Assembly (NCBI GenBank): GCA_000002435.2
Contig: CM018792.1
Direction: 5' to 3' (one strand)
Length of the DNA: 64,000 nucleotides
Source: Giardia intestinalis
Taxonomy: Eukaryota
Position 1 is the first letter of the stretch. Each line of letters starts with the position of its first letter. The notes under the pieces are model-generated. The model ran no database searches, was not told the DNA's origin, and saw nothing but the letters and a program-made list of their open reading frames with translations. Positions 1-64,000 of the stretch are shown here, piece by piece. The position numbers were made by a program, and so were the translations under genes.

Positions 1-1
1 C

Positions 2-1660
2 ATACTGTGCCATGATGCCACGGGAGCGAATGAGAACAAGGGAGTGGCTAATTGCCTCAAGTGCACGGCACCAGCTAATAGTCCAGGGGCTGCCACGTGT
101 ACTGAGTGCATGTCTGGCTTCTCAGGAGACTCGTGTGCTACTCAATGCGGAGGAGACTGTGCCGCCTGTGATAAGAGTAACCAAAATCAGTGCACCTCTT
201 GTAAGACTGGGAAGTACCTGAAAGAGAATCAATGTGTGGAAAAAAGTGCATGTAACAACAATCACTACCCCGATGACACTAGCATGACCTGCGTCGCCTG
301 TAGCACCATACAAGATTGCACAGCATGCACAATGGACCAGTCCACGGGGAAGCCAAAGTGCACTAACTGCGGTGCCAGTAAGATCCCCAGGACGACTCTC
401 GACGGAACCTCGACCTGCGTGACAAAAGGGTATGATCAGTGTCAAGGCACAGATAAGGAGCTGTTCATGAAGGAGGACCAATCGGCGTGCTTATTATGCG
501 GAGACAATACTGAGGATACATCTGAGTCCAATAAAAACCAGGGAACTCCTAATTGCAAGACCTGTACCAAGACAGCATCCACTAAACCGGTCTGTGAGAC
601 GTGCAAGGATGGCTTCTTCTTTAATACTGGTGATAAGACATGTACAAACAAGTGCGATGCCACCTGCAAGACGTGCTCTGCTGCTACAGATGCTAACCGA
701 TGCTTAACTTGTATGCCCGGATACTTCCCCATCGATAGTACAGATCAACAAGGGAAGAAGTGCGTCCCATGCGATAGTGTGGACGACAAGGGTCGCGAAG
801 GGTGCAGTGTCTGCTCTAACACTGGTGGATTCAAGTGTACTGAATGTAAGGTGAACTATAAGAAGCAGTCCAATGGAGATGCAGGGGATGACTATACATG
901 TGTGAAGACCTGCGAGGATGAGACTGCCTGCGGGGGTACTTCTGGGGCTTGCGATGCAATAGTGATTGATGCTAATGGAAAGGAGCTTCACTATTGTTCT
1001 TATTGTGGAGAAGCTAATACGTATCCTATAGATGGGAAGTGTAATAGTGCTAAAGCAAATAATCAATGTGATCAAGGTGTATGTACACAATGCACCAACA
1101 ATTACTTCCTGTATATGAATGGTTGTTACAAGGTTAATACAGAACCAGGTAGCCTCATGTGCAAGACATCAAGTAAGGAGGGTGTCTGTACAGAAGCAGC
1201 CAACAATAAGTACTTCCTGGTCCCAGGGGCATCCAACACTGATCAATCCGTGCTAGCTTGTAGTAATCCTCTAGGCACACTAATAGGCACTGATAGTACC
1301 GCTAAGGCATACGTGGGAGTATATGGCTGCTCCCAGTGTACAGCCCCAGTAGCTCCATCTGAGACTGGTATGACCCCCGCTGTCTGTACCTCCTGTGACA
1401 GTGATAAGAAGCCCAACAGGGATGGCACTGGGTGTGTGCTGTGCTCTGACACCAACTGCAAGAGCTGTGTGGTGGACGGTGTGTGTGGGGAGTGCAGTGA
1501 TGGGTACAGTCTAGAGGGTGGCAAGTGCGTGTCCACTGGCGCCAACAGGGGCGGGCTCTCCACGGGGGCCATCGCGGGGATCTCCGTCGCTGTGGTCGTC
1601 GTCGTGGGGGGCCTCGTGGGCTTCCTCTGCTGGTGGTTCGTGTGCAGGGGGAAGGCGTAG
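2..1660 (+). CDS. Variant-specific surface protein (VSP), 5' end outside window
   Basis: The frame is open from nt 2 and the first listed M is at 44. The protein is full of CXXC motifs (e.g. CTxC). Its C-terminal TM plus tail ...GGLVGFLCWWFVCRGKA* is diagnostic of Giardia VSPs. There is no signal peptide because the 5' end is cut by the window edge. Confidence 0.9.
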   Translation: MLCHDATGANENKGVANCLKCTAPANSPGAATCTECMSGFSGDSCATQCGGDCAACDKSNQNQCTSCKTGKYLKENQCVEKSACNNNHYPDDTSMTCVACSTIQDCTACTMDQSTGKPKCTNCGASKIPRTTLDGTSTCVTKGYDQCQGTDKELFMKEDQSACLLCGDNTEDTSESNKNQGTPNCKTCTKTASTKPVCETCKDGFFFNTGDKTCTNKCDATCKTCSAATDANRCLTCMPGYFPIDSTDQQGKKCVPCDSVDDKGREGCSVCSNTGGFKCTECKVNYKKQSNGDAGDDYTCVKTCEDETACGGTSGACDAIVIDANGKELHYCSYCGEANTYPIDGKCNSAKANNQCDQGVCTQCTNNYFLYMNGCYKVNTEPGSLMCKTSSKEGVCTEAANNKYFLVPGASNTDQSVLACSNPLGTLIGTDSTAKAYVGVYGCSQCTAPVAPSETGMTPAVCTSCDSDKKPNRDGTGCVLCSDTNCKSCVVDGVCGECSDGYSLEGGKCVSTGANRGGLSTGAIAGISVAVVVVVGGLVGFLCWWFVCRGKA

Positions 1661-1677
1661 GTACTTAGGTAGTGAAT
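1540..1677 (+). repeat. Direct repeat copy 1: VSP 3' coding end plus 3' motif, roughly 90% identical to 3440-3580
   Basis: The strings gggggccatcgcggg...ctccgt...ggcttcctctgctggtggtt...gtacttaggtagt are shared with the second copy. Confidence 0.6.
1661..1677 (+). promoter_or_regulatory. VSP-type extended polyadenylation signal GTACTTAGGTAGTGAAT (AGTGAAT = AGTRAAY)
   Basis: It lies directly after the TAG stop at 1658-1660. A near-identical motif follows the second VSP at 3564-3580. Confidence 0.6.
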
Positions 1678-1721
1678 GCTATACAATGGGTGATAGTGTG
1701 ATGATAGTATGATAGTGGAGT

Positions 1722-3563
1722 GTGATATGCACAGCAGCCAAGGATGGAGTATGCACTGCTTGTAATACAGATAGTCAGTACATATTCCAGAACAAGGCAG
1801 ACAAGGTGACCCCTGGTAATGAGTGCATCCTGTGCTCTGATACTAAGGGAGCAGATGGATATACGGGAGTGGCCAACTGCGCCACATGTACAGCGCCAGC
1901 TAGTAGTACAGGACCTGCCACGTGTACAGAGTGCCAAGCAGGGTTCGTTAAGAAGGGTGATGCATGTGAGAAGTGTGATCCGTCCTGTCTGACCTGTGAG
2001 ACATCGGCGGCCCAGTGCACATCGTGTCCAGAGGGGAAGTACCTCAATGGGAATCAATGTGCTGATAACTGTGGTAATGATAAGTATGCTGATCCAGAGT
2101 CGGGAACGTGCAAGGCATGTAGTACAATAACTGATTGCACAGAATGCTCCTTTGACGAAGCTAAGGGGAAGCCGAAGTGCACAGCCTGCGGTAGTCAGAA
2201 GATCCCCAGGACGGCCCTCGACGGGACCTCGACCTGCGTCGATAAAACGCTTGAAGGATGCAAGGGCACTGACAAGGAGCTGTTCATAAAGGAGGACCAA
2301 TCGGCGTGCTTATTATGCGGAGATACTACAGGAACTAACAACGATAAGGGGATTGCTAATTGTAAGACATGCACTAAAACACAAGCTAACGCCGCACCTG
2401 TCTGTGAGACGTGCAAGGAGGGATACATTAAGAAGGGAGCTGATGCGGCCGCCACGTGTGAGGCTTGTCATCAGAACTGTGCCACATGTTCTGAAGCTAC
2501 GACAGAAAATAAGTGCCTGACCTGCAAGGAGGGGTTCTTCCTGGCCGGCACCGGCGAAGGAAAGTGCATCTCGTGCAAAGACGGGGCAGAAGGATCGTAC
2601 AAGGGAGTCCCTGGATGCGCTCGCTGCGACGCCCCGTCTGCTGCTGGACCAGCTGTGTGCAAAGCCTGTGACCACGGGTACTCTTTACAGGGAACAACGT
2701 GTGTGAAGACTTGTGAGGACCCCACGGCTTGTGGCGGGACAGCTGGAGCCTGCGATGCTATAGTAATCGACAATGATGGAGTAGAGCATCATTACTGTTC
2801 CTATTGTGGAGAGAGTGGTAAGTATCCTATCGATGGTCTCTGTGTTGATTCAAATGGAAAGCAAGGAAATACTTGTAACAACCATGTCTGTGAGTCTTGT
2901 ACTACGGGGTACTTCCTATACATGAACGGCTGCTATGATGTGTCGAAGGCTCCTGGCAACCTCATGTGCAAGACAGCAGCCAACGGGGTCTGTACTACTC
3001 CCAATGCCAACAATAGATACTTCATAGTACCAGAGGCACAGGCTACTGATCAGTCCGTGCTAGCCTGTGGCAACCCATTAGGCACATTGATAGGTACTGA
3101 TAGTACCGCTAAGGCATACGTGGGAGTGGATGGCTGCTCCCAGTGTAAAGCGCCAACACAGCTAGACACTCCTGGTATGGCTGCTGCTGTGTGTACCTCT
3201 TGTGACAGTAGTAAGAAGCCCAACAAGGACGGCAGTGGGTGCTTCACATGTGCCGTTAGTGGATGCTCGCACTGCAACAGAGACAACATGTGCGAGGCAT
3301 GTAGTAGTGGTAAGAAGGTGAGCCCTGGGAGGAAGTCATGCGTGGATGGCTGTCCCAGCAACTCCACTGACACCGACTCTGTCTGTGTGTGCAGTGATGG
3401 ATACAGCCCTGATGATGCTGGGACCTCCTGTGTGTCCTCTGGCGCCAACAGGAGCGGGCTCTCCACGGGGGCCATCGCGGGCATCTCCGTGGCTGTCATC
3501 GCTGTCGTGGGGGGCCTCGTCGGCTTCCTCTGCTGGTGGTTCCTCTGCCGGGGGAAGGCATAA
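1722..3563 (+). CDS. VSP paralog, 5'-truncated (no ATG, no signal peptide); possible pseudogene or recombination cassette
   Basis: The 613-aa CXXC-rich ORF ends ...GGLVGFLCWWFLCRGKA*. The frame opens only at 1716, after an in-frame TAG at 1713-1715. The ORF-track start is a GTG, and there is no in-frame ATG for hundreds of codons. It shares long blocks with VSP1 (IPRTxLDGTSTCV, KELFxKEDQSACLLCGD, TCEDxTACGGTxGACDAIVID, YFLYMNGCY, TDQSVLACxNPLGTLIGTDSTAKAYVGV). Confidence 0.75.
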   Translation: MICTAAKDGVCTACNTDSQYIFQNKADKVTPGNECILCSDTKGADGYTGVANCATCTAPASSTGPATCTECQAGFVKKGDACEKCDPSCLTCETSAAQCTSCPEGKYLNGNQCADNCGNDKYADPESGTCKACSTITDCTECSFDEAKGKPKCTACGSQKIPRTALDGTSTCVDKTLEGCKGTDKELFIKEDQSACLLCGDTTGTNNDKGIANCKTCTKTQANAAPVCETCKEGYIKKGADAAATCEACHQNCATCSEATTENKCLTCKEGFFLAGTGEGKCISCKDGAEGSYKGVPGCARCDAPSAAGPAVCKACDHGYSLQGTTCVKTCEDPTACGGTAGACDAIVIDNDGVEHHYCSYCGESGKYPIDGLCVDSNGKQGNTCNNHVCESCTTGYFLYMNGCYDVSKAPGNLMCKTAANGVCTTPNANNRYFIVPEAQATDQSVLACGNPLGTLIGTDSTAKAYVGVDGCSQCKAPTQLDTPGMAAAVCTSCDSSKKPNKDGSGCFTCAVSGCSHCNRDNMCEACSSGKKVSPGRKSCVDGCPSNSTDTDSVCVCSDGYSPDDAGTSCVSSGANRSGLSTGAIAGISVAVIAVVGGLVGFLCWWFLCRGKA

Positions 3564-3580
3564 GTACTTAGGTAGTAAAT
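3440..3580 (+). repeat. Direct repeat copy 2 (VSP 3' end plus GTACTTAGGTAGTAAAT poly(A) motif)
   Basis: See copy 1. The TAA stop is at 3561-3563 and the motif at 3564-3580. Confidence 0.6.
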
Positions 3581-3767
3581 GCGTCACTAGTGGTGCAGCT
3601 GCCTGACAAGCGGGTATGCCTCATATACTTCACCAGCCAGCCTGCAACTGGGAGCAGGGGTGGCCGCTCCCCTGCCCCCGAGCGTGCTCTGCACAGCGCC
3701 GTTGACACCGTCATGGCCGGGGACGGTGCACTCGATATTCCGTGTTCGCTCTTGACGAGCTGCATCG

Positions 3768-4260
3768 ATGCGAGGAGGGGTGCTTGATGTGGGCAGTTTT
3801 GGTACTGTCCATGCGATAGGTAGCTATCCAAGACTCAGAGTAGGAAGCTCACGGAGGCCACTGAAGTTGCGCTGGCCACCATTTCCAGACGCTCACACCC
3901 AGGCGTCATTAGGCACTACCGGATGCTCAGAGACGCTCACTCCATCGTCATCGTCATGGACCGCTGGGATCGGTGCCTCAAGATGTGATTGCCGATTGTG
4001 CAAGAACCGGTAACCCTACCGATACAGTGCTCTCCATCATGGAGCAGATCGCCATCATCCTCGCCTACCTTCACGACCCCGACAAGGTCGATGCCAGTAG
4101 AGATGGCAGGCTCAGCTCTTGCGGACTTCGGGCTCTGAAGGATGTCCTGCACAATGGGAGTGCCATTTTGGGAACCAAGCATACATGGCCCCCAAGACCC
4201 ACCTCAGGGGCGAGGCCGGCCCTACGTCAGACGTCGAGTCTTCGGTGCTATTGCCTATGA
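3768..4260 (+). pseudogene. Possible degenerate, frameshifted protein-kinase (NEK-like) remnant
   Basis: The frame from 3768 has LDVGSFGTVHAIGS, which resembles the kinase glycine loop (compare IGSGSFGKVHKV in the NEK at 52002). A different frame (3973..4260) has IAIILAYLHDPDKVDASRDGRL...SCGLRAL...ILGTKHTW, reminiscent of subdomains VI-VIII, but the HRD/DFG residues are degenerate. The pieces are split across frames. Confidence 0.25.
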
Positions 4261-4990
4261 GCTCTTCACTTTCAAATGCCTGATCTCCTGGGAGCAGCAC
4301 CCGAGGAATGTCTTCGTTAATGGGTGGAAGCTCAGACTGAGTGCAGTTGAAGATGAGTTCACAAGAGCCTCGAGAAAGTGCTCACCAGACTATTCTAGGC
4401 ATTCAGTTCCTCTGCTAGTAGATGTAGTACTCGAGACGTGGACCGGGAATACAGGTCACTCGATTGCACCTTGTATAGTACCAGTCATGAGGCTGACCCT
4501 CCTAAACACTGGTTTATCAGTAATAAAGAGCAAGCCTTCCAGGAACCTACACCGAGCAATCCCACACTCACAAAGGCTCTCTCACAAGCATGGCTCTAGC
4601 TGCTAGAAGTTGCGTTATCAGACTTTCTAACTCTAGAGCTCGTCAAGCTATAGGTAGTTAGAATTCATTGGGGTTAAGGAGCAAACCATTAAAAGCAACA
4701 AAGTGATTGAGCTCTACTAACAGTTCACCAGCTCAGAGGGAGGTTAGATGGGTGTAGAGCATTAGGGAGGCTAATCGATAAAGAGCTCATTCGGAAATGA
4801 ACACCTGGCAAAGGACGTTACATACCAACTGGCCCGTAGTCGTTGAGAACAGTGGCGCTAACGTCTTAAGAGCGAAAAGTAAATCTTCTACAAATGTACA
4901 TGCTGGCATTCATTAGCTGTGTCCAATGAATAATTAATAAATGACAAATCAACTTGTAATGATTCTAAATCAATTGTCCCTCAAAAACAA

Positions 4991-5548
4991 ATGCACCATC
5001 CGACGATCTACTGGGCGCAACGCAAGGACGTTGTCTACATGAGGCTCTCTGTATCCTCTGCCACAGACGTGAAGTTCAAGATCGCCGAGGAAACGATTCA
5101 CTTTGCTTGCAAGAGTGGTGGGAATGACTATGCCTGCAAGCTCACTCTTTTTGCACCGATCAATCCGGACGAGTCCAAATATAAAGTGACTGGCCCCTGC
5201 ATAGAGTCGATTCTTCAGAAGAAAGAGGCGAGCGATGAGTTTTGGACTAGTTTGACAAAGACCAAGCTGCCTTACGTGCGCATCGATTGGGACCGCTGGG
5301 TCGACGAGGGCGAGGACGAGAACACCGCAGGGGCGCTCCCCAACCCCAACGACATGGATTTTGCTAGTATGATGAAGAACATGGGCGGTGGAATGCCCGG
5401 CCTGGACGGGATGAACTTCGATCCCAGCAACTTCAAGATGCCGGAGGGTGCCGACTTCGGAGATGAGGAGGACGACGACAACAAAGACGAAGAGGACGGG
5501 CCCGACGAGGAGAAGAAGGAGTCTGGCGAAGAGAAGGCAGAGGAGTAA
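4991..5548 (+). CDS. HSP90 co-chaperone p23 / CS-domain protein (Sba1-like)
   Basis: The N-terminus WAQRKDVVYMRLSV...VKFKI...IHFACKSGGNDYACKLTLFAPINPDESKYKVTGPCIESILQKKE...W matches the p23 CS-domain pattern, and the C-terminal tail is acidic DE-rich. The ATG at 4991 has AT-rich upstream sequence. Confidence 0.8.
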   Translation: MHHPTIYWAQRKDVVYMRLSVSSATDVKFKIAEETIHFACKSGGNDYACKLTLFAPINPDESKYKVTGPCIESILQKKEASDEFWTSLTKTKLPYVRIDWDRWVDEGEDENTAGALPNPNDMDFASMMKNMGGGMPGLDGMNFDPSNFKMPEGADFGDEEDDDNKDEEDGPDEEKKESGEEKAEE

Positions 5549-5568
5549 ATGCCTGGCAATTATTTACT
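5544..5568. promoter_or_regulatory. Shared convergent poly(A) signals: AGTAAAT (+, overlapping the p23 TAA) and AGTAAAT (-, complement of 5562-5568, 17 nt after the RPL10 stop)
   Basis: gagTAAatgcctggcaattATTTACTtg is a near-palindromic pair of AGTRAAY elements in the 36-nt intergenic region. Confidence 0.5.
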
Positions 5569-5584
5569 TGTGCTTGGGACCCGA

Positions 5585-6217
5585 TCAGAGCTTCAAGTTG
5601 AGGGGCCCCTTCCTTGAGATCCTGTGGGCGTTATTCCCGTCATACTGGAGCTCTCCCCTCTCCCTCAAGTCCTCATACTCCTCCTTCGTGAACTCTGTGA
5701 AGCCCCAGTTCCTGGACTCGACGATGGCCTGGCGACCCGGGATCTTGAACTTGGCACGCCTGAGCGCATCCTTTACATAGTCCTTGGCGCTGGCCCTGCA
5801 CCTAACCGAGAGCAGAGGCTGGCCGATGGAGACTCGCGCAACAGTGCCTTGGGGCTTCCCCCACGCTCCACGCATCCCCGTCTGCAAGCGATCGGCGCCA
5901 GCGCACGAGAGCATCTTGTTGATGCGGATCACGTGGAACGGGTGGACACGAATGCGGAGGTGGAACGAATCTTTCCCTGCCTTCTTTGCGATGTACTTGT
6001 TGCAGGCAATACGACACGCCTCCAAAGCTTCCGAGGAGACCTGCTCCTTCTCTCCTGAAAGAAGGTGGAAGCAGTACGGGAAGTCGTTAACCTTCGCCCT
6101 GCGGTTTCCGAGGTCAAAGTATCGGATTTTTGGGTCAGGAACCCCACGGCAGAAGCGCGACTTGGGGTACGGCTTGTTCTTCTGATAGCGGTAGCAACGT
6201 GCTGGTCTGCGTCCCAT
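5585..6217 (-). CDS. RPL10: 60S ribosomal protein L10 (uL16/QM)
   Basis: [37 protein letters not shown]...[38 protein letters not shown] is near-identical to eukaryotic RPL10. Confidence 0.95.
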
Positions 6218-6301
6218 CTCGGGGGAGTCTTATAAACTCGTATGAAAGTGAATTTAAATTTGTTTACAATTCTTGGAGAGGTGTCGAACAGATGAAGATA
6301 G

Positions 6302-6556
6302 ATGAACATGCTAGAGAGGAATGGCACCATACTTTTTTCCGAGATTGACGATCGCTTAACTAGTCAGCAAATTCGGGAGGCCCTGTTTGTCGCGTGCAGT
6401 AGTTTTGGCCCTGTTCTCCGTGTCTCGTCGAACCGTAAAGCTCTTCGTGGCAAGGCATTTGTCGTCTTTCTTTGCTTTCCAGACGCCGTGGCCTGTGCCG
6501 CACGGCTCCATGGCACTTCGTTCTTGTCAGCCTCTCTCAATGCACAAATAGTCTAG
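6302..6556 (+). CDS. Single-RRM protein resembling the U1A/U2B'' snRNP N-terminal RRM
   Basis: TILFSEI...IREALFVACSSFGPVLRVS...ALRGKAFVVF...AVACAARLHGTSF parallels U1A TIYINNL...[30 protein letters not shown]...ALRSMQGFPF. The protein is only 84 aa. Confidence 0.65.
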   Translation: MNMLERNGTILFSEIDDRLTSQQIREALFVACSSFGPVLRVSSNRKALRGKAFVVFLCFPDAVACAARLHGTSFLSASLNAQIV

Positions 6557-6566
6557 CATTACCGGA

Positions 6567-7073
6567 TTATGTTTCGTTGCTTTTGAGTATTGCTGCTGCA
6601 TATGCTACGCCAAGCAGTCCGGCTGCACCATATGTGATCATTGTGAAGGTAATAATATAATATACCTTCCCGCCATGGAAATCTAGCAAGATAAAGTCCC
6701 AGATAAGGCCTAGACAGATGGGAATGACGACTGAACGGATGGACATGGTTGCCAAGAATATCGTTAAGGGCTCTGGAGGCGTCGGAATCTCAAGCCTGCG
6801 CAAACACTGATTGGTTCTTTTCCTGGTGAAGTATGTTGTGATGGATATGACGACGGCGTTGAATAGAGAGACACCGATGATGACAATTAACGCTATAGGA
6901 ATGCTATATTTAATATACCCAGTCAACTCATTCTGCAGGAAGTTATTAGTTAGTCCGAAGTATGCCAATATGAACAGCGCATTGCTACTTAGGAGGTTAT
7001 CTAGTCTAGCTACTGTGATCAGCTCCTGGTGCTCAATCCTCTCTATCGTCCACTTTGCAGTGTGAATCTGCAT
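6567..7073 (-). CDS. Hypothetical multi-pass membrane protein
   Basis: The 168-aa ORF has an ATG at 7071-7073 and 4-5 hydrophobic segments. No recognised family. Confidence 0.55.
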   Translation of the reverse strand: MQIHTAKWTIERIEHQELITVARLDNLLSSNALFILAYFGLTNNFLQNELTGYIKYSIPIALIVIIGVSLFNAVVISITTYFTRKRTNQCLRRLEIPTPPEPLTIFLATMSIRSVVIPICLGLIWDFILLDFHGGKVYYIITFTMITYGAAGLLGVAYAAAILKSNET

Positions 7074-7158
7074 TTTCCACCCCTAGACGCATCTACAGCG
7101 AAGGGCACCTGTTTACTTCTCCTTACCAACTGATCACTGTACAGCAACTTACAGTGCC

Positions 7159-7629
7159 TTACTCCACAATCTCCTCGTACACTTTGCACCACTCTTTCAT
7201 ACGCTCCAAGAAGGGAGCACTTGTAATAGCCTTCTTAGCTTCCCCGACAAGGTCAGGTGCGTATTTGGCTGGATCTGTTACTTTGAAGGTGAACTCCCAA
7301 TCTTCTGGCTCCGTGTCACAAAACGGCTCGAGGACAGCAGTTCCCTCCAGGGGATCTTTGTCTGCAGCCTTGTAGGTCACATTCATCTTAATCTTGAAGT
7401 CATAGGAAGATCTCAGCTTCCCCTTGCGCACATTCTTGAAGGCCTCACCTTTCGCCTCCGTAACAGACACATCAATGACTTCTGTCCCACTCAACGTGTG
7501 CTGGAACGTGAGTCGCTTCTTTATCTCTGTAATAGCCCAATCAGTAAAATCCTTCTCAGACCAATGCCACCCGTTGATGTTGTGAGCACTAGGACTAGCC
7601 ATCAATTTTCCTTTAATTGATCTTAGCAT
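7159..7629 (-). CDS. Aha1 N-terminal-domain protein (activator of Hsp90 ATPase, Hch1-like short form)
   Basis: NINGWHWSEKD matches the Aha1 signature NVNNWHWTERD, and EAFKNVRKGKLRSSYDFKIKMNV matches EASINNRKGKLIFFYEWSVKLNW. At 147-156 aa it has only the N-domain. An alternative ATG lies at 7602. Confidence 0.8.
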   Translation of the reverse strand: MLRSIKGKLMASPSAHNINGWHWSEKDFTDWAITEIKKRLTFQHTLSGTEVIDVSVTEAKGEAFKNVRKGKLRSSYDFKIKMNVTYKAADKDPLEGTAVLEPFCDTEPEDWEFTFKVTDPAKYAPDLVGEAKKAITSAPFLERMKEWCKVYEEIVE

Positions 7630-7720
7630 CCATCTAATGTTGTGCCAAATAAATTAAAATATGGAATGCTGAAAAGTTCCAAGATCTAAATTCCTAAGCC
7701 CGGGACCTAAATTCCAACCA

Positions 7721-8374
7721 ATGCCTTTTACAACGAAGAGTATCGTGCATGAGACAATGATGGCCCCCGGGGTCGAAAACCGCCAGCATGCCTTCGGCGT
7801 GTTCATGGACACATTCAATGCGATGAGGAACTACTTTTTGGAGCACTATGAGAAGGGCATAGGGATGTTCATTCCTAGCCTTGGTGCCTTTTTCTTTGAT
7901 AACATCCACGACGCTAGAACAGACCGCCCAGCCAGAATCCCCCGCTTCGTATTTCTTTCACATTTTCTCACCCGATCGGGGTTGCAGTGTCCCAAAGATC
8001 AGAACGCAGACACGCTCAATCTCAACATGGGTAGCCTCTTTGAAACAAAGGGTCCGATGCATCGTATAAACTGGACAACTGTGGCCGGAAAGGCAGGCCT
8101 CACCCCTGCAGATTGCAAGGAAGCGTGGGACCTCTTATTGAAGACTCTACAAAGTAATATCCTTTCCGGGGTAGATGGCTCTATAGATTTCGGCATTGGA
8201 ACCTTTACAACAACCAATTTCAGAGGGGGTATGAAGCTTAAGAAGTGGGTGCAAGCAGACCTTTGCAACAATGGAACCCTGGGCGTTGTTAAAACTAACC
8301 AGGCCATGACAACATTGGGGACATTCAGGGTTACTGAACAGCTTCCTCGTGGGACGACCATAATTCGCAAATAA
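7721..8374 (+). CDS. Hypothetical protein (217 aa)
   Basis: Clean ATG ORF with a protein-like composition. No family recognised. Confidence 0.5.
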   Translation: MPFTTKSIVHETMMAPGVENRQHAFGVFMDTFNAMRNYFLEHYEKGIGMFIPSLGAFFFDNIHDARTDRPARIPRFVFLSHFLTRSGLQCPKDQNADTLNLNMGSLFETKGPMHRINWTTVAGKAGLTPADCKEAWDLLLKTLQSNILSGVDGSIDFGIGTFTTTNFRGGMKLKKWVQADLCNNGTLGVVKTNQAMTTLGTFRVTEQLPRGTTIIRK

Positions 8375-8407
8375 CTCTGCTTGAAGGCGTGAAGAAGGAA
8401 ACGATCT

Positions 8408-9154
8408 TTATATGTTTGTAGATTGGGACTTAGATTGGGCTTTGGACCTTGACCGCTGCTTTTTTGTGCCATACATGCATTGCTTGATCTGGACAGCAGA
8501 CTCTTCGCAACTTCGTAACTCACCCAGGGTAAGCTTGTCCCATTGATCGAATGTTAACAAAATCTGCGCAAACTGATCTTTGAGACTTGTCTTGAGTTGG
8601 GTGATTAAATGTCGCTGAATAAACTGGCGAATGATGTTGGATTCTTTGTTATAGATTATCTCTACTGTAGTGCATGACACATTTGATTCGGCTCCGCAGA
8701 TCCAGTCGTGGGGGATTTTGAGTGTAAGTTCGTCTCTTTGTCGCTTTCTCAAGCAATCTGCGGGTACATCAACGGTCTCCAAATGTTCATTGTCTAACCA
8801 ATTTGGCGCCGGCTCCCCACAATAGCAATCCTGAAAATGGAACCTCATTTCTACTGTGACCCGAGGGTTTCCATAAGGACTCCTTGCCACATAGATTGAA
8901 TAGGGAAACTCAGTAGTGGAATAAATCTTTGTCTTGATCCCTTGATACGCTAAAGGCAGATTGATGTACTCTGGAATATCCTTGAAATGGACCCGGCTTG
9001 CTGAGATTACTCCAGATTGACTTCCAGGCAGATGCTGAATTAGCAGAAGGCGCCTTTGATCCCCAGGAAAGCCTCTGGCTGTAACAAAGCGGAGCCCTAT
9101 ACTAGTTTGTAACGCAGTGAGGGGCATCAGAAAAGAAATGGCCTGTGTTTGCAT
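8408..9154 (-). CDS. Hypothetical protein (about 248 aa; ORF open to 9223 but the first ATG is at 9154)
   Basis: The track start at 9223 is TTG. The ATG at 9152-9154 is preceded by GGATTTTAAA (AT-rich initiator context). Confidence 0.5.
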   Translation of the reverse strand: MQTQAISFLMPLTALQTSIGLRFVTARGFPGDQRRLLLIQHLPGSQSGVISASRVHFKDIPEYINLPLAYQGIKTKIYSTTEFPYSIYVARSPYGNPRVTVEMRFHFQDCYCGEPAPNWLDNEHLETVDVPADCLRKRQRDELTLKIPHDWICGAESNVSCTTVEIIYNKESNIIRQFIQRHLITQLKTSLKDQFAQILLTFDQWDKLTLGELRSCEESAVQIKQCMYGTKKQRSRSKAQSKSQSTNI

Positions 9155-9291
9155 TTTAAAATCCTGACGTGAAATGTTACAGGGAAGGATTACCAATGGT
9201 TTACCAGAGAGATTGCGAACCAATACGCAGGGAAAGAGGATTGTAGAAAATAAAAAGTAAGCAACCCAATCTGGTTTGAGTCAAGCTAGGC

Positions 9292-9912
9292 TTATCTATT
9301 TCGTTTGTGCATGGTGGTAATTATTCCCATTTGTACACCGCTAGCCAAGACGACGAGGGCAATTTCGATGATGACAAATATCCATAAGCGACGGGAAACA
9401 GATTTGAGGCCGCCGATAAGCCTATTTTCTCTATACTTAGAATACCTCTGGTCAGCCTGAACATTGGACATAAGTTTGTGTGCTTGATCCACAGTTACCG
9501 TGTATCGATCAACCGACGCAGAGCTAGACGCTCTAGCCACATCTATTCCAAAGTCGCAAGTTGCTACCGTCTCCTTTATACTTGCAGCTCGCGGTTGTGC
9601 ACCAGTAGTATTGGTCTCAGGAGCTTCCTTTAAGATTACCTCAAAACAAAAATGGTACGTCCCTGGCTTTGTGACAGAGATAGCATAGGCTTCGCTGTCA
9701 GTGATGCTTGAGTATATAGGAGCCTTGATGCTGGGGGTGTTGATTGAAAACCGTACCTGGTAAAGGGCTGACGGATTGATGGCAACTCGCCCAGAGACTT
9801 CATCACCAGCAGCCAAGTTCTCGTGCATGCAGAACCGCTTCTTCGGCTTCAAAAAGAAGCTGAGTTCGTCGCAAAGCACCGAACTTATAACTGCAAATAT
9901 GGTTAAAATCAT
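9292..9912 (-). CDS. p24/emp24 (GOLD-domain) cargo receptor
   Basis: It has the signal peptide MILTIFAVISSVLC, the GOLD-like motif ...GTYHFCFE..., a coiled region, a single C-terminal TM (LWIFVIIEIALVVLASGV) and a short basic tail. Confidence 0.85.
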   Translation of the reverse strand: MILTIFAVISSVLCDELSFFLKPKKRFCMHENLAAGDEVSGRVAINPSALYQVRFSINTPSIKAPIYSSITDSEAYAISVTKPGTYHFCFEVILKEAPETNTTGAQPRAASIKETVATCDFGIDVARASSSASVDRYTVTVDQAHKLMSNVQADQRYSKYRENRLIGGLKSVSRRLWIFVIIEIALVVLASGVQMGIITTMHKRNR

Positions 9913-9946
9913 TGCTAAGATTTTTTTTCAGACTACGAATAAAGTG

Positions 9947-12900
9947 ATGCGATTCAGTGATCAGTTTCTTGCTCGGGTGGCTTCCCAGCTGGACCTGAAG
10001 CTCCTCTTTAGGTTCCAGGGCTTGTCACAAAGAACATACGAGGCCGGTTATCAAGTTACGGCACTCAACAATGTTGATCTGCATTATCCGGGGCTGAATA
10101 AGGTCTTGATAAAATACAGAAAGGTTCAGCAGGCATCGATAATAAGCCTCTACTCGGCTCCTGCTCGCCCCATTGGGGTCTTATTTTATCGATATTGGGT
10201 TGATCTCAAGTCTCTTTCGTTCACCTTTCAACGCTGCGACATCTTCGTTAACTTTATAAGTACTTCGCTGATTAAAGGAAAGGATGAGACGGAATCGGAG
10301 AAGAGCTTTCTGGCGTTAACAGACCTCAGCATTACTATCTACACTACAGGAGATTCCAAATACTGTTCGCCGCTAAGTGTCTTTCCTCCTGTGCATGCAG
10401 CAAAAATCAGAAGGCTGGTTTATGATTGCAAGTTTGAAACAAGAATTCCTACCGCCTTCAAGAACTTTACTGCGATTCAAGACCTTACCCTCTACGGACC
10501 AAGCGAGCCCAACTTTAGACTAATTAACATGCCAAGCCTTAGAAACTTAAGACACTTTATTGTTCATAAGGCGAACTTATATCCTGTTGAGATTCTTGCT
10601 ATCCTAAAGAGTAATCCAACAATAGAGATTCTTGAGATCTATGCTATTTCTCTGGACCCTCCCCAAGACGATGGCTTTTCCTTAGTGACAATTTGTTCGG
10701 ATTTAGAGCGGAAAGATGGTACTTTATGCGATGAACAAGACAGTCAATACAAACAAACCTTCCGGAAAAAGTACAGACTGAATCCGTACAAGACTGTCAC
10801 CAACCTGAAAAGCATTATGATAAGCACTGCATCCCAGGTCCCTCTCGACATCGTTACCCTTGTTACTGCGTGCAGTCCCCACTTGATCAAGTTGTCTATC
10901 AGCAATTCTGTCTTTATATCGCGTCACTTTATTAAAGAAACTCGCTTCCTAGACATTCTCAAAGAAAACTTCACGTGTCATAGCGTTCTATCTCTTGCAT
11001 GTACTACAGATAAGAAGCAGGAAGAGGAGGAAGAACGAGAACGCAGCAAGTGCCCAGCAGCTTTGCCTGCAGATAAAAATCGTTCTAAGCCTAAGTTACT
11101 ACAGCAAAATGATGTGCCACCGGATGCTGATTTGAGTGGAATCAAGCTCGTTACCCCAACAACAACAACAGCGTCACTATCATCTGGTCAGTCGTCTATG
11201 TATTCTGGTCTAAGCTCTAACACAGACATTGTTAAGCGTCCGCCCTTCTCGTCAACAATTAAGACATGCTGTCAAGATGCTCGGATGACAACTGATAGCA
11301 TGTCTACGCCTGAGCTGACATCCTCAGTAATATTTGAACAGAACGATATGTCTAAGGATGATTTAAAATCCACCTCTCTAAAGAGCTATCTTCCCTGCAT
11401 TGTTACTGACGCTCTCGCGCAGATTAAAACAGATTATCGAAATGATGCTGACCTTTCTTCGGAGGACACTATACCGCCTTCTCTCTTCAAGCATAACGTT
11501 GCAGACAGCTCTCTACCTAGTTTTCAAATTAGATACTCTGAGTCTCAGCCTCATCTGGTAACGTACTCTGCACCCTACTCTTCAATTTCTACTACAACAT
11601 ATGTCGACAACATCCCTGATTCTACATTCAGTTTTCAATCTTCTGTATACTCAATGAGTGCAATGCTCCACAACCCCAGCCTCACTATAGATGGATATCC
11701 CAGGAAATACTATGATAGCCATCTTGCCAGAAATAGAAGTAGACTATCATCAGCTACAAATGGTATTCAAAGTACTTACAATGATATTTACAATAGTGAC
11801 CAAGATAGCACCAGATCATATGTTCTAGTGAACGATGAGCCTTACAGCAGGTCTCCATCAGATGACTCTGACAACTCTGGTACAAATCAAGAACTAGATA
11901 GAGAGCAAGATTTGGACCTGGTCAGCTTTCATCATCCTCGAAACATTGTTTCCAACAAGAATGTATACTCCGGCGCTCTACCTCATCTGTCTAACAATTC
12001 TCATCAAATAACATGGAACTTCTATCCGTTTTTGAATCCTCAAGAACGGATGTTGTCTCACACCCAGAGTCCGTGGCATGCAGATGATCCTATTCATAAA
12101 AGATACCCGTTTGTTGGCCAGCTTTCCTCTCAGAAGAAGGAGCTCCCCTTTCTTAGCAAGCAGTTACAACCACCATATTACTTCAATGATCCTGCACTAG
12201 GTCACAGAACCTCTAATAAGGATGGGGATAGACACGGAGGAAAGTGCTCACAACGTCCAAACTCCGTAGGAAAGTGTTCCGGTACATCTGTAAGATTTTT
12301 CACGAAATGCCAAGACGCAACTGCCCATAAGCAACGGAGTAATGAAAGTAGCCAGCTCTCGCCGCTCAGGCCTGAATCGTGTGCTCGAAGAGCGAGGATG
12401 CACATGCGCGTATATAGTTCAATGAATGATTACAGTGGCTACGGAGTATTTACTACTTCTAGTACACGTACAGACGCATCACTAAATAATTCTGATACTG
12501 CCTCTGTCAGATCAGTGCAGTCAGGTACTCATTTGGATGCCAGTTCAGACGAGAAAGCCAGCTCGTTACCTCCAGCTAACCTAGATACTAATTTTTCCTG
12601 TAGTGCTTCATTGCCTAGCTACAAAAAGACCTGTACTATTCCATTACAGACTGAAGAAGAGCCTCTGAACAACCTAGGAAAGAACTTACTTGATGGCATT
12701 CCAAACAACCCGCTGCTGATAGCAACTGCCAAGGAATCGCCTCACGCAAACACAGCTCCGTCACCTCCTGTTAATTCACTGAGCTTGGAGCAACCATATC
12801 AGCCCTTGCAGATAAATCTATCAAAAACTACCAACGCTTCAGACTCCAGCTTTGAGAAATATGTGACGATGGTAACAGGCGTTTCTGCGAAGAAAAATAA

Positions 12901-15733
12901 GCTCTCTAGTCTTAGTCAGACCTTGAGCCTTTTCGGTGGCTCTTTGCCTGAGGACCTCGAGAGTAATGCTACCGCAAAACTGATACCAGGAAATACTCAG
13001 AATGCTCAAGAGCAGCAAACTACAGAAGGCCAGATAGACGAGGGTTTTAAGCCATATGCCTCGACAACAGATCTAACTTCTCGAGAAACGTCCATGATAA
13101 TACCTCATAATCCAGGACTAACCAATACTTCTACATTCTCTGTGACTAGGAATATCAATTCCTTGTTGCAGAATATGTGCATTCCTCAAGACAGTGAAGA
13201 GGACCTAGATGATGCTGAGGAGGTAATGCCACAACTACTAGTATCACACCTTAGAGCCATTTCCACTCCTATAGTACATCTTCACGAATTTGAACAATCA
13301 ACCCGCAACGCGCTGATTTCGGAACGAGTCCATAATACAAAGTGTTTTACCAGTCACGACGATGCTTGGTCATACATTGGCAAGTGCATGGAGTGGACTG
13401 AAGAAGATAAGATAATAGCAGGGGGCTTCTACCAACAAACTGCCTGGAAAAATGCTGCATTTATGTGTCAGCGGTACGAGAAAACATATATGGACATGGC
13501 CCGCAGTGCGGGGGTGCTAGATGGCAGCACAGATGAGGCCAGCTTCCAACCTATCATCAAGTGGCTTCATCAAGGTATAAGGTTAAAGGGACCAAAGCAG
13601 CTGAAGACAGCATATTTATGGTCCAACTACCATATGTTATCACCAATATACGACGATTGCAAGTTCACCATCAGAGATATGCAGAATGAGCTCTTTCAAG
13701 CCAAGATGAACTCACAGCTCGCTGCTATTGAGCCTTTCTTTAACACCAATATCTCGGGAAAGCCATTTTATCAGACGAAAACGGCTAATACGGGATATGT
13801 AGAGAAGATTATTCTTACGAGCAATAAGCTGCGGGCGTCCATGACCGTTGTTGCTAACGCCTCTGTCAGTACAAAGGAGCGAGGAGTGGATGCCCAAGGC
13901 GAGAAGGCAATTGCAGGTCTAAGCTTGACCTCATTATCCGGTTCTTCACAAAGCATAACGGCACCAGCTATCTCAGATAAGCAAGCAAACGAGAAAATCA
14001 AGTCGATACCTGAAAGCGAAAGCACTAAGCCCTCTAAAAAGAATTCTAGCGGATCTAGAAATGAGCAGTCAATAGGGGCCAGTAAGCTTTCGAGCCTGTT
14101 GGCCGTCATAAGAAATTACAATAAAACAGCGGGTGTGTCACCGAAAGCCGCTAAAACCCAAGCTAAGAATCCGACTCTCATTGACAGCTCTAATCCAGAT
14201 CTGATTCAGGAATCAAGCAATACAAAAACAAATCCATCAGCATCTTCTTCAACTGGCAACTTGGATCAAAGCAAAGAAAATAGAAAAGTATCGGAGCAGC
14301 AAAATACGTCGCAGCTTTTGGACATATTCCGTAAAGACATACAGCTTATCGATTTACACGAAGTTCATGATGTATATAGTCTACCATTTAATAAAAATTT
14401 AGTTGCCGAGCCAGATAAGATGCTCTACTTCGACATGAGGATAAACCCTTGTGTCGATCAAATAATAGGACAAATAATAACACATGACATGCTAGAGCAG
14501 GACAAGAAGGAGCATGTGCAAAAGGTCGGGGATTCCTTCGATGGATTCAGCCAGACCAAGAACAATACCTTATTTTGCAACATTCTGCTTATTTCGACTC
14601 TTTCTAGATGCATTACAAGGATACATATGCCGTCAATCCATTTGTCGGTAGATGATATAATATTAATGGCTACTAGGTTTAAAAACCTGAGATCGTTAGA
14701 GATAGGATCACTGCCCACTCCAACATCTGACTTCCGGGACGCTCTTTCCGTTAGGGACACAACAGACGACGGCCTTGAGCAGAGACCTCGTGCAAAGAGC
14801 GACGGAGGTGCACCAGCCTTAGATGGGGCCCAAAACTCCTCAGTTGAAGCGACAATGGGCTTTATGGTACCAGCATCCTTTTCTAGAACAATCATATCCT
14901 TTCCAAGCATGACAGAACTTTTCCTTCGCAACGGCTACATGGTTGATATTCTTCTTATTCTTCAGCTATTTCCTAATCTCAAGTGCCTCCAGCTTGAAAA
15001 CTGCATTCTCTTGAACACCGTTACAAATGAAATGGCCTTTTGCTCTACCAACGAATTTCGCAAGCAATTTGTTTTAGAAGAACTAACTGTCATTGGCAGT
15101 TTGAAGACAGATCGTATGACTCTCCGCAATATAATGCTGCTGTTACGCGATACTCTTACAACTGTCTATTTGAACAGGACGAGAATACCATTGCATAATA
15201 TCTGGAGAAACAATGTAGTGTATATGCCCAGACTGCGGCATGTAACCCTGCAGTCAGCCATCTACGATGAGACTACTGAGATGGACGAGTACATAGCACG
15301 TTATCCAAAGATGGCCAACTATGGGCGCTGTAGCCTATCGTTGCTCGACCTTTTAGCAGTTATAGCCTGCTATCCTAATTTGGAGACTCTGTCCTTCTCA
15401 CAGCTCCACACGTTTGACTACGGTGGAGTGCATGAGGCTGTTAGTAGCGCTATAATACTACGAATACTCGACCATCTTTCCGAAGCAGATGGCACTTACT
15501 GTCTAAAGCGTCTGAGAACACTGTCACTTAGGGGCGCTTCAGAAGGCGATGTTGACGTGTTTATATTGACAATGGCTAAGATCTGTGACATGAAGAGTCT
15601 GACACGTGTGTCGCTAGAGCTTTTGTTCTGGAATGGCGACATTTTGAAACCAGCTAGTCTCCAGGAATCAAAGCTTTTCTCAGATGGTTGCTCTATTTCT
15701 ATAGTGTTAGATCAGACTAAGGAAACGCAGTGA
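9947..15733 (+). CDS. Large Ser/Thr-rich hypothetical protein with leucine-rich-repeat-like N- and C-terminal regions (about 1929 aa)
   Basis: The ORF is open from a TTG at 9776. I took the ATG at 9947 because the ATG at 9899 would overlap the divergent p24 start at 9912. LRR-like strings include LKCLQLENC, LRHVTLQS, LETLSFSQ, LRTLSLRG and LTRVSLE. The central part is a long low-complexity S/T/N-rich region. Confidence 0.7.
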   Translation: MRFSDQFLARVASQLDLKLLFRFQGLSQRTYEAGYQVTALNNVDLHYPGLNKVLIKYRKVQQASIISLYSAPARPIGVLFYRYWVDLKSLSFTFQRCDIFVNFISTSLIKGKDETESEKSFLALTDLSITIYTTGDSKYCSPLSVFPPVHAAKIRRLVYDCKFETRIPTAFKNFTAIQDLTLYGPSEPNFRLINMPSLRNLRHFIVHKANLYPVEILAILKSNPTIEILEIYAISLDPPQDDGFSLVTICSDLERKDGTLCDEQDSQYKQTFRKKYRLNPYKTVTNLKSIMISTASQVPLDIVTLVTACSPHLIKLSISNSVFISRHFIKETRFLDILKENFTCHSVLSLACTTDKKQEEEEERERSKCPAALPADKNRSKPKLLQQNDVPPDADLSGIKLVTPTTTTASLSSGQSSMYSGLSSNTDIVKRPPFSSTIKTCCQDARMTTDSMSTPELTSSVIFEQNDMSKDDLKSTSLKSYLPCIVTDALAQIKTDYRNDADLSSEDTIPPSLFKHNVADSSLPSFQIRYSESQPHLVTYSAPYSSISTTTYVDNIPDSTFSFQSSVYSMSAMLHNPSLTIDGYPRKYYDSHLARNRSRLSSATNGIQSTYNDIYNSDQDSTRSYVLVNDEPYSRSPSDDSDNSGTNQELDREQDLDLVSFHHPRNIVSNKNVYSGALPHLSNNSHQITWNFYPFLNPQERMLSHTQSPWHADDPIHKRYPFVGQLSSQKKELPFLSKQLQPPYYFNDPALGHRTSNKDGDRHGGKCSQRPNSVGKCSGTSVRFFTKCQDATAHKQRSNESSQLSPLRPESCARRARMHMRVYSSMNDYSGYGVFTTSSTRTDASLNNSDTASVRSVQSGTHLDASSDEKASSLPPANLDTNFSCSASLPSYKKTCTIPLQTEEEPLNNLGKNLLDGIPNNPLLIATAKESPHANTAPSPPVNSLSLEQPYQPLQINLSKTTNASDSSFEKYVTMVTGVSAKKNKLSSLSQTLSLFGGSLPEDLESNATAKLIPGNTQNAQEQQTTEGQIDEGFKPYASTTDLTSRETSMIIPHNPGLTNTSTFSVTRNINSLLQNMCIPQDSEEDLDDAEEVMPQLLVSHLRAISTPIVHLHEFEQSTRNALISERVHNTKCFTSHDDAWSYIGKCMEWTEEDKIIAGGFYQQTAWKNAAFMCQRYEKTYMDMARSAGVLDGSTDEASFQPIIKWLHQGIRLKGPKQLKTAYLWSNYHMLSPIYDDCKFTIRDMQNELFQAKMNSQLAAIEPFFNTNISGKPFYQTKTANTGYVEKIILTSNKLRASMTVVANASVSTKERGVDAQGEKAIAGLSLTSLSGSSQSITAPAISDKQANEKIKSIPESESTKPSKKNSSGSRNEQSIGASKLSSLLAVIRNYNKTAGVSPKAAKTQAKNPTLIDSSNPDLIQESSNTKTNPSASSSTGNLDQSKENRKVSEQQNTSQLLDIFRKDIQLIDLHEVHDVYSLPFNKNLVAEPDKMLYFDMRINPCVDQIIGQIITHDMLEQDKKEHVQKVGDSFDGFSQTKNNTLFCNILLISTLSRCITRIHMPSIHLSVDDIILMATRFKNLRSLEIGSLPTPTSDFRDALSVRDTTDDGLEQRPRAKSDGGAPALDGAQNSSVEATMGFMVPASFSRTIISFPSMTELFLRNGYMVDILLILQLFPNLKCLQLENCILLNTVTNEMAFCSTNEFRKQFVLEELTVIGSLKTDRMTLRNIMLLLRDTLTTVYLNRTRIPLHNIWRNNVVYMPRLRHVTLQSAIYDETTEMDEYIARYPKMANYGRCSLSLLDLLAVIACYPNLETLSFSQLHTFDYGGVHEAVSSAIILRILDHLSEADGTYCLKRLRTLSLRGASEGDVDVFILTMAKICDMKSLTRVSLELLFWNGDILKPASLQESKLFSDGCSISIVLDQTKETQ

Positions 15734-15816
15734 GGTATAAAGTAAATGGCCGCTGAGGCCCAAAGCCAGACGGAAGGGGTGGCCGAAAGAGCAAGCTACT
15801 ACAAAAAATAAAAACG

Positions 15817-18800
15817 ATGCAACTCAATCAGTCTTTCTACTTCTCCATGGAGTCGCTATTCAAAGACTTAACCGACGTGCCGGGTGCAGTTGAGCGTTTC
15901 AAAACCATATATGAAAACACAAAGCTAGAAGGCTATAGCTACTTTGTAATAGCTGGTCTTTCACTGCTACTCAACTTGCCCCAGGTTCATCCCGATTATC
16001 CCGCATTACAACTCTTTTTTGAAGTCTCCCGTTTCGTCTTGGAGACCATGGAAGCATTACAACAGTACGTTCGTACAATCCATTACTTTATAAGCAATTC
16101 CTTTATAAGTAATTCCTCTGCTCCAGGGACTGTGGCTCAGCGCATATTGGACCTAACTCGTTTAGATACTCAAGTCCCAAATATAGGCGTCATCACCGAA
16201 TATTTGATGATGGTAATCTCCATTCCTGACTTCCGCTCTCAGACCTCGTCCGAGCAGGCCCACGCAGCTATTACCAGCTTACGCTCCCAGGGAGAGGTGC
16301 TGGCCTATTTGTTCTATGTTGTGTACTGTCATAGGGATTCATATTCTATTCAATGCGGAGAGCTTTTGAAGAGCTATATGAGCCGTGGAATGCAGCCGTC
16401 GCCTTACTTGAATAATCTTCTGACGCATGCCATTAATTACTACGTTGGACCAAACTACCAGATTCAGCAGGGGATGGCTATTTCACCGGCTTATTCTCAG
16501 TCAAGTCCGATGGGAATGCAGCAGCGCCAGCTCCAGTGTACTCCACAATTCAGCAACGCCTTGTATAACAAGGATATTGCCATCATCGTGCTCAATGTGG
16601 GACCAATTTCTATCAATGATCGTCACTTCCTTCAATATGTATTAAACATTTGTCAGCCAATTACGACAGTGAAGCTCGTACATCTTATTATGGCTTTATC
16701 CTCTGTTGCTGGTGATCCTTGCAAGTACATCAATCAGTTGAATATGGCGTACTTCATCCAGACCTATCTTTCATCTGTGAAGATGGACCAGGCATACAAA
16801 GAGTCACTGCTTAAGCAGCAATACAGCCAGTATCATATCAATGCCATCTTTTCTGTTCTCAGAAACGGCAAGGTGGATGTTCAGTGGAAAGACATTCTAA
16901 GTATTTTAGAGCAACAAGTCACGACAATAGATACGTATCTTGCACAGACCATTATCACCGCCTATATTGGCTATTATATCGATAGCAATCCGAACATATG
17001 TCTTTGTGCAAGTTGTGCGAGTACATTCGGCTCTCCTTCTTGTGGTAACAATGCTTCTAACAACGTCTACATTCCCCCGCGAGCACGCCAAGCAATTGAT
17101 AAGCCTTCTTACTCTCCGGTTTTCGGCCTATTTGACTATGTCTTTCGAGATACCGATCGCGGTGCAAACTACCTATACTATTTTGAAGCCAATTTCTTCA
17201 TAGGTTCAATTATCTACTTCAACCAGTTGGTTAGAGTGTTCAATAAGATGCTTCTTACCGACGTGATCCCATATTTGAAGGAAGGAAAGGAACTCCCGCC
17301 TCAGTTTGAGCAACAGTATATCCCTTATTGCAAGGTATTCTTTATTTTTTCGCAGATTTGCTCGCCTAGGGTTACCATCGAAAAGGGGAACATTCATCTT
17401 GTCAAGGGATTTCCCATTCTAGCTGCTATGGATATGCTTTACTACGCATTCAAGCCACAGAGCAACTTATTTCATCCTTGTCTATCTCAGAAAAGCGGCG
17501 GGATATTTACACCAGACCTTCTAGAGTATATCTATGATGTCTTTAACCCGATCAACTTAACTTACCCTGGCAATCCGCACCTTACTCCGGCATCTTCTCA
17601 ATCCTATAATTCGCGCGCGTCGAGACCAGAATCGTGGATCTGGTCTTCTCCCAATTTGGTTAAATCAATCTTCCGGATTTATCCACTGGTTGCGCCTCAG
17701 GTGAGAACCGTTTTTAACGACATTTTGGGTCTCAATGGCAATCGATCTCAGTATGGTCCAGATCCAATTTCCCGCTGTCCAGATCAGTTGCTTGTTACAC
17801 TCACTTTTGCTGACATGGATATGTTGCCTGTTCTACAAGATTCTGACCGGCAACAACAGCAGGTCAAGAAGCCTATTGCCCCCCTATACCTTCTCGCCAA
17901 ACCACACGAACTAATCACAAAAGCGATGCTTCGCGTTTGTACCACATTCCTCTTACAAAAGTATCTCTTCAAGGCAACAAAGCAGCAGACAAATCAAGGG
18001 TATATCGACGCCATCGTTGCAACAAACCCAGACATAGTTCTTTTTGCCTGCGAAGTTTTTTGGAGACGGAACCCAAATAATATGGGGAAGGTTATTGATG
18101 TTATTCAAGAGCTGCGTCTCATTGAGCCAATTGTACGCACCTGGCGGTCGTTTGAATTTGTCTGCGATGCTGCAGCATTTGCTTCCGGGCGCGAGTTTCT
18201 CAATCCAGCCCTTTTCATAATTAATGCAATGCAGACGTACGGGCGCACGTTCGCTGAAGAGTTCTTAATTTTCATTCTGAAGAAATCCTTGCGGACGCTA
18301 CGGAACATTGATGGAAAGACTATGCGTGAAATGTGCTTGCTCCTTACTGAAGAGGATGTCAAACTTTGTAGCATGGTGCTGCTTCCCTACGCCGGGGATC
18401 AGTCTAGATGCAGGCAGAACATTACTGATGCCACCATAAGTTGGAATGGCAATTTATTGGAAATCTTGGACATCTTAGCCAAGAAAGAGTACAGTGACCA
18501 GGCTGCAAAGCTCCGTTTAATGGGTTTGTTAACTGAACCGCTAGTGATCACTGCGCAAGGTAATAGCCTGCAGACTTATCATGACATGAACTTCTTGGAC
18601 ATAGCGCTTACTGCCGTGTTGCCTACGGCGTACAATCAATACAAACTTAGAGCTGAGCAGTATATGCTATCGTCTTCTCCAATAACAGAGTCTATGCAGC
18701 TTGTTTTCTTCAAATTTTCCTATGCATACAGAACATATTTCAAACTAGCTTTTCCCGAAGACACTTATTTGGAATCTTTGTTCAGGCTAGTTGAAAAGGT

Positions 18801-21800
18801 CATTAAACATTGCCTTCCCGAAGCAGAGATTATAGAGAAAAGCCCCATGGGCGTTTTCTTCGATGTCTCCACCACCGAGCAGAACATTTGGAACGAAGCT
18901 ACTACCACCCTCCAGAAGTATCTACAAGGACGGCTAAGCTCTGACGAGATGGTAACGATGGCTGCTACTAGGCAGAAAAACTCCTGTTCCACATTGGCCT
19001 ATCAGATGTCGTATTGTACGCTTATGCACACGATTATTGAGCTACTCGATACGCCGGTACGATGTGCGGAACTTCTCGGCATAGGTGAACATGATGCCAT
19101 GCTAGCTACAAACGCTAGTCGGGACGAGCTGGGTGTTATGCAGGAAACTCCCCTTCTTCGGGCAGAATTATCTCTGGCAGCGCTCGGTGGTCTGCTGATG
19201 GGCTCTGGGGTCCTGTCTGATGTCTTTGTTCCGCGCTTGTGCACACTGTTACTCAAGCATCTTAACTCCACCGTCCCCTTTTTTAATGAAGTAGGCATGG
19301 AACTGTTATGCTGCTTCTACAAAGAGGTTGATGCGGTGGAAAAGGACTCTGTGCGTTCGCCAAAACGATGGACAGCTACCTTTTCACATATTTATAACAC
19401 TAGGTATTTCACCGAATTGTCTGCAAAGAGATATGTACCGCTTTCGGCCGAAAAGCAGAAGTATTGCGAGAAGATAGAATCCGAGCGCTTTGGTATAATT
19501 GAGGAGACCCCCATTGACGTGATCATCGATCGGCTCTTCGGTGATAAAAAGGCTGCGGATTATGATCTGACCAAAGTGTACCAGACATTCATGTCTGGAA
19601 CATCTCTCAATGCACCGACCACACAGGGTCATGCTCCTCAGGTGCTTTATTCTTCTGCTTCCCAAAATCTATCCATTCATAGGGAGCAGGACAAATCTGT
19701 GCCGCATCTGCCCGCACAGAACTGCTTTGCAGGCTTACTTTCGCGATACAGGCACCGTATCTCCCCCACCTTGGTTAAAGCCATGGACGACATCTCAGCC
19801 ATGTCTGTAGTTGTTGCAAAGCAAAAGTACGCCCAGTTTGTCACAAGCTTGTTGGGGGTTCTGTCAAACGGCTCACAGACTTCTCTGGGAGAGCTCGTTG
19901 CGCGTCTTCGGGAGGACGTGGTATTTCAGCAGATTCTGTCCTATTATCTTGTGTCCACCTCTTTGTCCTCTAATGATGGAAGCGCCGTTGGCGTCAGCTA
20001 TCGTTCAGGATCCTTTTCTGCTCAGGCATCTCTTTCGACTGTCTCTCTAATCACTGATATAAATCTATATCTAAGGAATGACGCACTCATAGACAATCTC
20101 GCTAATGTAGCCATTTTATCCAGTCGGTTAGTCGATTTGTATGAAGCCTCTTCTGTGAAACAGAGAGTCAGCCTCAAGACAATGCTTTTCCACTATTCGT
20201 TGGTTATGTTGTGGGATCTGGTTGACTCCATATTGGAAGCGGATGAATCGGGTATTCATAGTGAAAGCTTGGGTAGAAACGTCGGCACTTTAGCACCTGT
20301 TGAGAGGCAGCATGCACACGTGGCACTATTGGCCAAGCGATATAAGAGAGCAATAACCTTGGGGCACTGGCTGGGATTTCTTGTGTTTGGAGCAAGATAT
20401 GCTCCTCTAAAGCAAGACATTAACTTTCTAGAGCTCATAGATATTAGCGCCCATAGAGGGACCTTTATTCTTCTGGTGGTTTTCTTCCGTAGCTTCCTCC
20501 GCCACTCTCTCGATTCCCCCGGTCTCCCAGCGACCTCTGGGCTTGTGATCATGATAATCTCAAAGCTCTATGACACACTATGTAATATTAACCGGTTGAC
20601 AATCAGGTATCCTGTCTATCAACTCGAGATTGCTACGGCTTTAATTGGAGATTTCCAGGAGGAGGCGTACACGTGCCTTGAACACACTAAGTTGTATCAG
20701 CACAACATCACACACAATTCGTCTCTTCAAGGCCTGTTTTCTTCTTCTGAACTCATCTGTACCTCTCATGTCAACGGTGACAGGACAGAATTGGCTCTCA
20801 AGCCTCCTCCGTTCAAGTATATTGACCCCGCTGCAAAGACGCGCCAGGCAAGCAGCATCAATGGCTTGAACATGCTACGCTTAGAAAGGTCCTTTAACCC
20901 TCTATCTGATACTCCCTGTCAAGCATATTGCATTCCTCCACACATCTTTCGATCAGAAATGCGGCTTGGCGTTCTTTGCGAGATACAGCGTAATGAAGAT
21001 CCTCAGCAGACGCCTTTTCCTCTCATCCTCTCTTTCCTAACTGCAAATCCGTCTCTTTACGCCTTTTTTGAGCGTGCTGTTCAGATTATTTGCAACATGC
21101 CCGAGCTGGTTGAGGGAAAGAGACGTGCATGTTTCCATGCTCGTAACTTAGTATATACATTGCTCCAGGAGTCGTCCCTTTCTATATGCTCACGTGGGTC
21201 GTCAACGCCATCTATGGCATCTATCAAGTCGCAGACAGGGCCTTCCTCTTCTTCTGGAAAGTCCTCTCATCTTCCGACGGTAGCGTCCAATATTTCGCTA
21301 AAGAATGCTAGCTCAGATGAGACAAACCCCAATTTTGCATACGTAGCAACAACTTATATAGCGACCTCTCTCTTTCGAGCGTCTGCATATACAATTATTT
21401 GCTCAAAGATCCGACTTCTGCTGCATAAATCCTTCTATTGGGTGCCTACAGCAAGAGAGGAAGATTTGCGCTTACAAAGGCTACTCGAAGACACAATTAT
21501 AGAGGGACTGATCCGTCTCGCCGCAGAGTATGCGCTGAGTCTCTTGCACAAGCAGATTAGGGATTTTAGCGAGGTCATTCTAACATCTAAGAAAGATCGC
21601 CAAATGAAGTTTACGAATGCATGCAACACCTCAACTCAGAATCAAGAGGACTCCGAGTACAGTGAGCTATCTTACCAACAAGGAGATACATTCTCATTGC
21701 AATTTCTTGCCCCGCGCGCTGACACCGCCTTTACGACAAATAGCACACCTCTTTGCTGTGAATCAACTCAGAAATTCTCAACGACCTCAGTAGTCAGTAC

Positions 21801-24800
21801 CGTTAACAAACCGGCCCTGTCCTCAGATCTATTGAGAAACTTATGCAGCATGTATGAGCAATTGGATAGCTGTCATAGACTGAAGGGTGATATGACGATT
21901 TTACGTGACTTAGCCCCTTCTATGGGCCACAGAGTCACCACCCTGTATCCTTACGTTATTAAGGGGGATTCTGTCATGTTCTCCGTTCCATACTCCTACT
22001 TTCAGTTGTATCCTGTTGAAGCCCCTTCTTTAATGAGGGGGGTGTTCAGCCACAAGGATATAGAGCTTATTCTTTCAGTTGTCTTCGGATATAAAATTAA
22101 TGTACTATCGAGCAAACCCATATCTTTGAGCTCTCCTGATTCTGCCAAACCAGATGCTCATCAAATGCTTCACTTGCAGGTAGTGGCAAACAGTTTGGCT
22201 GCGAAAATGAGCACCCACTTTTCCTCACTCAAGTGGACCGACTCTCGCGTGATCAATGGGATTTTGCTCAGTACGTATTCACAGGCAGCTTCTATGTTTA
22301 CGGCTATAAATGACCAGGTTCCATTACTGCCACATTTGGAAGGGGGCTCGCGGAGTACCTCGGGCTTTACTAAAACAGATATGCAACTCAGTATGTACAG
22401 CAGCCTGCTTGTGCTCGGGCAATCCATTTCACAAAGCATGGAGAATATGCCATTGGACGGCTTGCCAGATATTTATTCTCTACAGATTGATCATCCTGTC
22501 TTGATACCCTTACATAGCATCCGTGCAGCTGCCAGCCTTTATGGTCGGAACATGTCGACGCAGACGAGGGGAGCGTTTGTCTCTTTTATTCTTTCCTTCG
22601 GAGAATGGGCTATTTCTCATGTTAGTCTAGATACATCGATGGGGATAGCTGAAGGATCTGGTGACTGGAAGCCTGCCTTCGATATTGCCAATGCCTTTCA
22701 AATGAGTACGGTCATCTCCTCTAAATCTGATCTTCAGTCCTTGGTGTTTAAGGATATTAGCTACTCAGAGATTCTAGACCCTCTCCTGAGTAGCTTTGCA
22801 AAGGTGGCCACACCGTCTTTAGAGCAGGTAGCAGGTAAAGGCTATCGTCCCTTTTTTGACCTACGCTCCTACTATAGCCAGGTACAGTTTATCGATTTAA
22901 TTTGCACAAGCACTAATGATGCTGCGGCTCGGCTCAGGCGACACTTTTTAGATATAGAAAAGCCTCATTCCGAAGAGCTTCTGAGTCTGAATTTCTTCAA
23001 GCATATATGCACATATAATTTGACGACAGACGTTGCTTCTTATTCCTTAAATAGCTCCCTGCCGGTGGGACTATTTAAGATCTTATTGACCGTTGCATTT
23101 GATTTAGATATCCCAGAGCTATGTCTTAAGCTCCTAACCCTGGTTAAACTCCGCCTAGTAACCACCATAGCACATGCGATGCTTTGGGAGCTGTTTCTCG
23201 CTGGTATCAATAAGGGGGAACAGTGTAGGACTGTCGATTCAACCCGGTTTTGGTTTGCAGATGTGCTAGCTATCTTTGGCCTAAATCTAGTTAAGTGTAG
23301 AATAATTCCAGAGAAGATTCTTGATACAACCATTTCTGGTGCGTTTAAATACATATGTAACTATCTGAATAGACACTACGAGAAACGACTCTCATCTTCT
23401 AACAGAGCTTATTTGGCTATAATCCTGACAAAGCTAACCTCGGAATCTGGAGTGTACTTAGCAACATGTTGCCACGACCTTGTTTCTGCTATTTCCAAGA
23501 TAGTCTTGGGTCTCTGCTTCACCGGCTCCATCACCTATCTACCTTCTTGCTGCAATGCCTCAAGCCTTCCGATGATTTGCCACTTTTTAGCTGAATCCTA
23601 CATCAACACGCTTGAGACCATCTCCTTGCTCCAAGCACAAGAAGACCAAGCCTTGGGTGTGCTCTCCTGCTCCAAACTACCACCAGCCTTAGAGCGCTTG
23701 ATGCGGCTCTTTGACATGGTAGGTGATTGTTCCTCAGAAGAGGACGATTATCTAAACCTCTATAGACTATTGATATCGACAGGGTACAATCCTTTTTCGG
23801 CACACGGATTTTCTAGCAATCAATCTGACTTCTTACGGGTGCTTATCAAAACCCCTTCTTCAGACGGTGCAGAAAAGTGTACTATTGAATCACAGGTTCT
23901 CGATCAGTTTTCGCATCTCGAACATCTCCACAACGCCATCCTGGAAGATATGGACCTGACCCAACACTCTGCGCCTCTTTCTCTTTCAGTGCTGGCCTAT
24001 AAAATGCTTACGCACCTGATTACAGTGGTTGTCCCTCAGCTTTCTGACACACTTTCCAAAGAGGACGAGTACAGCCTTATGAGCCATTACATTGCACGCT
24101 TCAATGCGTTGGGATACTTTATGGGAGATACAATCTCCAGCCTTCTTATTGATGCGGTGCTGCACAAGTTGTTGAAGCGCAGCAAGGGAAATAAGCTGTG
24201 CAACATGGCCAATGGCCTGGGTGTCTTCATCTGCTACCTCATCTACGCCTGCCCAGAGCACAACCTTTCATGCAGCTACAACAAGTCGGCCGTGCTGGCA
24301 CATTTCCTTGAGAGGCTTTTGCGGTTTACTTCCTACTTAACGAGCTTTAAGTATAAAAACTCTTACAAGCTGCAGGGGCTTATGAATTTTAGAAGTCTTG
24401 ACCTTTTACCAAACATGACATTACGGACAGACAGTGGCAAGGCAGAGTCTCAGGATGTCGTTGTCGACTCTGCCTGCATTACACTCTATAGAATCCTCAC
24501 AGTTTTGTCGGCTAATTTATTTAGTAAGAGCTCGCCTGTATTCGCTTACAGACACGATTTTATCTATGTATTGACTCACTACCTTCTTTATATAAGTCCC
24601 CAACAGAGCATTTTGTTCAATAACCTGTTCCTTGCAATCATCTCAGAGTCATCGTTTATCGATGCTGCCCTCTCGATGTCAGATCTCGATGCTCTCTCGT
24701 ACTGCAGCTTTAGCTTAGAGTACGCAATACATTATGCTGCAAGCACCATACCGTCAACCCTCAACAATGTCGGCAGTCCAATAGCTGCGTCCTCAGCGGC

Positions 24801-26070
24801 AGCAGAGGTGACTAAGGAACTATGGAATATCTGCGCTGACGTGGGGATAGAGTACCTACCCGGCTCGTCTACATCATCCGGACACGCAGAGTTACTGCTA
24901 AGCTCATCGGCACAGCACCACCTTCTACAAATGAAATCAGATCTTTCCGTTATGAGCCTCAACGCCATCCCGTTGTCCCTTAACCCTGTGTACAACCAGT
25001 TCTTTACTGTCCAAGTGGGGAATCCATCATGGAAGCACTATCTGCGACTTCTTTGTGAGGCACTTGAGTTTATTCAATTGACCCCCCAGATCCTGCGCCA
25101 ACTCAATACCACCGACGTGTACAATGCAAACAACTGCTTTGTTAAGAGTACACTGCGGTTACTTGAGCTCTTAAGACACGATTTTCCTTCATTTATTAGC
25201 TTCTACAAAATGCACCTTGCCTCTCGGATTTCGTCCAATCACAAAGCACTTCGGTGTTTCATACTCTCTGTGCCAGGCTCACCATTAACACACTATCAGA
25301 TTGCTAACTCAATGGATTTGGATGTTGTCCGAGATGTTAAAGAGATTTGCCTTGCCCCGCCGCTTGCGGGCTTTCACACCGGGCTCGCCACCGTTCGTTC
25401 TCCGAGCCAAGTCATTGCGGAGTTCTCTCACAGTATCGTGCCGGTAAAGTATACGATGCAGCGCCATGCTCACCCAGCCGCTGCAGCACACGATTCCTTC
25501 GTCATTCGGTTGCGTGAAACTGGAGCGTTGGCCCAAATCAATGAGCTCAGAAAGCTTGCAGCAAAGGGGACTCAGTTTCTGAGGACGGGTAGTGTGAGCG
25601 ATCTACAAGAAACTAAGAATAAGCTAAACAGAGAACAGGCCTCAGCACTTATAGAAAAGCTGTGTGCGATCTTTGTAGCTAACGCCGCTGATCAATCCGG
25701 GATTAGAGATATGGTGTTCATATACTCGTTTGTCTTCTATGCCTGTAGTGAGCTCTTGAGTTGCATTTTAGCTAGCCAGCGCGCCCTTTCTGCCCCTGGG
25801 GAGATGGTAGTATTTCAGCTCTTTGAGCGTCTGCTCCAACACCAGAGCGTTAGAGAGTATCACCTGAAGCACGTTCTTCATACGCTCCTGATTCATCTAG
25901 GGGAGCCGAATCGTATATCCTATATGTTTGCCTTACTCCTTCGACACTTGATAACAGTTGATCTTCAGCTACGGAGAACCTTAAAGGAATGTGTCGAAGA
26001 GATAAAGCCCGCGGATCCTCCGTGGGCCTTACGGATACTAAAACAAGTAATAAGTGAGGGCGGATCTTAA
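15817..26070 (+). CDS. Giant hypothetical protein (3417 aa), mostly alpha-helical by composition, no recognised domain
   Basis: Uninterrupted 10.25 kb ORF with an ATG at 15817 preceded by caaaaaataaaaacg. No P-loop or kinase motifs seen. Confidence 0.75.
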   Translation: MQLNQSFYFSMESLFKDLTDVPGAVERFKTIYENTKLEGYSYFVIAGLSLLLNLPQVHPDYPALQLFFEVSRFVLETMEALQQYVRTIHYFISNSFISNSSAPGTVAQRILDLTRLDTQVPNIGVITEYLMMVISIPDFRSQTSSEQAHAAITSLRSQGEVLAYLFYVVYCHRDSYSIQCGELLKSYMSRGMQPSPYLNNLLTHAINYYVGPNYQIQQGMAISPAYSQSSPMGMQQRQLQCTPQFSNALYNKDIAIIVLNVGPISINDRHFLQYVLNICQPITTVKLVHLIMALSSVAGDPCKYINQLNMAYFIQTYLSSVKMDQAYKESLLKQQYSQYHINAIFSVLRNGKVDVQWKDILSILEQQVTTIDTYLAQTIITAYIGYYIDSNPNICLCASCASTFGSPSCGNNASNNVYIPPRARQAIDKPSYSPVFGLFDYVFRDTDRGANYLYYFEANFFIGSIIYFNQLVRVFNKMLLTDVIPYLKEGKELPPQFEQQYIPYCKVFFIFSQICSPRVTIEKGNIHLVKGFPILAAMDMLYYAFKPQSNLFHPCLSQKSGGIFTPDLLEYIYDVFNPINLTYPGNPHLTPASSQSYNSRASRPESWIWSSPNLVKSIFRIYPLVAPQVRTVFNDILGLNGNRSQYGPDPISRCPDQLLVTLTFADMDMLPVLQDSDRQQQQVKKPIAPLYLLAKPHELITKAMLRVCTTFLLQKYLFKATKQQTNQGYIDAIVATNPDIVLFACEVFWRRNPNNMGKVIDVIQELRLIEPIVRTWRSFEFVCDAAAFASGREFLNPALFIINAMQTYGRTFAEEFLIFILKKSLRTLRNIDGKTMREMCLLLTEEDVKLCSMVLLPYAGDQSRCRQNITDATISWNGNLLEILDILAKKEYSDQAAKLRLMGLLTEPLVITAQGNSLQTYHDMNFLDIALTAVLPTAYNQYKLRAEQYMLSSSPITESMQLVFFKFSYAYRTYFKLAFPEDTYLESLFRLVEKVIKHCLPEAEIIEKSPMGVFFDVSTTEQNIWNEATTTLQKYLQGRLSSDEMVTMAATRQKNSCSTLAYQMSYCTLMHTIIELLDTPVRCAELLGIGEHDAMLATNASRDELGVMQETPLLRAELSLAALGGLLMGSGVLSDVFVPRLCTLLLKHLNSTVPFFNEVGMELLCCFYKEVDAVEKDSVRSPKRWTATFSHIYNTRYFTELSAKRYVPLSAEKQKYCEKIESERFGIIEETPIDVIIDRLFGDKKAADYDLTKVYQTFMSGTSLNAPTTQGHAPQVLYSSASQNLSIHREQDKSVPHLPAQNCFAGLLSRYRHRISPTLVKAMDDISAMSVVVAKQKYAQFVTSLLGVLSNGSQTSLGELVARLREDVVFQQILSYYLVSTSLSSNDGSAVGVSYRSGSFSAQASLSTVSLITDINLYLRNDALIDNLANVAILSSRLVDLYEASSVKQRVSLKTMLFHYSLVMLWDLVDSILEADESGIHSESLGRNVGTLAPVERQHAHVALLAKRYKRAITLGHWLGFLVFGARYAPLKQDINFLELIDISAHRGTFILLVVFFRSFLRHSLDSPGLPATSGLVIMIISKLYDTLCNINRLTIRYPVYQLEIATALIGDFQEEAYTCLEHTKLYQHNITHNSSLQGLFSSSELICTSHVNGDRTELALKPPPFKYIDPAAKTRQASSINGLNMLRLERSFNPLSDTPCQAYCIPPHIFRSEMRLGVLCEIQRNEDPQQTPFPLILSFLTANPSLYAFFERAVQIICNMPELVEGKRRACFHARNLVYTLLQESSLSICSRGSSTPSMASIKSQTGPSSSSGKSSHLPTVASNISLKNASSDETNPNFAYVATTYIATSLFRASAYTIICSKIRLLLHKSFYWVPTAREEDLRLQRLLEDTIIEGLIRLAAEYALSLLHKQIRDFSEVILTSKKDRQMKFTNACNTSTQNQEDSEYSELSYQQGDTFSLQFLAPRADTAFTTNSTPLCCESTQKFSTTSVVSTVNKPALSSDLLRNLCSMYEQLDSCHRLKGDMTILRDLAPSMGHRVTTLYPYVIKGDSVMFSVPYSYFQLYPVEAPSLMRGVFSHKDIELILSVVFGYKINVLSSKPISLSSPDSAKPDAHQMLHLQVVANSLAAKMSTHFSSLKWTDSRVINGILLSTYSQAASMFTAINDQVPLLPHLEGGSRSTSGFTKTDMQLSMYSSLLVLGQSISQSMENMPLDGLPDIYSLQIDHPVLIPLHSIRAAASLYGRNMSTQTRGAFVSFILSFGEWAISHVSLDTSMGIAEGSGDWKPAFDIANAFQMSTVISSKSDLQSLVFKDISYSEILDPLLSSFAKVATPSLEQVAGKGYRPFFDLRSYYSQVQFIDLICTSTNDAAARLRRHFLDIEKPHSEELLSLNFFKHICTYNLTTDVASYSLNSSLPVGLFKILLTVAFDLDIPELCLKLLTLVKLRLVTTIAHAMLWELFLAGINKGEQCRTVDSTRFWFADVLAIFGLNLVKCRIIPEKILDTTISGAFKYICNYLNRHYEKRLSSSNRAYLAIILTKLTSESGVYLATCCHDLVSAISKIVLGLCFTGSITYLPSCCNASSLPMICHFLAESYINTLETISLLQAQEDQALGVLSCSKLPPALERLMRLFDMVGDCSSEEDDYLNLYRLLISTGYNPFSAHGFSSNQSDFLRVLIKTPSSDGAEKCTIESQVLDQFSHLEHLHNAILEDMDLTQHSAPLSLSVLAYKMLTHLITVVVPQLSDTLSKEDEYSLMSHYIARFNALGYFMGDTISSLLIDAVLHKLLKRSKGNKLCNMANGLGVFICYLIYACPEHNLSCSYNKSAVLAHFLERLLRFTSYLTSFKYKNSYKLQGLMNFRSLDLLPNMTLRTDSGKAESQDVVVDSACITLYRILTVLSANLFSKSSPVFAYRHDFIYVLTHYLLYISPQQSILFNNLFLAIISESSFIDAALSMSDLDALSYCSFSLEYAIHYAASTIPSTLNNVGSPIAASSAAAEVTKELWNICADVGIEYLPGSSTSSGHAELLLSSSAQHHLLQMKSDLSVMSLNAIPLSLNPVYNQFFTVQVGNPSWKHYLRLLCEALEFIQLTPQILRQLNTTDVYNANNCFVKSTLRLLELLRHDFPSFISFYKMHLASRISSNHKALRCFILSVPGSPLTHYQIANSMDLDVVRDVKEICLAPPLAGFHTGLATVRSPSQVIAEFSHSIVPVKYTMQRHAHPAAAAHDSFVIRLRETGALAQINELRKLAAKGTQFLRTGSVSDLQETKNKLNREQASALIEKLCAIFVANAADQSGIRDMVFIYSFVFYACSELLSCILASQRALSAPGEMVVFQLFERLLQHQSVREYHLKHVLHTLLIHLGEPNRISYMFALLLRHLITVDLQLRRTLKECVEEIKPADPPWALRILKQVISEGGS

Positions 26071-26724
26071 TGTGGCAAGAGATATGGAGTGAATTTAAAA
26101 GGAGCATGATAAGTGTAGTGTGTCGTAGCATTGCTAGAATGTAAGCGTGGAAGCTTGACTTCGAGGTCTCCAATAAGATATACTTCTGTGAGCACACAAA
26201 GATGATATGTATCAGTGAGCTCAGTACTCATCAGCACATAAAGAATCTCACCCAAAGCAAGCCCTATGAGTCGCTCTAGTGTTTCACCTTGTTTCCCACC
26301 GCCAACAACCAAATCTGAAAGATCCGCGGACAGCGCATAGAGTAAACAAATCTGTTCACTCCAGCACCATTCCTGCGTCTCCTGTGAGGTGGAGCCGCTT
26401 AACACACGTGTTGCACTCAAATGCTTTTTGGCCGCCTGGAGGAGATTGCTGCGAAACTACCAGAATTGGCGGTTGCTTTACAGGCTCTGCGTTAAGGAAT
26501 ACGCTTCGTGAGGACACAGTTCCTTCTTCTGCCGTTACCTCCAGCCGTGTCTCTGCTTTAACTTCGATCCGTGCGTAGCCCCTGTCATTCATGACCAGCC
26601 TGATGTTGGTGAGCTTTCCTTGGGCCCCCTTTTTCGACAGCAGACCGACCTCCTCCTCGCTCAGCATGATGAGCATAGGCTCGCACCGCTGGACGTCAGT
26701 CTGAGGGAAATCATATCTGTACAT
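26067..26724 (-). CDS. Hypothetical small protein whose reading frame is interrupted (two overlapping frames: 26356..26724 and 26067..26456)
   Basis: There is an ATG at 26722-26724. ORF A (122 aa) stops at 26356. A second frame is open from about 26456 to 26067 with no ATG of its own (the track start at 26420 is TTG). This implies a frameshift or an unconventional junction. Confidence 0.4.
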
Positions 26725-26822
26725 AAAATTTACAAAAAAGTTAACATTGAATTATTAATTGGTTGCTTCAGCTAGTAATGAGCAGAAAAAATCCATTCTC
26801 CACTTACTCAGCAGAAGATACT

Positions 26823-29345
26823 TTAGTAGGCTGGAAGTGGCAGTGCCGCTCGATCAACTGGACACTGAAGGGTCTCGTCCATCCAGCGGCGTAGACAGGC
26901 AGCATGAAAGATGTGTCCGCATGGGGTAGTCCAGAGATCCCGATCAGAATCAGCTGACGACTTCTGCTGAGGTGGCTCTTCCTCTCCTGACAACTTTCCT
27001 GATGTGTTTATGTCTTCCAATATATCTTTTATCGCTTGCGCGTCCAACTCGTGTGCCTTTTTCGATGACTCAGAGAAAAGGTTAATGTGCTTTTCTGTGA
27101 GGGTGATATAATCAAAGCAAATACTGCAAATAACACATTCAGATACGTCTTTCGGTTTCACCATGTAGAAGCAGTTCATGAGGCTGCCTTCAGGATCCCT
27201 GACATCAGTGTACAAAAGAGCTTGCTGACAGGATAGTCGAGACTGTAAGTACGTAGTACACGAGGCAAGGGCAGCCACAGTCATATCTTCTGAGTATAGA
27301 GAGCTGTGCTTATGTAAAGGATTCATGCAATAATGCTGATAAAACTCGCTCTCTAGCTGTAACTCCTCACTTGATGGTAAAACAGTAACTGTTGCTTGGT
27401 TAGAGTATGCACGAATGGTAGAGCTAGGCTTCTGGAAATATGACATAACAAACGGAAAGGACTGCCCGGCATCTGATTCAAGTCGCGCCAAAAACTCACG
27501 TGGCGTCTCTGCTTCTCTCCGCTGATTGCTTACGTGGTCAACGTAGTCAAAGTCTGTAAGAACATGCTGTGAAAGAAGCTTATTAGTGTATGTGTATATG
27601 GAGTGAGACCCTTTGGCGACAAACGCTTTGTATCGATTCTTGTGTGTAGCCATAAGGGCCAGCATTATAGTGAGCTGTAGAAAGACCCAGAAAAATAGAA
27701 GATACTGGTAGAACGAAACGGTTTCGTACCCTAGAAAGTTCTTCGGATAACAGTAGAAGTACCATATTGGAACCACGCGAAGGATTGTTGTGAAAACTAC
27801 GTACGTGTACGTGTATCCCATTGTAGGAGATCGTATTTTATACATATGATAGCACTGTGGGACCCAATAAGATGACAAGAGAAGAAAGAAGTAAAAGAGA
27901 AACTTAAACGGGATGTACGAGCTCACAATCATAGATCCGAGCATAACCAGGTAGAATATGCAATATATTTTTATTCCAATCTGTGGATTCTGACCTCTGT
28001 TTCTATCTATCATCATCTGCCGCTGTTTGAGCATAAGAAGCTGGATGTCGATGATGAGACATATGATAAAGAAAGCGACCGCTGCAAGAAGCAGAGGACC
28101 TAGTGAGTTCTGAAATTCAAACGCGTAGTTGACCCCGTTGATAGCTAGAAGTGCATCAATCGTCGTTTGCATCACAATGGATGCCATAGTCAGCTGAGCA
28201 AGTCGTACTGGAGAAACCAATTTTGTCAATGAATGTGCACTAAGAACGGCTGTGAGAATGGCAAAGATGGACACCACTCCTCCGTAGACCATCGCCTGAG
28301 TCATTTCTTGAGCCGAGTTATAAATAAGAGAGCGTGTCTGCATATCAACACAGCACTTCGCTGAATAAAGCCGATATTCTATTAAGGGAACTATCTCCTC
28401 AGTGGTACTACCGGCAAGAGGTCTGCCTTCCTGCCGAATCTGGGCCGCGAAATCCGGTGGATAAGTGTGGCCTTTTATCGGCCTTGTTGTGTTAGAAATG
28501 CTGAAAAATAAGTAATAGTCGCATGCATTTGGGCGTTCCAAATCAGACGAATTCGAAGTCGTACAAGTCTCATTAAATTTGAACTCTCCTAGCATATCAT
28601 CACTTGTCACATATGATGGCCATGGTTCATCACCATTAATATAAGCATCCACTTCTGTAATATTCAAATCAAGAGCTGGCTGCTTTGATAGTGACGGTAT
28701 AATCAGCTTTATCAGGCCTTTCTGCTGAGACGGATAGTAGTATCCATAGCCCACAAAATAGTGTGAATCGCTGTTTATGTAGGATCCGTTCATCAAATAG
28801 ATAGCCGCACTAACGTTGCGGGGTTGTGTGAGAAGCTCGCCACTGTCTTTTTTCTGCGAATAGTACTCAGTTGTCCACGTCAAGTCGAAGATACTCGCAA
28901 GCATCATTCCACCAGCTGCCCTATCCGGACTGGGGGTATATAGTCTCAGAGAGCCAGAGTTTCCTTGGGCAACGCTCCAATTTCCCCTATATGAGGTTGT
29001 TGCCGGCCCCAGCTTCACATCTATATAGTCAGGTGGGCTACTAGGTATCTCTCCCTCTTCCTGTAATGCAGAAGAGCGGCTAATAAAGAAGGGCTTCTGA
29101 GAATGGTAATAATCGTGTGAGCCAAGTCTACAATACGAAGGGTTAAAGAAATATGGAGCTCTCTGCACAACGCTGTGGATTCTGGAGTATATAGTTCGGA
29201 GAGAGCCTGTCCACCGAGACTGATTAACCACGTTTAGGTGCCTCTTGGAAAGCGAACTTGTTATAAGCAGCTCTGTCCGAATCGGGTCTGCAGAACGCAT
29301 TGCCAACGTGCCCAGTATTCCAAAGGAAATAAGGTAGACAAGCAT
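26823..29345 (-). CDS. Tul1-like transmembrane RING-H2 E3 ubiquitin ligase
   Basis: It has a signal peptide, a large luminal domain of about 330 aa, about 7 TM helices, and the C-terminal RING-H2 CVICSICFDYI...TPCGHIFHAACLRRWMDETLQCPVDR. Confidence 0.8.
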   Translation of the reverse strand: MLVYLISFGILGTLAMRSADPIRTELLITSSLSKRHLNVVNQSRWTGSLRTIYSRIHSVVQRAPYFFNPSYCRLGSHDYYHSQKPFFISRSSALQEEGEIPSSPPDYIDVKLGPATTSYRGNWSVAQGNSGSLRLYTPSPDRAAGGMMLASIFDLTWTTEYYSQKKDSGELLTQPRNVSAAIYLMNGSYINSDSHYFVGYGYYYPSQQKGLIKLIIPSLSKQPALDLNITEVDAYINGDEPWPSYVTSDDMLGEFKFNETCTTSNSSDLERPNACDYYLFFSISNTTRPIKGHTYPPDFAAQIRQEGRPLAGSTTEEIVPLIEYRLYSAKCCVDMQTRSLIYNSAQEMTQAMVYGGVVSIFAILTAVLSAHSLTKLVSPVRLAQLTMASIVMQTTIDALLAINGVNYAFEFQNSLGPLLLAAVAFFIICLIIDIQLLMLKQRQMMIDRNRGQNPQIGIKIYCIFYLVMLGSMIVSSYIPFKFLFYFFLLLSSYWVPQCYHMYKIRSPTMGYTYTYVVFTTILRVVPIWYFYCYPKNFLGYETVSFYQYLLFFWVFLQLTIMLALMATHKNRYKAFVAKGSHSIYTYTNKLLSQHVLTDFDYVDHVSNQRREAETPREFLARLESDAGQSFPFVMSYFQKPSSTIRAYSNQATVTVLPSSEELQLESEFYQHYCMNPLHKHSSLYSEDMTVAALASCTTYLQSRLSCQQALLYTDVRDPEGSLMNCFYMVKPKDVSECVICSICFDYITLTEKHINLFSESSKKAHELDAQAIKDILEDINTSGKLSGEEEPPQQKSSADSDRDLWTTPCGHIFHAACLRRWMDETLQCPVDRAALPLPAY

Positions 29346-29389
29346 TTAAGTCAGACGTTTACCCTTTTTTGGAGCTTGAAGCCAGCAAA

Positions 29390-32300
29390 TTATTTCTTTG
29401 TTTTACAAGATTGGACGTTCATAGACCCTGGTATCCCTAGTACTATGGCGTGCTCTGGAATCTGCTTGATGCAGAGCTGCTCGTAGCGGGAGAGCTCCAA
29501 TCCCTTGTCATCCAAAAGCATCTTCTGCACTAAACGATGGGTCTTTCCCTTTGTTATGTCACCAGGAATTATTCGAATGACACCGAAGAAGCGCTCCACT
29601 ACAGAATAAGGAGCTATCATAACAACCAATCCTGGCAGCTCACCCTCGGCAGGCCTTTTCGTGCTAATCATAGCAGACACGCTTAGCGAGGTCACGTTTT
29701 GCTCCCCATTGCCCTTGTCGATATGCTTTTGAAAGCCGTCTTGATCTTCTTCTAACAAAACCTCACCTGAATGAATAACTGTGTCACCAGTAGTATAGGT
29801 AAACGGCGGAATAGAAGCGACGCTTTTCCACATAGTGGCTAATACAGGCGAAATGTGTGCGTCAAATAGAGTCTTATAGTCCTTACTCATAGAGCTGGTA
29901 GTACAGGTGTTCTTATTGTGACCTAGAATGCCACAGAGACAACAAAAGTCCGAAGAACAGATACTTCCCTCATCCCCGGTATCGTCCTGGGAATCCTCAC
30001 CTCGCTGAGCCGATATCATTTTCTTGTAACTTTCAGCCTCTTCCAAACGACCTTCTGATATGAGGCGCTTTATCTTCGCTTGCTGCTTCTGTACCCTGAT
30101 TTTGGCTTGTCGCTCCTTTTGGAGTCGCTTTCTCTCATCCTTGTTGCTGTCTTTTAGTACTTGCTCCGCAGTGGTAACCTGAGATTTCTGCTTTTGAGTG
30201 CTAAGAACCAAGAGCTTACCGGACTCGTCAACTGTCTGCCCTGCGTCTTCCGTAGTACAGATTATGGATTCATTTTTATCGCTATATGCTACCTGCCATG
30301 GCGGCGGTGCCTCTGAGGCCGGATCCATGACATTTGCAGTATCGTACCTCCACAAAAGTGCCACACCCAGTTCTAGGGGCTGTTGGGGGATGAAGTTTCG
30401 CTTTCCACGTATGACAAATGATCCCGTTCCAATATACATGCCGGCCGGGGCTGTCTTAGAGACCTGGTCCGCATACACCCAGTAAGACTGTGTCCCGACC
30501 TTCTGTGCCCACATTTTACTATGAATAACTGTAAACGCCCCAGCTTCCAGCATTGTCTGCACTGGAGGTACCCATCTTAAGACCGTATTCTGCTGAGGTA
30601 TATCTGTGGTGGTAAGTCGAGGAGCTTTGACGATGGTGCAGGCTGCTCCATGAGCTTCAGAGTGGACAAATATATCGTTTGATGACATGAACTTTTTAAC
30701 CAGCAACTCATTGGATTGAGCATCCCTGCCCGATAAAACCAGATATCCATCAGTGCTAAAGAACCAGTGAAACTTTTCAAACCAGAGTGGTGATCGCTGA
30801 TGCTGCAGAGCGATTAGCTCTGCATCAGTCTCTTTCATAACACTATCTATATCCGCAGTAGCCTTCTTTTCTACTTTATCAAAGTAGGCTGATGAGTGCC
30901 CGAGGGTTCTCTTACACTTCTCCTCTGCAGCTTTTGCTGCCTCGAAGAGTGTTTTAGCTATTATGTGAGCGGTGGTTCCTGCTGCTCCCTTAAAGGGAAC
31001 ATCTACAGAGATAACTATGGGTTCCGTGGGATCTGACACTATCTTAGTATCTCCACACGAGCCGCACACTTGCTGCTCGTTATTGTCTTCGGTCTCATTA
31101 CTAGCCTCTAAATCTAAGATCCCTTGCTTTTCTGTTGCTCTAAATTTGCTTAGGGCTAAGAATGGTGTACAATCCGTGTAGCACATATTATGAATATCAG
31201 ATGCAAAAATAGATATATTAAAAGAAACAAGCTTCCGGACTACATCTATTGAAGAAATAGCCTCCAAAAGCGGGATGTCCGTACTACCACAATTCATCCA
31301 AGCGATGACATCGTTCCATGTAATGCGTCCAGTCTTAAAGAGGAACTCCATTTGTTTAGTGAGATAGTCAATCTCAGTGGCCTTCCAAAGAATGCACTCC
31401 GCCAAAAGGCGTTTCTGTGTCGCTGAGTTGAGCAGAGAGGCCATGCGGTCCTCTGTCGTGTCTTGTGCATGAGCTATTGTCGACTTGGCCTTTTGAATCA
31501 GTTGAGCTCTATTTTGATAAGCCCTTGCAGTCACTAAGAAAGAATTATATTCATCCAAGGTCTTGTTATAGGACTCATACTCCCTTATATCTTCGGCTCT
31601 GTACAGCGCTCCCTCCTGGTAGATGGAGCGTATATCAAAAATATGATATTCTGCTACACGTATAGCGGTCATGATAGTATCATCCAAGTCCCCCTCACCC
31701 GTGTCAACGATGGCCAACTCGTCCTCCCGATAAAAGTAGATATATCCTTTTGATAAGAGAGAATCAAAAGATGATTTGGCGGCCTCAATAAGACATTTCA
31801 GAACGCCTTCGCAAACCTTCCAAAGCTTTATCACAAGCTGCTCGTCCTCTTGGACTGCTTTTGCCTTGATGCTAGTTTTGCAATTAACTGCCCGCAGAAC
31901 AATGGCCGATGCAGATCCGCCAAGAAAGAAGTCCTTTGCAAGCGCCGCGCGAAAAGATGCATTCTGGCCCTTCTGCTTGCTGGCTTTGGCAATGATTTGT
32001 CTGAAGTGATCAAGTGTGCAGAGCTTCTCTATGTCCATAAGAATAACGCGATCATCTCCATGCATACTAAAATAGTTTCCACCCACGTGCTGCCCAGGCA
32101 TTTTGGATTGTGTTACCAGAACCTTATAAGCCTCATCTGTCAAAATCAAATTTCCGCGTCCGTACAACTCAACTATCAAGTATCTTTTCAAGTCGCTGTT
32201 ATATCGGCTAAACTCCAGGATGATTACACGATCAAAGTAGAACTGACTGACTCCTGTGCATATCATATTGCATATTTCTGTTCTGAGCCTATTTGAGAAC

Positions 32301-32581
32301 GCCGTAGGCGGTATCGCCTTGCTCCAGTCAAAGCGTGTAGCATGCATATAAAACCCCGGCTCTATTATGATTGACGGCTTCGAGTATGTATCTATTAGTG
32401 TCTGATTCTTTGTTTGGCACTGATCAATGACTGTAGTGGATGCATGAAACCGAAGAAGATAGGTGGTCTTGGAGAGATTTGTAACAGAATTAAGGCGTGT
32501 ATTAACCAGAATAGCCGAAAGCTCTTTAGCCAAAACAGCTACATCAAAGGATGACGGGGTAAGTTTACGCGAGACAGACAT
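29390..32581 (-). CDS. NEMF: NEMF / Rqc2 / Tae2 (ribosome quality control complex subunit, NFACT family)
   Basis: The NFACT-R signature is WFEKFHWFFSTDGYLVLSGRDAQSNELLVKKFMSSNDIFVHSEAHGAACTIVKA. It also has an NFACT-N-like N-terminus, a coiled-coil basic middle and a C-terminal CCLCGILGHNKNTC zinc knuckle. Confidence 0.9.
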   Translation of the reverse strand: MSVSRKLTPSSFDVAVLAKELSAILVNTRLNSVTNLSKTTYLLRFHASTTVIDQCQTKNQTLIDTYSKPSIIIEPGFYMHATRFDWSKAIPPTAFSNRLRTEICNMICTGVSQFYFDRVIILEFSRYNSDLKRYLIVELYGRGNLILTDEAYKVLVTQSKMPGQHVGGNYFSMHGDDRVILMDIEKLCTLDHFRQIIAKASKQKGQNASFRAALAKDFFLGGSASAIVLRAVNCKTSIKAKAVQEDEQLVIKLWKVCEGVLKCLIEAAKSSFDSLLSKGYIYFYREDELAIVDTGEGDLDDTIMTAIRVAEYHIFDIRSIYQEGALYRAEDIREYESYNKTLDEYNSFLVTARAYQNRAQLIQKAKSTIAHAQDTTEDRMASLLNSATQKRLLAECILWKATEIDYLTKQMEFLFKTGRITWNDVIAWMNCGSTDIPLLEAISSIDVVRKLVSFNISIFASDIHNMCYTDCTPFLALSKFRATEKQGILDLEASNETEDNNEQQVCGSCGDTKIVSDPTEPIVISVDVPFKGAAGTTAHIIAKTLFEAAKAAEEKCKRTLGHSSAYFDKVEKKATADIDSVMKETDAELIALQHQRSPLWFEKFHWFFSTDGYLVLSGRDAQSNELLVKKFMSSNDIFVHSEAHGAACTIVKAPRLTTTDIPQQNTVLRWVPPVQTMLEAGAFTVIHSKMWAQKVGTQSYWVYADQVSKTAPAGMYIGTGSFVIRGKRNFIPQQPLELGVALLWRYDTANVMDPASEAPPPWQVAYSDKNESIICTTEDAGQTVDESGKLLVLSTQKQKSQVTTAEQVLKDSNKDERKRLQKERQAKIRVQKQQAKIKRLISEGRLEEAESYKKMISAQRGEDSQDDTGDEGSICSSDFCCLCGILGHNKNTCTTSSMSKDYKTLFDAHISPVLATMWKSVASIPPFTYTTGDTVIHSGEVLLEEDQDGFQKHIDKGNGEQNVTSLSVSAMISTKRPAEGELPGLVVMIAPYSVVERFFGVIRIIPGDITKGKTHRLVQKMLLDDKGLELSRYEQLCIKQIPEHAIVLGIPGSMNVQSCKTKK

Positions 32582-32829
32582 AAATTATCTCAATTTTTTA
32601 ACACGTTAAGATGTTTGCCTTTGTGCGGGTCGCCAATAGTGCCATTGCACATGTAAGACCATACGGAGACATTAGCTATGTCGGAAGAGAGAAAAGCAGT
32701 AGAGGCAAAAGTTTTATTTGCGACAAGAAGGCAGATCAAGCGTCCTGAGGGATCCTCTGTCGTCTCCACCTGCTTCACGCCGTGCTCCGGTGGGCTGGCA
32801 CTCTGCGGTCGGCTCGAGCGCCTGCGGGC

Positions 32830-32842
32830 CTAGGTAGTAAAT
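32830..32842 (+). promoter_or_regulatory. Orphan VSP-type 3' motif CTAGGTAGTAAAT (compare VSP CTTAGGTAGTAAAT) at the GC-island border
   Basis: It follows the TAG (32831-32833) of an unlisted 52-codon plus-strand ORF (32678..32833) ending ...SGGLALCGRLERLRA*. No substantial plus-strand gene sits upstream. Confidence 0.35.
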
Positions 32843-32875
32843 TGCCATCAGCGGGTCCTGCTCGCGGCCGCAGAC

Positions 32876-34450
32876 CTATTGCCTGGGAGCGGGGAGCTCC
32901 ACGTCGCGGCCCTCGAGCCCGGGGGGCACGCGGTCGAGGACGGCGACAGATACGCCGCTCACGCCCTCCTCGCGCAGCGCGCTGGCCAGGCGCTTCCTGA
33001 ACCACTTGGCGGAGCTGGCCTCCTTGCCCTCCCGGTACTTGAAGCAGAAGTAGAGGGTCCCCCCGCCCCCCTCGTCCTGCACGACCCGGCTCAGCAGGTT
33101 CCACCACAGCAGCGGGCGGTCCTCGCCGCACCAGAAGCCCTCGCGCCGCCCGAGATCTCGGTAGGCCTCGGGCAGGTGGGCGACCTCCACGACGGGGCCC
33201 TGGGCCGCCTCTGCAGGGCCCCCGGCGCCGCACCAGACGTCCCCGGGGTCGAGGGCCGCGAGGCCGGAGCAGTCGCCGGGCACGCGCCCCTGGACGGCCC
33301 GGATCCCGACGCCCCGGTCGCGGGCCCTTCTGCAGGCCTCGGCGAACTTCTGCAGGGGCGCGGCGTGCCTGAAGCCGATGTACATCACGTACTCCCCGGC
33401 CTCCTCGCCGTGCAGGACGCGGTCCGGGGGCGTCTTCCCCTTCAGGACCCCCAGCCCCCGGAAGCCGGCCCCCCGGTACGCGTCGGGGATGCCTGTGAGC
33501 CGCACGACGCAGGCCGGGTCGCCGAAGGGCGCGCCCGCCCGGACCTTGGTCCTCGTGGTCCCGTCGTCGGTGTTGAGCACGACGCGCCGCTGGGCCCTCT
33601 TGATGGGCGGCTCGTCTGGAGGCTCTCCCGTCCCATCGGAGGAGCCGGAGAGCTCGACGTCGCTCACGGCGGGCGTCCCATCCACGCGCTCCGACAGCGT
33701 GCGGAGGTCGCGCCCGGGGGCCTCTGCGTATGCGTAGACGCTGCTGCGCCGGAGGGCCGGCCCCACGAGGAAGTTCCGCTGGCAGACGGAGTAGGCGCAG
33801 AGGCACGCGGCGTGGGCGGTGGGGAAGCGGGCCGCATAGCCCCGCAGCGCCCGCGCGCCCTCCCCGAGGACGAACTCGGAGAGGGAGACGCCCTCGGCGA
33901 AGACCGCGAGGTCTGCCAGCAGGCCGTCCCCGGACCCGGGGGCGCGGGGCACGACCCAGAGCGTGCCGTGGGCCTCGTGGGACTGCGGGAGGGACGAGAG
34001 GGCGCCGAGGCTGCTGAGCGAGACCTCGACCAGGGAGCCCGCGATGGCGCCCGCGGCCGGCAGGGGGGTGCGCGGCGGCTCGCAGGCCGGCTTCTCTGCA
34101 TCCCCACCGGGCCCGTACCGCTCGAGCAGCCGGCGCTCCCTCGGGTCGAGCGGGCGGCTCCCCCGGGCCTCGGCCTCCCGGCGGCCCCTCGCCACGCCGT
34201 CCCCCAGCGCCGCGGCCCGCCCCTCCTCGACGCACAGGCTCCTCTGGATGGTGTCGGCCAGGACGTCCGGGTCCCCCGTGAGCTCCAGGGTGCGGGCCGC
34301 CAGCCCGAAGAACGCCAGAAAGGTCCTCTGCTCGAGGCGCACGTTCACACTCAGCATGCATTTACGGACCCGGGCGGCGTACAGCGCGTGCGCCCCGTCC
34401 CCTGGCACGGCCGGCGGGGAGAGGGCGGCACCGGCGGGGCCCGCGGACAT
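32876..34450 (-). CDS. Hypothetical protein in a GC-rich island (524 aa; very high GC3)
   Basis: ATG at 34448-34450. The composition is protein-like (F, Y, W, K, C present, e.g. GTLYFCFKYREGKEASSAKWFRKRLASALREEG), unlike the overlapping plus and alternate-frame ORFs, which are R/G/P/A-only. Confidence 0.6.
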   Translation of the reverse strand: MSAGPAGAALSPPAVPGDGAHALYAARVRKCMLSVNVRLEQRTFLAFFGLAARTLELTGDPDVLADTIQRSLCVEEGRAAALGDGVARGRREAEARGSRPLDPRERRLLERYGPGGDAEKPACEPPRTPLPAAGAIAGSLVEVSLSSLGALSSLPQSHEAHGTLWVVPRAPGSGDGLLADLAVFAEGVSLSEFVLGEGARALRGYAARFPTAHAACLCAYSVCQRNFLVGPALRRSSVYAYAEAPGRDLRTLSERVDGTPAVSDVELSGSSDGTGEPPDEPPIKRAQRRVVLNTDDGTTRTKVRAGAPFGDPACVVRLTGIPDAYRGAGFRGLGVLKGKTPPDRVLHGEEAGEYVMYIGFRHAAPLQKFAEACRRARDRGVGIRAVQGRVPGDCSGLAALDPGDVWCGAGGPAEAAQGPVVEVAHLPEAYRDLGRREGFWCGEDRPLLWWNLLSRVVQDEGGGGTLYFCFKYREGKEASSAKWFRKRLASALREEGVSGVSVAVLDRVPPGLEGRDVELPAPRQ

Positions 34451-34462
34451 TTTAAGGAGGGC

Positions 34463-36781
34463 CTATGCCCCCAGAATGCCGCACTTCATGGCCAGCGACG
34501 CGTGCGGGAACTCGTCCCCGTCGGCGACCACGCGGTGGTTCGTCACCGTCGCGACCCCGAACGGGACGAGGTCCGACGTGATGACCTGGCCGTTGCTCCG
34601 CAGCCGGACCAGGCAGGACAGCCCGGAGGCGCCGAACGCCCCCGCGCAGATCTGCGCCCACTTGGCCGCGTCGCTGACGGGGAGGCAGACGTCCGGGAGC
34701 CCGACGGCCCGGAACCCGTTCGCCAGCAGGACGTGGATGAGGGGCTCCTCCCTGTTCGCGCTGTCTCGCAGGGTGAACGCACCGTTCAGGCTGCAGAGGC
34801 TGTGCTCCAGCAGGCCGCAGACAGAGGCGATCCGCTCCCGCGAGATCGGGAGGGCCAGGTAGAGCGGGCCGGCGGGCGGGGCGCTGGCCAGCTCGGAGAG
34901 CGAGCGGATGTCCGCCAGCCGGCCCTGGGCCCTCCTCGGCGCAGAGGGGTCGGGGGGCGTCTGCGCCGCGAGCCGGAGGTAGTCCAGCAGCCCCAGCTCC
35001 GCGACGGACGAAAAGTAGTACTGGAGGCGCAGGAGCCGGCAGCCGAGCACGAACCTCCGCGCAGCGCGGGGCGCCGCCAGGAGCCGCCGGAGGAGGTGGC
35101 CGTAGAAGGCAGAGCCGTCGTCGCAGTAGAGCCCCGGCGCCCTGCCGGAGGCGAGCAGCAGGGGGCTCCGCCTCGAGGGGAGGATCTTCTCGGCGCGCGG
35201 GGCGGGGAGCCTCTGGAGGTGCGGCACCGCGGAGAGAGAGGCGACGAAGCAGCCGCCCTCGACGTCATCGGCCAGGAGGTTGACGACGCAGAGGGGCCTC
35301 CCCGTGGCGGCGCAGAACTGCTGCAGCGCAAGGCAGCCGGAGCCCGGGTCTGCGGAGAGCACCTGGGACGAGGCGTCGAGGTGGAGCCGCGGCACGTAGA
35401 GCGGCCTGCCGCACCGTTGGCACGCCCTCCCGCGAGAGACGGGCTCCGAAGAAGGCTCCGCGCCGCCCTGGCCGTCCTCTGCCTGTCTGCCGGTGTGTCC
35501 GGGCGGGTCCGGGGCCGCGCTGTAGAGCACGTTGAAGGCCGAAACCGCCGGCCTGTGCTCCAGGAGGAGCGTGCAGGGGGAGCCCGCGCAGGTGCAGTAG
35601 GCGACGTCCAGGGGCGTGTGGGCGGCGCGGGCCCTGAAGAGCTGCCGCCTGTGCTCGGGAAGCAGCGCGGCGACGGTGTCGTCCAGCAGCCGGGCCAGCG
35701 GGTACGGGCCGAGGTAGGCGATCCTGAAGTCGGCGCAGCAGAGGTTGCTCAGGACCAGGTTCACGAACCGCGCGCCCTCCCTGCGGTAGACGTTGAGGAG
35801 CCGCGAGGCCGCCCGGTGCTGCTCCTCCGTGTAGCGCAGCACGCAGTACCTGCAGGCGGCCTGGCCTCCCGGGGGCCGGATGCCCTGCGAGGCCGGCTCC
35901 AGCCTCAGGTAGTGGCCCGCAACGACGTCCTGCTCCAGCGCGCGGAGGTGCGAGCGCAGGTCCTGCTCGGACGCGAAGGAGAGCAGCGTGGCGCCGAGGC
36001 CCGCGGGGGCGGGGGGAGCAAGGGCGTCTGCGAGCCCCGGCGCCGGACTGCCCCCGTACTCGGCCTGGAGGTCGCGGAAGGCGCCCGGGAGAGGAGGGGG
36101 CTGCAGGGGGCTCGACGGCCGGGCGGCGGGCAGGCTACGGGGCGGCGCGAGCTGCGAGAGGGAGCAGAGAAGGTGGTGGATCTCCTGGGAGACGAGGTCC
36201 CTCACCGCGGCCACGGTCCCGGGGCGGAGGCCGCGGAGGTGGCCCTCGACGCTGGCGAGGAAGCTCCGGGCCAGGTTGTTCGCGGCGCCGTACAGCCCCC
36301 CGCCCAATGCCCCGGCCGCGAAGAGCAGGGAGACGGCGTACGAGTGGGGCCCCGGGCTGTGCTGCAGGTGCTCGGAGAGGGGAAACGCCCGGGCGGCGCC
36401 GACGTCAAAGTTGTGCACCTCGTTGAAGAGGAACTCGTTCACGCGGTCGTGCACGGACGGGGCCCTGGAGGGCGGGGCGGGCCCCAGCAGGCGCGGCCGG
36501 GCCGGGCGGGGGAGCGAGCACAGGGTTCCGACGTAGACGCTGCCGGCCGCCCCCGTGGCCCCGAGCTCCTTCACCCGCCAGAGCCCGGGGCGCGCGCTCC
36601 CCGCCAGCGCGAGCTCGTCGTCGAAGGCGAGCTTGATGGCCTGGGCCGTCTTGCGCAGGTCCTCCTCGGCCAGGCGGCGGCTGCGGCTCACCCAGCACCA
36701 GACCGGGACGGGGACCGCCGAGACGCTTATGGAGAGCTGGACCTCCTCGACAAGGCCGGTGTCGATGAACGCATAGCGCAT
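34463..36781 (-). CDS. Hypothetical protein in a GC-rich island (772 aa; CxxC pairs CRYC / CQRCGRP)
   Basis: ATG at 36779-36781 with CATAAAATAC about 20 nt upstream. It is in the same frame as the downstream 524-aa gene, separated only by TAG plus 3 codons. It ends ...AMKCGILGA*. Confidence 0.6.
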   Translation of the reverse strand: MRYAFIDTGLVEEVQLSISVSAVPVPVWCWVSRSRRLAEEDLRKTAQAIKLAFDDELALAGSARPGLWRVKELGATGAAGSVYVGTLCSLPRPARPRLLGPAPPSRAPSVHDRVNEFLFNEVHNFDVGAARAFPLSEHLQHSPGPHSYAVSLLFAAGALGGGLYGAANNLARSFLASVEGHLRGLRPGTVAAVRDLVSQEIHHLLCSLSQLAPPRSLPAARPSSPLQPPPLPGAFRDLQAEYGGSPAPGLADALAPPAPAGLGATLLSFASEQDLRSHLRALEQDVVAGHYLRLEPASQGIRPPGGQAACRYCVLRYTEEQHRAASRLLNVYRREGARFVNLVLSNLCCADFRIAYLGPYPLARLLDDTVAALLPEHRRQLFRARAAHTPLDVAYCTCAGSPCTLLLEHRPAVSAFNVLYSAAPDPPGHTGRQAEDGQGGAEPSSEPVSRGRACQRCGRPLYVPRLHLDASSQVLSADPGSGCLALQQFCAATGRPLCVVNLLADDVEGGCFVASLSAVPHLQRLPAPRAEKILPSRRSPLLLASGRAPGLYCDDGSAFYGHLLRRLLAAPRAARRFVLGCRLLRLQYYFSSVAELGLLDYLRLAAQTPPDPSAPRRAQGRLADIRSLSELASAPPAGPLYLALPISRERIASVCGLLEHSLCSLNGAFTLRDSANREEPLIHVLLANGFRAVGLPDVCLPVSDAAKWAQICAGAFGASGLSCLVRLRSNGQVITSDLVPFGVATVTNHRVVADGDEFPHASLAMKCGILGA

Positions 36782-36869
36782 GCCCGCGGCCGCCGAAGTA
36801 TTTTATGGAAAGCTCCCGGGCCGGCCGGGCTCCCGGGCGGGCGGTGTGGGCAGGCTGCCTTTCTATCCG

Positions 36870-37091
36870 CTAGCTGGAGCGCACCCAGAGGCGCCGCAGC
36901 AAGACAGCGCGGATGCAGATCAAGTCGTTCACTGTGGAAGGACACCGAGAATAGTGCTCAACGCAGTGTGTATCTGAGTTCCTGTCGCACTTCTTTGTAT
37001 CAGTGTTGAGGGTGTAGCCCGGGAAGCATGTGTCCTTCCCGCTGTCCTTTGCCAGCACGGTTGCACAAACTAGGAGAAATCCTACCAACAT
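36870..37091 (-). CDS. Possible small secreted cysteine-rich peptide (73 aa)
   Basis: From the internal ATG at 37089-37091: MLVGFLLVCATVLA (signal-like) then DSGKDTCFPGYTLNTDTKKCDRNSDTHCVEHYSRCPSTVNDLIC. The longer track ORF 36870..37397 has a non-protein-like N-terminus. The 3' end runs into the GC-island border. Confidence 0.25.
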   Translation of the reverse strand: MLVGFLLVCATVLAKDSGKDTCFPGYTLNTDTKKCDRNSDTHCVEHYSRCPSTVNDLICIRAVLLRRLWVRSS

Positions 37092-37759
37092 TAGCCGGAG
37101 TACACGTGCCACTGCTCTTCCGTCAGGCTGATGTGTTGCCGCGAGCAGTGAGAGACAGCCGCTCTTGCTCTCCTTGACCAGTTGTACTAGAGAAGAACGA
37201 GATAAGAGCACACCCACCGGAGGCCAGCTGATGGCACGATTCCCCCTGGCTTCGATAGGAACAGGATGAGTGGGGGTCAGATTCAGACCGTGCCTCTCTT
37301 GTGGAGTGATTGTTTGGGATGCATTCCTATACATTGCTGTCGCTGTGCTCGTCGGCTTCCTCTGCAGAGGCAGGCATCTCGGTAATAAACGCGTCATTGG
37401 TGAGTTCTACTGATAGCGCCTAGATGTCATTAGTCCACGAATGTCCTGTTAATCATCCCAGAGAGCATGCCCTAAAATGTGACTTGCTTGGGCTCTGGCA
37501 GAATTGTGAATAAGCCAACTTAAACGTGTAAGTTTGTGCTATTGAAATTAGGAAAGAAGCGGTTCTCTTTCTCTAGCGAAGGACTAATAGAGAGCAAACC
37601 TCTAACTCTGCATATTGACAAAAGATTAAGAGTGATTCATAGCCTCGAAGATCAAAGCAAATGCCACAGTAGATACAATCTGATAATTTACTTTGCTATA
37701 CAAACTATCAATAGTTGGAGTACTAAATTCTACAAAAAGTGAAGGAGTACAGCACGAGA

Positions 37760-38725
37760 TTAGGCCTCCTGATCAACTGGAAGAGCACTATCTGCTGGTT
37801 GCTCATTAGCTGACTCGATCTGAGACTGGTTACTAACATCTTCCAATTGCTCCCTAGGTATCTGGGGCTTATCTGCATCGACCTGGGGAGGATGGCTAGT
37901 CGTGACTGGACATGAATTTTCAGGGGATCTGGGGGATTCAAGGCCTCCTTCAGCCTGCATTAGAGGATCCGGAAGAGAGGCCACATACGCTGCAAATGCC
38001 TCCATAATGGATACTGACTTGTCAGACTTGGCACGTTGATCAAGCGCAGCAGAAAGGCTGCTTACCTCTGCGTTGAGCTTGATGAAGTAGTCACCCATGC
38101 AACTGGTTAACTCGGCAATGAGGCTCATTGTAGTCCAGTCGATCTTCTCGAGGCTCGCGTGCTGATTAGCCATATGTTCCTTGTATGCTGTCTCGTCCAC
38201 CTCCCAAGAGCGCTTCAACTTCTGCATTTTAGCTGTTGTTTGCGATATTGCTTTAACCATCTTGTTTCCGCTAGAGCCTAGTTTCATATTCAAGATATCA
38301 AAGTCCAAATCATCGTACTGGCGCTTCTTCAAAAGGATTCCTTGTCGTTCCTTGTCAAGCTTTGTCATGCACCCACTCACAGTACGAAATGGCTTAACAA
38401 CACGCTCCTGAAAGCTCTGAGCGAGGTTGGCTACCGTAGAAACCAAGCCAGTATTGAGCGTGTTGACCGCTGAGATGAAGTCCTCGAGACTCTTAACATA
38501 GGGAGCACACTCAAAAGGTAAGAGATCCGGGCTTGGTGGGTTGCGCGACTTCAGGAGGGCCTTCTGCAGGTTCTTGGCAAACCCTTGGCCGATGACTCTC
38601 AAGTGTACAGAGAGCTTCTGGATCCACTCGAAGTTGTCGATGAGCTCATCAATACGTATCATCTCTGCGCGCTCGTAGAGGCGCACCTTGTTGGAGAAGT
38701 CGAAGTCAGGTTTAACCACGTCCAT
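37760..38725 (-). CDS. Hypothetical helical/coiled-coil protein (possible BAR-like) with a Pro/Ser/Gln-rich tail
   Basis: First ATG at 38723-38725, preceded by CTTTTAAAA. The ORF is open to a TTG at 38749. About 230 aa of helical heptad-like sequence is followed by a low-complexity acidic tail. Confidence 0.5.
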   Translation of the reverse strand: MDVVKPDFDFSNKVRLYERAEMIRIDELIDNFEWIQKLSVHLRVIGQGFAKNLQKALLKSRNPPSPDLLPFECAPYVKSLEDFISAVNTLNTGLVSTVANLAQSFQERVVKPFRTVSGCMTKLDKERQGILLKKRQYDDLDFDILNMKLGSSGNKMVKAISQTTAKMQKLKRSWEVDETAYKEHMANQHASLEKIDWTTMSLIAELTSCMGDYFIKLNAEVSSLSAALDQRAKSDKSVSIMEAFAAYVASLPDPLMQAEGGLESPRSPENSCPVTTSHPPQVDADKPQIPREQLEDVSNQSQIESANEQPADSALPVDQEA

Positions 38726-38913
38726 TTTTAAAAGCACTTTAAGACACAACTAAATCAGACAACTTCACAATGGGCTGTGGCTGGCATCAGATTGTGCTAA
38801 AACAATTGGACTCTGTCTGCGTCTCATACCTACTCTCTGGAGCAACACCCCCAAAAAGTTTACAATCAAAACGTCTGAAAAACTGCTAAAATTGGAATCC
38901 TTAATTTACCCAT

Positions 38914-39579
38914 TTAATGGGCTTTCCCCTCTGCGCTCTCCTCGTCCGCGGCTATTAGAACTTGCTGGACATTTCGCTTCCCCATCTTAACTAAGAAAAA
39001 TGTCAATCCCAAAATTCCTGTTACAAGAGAAATTCCGGCCATTTTTTCAAATGTAGCTTTATCGGAGTCAAGGATGATTATCTTCCGTGCGACCGCAGTT
39101 ATCGCGACTAAAATGATTATTTCTACATGAGCATCTGATGTTTCTATGTGCACAGCCACGCTCTGCATCAGCTCAAGTCCAATGAGGACATAAAAGAATG
39201 AACTAAAAAGGCTTCCATACTGGGATGTCCCAAATATGAGATTTGGCGGTGTTGCAAAGCTGTTATACAGGGAGTACCCGCACTCTATAAGGGACGTCAA
39301 AATGAATATAGCTAACAACAGTGCCAAAATAACTATGACGTACTTTTCAAAGATGAGCATGGCGACAATGTACCGCTTCAAAAACTGGTTAGAACATGAT
39401 TCTCTCCGATTAGCTATCTCTGCTGACTCCTGTGCTATCGTCGGCTTTTGCTCCGGCATGTCCGCTGGCAAGAAAACGCCTCTATCGAGAGCGATAGACC
39501 GCCGCGTTGCAGAGGGCTGCATGGCTACAATACCAAAGTTAGCTTTACTGGGTACAGAGGCCAAGTTGTCGCCATTCAT
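38914..39579 (-). CDS. PsiE-like (phosphate-starvation-inducible E family) membrane protein
   Basis: FFYVLIGLELMQSV...VEIIILVAITAVARKIIILD parallels E. coli PsiE FLYFEFIALIVKYF...RYFVYIGITAIVRLIIVD. It has 4 TM segments plus an N-terminal extension. Confidence 0.6.
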   Translation of the reverse strand: MNGDNLASVPSKANFGIVAMQPSATRRSIALDRGVFLPADMPEQKPTIAQESAEIANRRESCSNQFLKRYIVAMLIFEKYVIVILALLLAIFILTSLIECGYSLYNSFATPPNLIFGTSQYGSLFSSFFYVLIGLELMQSVAVHIETSDAHVEIIILVAITAVARKIIILDSDKATFEKMAGISLVTGILGLTFFLVKMGKRNVQQVLIAADEESAEGKAH

Positions 39580-39624
39580 TTTTAAATCTTGACGGTGAAA
39601 CTTGTCTTGCTACAAGCAGAATGG

Positions 39625-41562
39625 TCAGCTTGGATACTTTTCATTGAGCTTCTTCTGTGCCTCCCACTCCTTCACCAACTTCTTGTATCGGCTTTTTGGT
39701 ATGGGCAAAGGATTACCGTCAGGCCCCGTCTCGGCCAAGTGAGTGGGAATCCCACGCTCATCAAAAGCTGAGAACTCCACGTTCTCTAGAAACATCTTCT
39801 CGGCTGGAATTAGGGCCTTTTCGCGCTCTAAACGCTGCTTCTCAAGCTTTTCCTGCTGCACCTTCTCTTGTTGAAGCCTTTTGGCTTCTGCTAAATCCAG
39901 TTCTCTTTGGCGTTGGACCTTCCACTCCTCAACGTTTATCGGCTTAATATAAGACTCCTTGTCTGCATCTTCGATAGCAAATCCTGTCAATGGTAGGTGC
40001 TCATCTCTGAGCCTGTCACACAACCCTAGAAGCATCTTCTTTAGAGTCTTGGTATCTGTCTCAGCAGTATTAGTGGTTGAGGCCATCAATAGATCCTTTA
40101 TTTCTCTCCTGAAGTTACAGACGACTCTAGCGACTTGCAAGGCGTTTTCTGCCGTTGAAGTTTCACCTCTTGCATACGAGAAACCCATAATTGAGAGGAC
40201 ATGTACAATTTTATCCCGTGCATTAGATAGGAGAAACGTGCTGACCTGCCTGCCTTCTGTCTGGCATGCAAAGATGTATGCCTTGCAGTTATCGATCAAC
40301 AACATCACATGACTCATAGCGGAAACAATGTTTATATCGTTGCGGAAGGCCGTATCCACGTTGGAGAGGAACTCTATGGTCTGCGCTTCAAGAGCCTCTT
40401 CCGTTGTACTGTATCTAAGGTTCTTGATTGGCTCAGAAAGCTCTTCCTCGTGCTGAATGATCTGGCGACAATTGGACAGGAAACTGGTGATTTTTTTGTC
40501 CTTGGCAACTGCAGCATCCATCATCGAGATGCTGTAATCCAGCGACGCGCTGTATGGAACCATGCAAAAAAGCATGCGAACTTGGTTTGCCGTAAAGATG
40601 CTAAGAATCTCACGCACGGTTTTAAAGTTCTTTTTAGACTTTGACATAACATCCCCTGCTATCTTCAAGTGCCCACTGTGCAGGAAGCATCCTATCATGT
40701 TCTTTTTCCCGGCCCAGGTCTCCAACTGGATCAGCTCATTGTCGTGGTGAGGGAATTGTAGGTCACAGCCACCCAAGTGGAGATCAAACGCCCCTCCAGT
40801 GTCCTTCCCTAACACAGCTGCCGCCATCGCGGAGCACTCTATGTGCCAGCCAGGCCGTCCGGGCAGGGTGATCAGTTCCGAGACAGCGCCATTTTTGTGG
40901 GAAAAGGTTGCATCCCACTTGGCATCCTCTGGTTCTGTTTCTTTCCATGCCTTCCAGAGTGCGAAATCTGAGGCTGAGCGCTTTTCTGAGACGCGATTCT
41001 TGCTGTCCATCCCATCTGCATTCTGGATCAGGAGCTGGAGCTCGTCAGAACTACTGCCCAGAGGCCGAAGCTTGGGATAGGAGTACCCAGCGCTGCGGGC
41101 TGCGGCCACGTCAAAGTAAACAGACCCCGCGCTCACATATGCAAATCCGTTGTCCATGATCTTCTGGATGAAGAGAATGATGTCGGCCATGTACTCGGTT
41201 ACGCGAGTGACCACTGTGAAGGGACGAACTGAGAGGGTGTGCATGTCGGAAAGGAACTCCTGCTCGTATTTACGGCAGATGTCGAAGATGGACGAGCCCC
41301 TCTCTACGGCGCGGGCGATGATCTTATCGTCGACGTCCGTGATGTTGCACTGGTAGCGAACGCGCAGCCCGAAGTAGTCCTCGAGGATGCGGCGGACGAC
41401 GTCGAAGGTGACGTATGTGCGCGCGTGGCCCAGGTGGGTCGAGTCGTAGACCGTGGGGCCGCAGATGTAGGCCAGGACTGTGCTGGGTGCGTGGGTCCTG
41501 AGCTCCTCGAGGCGCCCGGTGAGGCTGTTGGTGAGCCAGACGGAGGTCGGGAACGCGGCCAT
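39625..41562 (-). CDS. CARS: Cysteinyl-tRNA synthetase (class I)
   Basis: It has the HIGH motif ([27 protein letters not shown]), ITDVDDKII and the KMSKS variant VMSKSKKN. Length 645 aa with a K/E-rich C-terminal extension. Confidence 0.95.
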
Positions 41563-41582
41563 TTATCGGCGCCGGGCGGAGG

Positions 41583-41587
41583 CAAAA
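41583..41587 (-). terminator. Pol III T-run (TTTTT) immediately 3' of tRNA-Cys
   Basis: The minus strand reads ...CAGGCCC-T-TTTTTGCC. Confidence 0.5.
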
Positions 41588-41659
41588 AGGGCCTGACCGG
41601 ATTTGAACCGATGACCACTCGGACTGCAGCCGAGCGCTCTACCCCTGAGCTACAGACCC
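41588..41659 (-). tRNA. tRNA-Cys (anticodon GCA), 72 nt, U73 discriminator
   Basis: A manual cloverleaf fits: acceptor GGGTCTG/CAGGCCC (one G-U), U8 A9, D-stem GCTC/GAGC, anticodon stem CTCGG/CCGAG, loop CTGCAGT (anticodon GCA), T-stem ATCGG/CCGGT, T-loop TTCAAAT, and discriminator U (the Cys identity element). Confidence 0.9.
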
Positions 41660-41722
41660 CTGCTGCGAGCCGGAAGGGATGAACATGCATCCTCGTGTAG
41701 CTTTGTGGCTCTTCCGAAAGCA

Positions 41723-42151
41723 ATGGCGTTCCAGACCCTCGACGCGATCAACGAGCTGGCCGCGCAGGCCGCCCGGGTGGCCGGTCCGGCGCAGCCCCCG
41801 CCGAAGGCCCCGCAGCTCGCAAGCCGGGCCTGCGACACCCCCGGGACGGCCGAGGAGACAGACAACGAGGACCTCGACGACGTCCCGGCCGGCGAGCTCG
41901 AATGCAAGGTGTACAGCGAGGAGCATCGGAAGGCCGTTCGGAAAGAGATACAGCGGACCATCAAGAGCGGGATCGTCATCACCATCATCAGCGTCGTCAT
42001 GGTCCTCGTCCTCACCTGGTTCATTGTAAGTAGATTCCCGCTGGTCCTGGTCATCGTCTGGGCCTCTATGACCGCCGTCCTCACGATCCTTGGTGTGGCT
42101 GCCTGGATATGGGTCTGTGCACGGTTCAAAAAGGCACGTGCAGAGACATAG
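41723..42151 (+). CDS. Hypothetical small membrane protein (2 TM)
   Basis: The ATG at 41723 gives MAFQTLDAINELAAQ... with a GC-rich N-terminus and two hydrophobic helices at the C-terminus (IVITIISVVMVLVLTWFIV and LVLVIVWASMTAVLTILGVAAWIWV). The ORF is open from a GTG at 41705. Confidence 0.4.
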   Translation: MAFQTLDAINELAAQAARVAGPAQPPPKAPQLASRACDTPGTAEETDNEDLDDVPAGELECKVYSEEHRKAVRKEIQRTIKSGIVITIISVVMVLVLTWFIVSRFPLVLVIVWASMTAVLTILGVAAWIWVCARFKKARAET

Positions 42152-42290
42152 CCTGGCGCGCTCTTATGGAAATAGAAACAGTTCGGCAAGTAAACAGTTG
42201 TTAGCAAGGCATGTATGTTCATGGTTCCATCGGGTAAACAGGGCATGTAGTGTACACGTTCTTAAAAGCTAATTCTCGAGTGCCTTGTTT

Positions 42291-43496
42291 ATGACCGAAT
42301 GCCTGGAGAGTAATGAATACTGTATTTGCACGCCAACAGCAGATAATAGCGTAGTTATATGTAAGTGCAAGGAGGGATATGTTAGTAGAGACAACCAGTG
42401 CTACAGCAAAGAATGTTATGACAGTCTCACAGACAGCTTTTGTGGAAACTTAGGCTTTGCTACATGCGATAATAGTGCACAGAAGTGTAACTGTGGCAAT
42501 ACAGGCCTTACTCTAATGTCCTTTCATGGGCGATGCGTAACAGAGAATTGTTTAATTGGAAAAGAGCCTAGCCGGACTGAGTGTTGGAATAGAGGGTACT
42601 GTCAAATTAACTTAGCTGGAGGGATATGTCGTTGTTACTCTGCATACTTAAACGACACTGGGTGTACTAAGTGCAATCCAGAAACATCCCTGGAGAAGAA
42701 GGTATCAAATGGAGTTGAGTGCATTCCAAAAACGTGCATGGATAAGGAGAATCCTAGCGTCGATCTTGTATGTAATAACATCGGAACGTGTACTCCCTTT
42801 GTCAACTCAGAGTCAACCATGCTGTACATATGTAAGTGCAATAGCCATGCTTTCAGTGTAGGAGACTCATGCTATCCAAAGGAGTGTGTGATTACAGACC
42901 CTCTTGTCTCCAACAGCCTCACTGTCTGCAACTCAAAGGGATCTTGCGATTTCAAAACAAGTAGATGCAACTGCATCGCACCTTACACAGGAAGATTCTG
43001 CCGGTCTTGCTTACCGGAATATATCCACCAATATATTGCAACCGAGAACGGCTTTCTCTTTCTCTGCGTCCACGAGAACTGCTGGGATGAGTCGCTTAAT
43101 ACGCACTGCAGTGGTCACGGGAACTGTACAATGGATGCCGTGTCTAAGGTCTATAAGTGCTCATGTGAGCAAGGATACAATCTTGTGAAGGGCACGTACA
43201 ACATTTGTGCGTCAAACACCGTCCGTAAGCGTAATCGGCAAGGCTACCTTCTGCTGTCTGACGTCTTGTTTGTCGCGCTCTTTGCCGTGGCCATTCTTGG
43301 AATAGGTGTATATCTCCTTGTGAAGCTTTTGTCTGAAAAGAAGGCCAAGCGAGACCATGAGCTTTACATCCATCAAGAGAAGATCACAATAGCAAGGAAT
43401 CTCCATAATGATTTGTCATCAGCTAAGCAGGCGTCTGCTCAATCTAGCGTCCTTTCCACTGCCGAGTACATAGCTTTTCAGCGAAGGTACATGTAG
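42291..43496 (+). CDS. EGF-like high-cysteine membrane protein (HCMP-like), no N-terminal signal peptide
   Basis: It has repeated CxCxxGY/EGF-like modules (CKCKEGY, CRCYSAY, CKCNSHAF, CSCEQGY), a single C-terminal TM (LLLSDVLFVALFAVAILGIGVYLLV) and a cytoplasmic tail. The frame opens only at 42273 and the N-terminus MTECLESNEYCIC is not hydrophobic. Confidence 0.7.
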   Translation: MTECLESNEYCICTPTADNSVVICKCKEGYVSRDNQCYSKECYDSLTDSFCGNLGFATCDNSAQKCNCGNTGLTLMSFHGRCVTENCLIGKEPSRTECWNRGYCQINLAGGICRCYSAYLNDTGCTKCNPETSLEKKVSNGVECIPKTCMDKENPSVDLVCNNIGTCTPFVNSESTMLYICKCNSHAFSVGDSCYPKECVITDPLVSNSLTVCNSKGSCDFKTSRCNCIAPYTGRFCRSCLPEYIHQYIATENGFLFLCVHENCWDESLNTHCSGHGNCTMDAVSKVYKCSCEQGYNLVKGTYNICASNTVRKRNRQGYLLLSDVLFVALFAVAILGIGVYLLVKLLSEKKAKRDHELYIHQEKITIARNLHNDLSSAKQASAQSSVLSTAEYIAFQRRYM

Positions 43497-43636
43497 TGCT
43501 CACACTGTATGTCAGCACCTCTGTTAGGTTCTTCCTGTTTCAGTTTAGTTAGTAAATTAATATGCCTTCAGCGTCTGTACAGCTTGCACAGTGGATTTCT
43601 TATCCTTGGCCAAGTCTCAATTAAATCAATAAGCTC

Positions 43637-44743
43637 ATGGGCATAGTTGAGCAAATAGCTGAGGTAAAGACTGAGATGGCACGTACCCAAAAGAACAAGG
43701 CCACAGAGCATCATCTAGGACGCCTGAAGGCCAAGCTTGCGCGACTGGAGAGTCAGCTCATCAGCGAGGTCACAAAGAAATCTGGAGGAAAGGGGTCTGG
43801 ATTTGATGTTGTTAAGCAGGGACAAGCTAGAATTGCACTCGTTGGGTTCCCATCTGTGGGGAAAAGCACCTTTCTCACGCGGTATACCAACGCGGAGTCT
43901 GCATCAGCAGCCTATGAATTCACCACTCTTACCTGTGTTCCAGGCACGATGGAGATAAATGGAGCGCCAATACAGATTCTTGACCTCCCAGGAATCATCG
44001 AGGGGGCCGCCACGGGCCTAGGGAAAGGACGACAGGTGATTGCAACCGCTAGAACAGCAGACGCCATAATAATGATGCTTAGCGCATGCAACGCAGTCAA
44101 GGAGAGGCGGATCCTTACAAAGGAGCTAGAGTCTATGGGAATCCGTCTGAACAAACGCCGACCAAGCATTGAACTACGCCCAGCCTCAATGGGGGGTATA
44201 CAGGTGCTTTCGGACAATGTATTGACCGTCCTAGATCACGACACAATACGGGCCACTCTTGCAGAGTATAAAATCCACAACTGTCAGGTGCTTCTCCACT
44301 GCGATGCAACCGTCGATGACCTAATTGACGTAGTAGAGGGCAACAGAGTTTATATGCCGTGTATCTACGCTATCAACAAAATTGACATGGTAAGTATTCC
44401 CGCTGCCGAGTACTATGCAAAGCAGCCGGACACCGTTGTTATTTCAGCAGAGTGCGATCTCAATGTCGATTACCTGAAGCGAATTATCTGGCAGCGGCTG
44501 CAGTTAGTACGCATCTATACCAAGAAGCGGAACTGTCCGGCAGATCTTAGTCAAAAGGAAGCGGTTTTTCTCAAACAAGGAGATACAGTCGAGAAGCTTT
44601 GTGCAAATATTCACAATGATATGGTATCCAATTTTTCGTATGCAATGGTGTGGGGTAGAAGTGCCCAACACTGTCCTCAGCGAGTCGGAAAAGACCACAA
44701 GCTAGCCGACGAAGACGTTGTCCAGATAGTTTTGAGAAAATAG
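43637..44743 (+). CDS. DRG: Developmentally regulated GTP-binding protein (DRG, Obg family, TGS domain)
   Basis: MGIVEQIAEVKTEMARTQKNKATEHHLGRLKAKLA matches the DRG N-terminus. It has the G1 motif GFPSVGKST and G3 motif DLPGIIEGA. Confidence 0.9.
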   Translation: MGIVEQIAEVKTEMARTQKNKATEHHLGRLKAKLARLESQLISEVTKKSGGKGSGFDVVKQGQARIALVGFPSVGKSTFLTRYTNAESASAAYEFTTLTCVPGTMEINGAPIQILDLPGIIEGAATGLGKGRQVIATARTADAIIMMLSACNAVKERRILTKELESMGIRLNKRRPSIELRPASMGGIQVLSDNVLTVLDHDTIRATLAEYKIHNCQVLLHCDATVDDLIDVVEGNRVYMPCIYAINKIDMVSIPAAEYYAKQPDTVVISAECDLNVDYLKRIIWQRLQLVRIYTKKRNCPADLSQKEAVFLKQGDTVEKLCANIHNDMVSNFSYAMVWGRSAQHCPQRVGKDHKLADEDVVQIVLRK

Positions 44744-44801
44744 CATAAGCAGGATCAACCAGAACGCCCACGGCTCCCTTCTGCTCCTGGTGACGCACTA
44801 T

Positions 44802-45518
44802 TTACTGATGATACTCCGCATACAGAATATCCTCTATCTTCTTCACGACACTCTTAATGTAGAACGGAGAGTCTTCTGGCTCTGCAATCTCCACTTGTGT
44901 CATAAGTTCGTTCATTTGATCCATATATATCTCTATTTCATGCAACTTATCAAAGTAAAATTGTGACTCTAGCTGACCCTTTGCAATTTGACGACGTAAG
45001 TCCTCAAGCTCCTTAGAGTCAATTGAGGGCCCGGACGTGCTTGAGGCCTTGGGGTTCTGCATGGATGCAGCGGTGCTGCCTGACCTATTTCCTGGTTTTG
45101 ATGTTTTAGTAACAGCGTTGGCAGATCCAGATTCTGTAGCACCAGACTTGGATCCCTTGTAATTTTGGTCAAAGAACCACTTGAACCATTGGAAGAACTC
45201 GAAGTTGTCCATGTACTTCCCTGTGACTAGCTTATTGACGTCAATGCCCTTATCTATATTGTTACGACTCAAAACGTCCTGTATGATCTTAAAATTTTCT
45301 GACCTTTCCCACTCGTTGATAGCATTCATGCGAACACGATGCATGTTCACCTGTCCCGGATAAACAAGATTCAGGGCCATACAATAGTGGTGTCCCGATG
45401 CCAGGTCCTCAACTTTCTTGACAGGCTCATTAAGCAATTCTGATATCCACTTGAGCAAGGAGACGCGGCCTACAAAGTAGCAGTCAGACACATTTCCGGG
45501 TGCTTTTACCGGCGGCAT
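44802..45518 (-). CDS. EB1: EB1 (microtubule plus-end binding protein, CH domain plus EB homology domain)
   Basis: The CH domain LLKWISELL...HYCMALNLVYPGQVNMHRVRMNA...FKIIQDVL...DKLVTGKYMDNFEFFQWFKWFFDQNY is followed by the C-terminal FYFDKLHEIEIYMD (EBH). The track's first M is a TTG; the ATG is at 45516-45518. Confidence 0.9.
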   Translation of the reverse strand: MPPVKAPGNVSDCYFVGRVSLLKWISELLNEPVKKVEDLASGHHYCMALNLVYPGQVNMHRVRMNAINEWERSENFKIIQDVLSRNNIDKGIDVNKLVTGKYMDNFEFFQWFKWFFDQNYKGSKSGATESGSANAVTKTSKPGNRSGSTAASMQNPKASSTSGPSIDSKELEDLRRQIAKGQLESQFYFDKLHEIEIYMDQMNELMTQVEIAEPEDSPFYIKSVVKKIEDILYAEYHQ

Positions 45519-45576
45519 CAAGCGTGAATTTAAATTTTGAGCTTTTACTTACGTTTCTACCCAACTTAGCTCACGC

Positions 45577-46005
45577 ATGCAAGACACAAGGGCTATAATG
45601 GAAAGTATCACTCAGTTTGCTCTAGACTTGGAAGCCTTTTTTAGGCCCGAAGAGGAGCGCATTGTCACATGCTTTCATACGCCCATCAACGAAGACCATG
45701 ATTGTGGTACAGATGGCAGGGGATCACCTGCTACGTTGGCTGCAGCATTTCATGTACGCAAGAACTACTATGAAGACGGTATGATTTCGTCTTCTCCGTC
45801 TCCAGTCAGTGTCCATTCCTACCTGGAGGCGCACGATTGGAGCAGTGAAACTGACTCGCATGATGACAAGAGAGGTAGAGAGTATGACCAAGAGTCAGAG
45901 GACGGATCTACCGCCGGCACACTAGCCAGTGCGCACTCTTCTCTATTGCTGTCATCGCCAGTAACACCGGACAGGTCTGCTGGAAGTGACAGCGATGTAT
46001 GGTAG
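45577..46005 (+). CDS. Hypothetical protein (142 aa), low complexity
   Basis: ATG ORF only. Weak support. Confidence 0.3.
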   Translation: MQDTRAIMESITQFALDLEAFFRPEEERIVTCFHTPINEDHDCGTDGRGSPATLAAAFHVRKNYYEDGMISSSPSPVSVHSYLEAHDWSSETDSHDDKRGREYDQESEDGSTAGTLASAHSSLLLSSPVTPDRSAGSDSDVW

Positions 46006-46017
46006 TTTACAGCTGTG

Positions 46018-49000
46018 TTATTCTCCAAGCAATGCATCAAGCATATGCACAAGTGTCAAATTGTGAGCCAATAGAAACCCCCCATATGTCTGTTCAAGAG
46101 CGACCAAGATTTGTTTCTTACATTTCTCTGCGTCTTCCTTCGGCATATGTTCTCCCTCATTTATATCGTTAATATGCAGCCGTTTAAATGCTTTAATATA
46201 CACATTGCTGTTGTCTTCATCGCACATGGACATAACTTTATAAACAAACCGCTTGAAGAGTATGGGAGAAGCCGCTTTCAAAATGTCTGTGCAGCGCTCT
46301 ATCCCGAGAAGAACAAACTGCGCCTGTGTAGTCTCGAAGACCTTGATCAGTGAGTAGAACAAAATCACAATAAGTACCCACAGATGTGCATCTGCTTCTG
46401 AAGCTTCTTCTAGGCTTCTACTACTTAAGAAGGAAAGGAGATACGGAAACGACCTGCTCACCTTGGTACTATTTTGCCGTGTAGAAAACGATAGCGCCAC
46501 AATGAGTTGCATAAAGAGCTTCGTGATAAAAGATAGGGGTGACTGCTTAGAATTGATATTGACCGTCACAGAGTCAAGAAGCTTAGTGATTAATTTTCCA
46601 CAAATGAAGGCACAAAGCGTTGAAATCCTCTGCGTTGAATATAAAATGAGGGGTAGAAGAACTTGGTAGATGAGCTCATTGATGTCTGCCGCAGATAAGT
46701 TGAGAAGTAGCTTTAGGTCCTCAGTAGTAAAGAGTTCGATGCTTTCCAGCTGGTCGTTTGAGGAGTCCCCACACTCTCTAAATGCGTTCCAAACAGTTGT
46801 TAGAAAGACATTTGACGCAGGAGACAGTGCTTGCGGCGGCGGTGCCATGAAGTAAAGTCCCGAAAGGTAGCGGATGTGTGGCAAGTACGTGCACTGGGCC
46901 TTGTTAAAGGTACTATAAAGGCTTTCCAAGAGACCGATGTTCTCCGACGCCTTGGAGGCAAGAGTTGACATGAAGTACAGAAGCTCGTTAACGGTGGAAA
47001 CGACGAGCTCCGACGTTTGCTCATAGGTCGAGACATTCTTCAATAGTATGGCCCATTTCCAGAAGGCGCCACTAGGTAATGCCTGTAGAAGCGGCAAAAA
47101 CGTGTCTGGATTAAGCAAGTACGCCGCAAGTGGTTCTGGCATGGAGTAGGTACGTGGACCACAAAGCAGTGGGCATTCTCCTATGCTCTGTATGCATGTA
47201 TCCGCGAGCATACTGGGAGACTTTCCATTAAGAAGAGACTCCGCTAAGGGAGACATGTCTGCAACTTCAGCGTTTGCTGAAGCGTCCATAAGGTGGGTAA
47301 TAAGCTCTCTCAAGCAGTACATTGCTGGAAGAGACCCAAACTTCAAGGACCCCATAAGATTTGCAAGCAAATATTGACCGGAAAGATCACTCGATGTTTT
47401 GCTAATGGTCCAATCGACATGAATTGTTAATCTGACAGCAACAGAGACATAGTTGCGATAGTAGCTACGGAGCCATCCACTTTCCCGAGATAGGTGATGT
47501 CCCGATCTGGCTTGCTGATCTAAGGAGACGTCGTCTAAACACTCATCAGTAATAGATTGTATAATCAGCCAGGTATAAAACTCCTGGACAAGTGGATGTG
47601 ATGAGATAATAATGCCGCAGAGAAGAGAGCGAATATCCGCCAGCTCGAGACGGCGCTTAACATATTCATGCACAAGAATCAAAGAGGTGGCCGGCAGAGA
47701 AGCAATGCTTGACATGACGCCAGAACAGTTTGTCAGACAAAGAACACTGATCAAATACTGTTCGATGAAGGACTTGAGCGTCACATAGTAGAAATTCCTC
47801 TTGCACTCTATGCCCGATAAAGCAGCCAGAAAAGAAGGACATTGTTTCACCTTCCTCGCGCAAGCAGAAATGGATGACAGCTCCTCCATGATAGCAGAAT
47901 ATATCTCCCTTCTATGAGTGAACCCCATTGTGCTTAGCTTATCCCACGCGAGAGATAGGGCCTCCTGACAGTACGGGGCAAAGAACAGATTAGCAATGAT
48001 TTGACCGACAAACCGGTAATCAGATGAATTAATGCTCCCCTCTAAGGCATGAGAATAGGAGTCTAGCGTTGGAAACACAGCCTTGTCTATACAGCATAAC
48101 GAGAAAGACTGTTCATAAAGAGTTCTAAGTATCCCACAATCCATCAGCCATGGAACTGTTGCATGGGCAAGCTTGAAGTGATCACTAGGAATGATGTTAG
48201 CAAGAGAACCATCACCTAATAAAGCGTACATGAGCATGTTGGCCCCTTCAGTTTCATTATGTTTGAGTAATAAGTAGATAAAGTTCAGAAAAACAAACCT
48301 CATGTTGTTATGGGAAAGCCAATAGACAGGGAGGTCCAGTAGACAGCTTATTGAGTCGCCCAGGGTTTGATACTTGTGCTTGATGTTCTCGCTTTTCGTG
48401 GCGATTTCAGCTGCAAAAGGAGGCGCTTTAGTTGGAAGGTTGCAGGTTGATAAGGGAGTAGAAAAAGTATAGATGTCATACAGCTCGGCAAGGTATGTAG
48501 TAAGCTCCCTCTGAACAGACGCTTGCGAGACGCCTTTGCAGAGCTTGATGCAGATGTATTTAAGTAGCTTATCGCATAATATATTTGGGCTGTCTTCACA
48601 GTTGAAGCCAGCGGACAAGATAGTTCTAAGTGACATTGACTCTGAAGACGGAGGGTCTTCTCTAACAATAGTGAGCATGGTTAAGATCCGCAGAATAAGT
48701 TTCTCTGTAGATAAAATGGAACTAGAGCAGGGTAAATAAAAAGATATAATGTAGTGAAATAGCATGGTAGGAAATGTTATGTCTTCAGCCCACCGAGGGT
48801 CGAGAAAAAGAGTAATAAATCCTTTAGACAAGCAGAACCGTAGTACCCCCTGTTGAAGAAATATGCGCATAGTGAACTGCATGCTAATTGGAACGGTACT
48901 CATTACCGAATAGAAAAGTGCATTCTTAAGTGCTGCCAGAGCTCGGCTTTGCTCTTCAGAGTCTACTGTCCCAGAGGCCTCTGGAGCTAACAGAAGTGCA

Positions 49001-49713
49001 ATTAACAGGATACGGACAGAAAGAGCCATGTCATGGAACGGTTCAGTCACGAATGTCAGTGCATCAACCTGGGCAGTGCGTAGTTCGTGGTTGCTGTAGA
49101 CGCGGGCAATGCGCAGCAGAACCTTTTGAGCGTCTGCAGGCAAAGACAGCTCCTTCACAGATGGAATAGCTAGCTCGGCCTGCAGTATATCTAGCGTAGA
49201 AACCAACTCTGCGACTCCACGTGAAAGGCCAACAAGGAGTCTGGATGGAGTCATGAGCTTTGTTGAGTGAATAGGTGAAAACCCGATAATTAGTGAGCAC
49301 AGGAGCGCTACCCATGCTCGGACCCCTGGAGACGACTTCAGGTCGGAGAGTAGCTGGCTTGCTGGTGTATCTGATTGAATCCCTAGAAGTGCCCCAACGG
49401 AGAAGATGGCACTGGTAACGGTGCAAAGCCGTTGAATGCTGATGTCTCGTTGATCTAGAATATAGGTATGGATCCGCTTTACAAGATAGTCTAAATCCAG
49501 CCTAGCGTGCGGCATCTGGACGCTTCTATCGTGCTTGAAAAATGTGTATCTATTTAGCTCCTGATGAGACGCATTTCCTTCCATTAGAACATACTTCCAA
49601 ATCAGCGCGACAATTGTCTGACTGGCTGATAAGCTTGTCTGGGCACCAACTGCTCGTTGCAAATCATTGAGGGCCGCGTTGTCAGAGATGTACTTGGGCC
49701 CTCCAGGTTTCAT
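46018..49713 (-). CDS. Large hypothetical helical-repeat protein (1231 aa)
   Basis: Uninterrupted ORF with an ATG at 49711-49713. The composition is leucine-rich and helical throughout, HEAT/ARM-like, but no specific family is recognised. Confidence 0.7.
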   Translation of the reverse strand: MKPGGPKYISDNAALNDLQRAVGAQTSLSASQTIVALIWKYVLMEGNASHQELNRYTFFKHDRSVQMPHARLDLDYLVKRIHTYILDQRDISIQRLCTVTSAIFSVGALLGIQSDTPASQLLSDLKSSPGVRAWVALLCSLIIGFSPIHSTKLMTPSRLLVGLSRGVAELVSTLDILQAELAIPSVKELSLPADAQKVLLRIARVYSNHELRTAQVDALTFVTEPFHDMALSVRILLIALLLAPEASGTVDSEEQSRALAALKNALFYSVMSTVPISMQFTMRIFLQQGVLRFCLSKGFITLFLDPRWAEDITFPTMLFHYIISFYLPCSSSILSTEKLILRILTMLTIVREDPPSSESMSLRTILSAGFNCEDSPNILCDKLLKYICIKLCKGVSQASVQRELTTYLAELYDIYTFSTPLSTCNLPTKAPPFAAEIATKSENIKHKYQTLGDSISCLLDLPVYWLSHNNMRFVFLNFIYLLLKHNETEGANMLMYALLGDGSLANIIPSDHFKLAHATVPWLMDCGILRTLYEQSFSLCCIDKAVFPTLDSYSHALEGSINSSDYRFVGQIIANLFFAPYCQEALSLAWDKLSTMGFTHRREIYSAIMEELSSISACARKVKQCPSFLAALSGIECKRNFYYVTLKSFIEQYLISVLCLTNCSGVMSSIASLPATSLILVHEYVKRRLELADIRSLLCGIIISSHPLVQEFYTWLIIQSITDECLDDVSLDQQARSGHHLSRESGWLRSYYRNYVSVAVRLTIHVDWTISKTSSDLSGQYLLANLMGSLKFGSLPAMYCLRELITHLMDASANAEVADMSPLAESLLNGKSPSMLADTCIQSIGECPLLCGPRTYSMPEPLAAYLLNPDTFLPLLQALPSGAFWKWAILLKNVSTYEQTSELVVSTVNELLYFMSTLASKASENIGLLESLYSTFNKAQCTYLPHIRYLSGLYFMAPPPQALSPASNVFLTTVWNAFRECGDSSNDQLESIELFTTEDLKLLLNLSAADINELIYQVLLPLILYSTQRISTLCAFICGKLITKLLDSVTVNINSKQSPLSFITKLFMQLIVALSFSTRQNSTKVSRSFPYLLSFLSSRSLEEASEADAHLWVLIVILFYSLIKVFETTQAQFVLLGIERCTDILKAASPILFKRFVYKVMSMCDEDNSNVYIKAFKRLHINDINEGEHMPKEDAEKCKKQILVALEQTYGGFLLAHNLTLVHMLDALLGE

Positions 49714-49762
49714 TAATTCAAATTAAAATTGTTGGCCGCAAAAAACCCATTATTTGAAAGCT

Positions 49763-50173
49763 ATGGCCGGCGAGATGATCCACCCCCTCCCGCATAAGAT
49801 CATCATCAAGAAGAGGAAGAACAAATTCATCCGCTTCCAGTCCGAGCGCTTCGTCCGCGTCAAGCCTTCGTGGAGAAAGCCCCGTGGGATAGACTCTCCG
49901 ATGCGCCACCAGTACAGGGGTCAGCGCCCCATGGTTTCCATCGGCTACGGTTCCGATAAGGAGACGCGTTTCATGCTCCCCTGCGGCTTCTTCAAGCACA
50001 GGATATCCACTGTCCACGAGCTCAAGACCCTCTTCATGAACAACAAGACGCACGCTGCACAGATTGCACACGGCGTTTCTGCGAGGTCGCGCAAGCAGAT
50101 CCTTGAGGAGGCCAAAAAGATGGGCGTGCGTGTCCTCAACGCCGACGCCAAGCTGCGCAAGGAAGAACTGTAA
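49763..50173 (+). CDS. RPL32: 60S ribosomal protein L32 (eL32)
   Basis: KIIIKKRKNKFIRFQSERFVRVKPSWRKPRGIDSPMRHQYRGQRPMVSIGYGSDKETRFMLPCGF matches eL32. The track start at 49754 is TTG; the ATG is at 49763. Confidence 0.9.
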   Translation: MAGEMIHPLPHKIIIKKRKNKFIRFQSERFVRVKPSWRKPRGIDSPMRHQYRGQRPMVSIGYGSDKETRFMLPCGFFKHRISTVHELKTLFMNNKTHAAQIAHGVSARSRKQILEEAKKMGVRVLNADAKLRKEEL

Positions 50174-50257
50174 GGGGCTCTCCCGGCTTCTCGAGTAAAC
50201 AGCAAGACGTTGGTGTGCTCTAGATTTACTGAGCCTAATGGCCAGCCGCGTGGGCAC

Positions 50258-51472
50258 CTATGCGTGCATGTGCAGGAGGCTGCCGTCTCCAGTAAGCTCG
50301 TAAGCGGTGACTGTGCTCGTACAATCAAGAAGCAGGGCCCGCCTCTGGCCCCATGCTATGGAACGTACGGAGAGATCTGCTTCTTGCTGCTCATCAGAGT
50401 CTGCTCCGCTGGGGGTATCACTGCCTTTAGTATTGGTAACTCCCGCCGGGGATAACTCTGGACGTGTGCCTCGCTCTGCTTGCGTGCTGGAAATAGGTAA
50501 CGAGAAAACAGCATGTCTAGTGAAAACCCCGTCGGAGAACTTAAACACCGTTACGGAGCCACTGAACTTCCCGCATGTCACAAAAACAGAGTCCTCTGCC
50601 TTGTGCACGCTAAGAATATAGTCATGCGACTTAGTAAGGGAACGGATATCCATGTTCTGGTAGAAGATAGCTCCATCTTCAGGATCTGCCAGAGCCATTC
50701 CCATGGACCCCGTCGTCAAGCATAAAGACTCGGTGGAGTAATAAACAACACCGAGCGGAAACGGATACGCCGATCCGAAAATAAATATGTCATCAGAAAC
50801 ATCTTCAGAGTTCCCAAAGAGCACCTCCCGCTGAGGCCCGGAAGCGTCGAGATTCAGAAAGCCCAACTCACTCACTGCGTTAATGAATAAAAGCTCTGTC
50901 GGCCGATTCCTGCAAAAGGACAGATCTGCAATATTAGATGTGCTTAGCTTGATAGGCGCCTGGAGCCCAGAAGTATCACCAGCCAACAATGGGCCCAGCT
51001 CATACGCACAGATGAAAGTCCCAATAGACGCTACCAGGACTGCTCCATTAGTGGCCAAACAACTTACTGGGCCCACAAGGGCCAGCTCTGCTACTGCATT
51101 AACCCAAAGATTTTTCTTGTTGTTTTTGTCAATTGTTACGGTGTAGACACAGACGATATTGCCAGCTGCAGCAAGGATTATGCAGAACGGCTCTGTGCCT
51201 GTCTTAGTAGCCTCCGGATCTGTCTGTAACAGTGACCACCGGGGGGTGCCAGGATCAGATAGGGAGAGGACAGTGAACACTTCGCACTTGGGGATTTCTC
51301 CAACCTGAGAGATGTGCCCCGCTTCATTAAGCAAGTATAGACGGAGGTATCCAGAAGATACGTGCACATAAAAGTAGCTATCACCGCCATCTAAGAAGCC
51401 AACAGACGTCCCCACTATAGCAGCACCCTGCCCAACGGAGTACGGCCGGTACAGGGGCGCGAGCATATACAT
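50258..51472 (-). CDS. Hypothetical protein (404 aa), beta-rich, possible propeller
   Basis: Clean ATG ORF. No motif recognised. Confidence 0.55.
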   Translation of the reverse strand: MYMLAPLYRPYSVGQGAAIVGTSVGFLDGGDSYFYVHVSSGYLRLYLLNEAGHISQVGEIPKCEVFTVLSLSDPGTPRWSLLQTDPEATKTGTEPFCIILAAAGNIVCVYTVTIDKNNKKNLWVNAVAELALVGPVSCLATNGAVLVASIGTFICAYELGPLLAGDTSGLQAPIKLSTSNIADLSFCRNRPTELLFINAVSELGFLNLDASGPQREVLFGNSEDVSDDIFIFGSAYPFPLGVVYYSTESLCLTTGSMGMALADPEDGAIFYQNMDIRSLTKSHDYILSVHKAEDSVFVTCGKFSGSVTVFKFSDGVFTRHAVFSLPISSTQAERGTRPELSPAGVTNTKGSDTPSGADSDEQQEADLSVRSIAWGQRRALLLDCTSTVTAYELTGDGSLLHMHA

Positions 51473-51532
51473 GGTGCACGGTCTAATAAATGTAAATTAC
51501 TAAAAGCAAATAGGACAGATTTTTTTAAAAGT

Positions 51533-51976
51533 ATGTCGATCAGTCTTGTATTCGTCAGCAGCGAGCAGGCCCCTGTGTTCACCGGCCAGATGCTTTTTAA
51601 TGGGAACTGGATGCCAATAGATGTCAAAGTGGAGATGTTCCTATTTTCGCTTCTGGATTTGGTTTATGCAAACCTTGCCAAGCAGATGGAGCAACCCACC
51701 GTAGATTGTCTCATGCTAAAGATTGCAGAATCGTTGGGCTATGTGGCCCATGCATATGTAACCGTTGACAGGTCCATACTCTTAATGTTAATTCCTGTAG
51801 AAGCCAAATGCAATTCTAATCAATTAAAGCTTTTTTTCCTTGCCGCAGAGGCTCTCCTTGCAGCCGAATCCATGAATCCGTTTTACAAGCGCTCGACACA
51901 CGTTATGGATGAACCCTTCTGCTTTGCTTTAGCCCAGAAGCTTCACGCCCATTTACTTAATAAAACTTGGGGTTAA
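51533..51976 (+). CDS. TRAPPC2: Sedlin / TRAPP complex subunit 2 (Trs20) family, longin-like
   Basis: MSISLVFVSSEQAPVF matches MSGSFYFVIVGHHDNPVF, and ESMNPFYKRSTHVMDEPFCFALAQKLHAHLL matches [31 protein letters not shown]. Confidence 0.8.
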   Translation: MSISLVFVSSEQAPVFTGQMLFNGNWMPIDVKVEMFLFSLLDLVYANLAKQMEQPTVDCLMLKIAESLGYVAHAYVTVDRSILLMLIPVEAKCNSNQLKLFFLAAEALLAAESMNPFYKRSTHVMDEPFCFALAQKLHAHLLNKTWG

Positions 51977-52001
51977 ATTTTGAAATTAAAAAGACTCCCT
52001 C

Positions 52002-53105
52002 ATGTATAATGCCAATCCAAAGCCTTCACAGCAGGGTGGAGCCCGCGAAAGCAGAGATTCTAGGGATGTGCGACAGCAGTATATCTTCCTCAACATCATC
52101 GGAAGCGGCTCCTTCGGGAAGGTCCACAAGGTCCAGTCCAGGACGAACGGGCGGATCTTCGCGTGCAAGGAAATCGACTACGCCAAGATGAGCGAGAAGG
52201 AGAAGAAGCTCCTCGTCCACGAGGTCAACACGCTCAAGGAGCTCAGCCACGAGAACATCGTCTCCTACATCGACCGCTTTGTCGAGCGCGAGAACGCGAA
52301 GATGTTCATCGTCATGGAGTACTGCGAGAATGGAGACCTCGCAAAGTACATCAAGCGGCACAAGACAGACAGGCGCTACATCGCTGAGGAGAAGATCTGG
52401 TCTGTCTTTGTCCAGCTCCTCCATGCCCTTAACTATTGCCATAGCATCCATAGTGAAGACGAGTCAGGTGTCCACAAAGTTATCCACCGGGATATAAAGC
52501 CCGGTAACGTGTTCCTCACTCAAGATGGCTCCATCAAGCTGGGAGACTTTGGTCTCTGCCGTACCCTCGGAGAAGATTCTGTGGCCCAGACAAACGTCGG
52601 CACCCCCCTCTACATGGCCATAGAGGTCCTCCAGAAGCAGTCCTACACAGAGAAGGCAGACATATGGTCCCTCGGCTGCGTCATCTACGAGCTCTGTGCC
52701 CTGCAGCCCCCATTCGTGGCATCTAACATAGAGTCCCTCAAGACGAAGGTTAAGCAGGGTGCACGCCCTGCCATACCGTCTCACTACTCTAGCGATTTGT
52801 CAGCTGCAATCGACTTAATGCTCAACCCCAATCCTTCAGCACGACCATCTGCAACAGATATCCTTCAGCACAGTCGTATCATTGAGATGAATGAGAGAAT
52901 AAAAGCTATGCCTGCATATGCTGCACAGGCGCCGCCTGAAATACCAAAGAGTGCTCCACCAGGCGGTGGACATGCCCAACGTGAACGTGAACTTCGTGAG
53001 TGGGAAGAACGCCTGAACACGAAGGAGCAGTCCCTACGAGCACGTGAGGAGCACGTTGACCGCACACTAGCAGCTCTGAACGCCGGAACATATAAAGGCT
53101 ATTAA
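52002..53105 (+). CDS. NEK (NIMA-related) Ser/Thr protein kinase
   Basis: It has the Gly loop IGSGSFGKVHKV, VAIK-like FACKEI, HRDIKPGNVFL, DFGLCR, GTPLYMAIE and a coiled-coil C-terminus. The NEK family is hugely expanded in Giardia. Confidence 0.9.
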   Translation: MYNANPKPSQQGGARESRDSRDVRQQYIFLNIIGSGSFGKVHKVQSRTNGRIFACKEIDYAKMSEKEKKLLVHEVNTLKELSHENIVSYIDRFVERENAKMFIVMEYCENGDLAKYIKRHKTDRRYIAEEKIWSVFVQLLHALNYCHSIHSEDESGVHKVIHRDIKPGNVFLTQDGSIKLGDFGLCRTLGEDSVAQTNVGTPLYMAIEVLQKQSYTEKADIWSLGCVIYELCALQPPFVASNIESLKTKVKQGARPAIPSHYSSDLSAAIDLMLNPNPSARPSATDILQHSRIIEMNERIKAMPAYAAQAPPEIPKSAPPGGGHAQRERELREWEERLNTKEQSLRAREEHVDRTLAALNAGTYKGY

Positions 53106-53195
53106 CCAAATGATAGTTTTTCCTTGATTTACAACGTGGCAGTAAACACATGTATAATCCGTATGTTAGAAGCTATGGGAGAAAAGCTTGGTGCC

Positions 53196-55343
53196 CTACG
53201 TGCCAGCGCTGTGGTTCTTATTATCTAAACGACGTTTGTCCCGTTCCTCGTGACTTTCCAGCAATGGGATAAAACGAGAGACAACATATCCTTCACAGTT
53301 GGTTGCCTGCTGGTTATCGAGACGGAGAATATTCCAAATATTGCGACGGAAGACCTCCAGCAGCCCAGCTATACTCGCTATCCAAAAGTCCCGTAGAGAC
53401 GGATGTGGAATAACTAAAGATATAGGCAAATAAATGCGGATTGCTATATTAAGAAAGAAGCAGAAGTACAGAGTTGGAATACTAAACAGAGATGATCGTT
53501 GCAAAATCCCTTTCCGGTATGCTTTCGAGTCTGAATGGATTTGCTTGAAAAGTAAGGCGCCCGAGCCCCCGCTGAATAATGCCCAATCCTCCACTGTATC
53601 CCAGTAAAGTTTATAAATTATCTCAACCCAACGGATAGAGTATAGCGTATACTTGATGCCCGATATTTTGACCAAAGCAGAGACCTCCATAAAGCAGCCT
53701 GGGATTGAAACCAAATACTTCAGCATATTGTGGATATTCGGATAGGCATTCCCGGACTCCTTATATCTACGCCCACACTGCATGGCTCGGATGATATTGA
53801 ATGTCGTCAGAAAGCATGCAGTAATGTAGTCCGGTATATAACCACCAGATAGGACGTAACACAAATCTATAATCATCACAGAAAGAGAAACACACTGATC
53901 CATGAAGAAGAATTGGGGAAAATTGATCCGTCGTACGCGGGGATTCAAGCAGCGGAGGAAGACCATCAAACAGTAATGCCTTAATTTGTGCCTTTTGGAG
54001 AAAAAGATGGCGGTTACGAGCCAGTAGAAGTAGAAGGCGAAAGGTATGCACAGCCAAAGCTCGTAAGGAGTCAACTGTGCAAGAGCTGCCAAGTATTTAC
54101 CAAATGGATAGGGAAGAGGTTCCGAAAAGGCCGGCTGGCCATGACTTGAGAGAGAGGTGTATGCACTGGCGGTGCCCATCACGATCGCAATGCAGTGGAT
54201 CGTTGAAAACCAAAGTGCACGGATAGCAATGGTGTTGGCCCCTGCAACCATATTCGCAGAGGGCAGCTCCAAGATGAGAACATAGTTGATACGCTTAACC
54301 TCATAGATAGCAAAAACCATAGCTAGGGAAAGGCTGTATATTACTATGCTTAAGTGAAAACGATTCAAGTGTCTGCAGATTGGAGGTAAATCTATTAAGT
54401 AGTGCTTTGACATGATTATGTTCAAGACAATATCCACCAGCATCAATGCTATGGGGACGAAGAATCCTAGGCTGACCCCTGTGTGCAGGGCTAGGCGCTC
54501 TCTTTGTCTGGAAAGATCCCCCATCGGAGTACAATAGGAGACCAGCGTTTTCTTTGCGCCCTTTCCTTTTGTATCATAGTGTTGGCCGTATACTCGTTCA
54601 ATGTCGTCCTCAAAGTCACTCAAAGCGGACTGAGATGCAAAGCTGGTCTTGATCAGTAACTCCTTTATTCTTTCGGTGCAGAATGCAGACGTGGGAAACA
54701 TTTTGTCATGCTTCTTAGCTATCTTGATAAAGCCTGTTTCATTGAGAGAGGTAAATTCCTTGAGCATGCGGACGCTCTTGTATAATTCAAAGATGTTCTC
54801 CTCCACGTCTTTAAGCTCTGATCTGGTAAGCTTGGGGTGGCTGCGTTTCTTTTTGCTCTCTTTAATAGCTCGATCTTTTCTGCTATGCCTGCTGAGACTT
54901 TTGTTGGTGATCACAAACTCCTTGGCTACTTTCAAAGACGACGTCTCAATGTCTTCTGATGGGGCTCCTGCATCTTTTTCAGATCCTGCATTATTAGCGC
55001 CGTCACTATTGTGCACTGAAACAAGTGGCTCTGGTGATAGGTGTCCTGCTTCTGAAGAAAGAATTGCTTGAATCGATTTCCACAGATTTTTGTATTCGCG
55101 GCATTTGCTCTGGTAAAAGCTCTCAACTTGTCCCACTGATAAGCGTAGTTTTTCATAGAAAGCCTCTGAAAACCCAGTCCTGTTCCACTCGCTACGCTCG
55201 GCTTCAAGCCGATCGTTGACCGGGAGAAGACGCTCTGAGTCGTTTACGTGCTCGTCGAGCAACTTCTTAAAGCCATTATAATCTAAATAGTGCTGTCTCC
55301 ACTCTGGAATGAGCGTACTTACAAGACGTTCGCCAAACTTCAT
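53196..55343 (-). CDS. SPX-EXS domain protein (XPR1/PHO1/SYG1-like phosphate exporter)
   Basis: The N-terminal SPX domain reads MKFGERLVSTLIPEWRQHYLDYNGFKKLL. It has multiple TM helices and a C-terminal EXS-like region. Confidence 0.9.
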   Translation of the reverse strand: MKFGERLVSTLIPEWRQHYLDYNGFKKLLDEHVNDSERLLPVNDRLEAERSEWNRTGFSEAFYEKLRLSVGQVESFYQSKCREYKNLWKSIQAILSSEAGHLSPEPLVSVHNSDGANNAGSEKDAGAPSEDIETSSLKVAKEFVITNKSLSRHSRKDRAIKESKKKRSHPKLTRSELKDVEENIFELYKSVRMLKEFTSLNETGFIKIAKKHDKMFPTSAFCTERIKELLIKTSFASQSALSDFEDDIERVYGQHYDTKGKGAKKTLVSYCTPMGDLSRQRERLALHTGVSLGFFVPIALMLVDIVLNIIMSKHYLIDLPPICRHLNRFHLSIVIYSLSLAMVFAIYEVKRINYVLILELPSANMVAGANTIAIRALWFSTIHCIAIVMGTASAYTSLSSHGQPAFSEPLPYPFGKYLAALAQLTPYELWLCIPFAFYFYWLVTAIFFSKRHKLRHYCLMVFLRCLNPRVRRINFPQFFFMDQCVSLSVMIIDLCYVLSGGYIPDYITACFLTTFNIIRAMQCGRRYKESGNAYPNIHNMLKYLVSIPGCFMEVSALVKISGIKYTLYSIRWVEIIYKLYWDTVEDWALFSGGSGALLFKQIHSDSKAYRKGILQRSSLFSIPTLYFCFFLNIAIRIYLPISLVIPHPSLRDFWIASIAGLLEVFRRNIWNILRLDNQQATNCEGYVVSRFIPLLESHEERDKRRLDNKNHSAGT

Positions 55344-55428
55344 GCCCAGGATGTTTATCTTCGCCGATCACAAATTAGTACGAATTGGGGTCTACACACG
55401 ATTTACAATACAAAGAGATTACCAAGAA

Positions 55429-58400
55429 TTAAGTAATAGACAGATTGATAGAGTCAAATATCATAGATTGACCAGTCCCTGAAGCGCCTGCAAGTAATTC
55501 TGTTGTTGAGCCGGGGAGATGCATACACCTGGTTCTGCTGAGTTTCCTTGCAGACAAAAGCTTCCAGAGAAGAATGCCCAAGGCAATAAGAAGAAGAGCC
55601 ACTGCAGTGACTGATAACCCTATGGTTAGCGACAGACGGGCGTTTGAGGCTGGGGGTACAACTGGCACGTATGGACCAGCTTCAGAAAGACATAAAATCG
55701 GTCCCGGAACTGCTGGGCCAACGCATGATAGGCATCCTTGCATTCCAACATATCCGTTTTTCCCTTCTTCGTCAGAGCATGCCACACAGTGAGAGGGATC
55801 AAAGACCTCATAATCAGTGGCTGCAAAGTATCCTTCTGCGCACTGGGTACACTGAAGATTACTCTTACAAGATGCACAGGTCTTGGGACACTGGACACAG
55901 CTATCCCCATAGTAGCCGTCGGAGCACACGGTGCATATATTGCTGGAGTACTCGCACGCCTGACAGTTTGTGCTCTCACACGGTGTACAGGATCCAGAGA
56001 GCGGTCCATATCCTAGCTGACACTTGCTGCATACGCCCAACCCCTCGTCAGTAGCAGACTGGGCGCAGACGTACGAGCCTGGAAGTCTGTCCGACTGATA
56101 ACACCCACCGGAATACAGGAAATATCCTGGAGCACAGTGGGTGCAGATACCATTCTTTCCATTCAAGCAGATGAGATCTCTTGCGGCCATGTGGCAGTCC
56201 CCATTGATAGGATAGTGACCAGATGTACACTGTGAACAGTACGCAGTGCCGAAAATTACTGCATTGCATAGAAGACAATTTCGGGAATTCTCGACACACG
56301 CGTCAGTACAAGTACTCGACCCTGTCCCAGCAGAGTGCGCCTTTCCCTTGATACACGTCAAACAGTCGCTCTCCCCTGGTCCAGAGCAGGTTAAGCATGT
56401 GCTGTGACAAGCTACACAGGTACCCTCTACCAAGTGGTAGCCAATCTTGCACCTACTACAGTTATCAGCCAAGTCTGTGCATTCCAAACAATTTTGATCA
56501 GTACATAAAACACAATGCTTGGAGGATGAGCTGACGCCGAAGCTAGGTACAGCACATTTAGGAACACACGATGATCCCGCGGGGTCCACTACGTACGCCT
56601 TAATGGTACAAAGCTCACAGATAGTAGGATCAGATACGCATTTAGCACATCCGCTTACCTTGCACAGAACGCACTCGTCTTTCTGCAAACTGTATCCATC
56701 GTGACATGCAGTACAGTAGCCTCTGAGAGAGGCCACACATATCCCATTGCCAGGGACGGCTGCTATGCTGTAGCATCCGTTGCCGTGGAAAAAGTAACCA
56801 GCTGTACACTCAATGCACCTACCAGCTAAGCAGTTATTTCCACGAGGATCCGATGTGCACAGACCATTAATTGGAAACTCCGATAGCACCGAGCAACGCA
56901 TGCACGCCCCCGTTTGCATATCGCATGAGCCTATCGCGCACTTTCCTGAACCCTCGCCTTCTGTACACATATTGTAACACTTTCCCATGCTCATAATCGA
57001 CCCTGATTGACACTCTAAGCAGAGTCCAGGGTTTTCTGAGGAGCAAGTTAAACAATTACCTCCACATGGCTGACACATTGGGCCATAGAAACCCTTTTCA
57101 CAAACGGTGCACTTACCCAATGCGTTGCAAGTTCTGCAATGAGGAATAGCGCACGCTCTGCATTTTTTAGTGCTCATGCACTTTGTACAGGTGTTTAGCA
57201 AACCGCACTCAGCACACTCCAAGGAGCTGCATGAGATGCATTCATTTTCCCATAGATAATAGTCATGGACACACACTTCACACACTGTCTTATCGGCATT
57301 GCACTGCATACAATTATTTGTTAGGCATTTAACACAGTGAGAACCTGTGTCATGAGTGCCACTGGGACAAGTCTTCATACAGTGGACAACTCCGTTGGAA
57401 TCGTATAGCTTGTAATTGGGAAGACATTCGCTGCATAATATCGTGTCCTCAACCAGCCGACAGATCTTACATCCGGTCGTCGTCTGGTCCCCCTGAGAAT
57501 CCGTAGTAAGTGCGCAGCTATGGCAACGGCCACTATCGGTCCTATCGGGGTCCTTCTCAAAGAATCCGTCCGCACATCCACTGCACACAGGAGCTGATTC
57601 ACAGATACACCCTAGAGGACATACCTTTGGCTCCTCAACACAGAGTCTTGCCTCCAGCTCAGGAGTATAACCATTGTTACACACACAGCGAGAAGCATTG
57701 CTATCAGATACCGGGGTGGAGTGAGAAGGGCACTCCGTATCACAGGAGACTCCATCAATACTTACAAAGTGTGCAGTGTTGCTGCACTCAATACACATGC
57801 TCTCGTTGCATACTTTGCACCCCGATCCACACTGGATACATGTACCGGAAGACGATAGCCTAAATCCATACTGACATCCAGTACACACAGCAGCATCATT
57901 AGCACACGTCAAACAGTTCTCATCGGAGCATCTGGCACATTTTAGGTCGGCCGTCAGCCTAAAACCTTCTTGACATATATCGCAAAAGTTATGTCCGGCT
58001 TGAGCACAAGACACACAGTTGTCAGCGCACACGGGTGGTGGGCACTCAACCGCCCCATCCGCTTTAGTTCCATAGAAACACTCTGTGCAAACGCTTGGAT
58101 CTTCTGCGCACAACTTGCAATATCTGTCACTGCAGTTCATGCAAGCATTCTTATTCTCTGCTAGACCATATCCAAAATCACATATGCATTTTGTTGGGGT
58201 ACTAGTGTCGGGTTTGGAACCAGTCGGACAGGCAGCAATACACTCTGTTCCTGCCAAATTCATGTAGGGTGTTTCCGGTAAGCACATTTCACAGGTATCT
58301 CCAGCATATCCAGAAGTGCACCTGCTACAACCTGAAACCTTACAGGGCACGCATGACATAAAGCCAGGATAATATCCAGGAGTGCACTCAGTACAGCTGT

Positions 58401-59436
58401 GAGAGCTTTCGCATATCTTGCAGTTTGCTGAGCAGGATCTACAAGACATCGAATAGGCATCACCGTATGTGCCAATGGGGCATGCAGCGTAGCAACTGAC
58501 AAAACCAGTTGCAGAGTCGGTAAGACTATAGTAATTCTGGAAGCACTTGTGACACTGCACTGGACCCGGTGTCGATGGAAGAGTACATTGGGAGCAGAAC
58601 TCTATACCTAAATATCCTTCGTGCTGAGAGCTAGTATCTCCGCACCCAATGCATACTCTTTTAGATCCGATCATCAGCTCTTGCGCGTTCGCTCGGCACT
58701 TGTCACAGTCGTCTTTAGAAGAACAGACAGCACAGTGATGCCTGCACAGCATGCACACGCCTGTGCTATCAAGGAAAAAGCCCTCCTTGCAGCTTGAGCA
58801 TGTGCTCTTGCCATTTGGACACGAGCTACAGTTAGGAACCTCGCAAGGAATGCACATTCCGGTTGCATCAGTGGAAAATCCGTCGGCACACTGTGTGCAT
58901 TTGCCATCACTCACAGTACCTGCACAGACAAGCTTTCCGAGACTAGAGCTCTTGGAGACACAACCACCATTGAACAGGAAGGAGGAAAACCCGCACTTGG
59001 TGCACACGTTATTGGCACAGGTATCGAACGGATTTGCACTATCACAAATGCCATTGACCGGCACATAATCCAAATATGCACACTGCGAACAATACGTGGC
59101 GCCCCCCAGAACATATCGATTTTCAACTGCACATATTAGTGGCGCATACTTTCCATTGAGATCGTAACAGCCGTCTTCAAACAGCATATAGTCTGAGGTG
59201 CACGATCCGCACTTAGTATTATAGCCCTGCAAGGTGATGCATATGTTAGGGTCATCGGGAACACATATACCGTTAATAGGAACGGTATTGAAGGTCATGC
59301 AATCAGTACAGACTGTGTCTTCTCCTAGCTTAAGAGAATGGTAACACTTTAAATCAGAAGTAGCTGTTTCCACAGAAGAAAAACCCTTTATGCGAGCAAT
59401 CCGAAGGGCTAGTAATCCAACGGAGAAGACCAGCAT
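55429..59436 (-). CDS. High-cysteine membrane protein (HCMP), 1335 aa, VSP-like CXXC/CXC repeats without the CRGKA tail
   Basis: It has the signal peptide MLVFSVGLLALRIARIKG, about 11% Cys in repeated CxxC modules, a single C-terminal TM (LTIGLSVTAVALLLIALGILLW) and a 40-aa tail. Confidence 0.85.
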   Translation of the reverse strand: MLVFSVGLLALRIARIKGFSSVETATSDLKCYHSLKLGEDTVCTDCMTFNTVPINGICVPDDPNICITLQGYNTKCGSCTSDYMLFEDGCYDLNGKYAPLICAVENRYVLGGATYCSQCAYLDYVPVNGICDSANPFDTCANNVCTKCGFSSFLFNGGCVSKSSSLGKLVCAGTVSDGKCTQCADGFSTDATGMCIPCEVPNCSSCPNGKSTCSSCKEGFFLDSTGVCMLCRHHCAVCSSKDDCDKCRANAQELMIGSKRVCIGCGDTSSQHEGYLGIEFCSQCTLPSTPGPVQCHKCFQNYYSLTDSATGFVSCYAACPIGTYGDAYSMSCRSCSANCKICESSHSCTECTPGYYPGFMSCVPCKVSGCSRCTSGYAGDTCEMCLPETPYMNLAGTECIAACPTGSKPDTSTPTKCICDFGYGLAENKNACMNCSDRYCKLCAEDPSVCTECFYGTKADGAVECPPPVCADNCVSCAQAGHNFCDICQEGFRLTADLKCARCSDENCLTCANDAAVCTGCQYGFRLSSSGTCIQCGSGCKVCNESMCIECSNTAHFVSIDGVSCDTECPSHSTPVSDSNASRCVCNNGYTPELEARLCVEEPKVCPLGCICESAPVCSGCADGFFEKDPDRTDSGRCHSCALTTDSQGDQTTTGCKICRLVEDTILCSECLPNYKLYDSNGVVHCMKTCPSGTHDTGSHCVKCLTNNCMQCNADKTVCEVCVHDYYLWENECISCSSLECAECGLLNTCTKCMSTKKCRACAIPHCRTCNALGKCTVCEKGFYGPMCQPCGGNCLTCSSENPGLCLECQSGSIMSMGKCYNMCTEGEGSGKCAIGSCDMQTGACMRCSVLSEFPINGLCTSDPRGNNCLAGRCIECTAGYFFHGNGCYSIAAVPGNGICVASLRGYCTACHDGYSLQKDECVLCKVSGCAKCVSDPTICELCTIKAYVVDPAGSSCVPKCAVPSFGVSSSSKHCVLCTDQNCLECTDLADNCSRCKIGYHLVEGTCVACHSTCLTCSGPGESDCLTCIKGKAHSAGTGSSTCTDACVENSRNCLLCNAVIFGTAYCSQCTSGHYPINGDCHMAARDLICLNGKNGICTHCAPGYFLYSGGCYQSDRLPGSYVCAQSATDEGLGVCSKCQLGYGPLSGSCTPCESTNCQACEYSSNICTVCSDGYYGDSCVQCPKTCASCKSNLQCTQCAEGYFAATDYEVFDPSHCVACSDEEGKNGYVGMQGCLSCVGPAVPGPILCLSEAGPYVPVVPPASNARLSLTIGLSVTAVALLLIALGILLWKLLSARKLSRTRCMHLPGSTTELLAGASGTGQSMIFDSINLSIT

Positions 59437-59800
59437 TTTATTTTCATCTTTTCATAAAATTAGCAATAGCTGTTGCATAGTGTAACCGGAGTTGTAAGCA
59501 GTGATTCACTACCCCTGCTTCCAAATACAGCAGTAAATACCGGAACGCTTAAGCATGCCTTTTTTCCAGGCAGTAGCCAGATTTCAAGAGTGTTATGTTC
59601 CAGCGGATATTCCGTCATGCGCTAGCTGGCATGGAGCGATGGACACGCCAACGTTGCTGTCGGCTTGGGGCGAGACGTCCATCCAATCAATCCTCAAACT
59701 GACTGACTTTAGAGTCAGTCGTCTCACGGAGCAGTGGTTGCACTGTGTCTTTTATATGTGTCTGCACCAAGGAGGGTGTGGTTGAAAGGCCCAAAAAACA

Positions 59801-62473
59801 ATGATAAATTTCCAGGCTGATGAGAGCGCATTTAACCAGCGATGCTTTCTTAATCCGCCTTATATGGTTAAGCCAGTGACTGAAGTCGCTCTTCCTCAGG
59901 GTGCAAGTGTGATAGAGCAGCAACTGCAGAAAGCACGAGGCCCCCGTGTTACGCTTGAAACGCCTGCTGCGGCGAACCATAACGGTTCACATAATAATTC
60001 AGCAGATAAAGAGCCAGCAAGCACTGCCCCCACATTTGTGACTTTTGAGGCGGCCCAGACTGTTTCCAATCCGCCCAAAGTGAAGTCTATGCAGCCCGAG
60101 AATCTGGGGCAAGAGGACGCCGCAGATATCTTTATGGATGTATTCCAGAGCGCAGCAGAGTCTCTGAATCCGGTCGCCCACATTGAGAGGCCACTTATAG
60201 ATGAGCCCTTTGCAAACCTCATTCCTGCAAATGTTGAGCAAAATAAGCGAGGGGCGAACCCATATAACAGCCGTACAAATGCATCCGTAAACTATGAAAC
60301 GCTTCGGCCACGCGGACTTGTCAACTCCCTTTCCAAGCTTATCTTTGTTCGCACTGGCAATCTACGGACGATGTCTGACACCGACTTCAAGCTTTATGTA
60401 GCTAACTTGGGAGGCACGGTAACTACGGCTGTCAGTGGGCGGACAAGTTACCTAGTCGTCGGAGATGATCCTGGTGTAACAAAAATTAGGGACGCAAAGG
60501 CCAAATTTGTACGTATTATTTCAGAAAAGGAGTTTTATGATCTTGTTGTGAAGAAGAGCGGCGTTCCCGATTGGGTACCTTGGGTATCCTTCACTGAGAG
60601 CCTCCAACCTCTTACTACAGACGAACTTGCAGATGTTATTGCAGAGCACAATAAGCAGTACGAGTCTTCTGGTCAGGGCGGAGCAGGAGAAGAGCTGGTT
60701 GCCTTAGGAGCTATAGCAAGTTCTTCTATTGGTGATTCCGCCACCTCTACTGTAAAAGCAGAAAACTTTGACCAGCCTGAAAAGAAAACTACTGGTGTTC
60801 AGGGATCCACGGCTAGCAGAGAAGAGCATGAAAAGCATAAAGAGCTTGTCCGCTTCCAAACACCTATGTCTGAACTAGATTGGTTGATGAAGCATACACC
60901 TACTCGCATTTCTGCGGTTGTTGGGAACAATATAATGATCAATCAGCTTAGGCTTTGGCTTACAGACTGGGCGGATGTCTTCATAAACAAAGTGCCGGTG
61001 GAGTCTGTCCTCTCTTCAGAAGGGTATGCGAGGTACAACAAGGGCATGGGAGAACGCTTTCAGTTCAAGGCAGCTCTGGTTTCGGGGCCTTCGGGTATTG
61101 GAAAGACCCTCGCCGTTAATCTTATCGTCAAGGAGAGTAGCTACTCTCCTTATTACCTGAGTGTCGCCGAGCAGCGCAGCAAGCTTTCACTCCAGGAGGC
61201 GCTATCCGATGTCTTTGAGAGCTGTGGGATCATTAGGTTCTTAGGCGGGGCACAGAGGTTGAGCAGGTCGACAAGCAACGATAGTAAGACAGGCCTATGC
61301 TTAATAATCGACGAGTGTGAGAGTATGGACGCTGGAGGTGCTAGTTACTTGCTCTCAGTAATGAACAAGGAGTCTAACCGTGTCCCCATAATCTTTATCT
61401 GTAACAATGCGCACGACCAGAAGCTGAAGACCCTACGTAGCAAATGTGCACTGTTCCCCTTTGAGCGACCTCAGAAGGACATGATCGGGAAGTTTCTTTT
61501 GTCTGTTGCCGAAGCAGAGAACGTGTCTCTCCAATCTGGTCATGCAAGTCTTATTGCAGAGCGTGTGCGCAGTGACGTCCGCTATGCCATCAATGAGCTG
61601 CAGTTCAGGACAGCAGGTAGCAAAGATTCGTCATACTCAGCGAAAGCGTTGTCGTCACTTCATATTGTCACGGCAGCACCAACGATGTTTGAAACCTGGA
61701 ATCTCATTCTCGACTACCGCGTGCTCAAGCAGTGGGTTGCCAACACAAAGCAGGATGGCTGCTATCGATCTCTTATAACGCTCCACATGGGAGACCCTTC
61801 TTTGAATACTGCGGGGATATTCCAGAACTATCGCACGAAGACAGCCGGGCTCTTGAGCTACACCTCTGTCCTGTCCGACTTGCTATCCACGAGCGAGACC
61901 ATGCTGGCTAGGATGATGTCTGTTGGTGACTGGTCGTGTAGCCGCGATCAGGCCGTGTTTTCTGCTGTACTGCCGAACCTCATACTTTCTACCCTTGATC
62001 TCACAGGAACAGGAAGCTTTGGAACCTTTCGCCAAAATACTTTCCCAGGAATGGTGTTGAATGCAGTGAGTTCTGCTAAGTCGGCAGCTGCAAAGGTGGA
62101 CGAGTTTTGGACAAGGTCGGCTAGGCTAGGCACCTCGGGGAGGGGCAGTATACTAGCGTCAAACATGCCCATGTTTGCGTCTTTAATTGCTAATGGATGG
62201 GAGCTTTGTGGAGACGCTCTTTTGCAACATATGAAAAAAGGAAGAGAGCTCGCTCCAGATGAAGACTGCTTTGCTTCTCTGCTAACGGACACATTTAGCG
62301 GCGTTTCTATGGATACGTGGAAAGAGTTCAAAGAGATTCAGGAGATACCTCTCGTCAGTGGGAAGTCGCAGACAGCCCTCACCAGCTACCTTCAAGGCAT
62401 TATGGACTACGACTATCGGTCTATAGCGCCTTCCTCTAAAAAGAATCCTCGTGCCCGAAAAGTAAAGCAGTAG
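59801..62473 (+). CDS. RFC1: Replication factor C large subunit (RFC1) with BRCT domain
   Basis: The BRCT-like region reads IFVRTGNLRTMSDTDFKLYVANLGGTVTTAVSGRTSYLVVGDDPG. The AAA+ part has Walker A LVSGPSGIGKTLAV, Walker B LCLIIDECESMD and sensor IIFICNN. Confidence 0.85.
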   Translation: MINFQADESAFNQRCFLNPPYMVKPVTEVALPQGASVIEQQLQKARGPRVTLETPAAANHNGSHNNSADKEPASTAPTFVTFEAAQTVSNPPKVKSMQPENLGQEDAADIFMDVFQSAAESLNPVAHIERPLIDEPFANLIPANVEQNKRGANPYNSRTNASVNYETLRPRGLVNSLSKLIFVRTGNLRTMSDTDFKLYVANLGGTVTTAVSGRTSYLVVGDDPGVTKIRDAKAKFVRIISEKEFYDLVVKKSGVPDWVPWVSFTESLQPLTTDELADVIAEHNKQYESSGQGGAGEELVALGAIASSSIGDSATSTVKAENFDQPEKKTTGVQGSTASREEHEKHKELVRFQTPMSELDWLMKHTPTRISAVVGNNIMINQLRLWLTDWADVFINKVPVESVLSSEGYARYNKGMGERFQFKAALVSGPSGIGKTLAVNLIVKESSYSPYYLSVAEQRSKLSLQEALSDVFESCGIIRFLGGAQRLSRSTSNDSKTGLCLIIDECESMDAGGASYLLSVMNKESNRVPIIFICNNAHDQKLKTLRSKCALFPFERPQKDMIGKFLLSVAEAENVSLQSGHASLIAERVRSDVRYAINELQFRTAGSKDSSYSAKALSSLHIVTAAPTMFETWNLILDYRVLKQWVANTKQDGCYRSLITLHMGDPSLNTAGIFQNYRTKTAGLLSYTSVLSDLLSTSETMLARMMSVGDWSCSRDQAVFSAVLPNLILSTLDLTGTGSFGTFRQNTFPGMVLNAVSSAKSAAAKVDEFWTRSARLGTSGRGSILASNMPMFASLIANGWELCGDALLQHMKKGRELAPDEDCFASLLTDTFSGVSMDTWKEFKEIQEIPLVSGKSQTALTSYLQGIMDYDYRSIAPSSKKNPRARKVKQ

Positions 62474-62493
62474 TTCTTACGTAAAACATTTAA

Positions 62494-63105
62494 ATGATTA
62501 ATTTGAGGGTAGAAGAGATCTATGAGCGGCTTGCCTCCGTAATGGCCGCTCTGCCGCTGCATGTGGCCGTGCGCCCCCATGGGATAAGTAAGCATATGCT
62601 CCTCGAACGTTTCGAGAACAACAGAAAGGCTGACAGCGAGCTTTTCAAGAAGCAAGAGCAGACACAGCCAGCGTTCACGGAAGAGGCCTCAGATGATACC
62701 TCGTCCAGTGCCTCTCCTGAAAGTGACACCGACGACATCCAGGCAGCTAATCTTGGCGCAGTTGGGAGCGAAAAAGTCCAGATACTCGACGGCATCCCCC
62801 GGTCCCGCAAGGCTGCTGATAAGCGTGCTTTGAAGGAGGCCATTGCAGCTAAGAAGGAACGGGAACAGGCGATTGCTGCGGCCGCTAAGGGAGACCGGGC
62901 CGCGATGGACAGCGTCGTTGACAAAGAGTACGACGTGGCAATGCGGCGGGCGTCTGGTAAAAAGGTGCGCGACGACCCCGCGCGGATTCGTAAGTCGATG
63001 AGGAACAATCAAGGCAGGCGGCCCCGGGGGAAAGCAGCTTCAAAGCCCCAGAAGCCGAAGTTCCCCATGAAGTCCCAGGCGGGGTTCGGAAGAGGCCCGA
63101 AGTGA
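62494..63105 (+). CDS. Hypothetical basic/acidic coiled protein (possible nucleolar rRNA-processing type)
   Basis: ATG ORF of 203 aa with a K/R-rich C-terminus and an acidic Ser-rich middle. No family assigned. Confidence 0.5.
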   Translation: MINLRVEEIYERLASVMAALPLHVAVRPHGISKHMLLERFENNRKADSELFKKQEQTQPAFTEEASDDTSSSASPESDTDDIQAANLGAVGSEKVQILDGIPRSRKAADKRALKEAIAAKKEREQAIAAAAKGDRAAMDSVVDKEYDVAMRRASGKKVRDDPARIRKSMRNNQGRRPRGKAASKPQKPKFPMKSQAGFGRGPK

Positions 63106-63124
63106 GACGTAAATGCTGATCGAT

Positions 63125-63487
63125 TTACTTCGCATGCCCCTTGCCGGCGGTCTGCTTGGCCGTCTTAGCTGTCTGAGCGGCGATTTCCCTCAGAGCCTGG
63201 TTCTCTTCATTGAGGAACGACTCCAAGATGTGAGCACGGAGCGCAGACCCGCAGAGCTTGCCGCCGTAGGGACGCGAGACTTTTCGCTGCTGGCGCGTGA
63301 GGTGCTGGGGGATCACACGGGGAATGCCGTGGATCTGTTTGCCGGTCTCTGCGCAATGGGGGGCATTCGGCAGCTTCTTAACGCGGAGGGACGTCAGCCT
63401 GTTCCCGGGAGTGCGCTTGTAACGCACGATCTTCGAGCGAGTCCTGTATGTGGAGTGGAAGCGGCAAGTGACGCGACAGTCGGCCAT
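63125..63487 (-). CDS. RPL34: 60S ribosomal protein L34 (eL34)
   Basis: YRTRSKIVRYKRTPGNRLTSLRVKK...CAETGKQIHGI...VSRPYGGKLCGSALRAHI matches the eL34 zinc-ribbon protein. Confidence 0.9.
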   Translation of the reverse strand: MADCRVTCRFHSTYRTRSKIVRYKRTPGNRLTSLRVKKLPNAPHCAETGKQIHGIPRVIPQHLTRQQRKVSRPYGGKLCGSALRAHILESFLNEENQALREIAAQTAKTAKQTAGKGHAK

Positions 63488-63699
63488 CTCGGGCGGGCAG
63501 CTCTTTAGTAATTAAAAGCCAATTTAAAATTCTTTCTATTTTTAAAACGAGAATGTATCGAGCGAGCCTCGGAGGAACCAGAGAGGGGTAGTGATAGCGG
63601 AGACCGTGTCCCGGCCAGCGTGCAAGCGAGCCTTTGTGTACGATAACAGAGAAAATTATATCTTACAATGACGTCAAATCGCGATTTAAACGAAATAAA

Positions 63700-64000
63700 A
63701 TGATCACTCCTCTGCTCCTTGTGCTCTCCCTCGGCAAGGTTGTCGAGTTAGGCAAAGATGAATTCAACACGCTGCGCAATTCCGGCGCCTCCATGTCTGT
63801 TGTCTTCTATGCCCCGTGGTGTGGACACTGCAAGAATCTGAAGCCAGAGTACGCTAAGGCCGGGGCAGAGCTGGATGGTGTTGTGGACCTTTACATGGTT
63901 GACTGCACCAATGAGAGCAACGGGGGGAAGGATCTCTGTGGGGAGTTCGACGTTCAGGGCTTTCCCACGATAAAGATGATAAACACTGAGAAGGATAGTG
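63700..64000 (+). CDS. PDI: Protein disulfide isomerase (thioredoxin domain), 3' end outside window
   Basis: It has the signal peptide MITPLLLVLSLG and the thioredoxin active site FYAPWCGHCKNLKPEYAKA. Confidence 0.85.
   Translation, partial: MITPLLLVLSLGKVVELGKDEFNTLRNSGASMSVVFYAPWCGHCKNLKPEYAKAGAELDGVVDLYMVDCTNESNGGKDLCGEFDVQGFPTIKMINTEKDS

Follow-up and report, generated by a model that had tools for sequence, protein, structure and literature searches.

The first 3580 nucleotides of the window, the stretch of 64,000 nucleotides analysed here, very probably are the two final units of a vsp "linear array", a head-to-tail series on Giardia intestinalis WB chromosome 4 (NC_051859.1); the source of the window is assemblage A. 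The two copies, VSP1 and VSP2, are silent pseudo-VSPs, a status that we infer in the case of VSP1. The head-to-tail pairing, the truncation and the pseudogene status are already known, both copies having been annotated previously as start-less pseudogenes. Since the pair consists of annotated pseudogenes in well-described silent WB arrays, the observation is correct but ordinary. Details that we did not find stated in the accessible text of the array literature are the conservation of spacer and junction across independent contigs, the existence of a short and a long junction form, and a different array end in isolate DH. The tandem VSP pair of the preliminary description was borne out: both frames match the Pfam VSP family, and each ends in a transmembrane segment, CRGKA, a stop codon and an extended poly(A) motif. 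The features are collected in Table 1.

Table 1. Features at the array end and in its immediate flank.
Feature	Position	Strand	Basis or remark
VSP1, 3' 1660 nt of a VSP pseudogene	1..1660	+	Pfam VSP, E 5e-28; Table S7 match
VSP1 conserved 3' block (GANRGGLSTG, transmembrane segment, CRGKA, stop)	1538..1660	+	87-89% identity to VSP2 3' end
Extended VSP polyadenylation motif GTACTTAGGTAGTGAAT	1661..1677	+	hexamer AGTGAA at 1671-1676
Array spacer GCTATACAATGGGTGATAGTGTGATGATAGTATGATAG	1678..1715	+	imperfect GATAGT-type repeats; homologous spacers in contigs L017 and L020
VSP2, pVSP GL50803_0015206, final array unit	1716..3563	+	Pfam; Table S7 (1848 nt, ORF N, inner stops N)
VSP2 conserved 3' block (GANRSGLSTG, transmembrane segment, CRGKA, stop)	3441..3563	+	sequence read; 87-89% identity to VSP1 3' end
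Extended VSP polyadenylation motif GTACTTAGGTAGTAAAT	3564..3580	+	hexamer AGTAAA at 3574-3579
Frameshifted NEK-like kinase domain remnant	3851..4191	+	flanking, outside array; tblastn with DH kinase: 2 pieces in different frames, E 4e-12

The VSP2 frame opens at 1716 after a TAG, as had been noted before, the sequence TGA TAG occupying 1710-1715, and runs for 615 codons to a TAA at 3561-3563. The encoded polypeptide matches PF03302 (VSP, E 9e-41), contains 74 cysteines (12%) and 26 CXXC motifs, and has the C-terminal end FLCWWFLCRGKA, with a transmembrane segment followed by CRGKA (AIAGISVAVVVVVGGLVGFLCWWFVCRGKA, then stop). Its 5' end is the canonical array junction TGGAGTGTGATATGCACAGCAGCC. 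The opening WSVICTAAKDG.. has no hydrophobic leader and no signal peptide is present in VSP2, whose first in-frame ATG is located at nt 2922 (residue 403). Residue 2 aligns with residue ~106 of full-length VSPs, for example P0001, P0007 and P0017; some 104 N-terminal residues are missing, the signal peptide among them. The earlier statement that VSP2 has neither an ATG start nor a signal peptide is thus confirmed. The PyAATGTT (YAATGTT) initiator, found, according to the accessible text of PMC2996952, in about 72% of the vsp genes outside arrays and in no downstream array member, is absent on both strands of positions 1-3700. The claim that the spacer lacks an initiator holds for this motif but not for start codons as such: ATGs occur at 1676, 1686, 1701 and 1709, of which ATG 1686 lies in the VSP2 frame and is blocked by TGA TAG.

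The first 24 residues and the first 31 nt of VSP2 are found as GL50803_0015206 on NC_051859.1, a pVSP of 1848 nt entered with no ORF and no inner stops (Table S7, 10.1101/2022.03.07.483299), which agrees with the earlier suggestion of a possible pseudogene. With respect to the features expected of functional VSPs (Xu 2020, Rodriguez-Walker 2022), VSP2 lacks the ATG with signal peptide and the initiator, and possesses the CXXC-rich ectodomain, the transmembrane segment with CRGKA and the extended poly(A) signal. In published strand-specific RNA-seq of cultured trophozoite clones, based on unique-mapping reads (Table S9), VSP2 has a sense TPM of 0 in 7/7 samples and an antisense level of 96-144 TPM, and the objection that full-length transcripts might exist fails on these data. 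VSP2 is most likely a 5'-truncated VSP, a pseudogene within a tandem array.

The VSP1 frame is open over 2..1657 and is closed by TAG at 1658-1660. It encodes a PF03302 protein with 66 cysteines and 22 CXXC motifs, the C-terminal end FLCWWFVCRGKA and a transmembrane segment followed by CRGKA (AIAGISVAVIAVVGGLVGFLCWWFLCRGKA, then stop). The sequence matches a 1770-nt pVSP of WB chromosome 4 whose entry starts with WSVICTAASDG and has no inner stops (Table S7, 10.1101/2022.03.07.483299). The table gives no more than 400 residues from the start of an entry; this one is identical to VSP1 over residues 1-363 of the window frame, and its poly(A) string TACTTAGGTAGTGAATGCTA agrees with window positions 1662-1681. 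From the identity over 363 residues and the agreement of the poly(A) strings, VSP1 most likely corresponds to GL50803_0050182, although several near-identical copies exist; that gene would start with TGGAGTGTGATATG, ~110 nt before the window's first position. VSP1 is probably truncated likewise, at the same junction as VSP2. With VSP1 cut at the array junction too, the pair would not consist of a complete gene and a partial copy; the preliminary description had spoken of a complete VSP 3' end followed by a 5'-truncated copy, and VSP1 itself matches a pVSP starting at the same junction.

The distance from the VSP1 stop codon to the VSP2 open frame is 55 nt (1661-1715), both units being on the same strand. 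The spacer is short, as described earlier, but the reported length of 61 nt reaches to the GTG at 1722. Stop codons are present in all three frames across 1658-1715, and the last two codons of the spacer, read in the VSP2 frame, are TGA TAG. Each stop is directly followed by the extended poly(A) signal ACTTAGRTAGTRAAYRY, which is exact at 1661-1677 and 3564-3580. Perfect matches to GTACTTAGGTAGTRAAT are confined to two sites, 1661 and 3564, against a chance expectation of ~0.21 even when 3 mismatches are allowed, in accordance with the claim that each copy carries the extended motif. The consensus ACUUAGRUAGURAAYRY is reported to be specific to VSPs and pVSPs in the accessible text of 10.1101/2022.03.07.483299, and the poly(A) entry for GL50803_0015206 in Table S6 is TACTTAGGTAGTAAATGCGT. 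Homology to the array stops right after the downstream motif, at AATGCGTCAC.

The unit start TGGAGTG[T/A]GATATG opens at least 130 WB pseudogene entries (69 + 61 entries, Table S7). In two unrelated contigs, L017 and L020, consecutive units are likewise separated by this poly(A) signal and spacer and meet at the GTGATATGCACAGCAGCC junction, the alignment spanning the poly(A) signal, GCTATACAATG.GTGATA.. and GTGATATGCACAGCAGCC. The junction exists in two forms: the entries just mentioned, at least 130 in number, have the short TGGAGTG.GATATG, and in 13 entries, which start with ATGCTGTACAGTGATAGT, the form is long and ..LLFMGGCYK.. is retained. Old WB gene models starting with MLYSDSDS.. or MIV.. 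are apparently translations of the same type of spacer. The characteristics of linear-array pseudo-VSPs (Adam 2010; Xu 2020) are found here: a short spacer, a start-less downstream member with a conserved 3' end, a junction and spacer common to other members, annotation as pVSP, and no sense mRNA.

Sequence comparison showed that VSP1 and VSP2 share 62% identity in protein and about 70% in DNA, and that they are no nearer to one another than to many other VSPs. The copies are indeed head-to-tail VSPs, but the long identical peptide blocks ascribed to them reduce to one, the 19-aa NPLGTLIGTDSTAKAYVGV, which is the sole exact shared block of at least 14 aa that was found. Similarly, the 3' end of ~140 nt is conserved rather than near-identical, at 87-89% identity over 137-160 nt, and it belongs to a family-wide conserved 3' region; the accessible text of PMC2996952 gives a 117-nt 3' terminus conserved throughout the VSPs. 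The VSP2 frame contains 0 stops in 615 codons, whereas the two remaining forward frames have 18 and 64, and shuffled sequence has a mean of 28 (minimum 13). Of the 67 aligned cysteine positions 64 are conserved between VSP1 and VSP2, versus 57% identity at other positions. The dN/dS ratio is 0.27, with a dS of about 1.2 that is saturated, so that the ratio mostly mirrors history before or outside the array. Exact blocks of at least 14 aa common to many different VSPs cover 441 of the 615 VSP2 residues, while the best single protein has at most 62% identity; these blocks were scored on protein in a mixed database, and some are family-wide conserved motifs and not recent exchanges. One array unit of L020 has an in-frame TGA, thus such units do decay.

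From position 3061 onward the window is 98% identical to AHGT01000014 of isolate DH. The homologous DH locus is different, with a clearly local breakpoint at window 3061, and local rearrangements therefore occur at this locus. The VSP2 tail differs from its positional counterpart in DH with a dS of 0.41, and segments at about 4300-5000 show 96-100% identity. Positions 4289-16217 are 100% identical to contigs built from public Giardia sequencing runs. The remnant of a NEK-like kinase lies past the array and ahead of the first housekeeping gene, a CS-domain gene (4991-5548); a Pfam search on its separate ORFs gave no match. Housekeeping genes fill the remaining ~59 kb of the window after the array, so that on this side the chromosome continues at least that far.

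An intact VSP2, expressible by means of an upstream exon, an alternative start codon or stop-codon readthrough, is extremely unlikely even though 615 open codons, a perfect cysteine scaffold, the transmembrane segment, the CRGKA tail and the poly(A) signal are all present and ATG 1686 shares the frame. GTATGA at 1707 and CACAG at 1730-1734 also bear what we take to be a loose resemblance to Giardia splice-site motifs. However, this candidate lacks the branch-site portion of the 3' motif of Giardia introns, and excision of 1707-1734 joins the parts out of frame and adds no hydrophobic leader or signal peptide. ATG 1686 yields MGDSVMIV followed by TGA TAG, no signal peptide follows the ATG at residue 403, PyAATGTT is not found in 1-3700, the sense TPM is 0 throughout the 7/7 samples, and the reference annotation and two papers class the gene as pVSP. 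An upstream exon or alternative start was accordingly rejected, two stops blocking ATG 1686 and the sole intron-like candidate being out of frame. We give as little credence to a tandem structure produced by misassembly, with VSP repeats collapsed or joined into a chimera. For many isolates the short-read contigs do end at or near window 4289, none of them spanning the VSP region, and VSP arrays are known to have broken contigs in the first WB assembly, according to the accessible text of PMC2996952; yet the chromosome-scale PacBio reference carries this structure in its annotation, complete junctions of the same type occur in independent contigs from further samples, and the two units, differing by about 30%, are therefore not collapsible repeats.

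Loss of the 5' end of a once-complete VSP2 gene by a locus-specific deletion or unequal crossover is very unlikely. Head-to-tail units with a short spacer and the local breakpoint of the DH locus are compatible with such an event, but the breakpoint TGGAGTG[T/A]GATATG is the start of all those WB pseudogene entries, the same spacer and junction separate the units in L017 and L020, and VSP1 matches a pVSP with the same start junction. The recurrence of the junction and the VSP1 match therefore indicate a truncation older than the pair, passed on as part of the repeat unit; what had been pictured as a local truncation is the standard boundary of array units. A stronger competitor, which we regard as possible but somewhat less probable than not, is that the array members are inert, decaying leftovers without a role, with frames that are intact only because functional genes were duplicated recently. 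Adam et al. offer "remains of discarded vsp genes" as one of two options (accessible text of PMC2996952), and the in-frame TGA in the L020 unit, the lack of sense transcription and the loss of most of the unit in DH with no obvious consequence point the same way. Against this, about 30% of nucleotides differ between VSP1 and VSP2, and both still keep open frames and 64/67 cysteines, with no inner stops in either Table S7 entry, whereas neutral decay over such a distance should yield many stops (shuffled mean 28). Two accounts are left: the ancestors were still functional when they diverged, or the units are kept in repair by segmental conversion with functional genes as the source.

The intact frame, the conserved cysteines, the mosaic blocks and the fast turnover relative to DH fit silent, segment-exchanging cassettes. 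Each unit comprises a VSP body that begins at the fixed internal point TGGAGTG[T/A]GATATG, at ~residue 105 of a full-length VSP and just past the GGCY motif, includes the transmembrane segment and the CRGKA tail, continues up to the stop codon and extended poly(A) signal, and is followed by a GATAGT-rich spacer of about 40-55 nt with stops in every frame. Because such a unit has no initiator or ATG and no signal peptide, VSP2 and presumably VSP1 cannot make a surface protein. The observed patterns suggest that the array may have grown by tandem duplication (unequal crossing-over) of the truncated unit, and that gene conversion may keep exchanging segments between array members and other VSP genes. 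Ongoing exchange would explain both the intact frame with its cysteine scaffold and the mosaic sequence. A function of VSP2-type units as recombination donors is plausible and has already been put forward in the literature. We further propose, as an unlikely extension, that the spacer and poly(A) signal upstream and the ~120-140-nt 3' block downstream could serve as homology boxes that make pseudo-VSPs portable cassettes, and that selection for usefulness as donors, via repeated segmental conversion with expressed VSPs, could keep frames open, such as the 615 codons of GL50803_0015206. If so, the Giardia antigen repertoire would be diversified at the DNA level from silent arrays, alongside epigenetic switching. 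In a weaker variant, the arrays would matter as sources of antisense RNA, because the VSP2 unit shows antisense reads only.

The VSP pair resembles the vls cassettes of Borrelia and the msp2 pseudogenes of Anaplasma, which are also tandem, 5'-truncated, promoterless copies of surface-antigen genes with open frames. In both bacteria the cassettes have been proven to donate segments, by conversion, to one expression locus; we know of no such single locus or proof of donation in Giardia. The silent VSG cassettes of Trypanosoma brucei are bounded in a comparable way, by a short conserved repeat-rich element upstream and a conserved 3' block downstream. VSG pseudogenes are flanked by 70-bp repeats and conserved 3' ends, and gene conversion of cassettes into the expression site is a demonstrated switching mechanism. 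Unlike in T. brucei, DNA-level use of pVSPs is a proposal in Giardia, for which the accessible text of PMC2996952 describes an epigenetic or post-transcriptional mode of switching that involves no expression site. The silent VSG arrays nevertheless share the general character of large, promoterless, often incomplete and mosaic collections of surface-antigen cassettes (see the remark in PMC7641422). The psiVSP arrays of Giardia muris are likewise tandem, devoid of signal peptides and untranscribed (Xu et al. 2020, PMC7641422), and NEK kinase, ankyrin and zinc-finger genes or remnants adjoin the VSP loci of that species (PMC7641422), as the NEK-like remnant does here. The G. muris arrays are found almost only at chromosome ends and their tail is GCRGK (PMC7641422), whereas here housekeeping genes follow and the tail is CRGKA. 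The closest counterparts are the linear arrays of G. intestinalis itself: more than half of the WB vsp genes are organized in this way, with a mean spacer of 60 bp and a range from overlapping to 241 bp (accessible text of PMC2996952). Head-to-tail units, a spacer of about 55-60 nt, the CRGKA 3' end, the poly(A) motif and the absence of sense transcripts are common to these arrays and the present locus, which, as far as the accessible descriptions go (PMC2996952; PMC7000408; 10.1101/2022.03.07.483299), has all their defining features and no substantial difference from them.

Two long cysteine-rich open frames occupy the + strand of window 1-3600 (see table), and both match the Pfam family "Giardia variant-specific surface protein" (PF03302), with E-values of 5e-28 for VSP1 and 9e-41 for VSP2. 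Directly 3' of both stop codons, at 1661 and 3564, lies GTACTTAGGTAGTRAAT, of which the 64 kb hold no other exact copy; the chance expectation is about 0.2 matches in 64 kb even with three mismatches permitted. According to Rodriguez-Walker et al. (10.1101/2022.03.07.483299), the extended poly(A) motif is a specific feature of VSPs and of start-less VSP pseudogenes (pVSPs). Self-comparison revealed no further DNA copies of 1-5000 in the rest of the window, and an Rfam search of 1-5000 returned no matches.

Positions of the VSP units and of other features in the window
Feature	Position	Strand	Remarks
VSP1	frame 2..1657, TAG 1658-1660	+	5' part beyond left window edge; C-terminus ...GLVGFLCWWFVCRGKA
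VSP2	frame 1716..3560, TAA 3561-3563	+	615 codons; C-terminus ...GLVGFLCWWFLCRGKA
NEK-like kinase domain remnant, frameshifted	3851-4191	+	tblastn with DH kinase: two fragments, not in the same frame, E 4e-12
Two collinear frames split by a single stop	34463-36802, 32876-34462	-	GC3 ~0.95, GC2 ~0.55, coding-like
407-aa protein, 9.8% Cys	42273-43496	+	weak EGF-like Pfam matches
1340-aa protein, 14% Cys, 71 CXXC	55429-59451	-	Pfam VSP E 1.5e-71, signal-peptide-like start

The tandem arrangement with a 5'-truncated second copy, as given in the preliminary description, is confirmed: the VSP2 frame is start-less and about 104 N-terminal residues are absent. Residue 2 of VSP2 aligns to residue ~106 of full-length VSPs, for example P0001 (720 aa), P0007 (689 aa) and VSP4A1 (P0017); the missing part comprises the signal peptide and the first Cys module as far as ...FLFMGGCYK....., and the opening residues WSVICT are the counterpart of GSEICT or WSEICT in complete VSPs. 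The earliest in-frame ATG is found at 2922 (residue 403), and the stop codons TGA TAG (1710-1715) immediately precede the frame. The distance from the VSP1 stop to the open frame measures 55 nt, not the 61 nt first reported. That this spacer lacks an initiator holds for the PyAATGTT element, which is absent from window 1-3700, but not for ATG codons, which occur at 1676, 1686, 1701 and 1709 and all reach a stop in 3-18 codons. The ATG at 1686 shares the VSP2 frame and was rejected as its start because the TGA TAG pair blocks it. A candidate 28-nt intron from GTATGA (1707) to CACAG (1734) was judged by splice-site and CTRAC branch motifs and also rejected, since it joins ATG 1686 out of frame, provides no signal peptide and has no CTRAC branch motif. 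The suggestion that an upstream exon or alternative start supplies VSP2 with a signal peptide was thereby discarded. The spacer string CAATGGG, which reads CAATGTG in metagenome contigs L017 and L020, was compared with PyAATGTT, with the real start CTAATGTTCCAACTGATACC in L019 and with the starts in Table S1 of Rodriguez-Walker et al.; one idea is that the spacer could preserve the remains of a former vsp start or initiator, but the similarity is too short for scoring. In contig L018 (9950-10010), a VSP of another isolate keeps its signal-peptide coding region (..FLLIPLFAVSTIAVTCQ) and has no ATG where isolate DH has CTAATGTTCCAACTGATACC, which may reflect start-codon loss in an otherwise full-length VSP.

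A search of the supplementary tables of the same preprint with the first residues and bases of VSP2 led to one entry, GL50803_0015206, a "pVSP" on chromosome 4 of reference isolate WB (NC_051859.1) that starts with tggagtgtgatatgcacagcagccaaggatgg... and is listed with 1848 nt, ORF N and inner stop codons N. Its length corresponds exactly to window 1716-3563. The earlier description of VSP2 as a partial VSP, possibly a pseudogene, in a tandem array is essentially right. A 1770-nt pVSP starting with WSVICTAASDGVCTAC has residues 38-400 identical to residues 1-363 of VSP1, and GL50803_0050182 (NC_051859.1) both starts with WSVICTAASDGVCTAC and has a poly(A) string, TACTTAGGTAGTGAATGCTA, equal to window 1662-1681. 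Judged from these matches, VSP1 is probably GL50803_0050182; a 1770-nt unit ending at 1660 would begin 110 nt beyond the left window edge. Since the matching pVSP starts at the array junction, VSP1 would itself be truncated at the same point as VSP2, and the pair consists of two pseudo-VSPs instead of a complete and a partial gene. The locus is a segment of a vsp linear array (tandem units with short spacers) on WB chromosome 4, made up of GL50803_0015206 and, probably, GL50803_0050182.

The truncation point recurs elsewhere. Among the entries in Table S7, at least 69 start with tggagtgtgatatg, at least 61 with tggagtgagatatg and at least 13 with atgctgtacagtgatagtgatagt. Complete junctions of the same kind are found in two unrelated metagenome contigs, L017 (ERZ27316335) and L020 (ERZ28595607, with three consecutive units), in the order ...CRGKA stop, ACTCAGGTAGTGAATGCT(A/G)TACAATGTGTGATAATGGGTGATAGAAGGTGATAGAGG, then GTGATATGCACAGCAGCC...; the window counterpart is ...GTAGTGAATGCTATACAATGGGTGATAGTGTGATGATAGTATGATAGTGGAGTGTGATATGCACAGCAGCC. 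On sequence grounds, the VSP2 truncation point is a repeat-unit boundary. Old WB gene models starting with MLYSDSDSAMWCGGDS..LLFMGGCYK (P0004, P0009 and P0024) or with MIVLCGVLCSVGDSDSVGLLFMGGCYK (P0003) appear to begin in translated spacer of the same type. Such models start at the ATG contained in the poly(A) signal before the spacer, AGTGAATGC, and their return to the VSP body comes about 16 codons earlier, which indicates two junction forms, a short one as in the window and a long one. Array homology ends after the VSP2 poly(A) signal, and by this comparison VSP2 is the final unit of the array. The string AGTAAATGCGT that follows the poly(A) signal is also listed in Table S6 for the chromosome 4 pVSP GL50803_0050180, so the VSP2 flank may be duplicated elsewhere.

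To call VSP1 and VSP2 close paralogs with long identical blocks would be an overstatement. Their identity is 62% at the protein and ~70% at the DNA level, and only one exact common block of at least 14 aa was found, NPLGTLIGTDSTAKAYVGV. The best database VSP match of each copy is likewise at ~60-63%; as judged by alignment, the pair is no closer than either copy is to many other database VSPs. The 3' ends are 87-89% identical across 137-160 nt; this stretch is the 3' terminus that is conserved throughout the VSP family (PMC2996952).

In isolate DH (sub-assemblage A2), homology to the window starts only at 3061. Upstream of the equivalent position, DH contig AHGT01000014 carries genes of the ankyrin, NEK-kinase and ankyrin/RING types, all missing from the window, and at this locus it lacks counterparts of VSP1 and of the greater part of VSP2. 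At 7877-8177 of the contig the ankyrin/RING-finger gene continues into a VSP tail, its final codons (..ISLW) and stop being VSP sequence; the fusion reflects either a real A1/A2 structural difference or chimerism of the 454 contig. For the VSP tail common to both, dS is 0.41, the following ~700 nt are ~85-95% identical, and windows at ~4300-5000 are 96-100% identical. This gradient indicates a much higher turnover at the array end than in the sequence around it. The DH fragment is not a simple ortholog, as this dS and the break at 3061 with the ankyrin/RING fusion show. The kinase remnant, situated between the final pVSP and the CS-domain gene, was visible only by tblastn with a Giardia kinase (Pfam searches of ORFs at 3768-4603 gave nothing); its presence agrees with published remarks on VSP loci being flanked by NEK/ankyrin genes or their remnants. 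Short-read contigs of many runs (L002, L003, L006, L010-L014) end at 4289, and others nearby at 4272 and 4323 (L009, L015, L016); ends within ~35 nt of 4289 suggest a repeat boundary.

Expression was taken from Table S9, which gives strand-specific RNA-seq of WB clones with unique mappers only. Sense transcripts of VSP2 (GL50803_0015206) are at TPM 0 in 7/7 published samples, and the antisense values are 113, 127, 105, 99, 139, 144 and 96. Antisense reads exceed sense reads in most silent VSPs, as reported in 10.1101/2022.03.07.483299, and the pattern is thus typical of silent VSP loci. As a guess, the antisense RNA could stem from read-through out of L10 on the minus strand, or else a bidirectional promoter around 4990 could give rise to it.

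Neither unit can be translated to a surface protein: start codon and signal peptide are absent, stops lie upstream, and the published samples contain no sense RNA. A functional VSP2 is very improbable. The same low probability applies to a truncation specific to this locus, set beside the recurring junctions, and to an assembly artefact. By exact-protein look-up, the neighbouring CS-domain and L10 proteins match the DH contig and many short-read contigs, some of which are 100% identical to the window along 6.7-11.9 kb. The array would have originated by tandem duplication of a unit that was already truncated, its frame and scaffold being kept intact through segmental exchange with other VSP genes. 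The VSP2 frame has stops in 0/615 codons, as compared to 18 and 64 in the other forward frames and a mean of 28 (minimum 13) in shuffled sequence. Cysteine positions are conserved in 64/67 aligned cases between VSP1 and VSP2 and other positions are 57% identical; dN/dS is 0.27, with a saturated dS of 1.2.

No single database protein is more than 62% identical to VSP2, and 441 of its 615 residues lie inside exact blocks of at least 14 aa that match some database VSP, the partner differing for nearly every block; this sharing is in part due to family motifs. Pure decay, with the units as slowly degenerating copies, is a possible explanation, if less likely than not. It is favored by an in-frame TGA in one of the three L020 units (1690-1700, GGCTGTTGACAGTGT; L017 has GGCTGTTCGCAGTGT), which means that array units can decay. 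Alternatively, the units may benefit the cell as a donor reservoir.

Elsewhere in the window, a 4.2-kb island at 32800-37000 has 70-81% G+C in a neighbourhood of ~45%. Composition accounts for its long frames without stops on the two strands, and it gave no Pfam or Rfam match (Rfam range 32000-38000). The 1340-aa protein most likely represents a high-cysteine membrane protein (CRMP/HCMP); a CRGKA tail was not found for it in the window scan.

The feature belongs to a kind of locus that is already annotated and published. The type was described in 2010; its re-annotation came with the chromosome-scale reference of 2020, and a gene-by-gene listing of 2022 has VSP2 under its own ID. Adam et al. 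2010 (PMC2996952) places more than half of the WB vsp genes in "linear arrays" with a mean spacer of 60 bp, finds the initiator in none of the downstream members and the ATG missing from some, and proposes that these members are unexpressed and represent either a reservoir or discarded remains. The present locus is a clean worked example of a pseudo-VSP array unit, with a fixed 5' junction, a stop-filled spacer and a conserved 3' block, and its array end appears to differ between sub-assemblages A1 and A2. It touches on the wider question whether silent, frame-intact cassettes supply new sequence to expressed VSP genes. The psiVSP arrays of G. muris, with which it may be compared, are described as non-transcribed and as recombining or gene-converting with intact VSPs (PMC7641422).

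Follow-up and report, generated by a model that had tools for sequence, protein, structure and literature searches.

A tRNA-Cys gene directly upstream of the cysteinyl-tRNA synthetase gene in Giardia duodenalis: a lineage-specific and most likely incidental pairing

Within a 64-kb stretch of the Giardia genome (the window hereafter), a gene for tRNA-Cys lies directly upstream of the gene for cysteinyl-tRNA synthetase (CysRS), with both genes on the minus strand. Finding a tRNA gene immediately in front of the gene for its cognate synthetase raises the question of whether the two are tied together by function, through a shared promoter or a shared transcript, or have come to lie side by side through the local history of the chromosome. 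Comparison of this locus across diplomonads points to the latter: the pairing is specific to the G. duodenalis lineage, and is most likely an incidental by-product of a local rearrangement. Both classes of gene are already known, the tRNAs being annotated (65, by tRNAscan-SE; PMC7000408) and CysRS being named in NCBI, and the literature that we searched on cognate tRNA/synthetase gene adjacency and on Giardia CysRS does not mention the adjacency. The features of the locus are collected in Table 1.

Table 1. Features of the tRNA-Cys/CysRS locus, in window coordinates.
Feature	Coordinates	Strand	Description	Basis
CysRS gene, class I	39625..41562	-	645 aa; HLGH and VMSKS motifs	Pfam, annotated homologue
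Remaining tRNA-CysRS spacer, where Pol II presumably starts the CysRS mRNA	41563..41583	-	ends in A-rich, initiator-like GATAA abutting the ATG	alignment, published consensus
T-run, presumed Pol III terminator	41584..41588	-	TTTTT including the discriminator	read from sequence
tRNA-Cys(GCA) gene	41588..41659	-	72 nt; U73 discriminator; no encoded CCA; no intron	ARAGORN, Rfam
Spacer, tRNA-Cys 5' end to divergent ATG (41723)	41660..41722		63 nt; AT-rich patch at 41679-41690	
Divergent gene	41723..42151	+	142 aa; hydrophobic C-terminal half; no Pfam family	
Block between EB1 and CysRS, G. duodenalis only	41563..44801		3.24 kb; tRNA-Cys, 142-aa gene, 403-aa EGF-like gene, DRG GTPase gene	
EB1 homologue, ancestral upstream neighbour of CysRS	44802..45521	-	CH and EB1 domains; adjoins CysRS in G. 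muris	Pfam

The tRNA gene itself is well defined. ARAGORN returned a single tRNA call in the whole 64-kb window, a tRNA-Cys with anticodon GCA at 41587-41660 on the minus strand, and the Rfam tRNA model (RF00005) aligns to 41588-41659 on the same strand from end to end (model positions 1-71 of 71), scoring 64.7 bits (E = 8.7e-12) where the gathering score is 29. Rfam therefore gives exactly the coordinates that the initial annotation had assigned to a 72-nt minus-strand tRNA, and the anticodon and U73 discriminator claimed there are also borne out, since ARAGORN reads the anticodon as gca and the Rfam alignment ends in a U, at 41588. The GCA anticodon and U73 are identity elements for Cys. The acceptor stem, read from the sequence, is GGGUCUG/CAGGCCC, and the internal A box (TAGCTCAGGGG) and B box (GGTTCAAATCC) each depart from the eukaryotic consensus at one position in 11. 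In an alignment of the intergenic regions of four G. duodenalis lineages the tRNA is identical at 72 of 72 positions while its flanks are just 31-50% identical, a pattern that points to a gene under purifying selection and not to a pseudogene. Further copies or contexts were sought with an exact 49-nt stretch of the gene among JGI metagenome contigs, with no match. Giardia tRNAs are mostly single-copy (PMC2723961), and this may be the sole tRNA-Cys gene of the genome. In its cloverleaf, internal A and B boxes, lack of an encoded CCA, T-run after the discriminator and full sequence conservation between lineages, the gene resembles standard eukaryotic nuclear (type 2 Pol III) tRNA genes of compact protists; it departs from them in its setting, with start codons only 25 nt and 63 nt away on its two sides, and in that homologues of TFIIIC and Bdp1 have not been found in Giardia (PMC3369914).

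The reading frame that follows matches the Pfam family tRNA-synt_1e (PF01406, E = 7.8e-89), and its product is 99% identical to a G. duodenalis protein named cysteinyl-tRNA synthetase in NCBI. The earlier assignment to class I CysRS stands, as does the first of the two signature motifs on which it drew, present as HLGH; the second, given as KMSKS, is seen in the translation only as the variant VMSKS. The N-terminus is conserved as far as G. muris, which supports the ATG at 41562 as the start codon. A public gene call in another G. duodenalis lineage (L008, 753-2828) makes CysRS a 691-aa protein that extends upstream over the tRNA-Cys gene (783-856); we rejected this model as an over-extended ORF-calling artefact, the conserved N-terminus beginning at the methionine of the other lineages, at 891. 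Just downstream of CysRS, at 38914-39579 on the minus strand, lies a gene whose 221-aa product matches the PsiE (phosphate-starvation-inducible E) domain (E = 5e-26); every G. duodenalis locus retrieved has kept this gene. Because the PsiE family is mostly bacterial, lateral acquisition of this gene is possible.

Exactly 25 nt (41563-41587) lie between the discriminator and the CysRS ATG, as had been claimed. The TTTTT terminator of the initial annotation is present as a T-run, although only with the discriminator included does it amount to five T, the tRNA itself being followed by four; about 20 nt separate its end from the ATG. That it serves as the terminator is presumed from general Pol III biology. 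A run of four or five T occurs at the same place in all G. duodenalis lineages compared, with one C inserted after the discriminator in L006 and four T only in L007. Beyond this run little of the spacer is shared. Its length is 25, 15, 39 and 35 nt in the four lineages, mean identity is about 31%, and the sole conserved element is ATAAATG (GAAAATG in L008) at its downstream end. The AT-rich, initiator-like element at the CysRS start codon in the window reads GATAAATG and fits the published Giardia start-site consensus, of which AAAATAAAATG is an example (PMC3792122), so the stretch next to the ATG is presumed to be where the CysRS mRNA starts; the TSS-seq supplements that we searched for a published start site list none for CysRS. 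A linkage running from terminator to CysRS start would be expected to hold the spacing between them, and the variable spacer thus indicates that there is no fixed regulatory architecture.

From the short distance the initial annotation had drawn a dilemma, in which the CysRS mRNA must either start within about 20 nt of the Pol III terminator or be co-transcribed with the tRNA. The dilemma dissolves when set against the genome in which it was framed, where a start near the ATG is ordinary. Giardia 5' UTRs are mostly shorter than 20 nt, down to 1 nt, and the initiator within which transcription begins is AT-rich and lies at the start codon (PMC3792122, PMC1885649). To this initiator-like element the core promoter adds another AT-rich one about 30 bp upstream (PMC1885649), whole promoters take up about 50 bp (PMC2723961), and intergenic regions are typically 30-177 bp (PMC1885649), the median distance being 81 bp for G. 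intestinalis and 37 bp for G. muris (PMC7641422). At the CysRS locus of G. muris only 17 nt separate the stop codon of EB1, the upstream neighbour there, from the CysRS ATG (L005, 3983-4001), which is preceded by GTAAAACAA; with so small a gap, the G. muris CysRS promoter must sit inside the EB1 coding region or the EB1 3' end. A CysRS mRNA start a few nucleotides from the ATG is the default in Giardia, with no special constraint imposed by the tRNA, and the tight packing of tRNA-Cys and CysRS is normal for this genome.

The earlier placement of the tRNA within the upstream promoter region of CysRS does hold, in that the tRNA gene fills the would-be promoter stretch. The ATAAATG of CysRS and the AAAGCAATG of the divergent gene on the other side of the tRNA resemble other Giardia Pol II core promoters in fitting the start-site consensus and spacing, whereas most of the roughly 50-bp promoter stretch is here a tRNA gene and not the usual AT-rich spacer.

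The divergent gene is supported as real by 75-87% identity without indels across the four lineages; its 142-aa product has no match in Pfam. With 25 nt to CysRS on one side and 63 nt to this gene on the other, tRNA-Cys occupies an intergenic region of 160 bp between two divergently oriented protein genes. Despite only about 50% identity, the spacer on the side of the 142-aa gene keeps a length of exactly 63 nt at five of five G. duodenalis loci, and other spacers in the region vary in length (for example, 43-57 nt from the CysRS stop to the PsiE gene). An AT-rich patch within it, at 41679-41690, lies 20-31 nt upstream of tRNA-Cys; measured from the divergent ATG, it is 33-44 nt upstream. As Giardia has yielded TBP and BRF but no homologue of TFIIIC or Bdp1 (PMC3369914), the patch is a candidate upstream Pol III element, perhaps one that the divergent Pol II gene uses as well, which from one locus is speculation. 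By eye, CysRS and the 142-aa gene look markedly richer in G+C at their 5' ends (41300-41900) than in their remainders or in the local average, forming a small GC island centred on tRNA-Cys. Elsewhere in the window, positions 32000-38000 have 60-74% G+C against about 46% for the genome and carry long ORFs of 1376, 772 and 528 aa, which lie on both strands and overlap. This region gave no Pfam match, no Rfam match and no tandem repeats, and the absence of an Rfam match indicates that it is not rDNA.

Whether the pairing extends beyond the window's own lineage was addressed with the CysRS loci of relatives, which were retrieved via exact-protein look-ups and scanned for tRNAs with ARAGORN, negatives being scanned also with Rfam at gathering thresholds. 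tRNA-Cys lies directly upstream of CysRS in the four loci of the window's own assemblage (L001-L004) and in three other G. duodenalis lineages (L006, L007 and L008), whose CysRS is 84-86% identical, so that four G. duodenalis lineages share the adjacency. Outside this species complex it is absent. No tRNA was found by ARAGORN or Rfam in the 4-6 kb around CysRS at any of six non-duodenalis diplomonad loci, namely those of G. muris (L005), a G. muris-like organism (L010), two Giardia-like diplomonads whose CysRS is 53% and 49% identical (L009 and L011), Spironucleus salmonicida (L012) and Hexamita inflata (L013). The comparison with relatives that the initial annotation called for thus comes out positive within G. 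duodenalis and negative in G. muris and the five other diplomonads. The same annotation had entertained a conserved synthetase-substrate linkage, counting the pair as incidental if related genomes lacked it, and on those terms it is incidental. The conservation within G. duodenalis itself carries little weight, because the assemblages are almost collinear, with only 41 synteny breaks genome-wide between A and B (PMC2723961). Adjacency across divergent lineages beyond this background synteny was not seen, being confined to G. duodenalis, and the architecture between the two genes is not fixed, the spacer ranging over 15-39 nt at about 31% identity. This phylogenetic distribution argues against selection for the linkage.

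Gene order around CysRS suggests how the pair arose. A large gene, EB1 and CysRS run contiguously along one strand in both G. muris (L005) and the G. muris-like organism (L010); the large gene is the orthologue of the window ORF at 46018-49713 (E = 9e-41 over about 1,100 residues). The same three genes occur in the same order and orientation in G. duodenalis, but with 3.24 kb between EB1 and CysRS. The three protein genes of the intervening block lie on the strand opposite to EB1 and CysRS, tRNA-Cys forms the edge of the block that adjoins CysRS, and the order EB1, DRG, EGF-like gene, 142-aa gene, tRNA, CysRS, PsiE is collinear in every G. duodenalis locus fetched. Since the block separates EB1 and CysRS in G. 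duodenalis, and the genes are contiguous in G. muris, the pairing is lineage-specific. The DRG gene was used as a marker for the block in two organisms, the G. muris-like one (L014) and a more distant relative (L015). In both its neighbourhood is an unrelated one, and no tRNA was found near it within up to about 10 kb, the L014 sequence ending just after DRG. The simplest reading is that a rearrangement in the G. duodenalis lineage happened to put tRNA-Cys before CysRS, the polarity of this change being taken from few genomes.

In our judgement the locus most probably holds a functional nuclear tRNA-Cys(GCA) gene of the ordinary kind, with CysRS as a separate transcription unit and a pairing that is not selected. 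On this account, tRNA-Cys would be transcribed alone by RNA polymerase III, ending at the T-run, and CysRS would be transcribed separately by RNA polymerase II from the A-rich initiator GATAA abutting its ATG, with a 5' UTR of a few nucleotides like that of most Giardia genes. The 3.2-kb block bounded by tRNA-Cys would have parted EB1 from CysRS within the G. duodenalis lineage, and the pairing would persist through the near-collinearity of the assemblages and not through selection for linkage. The data show directly what the two genes are and how they are conserved, how far apart they lie and how that distance varies, and in which diplomonads the pair occurs; that the transcription units are separate, and where CysRS transcription begins, is inferred.

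Among the points that tell against this explanation are that this may be the sole tRNA-Cys gene of the genome and how seldom such a neighbourhood is expected by chance. For a genome of 65 tRNA genes and 4,963 protein genes (PMC7000408), the expected number of tRNAs with their cognate synthetase as an immediate neighbour is 65 x 2 / 4963, or about 0.026 per genome, and about 0.007 if an upstream position and co-orientation are also required. The figure is notable and not compelling, because the finding was picked from a scan able to flag many kinds of coincidence. Giardia surface proteins are unusually cysteine-rich, and given this a selective reason for coupling tRNA-Cys to CysRS is conceivable.

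Functional coupling without co-transcription is the alternative that survives best, and we regard it as unlikely. Here the Pol III complex would keep the region nucleosome-free, or the T-run and B box would supply the upstream AT-rich element of the CysRS promoter, such that tRNA-Cys transcription sets or buffers that of CysRS and matches synthetase to tRNA supply. tRNA-Cys does lie some 20-50 nt upstream of the start, in the place of the second AT-rich element of Giardia promoters (PMC1885649); the T-run is, besides GATAA, the only A/T-rich stretch in the 25-nt spacer; and to the low chance expectation can be added the retention of the adjacency in four of the four G. duodenalis lineages sampled. 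That retention, however, is what background collinearity predicts (PMC2723961). The T-run moreover starts anywhere from 15 to 39 nt upstream of the ATG depending on the lineage, so the architecture is not fixed, and G. muris and five other diplomonads express CysRS with no tRNA beside it. In a more explicit form of the idea, which we hold to be quite unlikely, the CysRS promoter of G. duodenalis has taken over tRNA-Cys as one of its parts and the Pol III machinery, apparently without TFIIIC, keeps the site open and so couples the expression of both genes.

Co-transcription appears very unlikely. It would require a single tRNA-CysRS precursor, made either by Pol III reading through the T-run or by Pol II from the divergent promoter, from which RNase P and RNase Z would free the tRNA and in doing so make the 5' end of the mRNA. 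In its favour the T-run is short, at four to five T including the discriminator and only four in L007; Giardia transcription is promiscuous and bidirectional (PMC1885649); and dicistronic tRNA genes exist elsewhere, such as tRNA-5S in Yarrowia (cited in PMC3369914). Yet every lineage has the initiator-like ATAAATG (GAAAATG in L008) at the CysRS start codon, which has the look of an independent Pol II start (PMC3792122), and every lineage also keeps the T-run right after the tRNA. A Pol III transcript would in addition have neither a cap nor a poly(A) tail, and further T-runs are likely within the 1.9-kb coding region. Given the short 5' UTRs of Giardia, the conserved ATAAATG/GAAAATG and the 17-nt gap in G. 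muris, co-transcription need not be invoked. Pure coincidence without rearrangement, in which tRNA-Cys was ancestrally beside CysRS and was lost or moved in all other lineages, gains some room from the few genomes on which the polarity of the change rests but is highly improbable, as the tRNA is missing at six non-duodenalis loci, including two outgroups in which neither DRG nor a tRNA is linked to CysRS, and the EB1-CysRS contiguity of the G. muris clade is most simply explained by an insertion in G. duodenalis.

Pairs of cognate tRNA and synthetase genes are known from other systems. The pylS-pylT pairs and bacterial T-box control are widely conserved, with a demonstrated regulatory or co-inheritance logic. 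Like pylS and pylT, the two genes stand side by side in G. duodenalis; unlike pylS-pylT or T-box systems, the adjacency occurs in one species complex, across a variable spacer and with no leader RNA structure. In yeast, tRNA-gene-mediated silencing and tDNA insulators are established, and a nearby tRNA gene tends to repress a Pol II promoter. The Giardia locus shares with these position effects a Pol III gene directly upstream of a Pol II start, and differs from the cases of repression in that the neighbour, CysRS, is an essential housekeeping gene. tRNA genes also occur at rearrangement breakpoints, and the Giardia tRNA-Cys matches these in standing exactly at the edge of the lineage-specific 3.2-kb block.

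A functional coupling would make the locus a rare example, among eukaryotes, of one regulatory unit shared by a synthetase and its cognate tRNA, and a handle on the interplay of Pol III and Pol II in an organism seemingly without TFIIIC; the evidence points the other way. Co-option of tRNA-Cys into the CysRS promoter, if true, would tie a probably single-copy tRNA-Cys to its synthetase in a parasite with a very high demand for cysteine. As it stands, the locus confirms that a Giardia protein gene can work with its start codon only 15-39 nt from an upstream Pol III gene, which fits the published picture of Giardia promoters.
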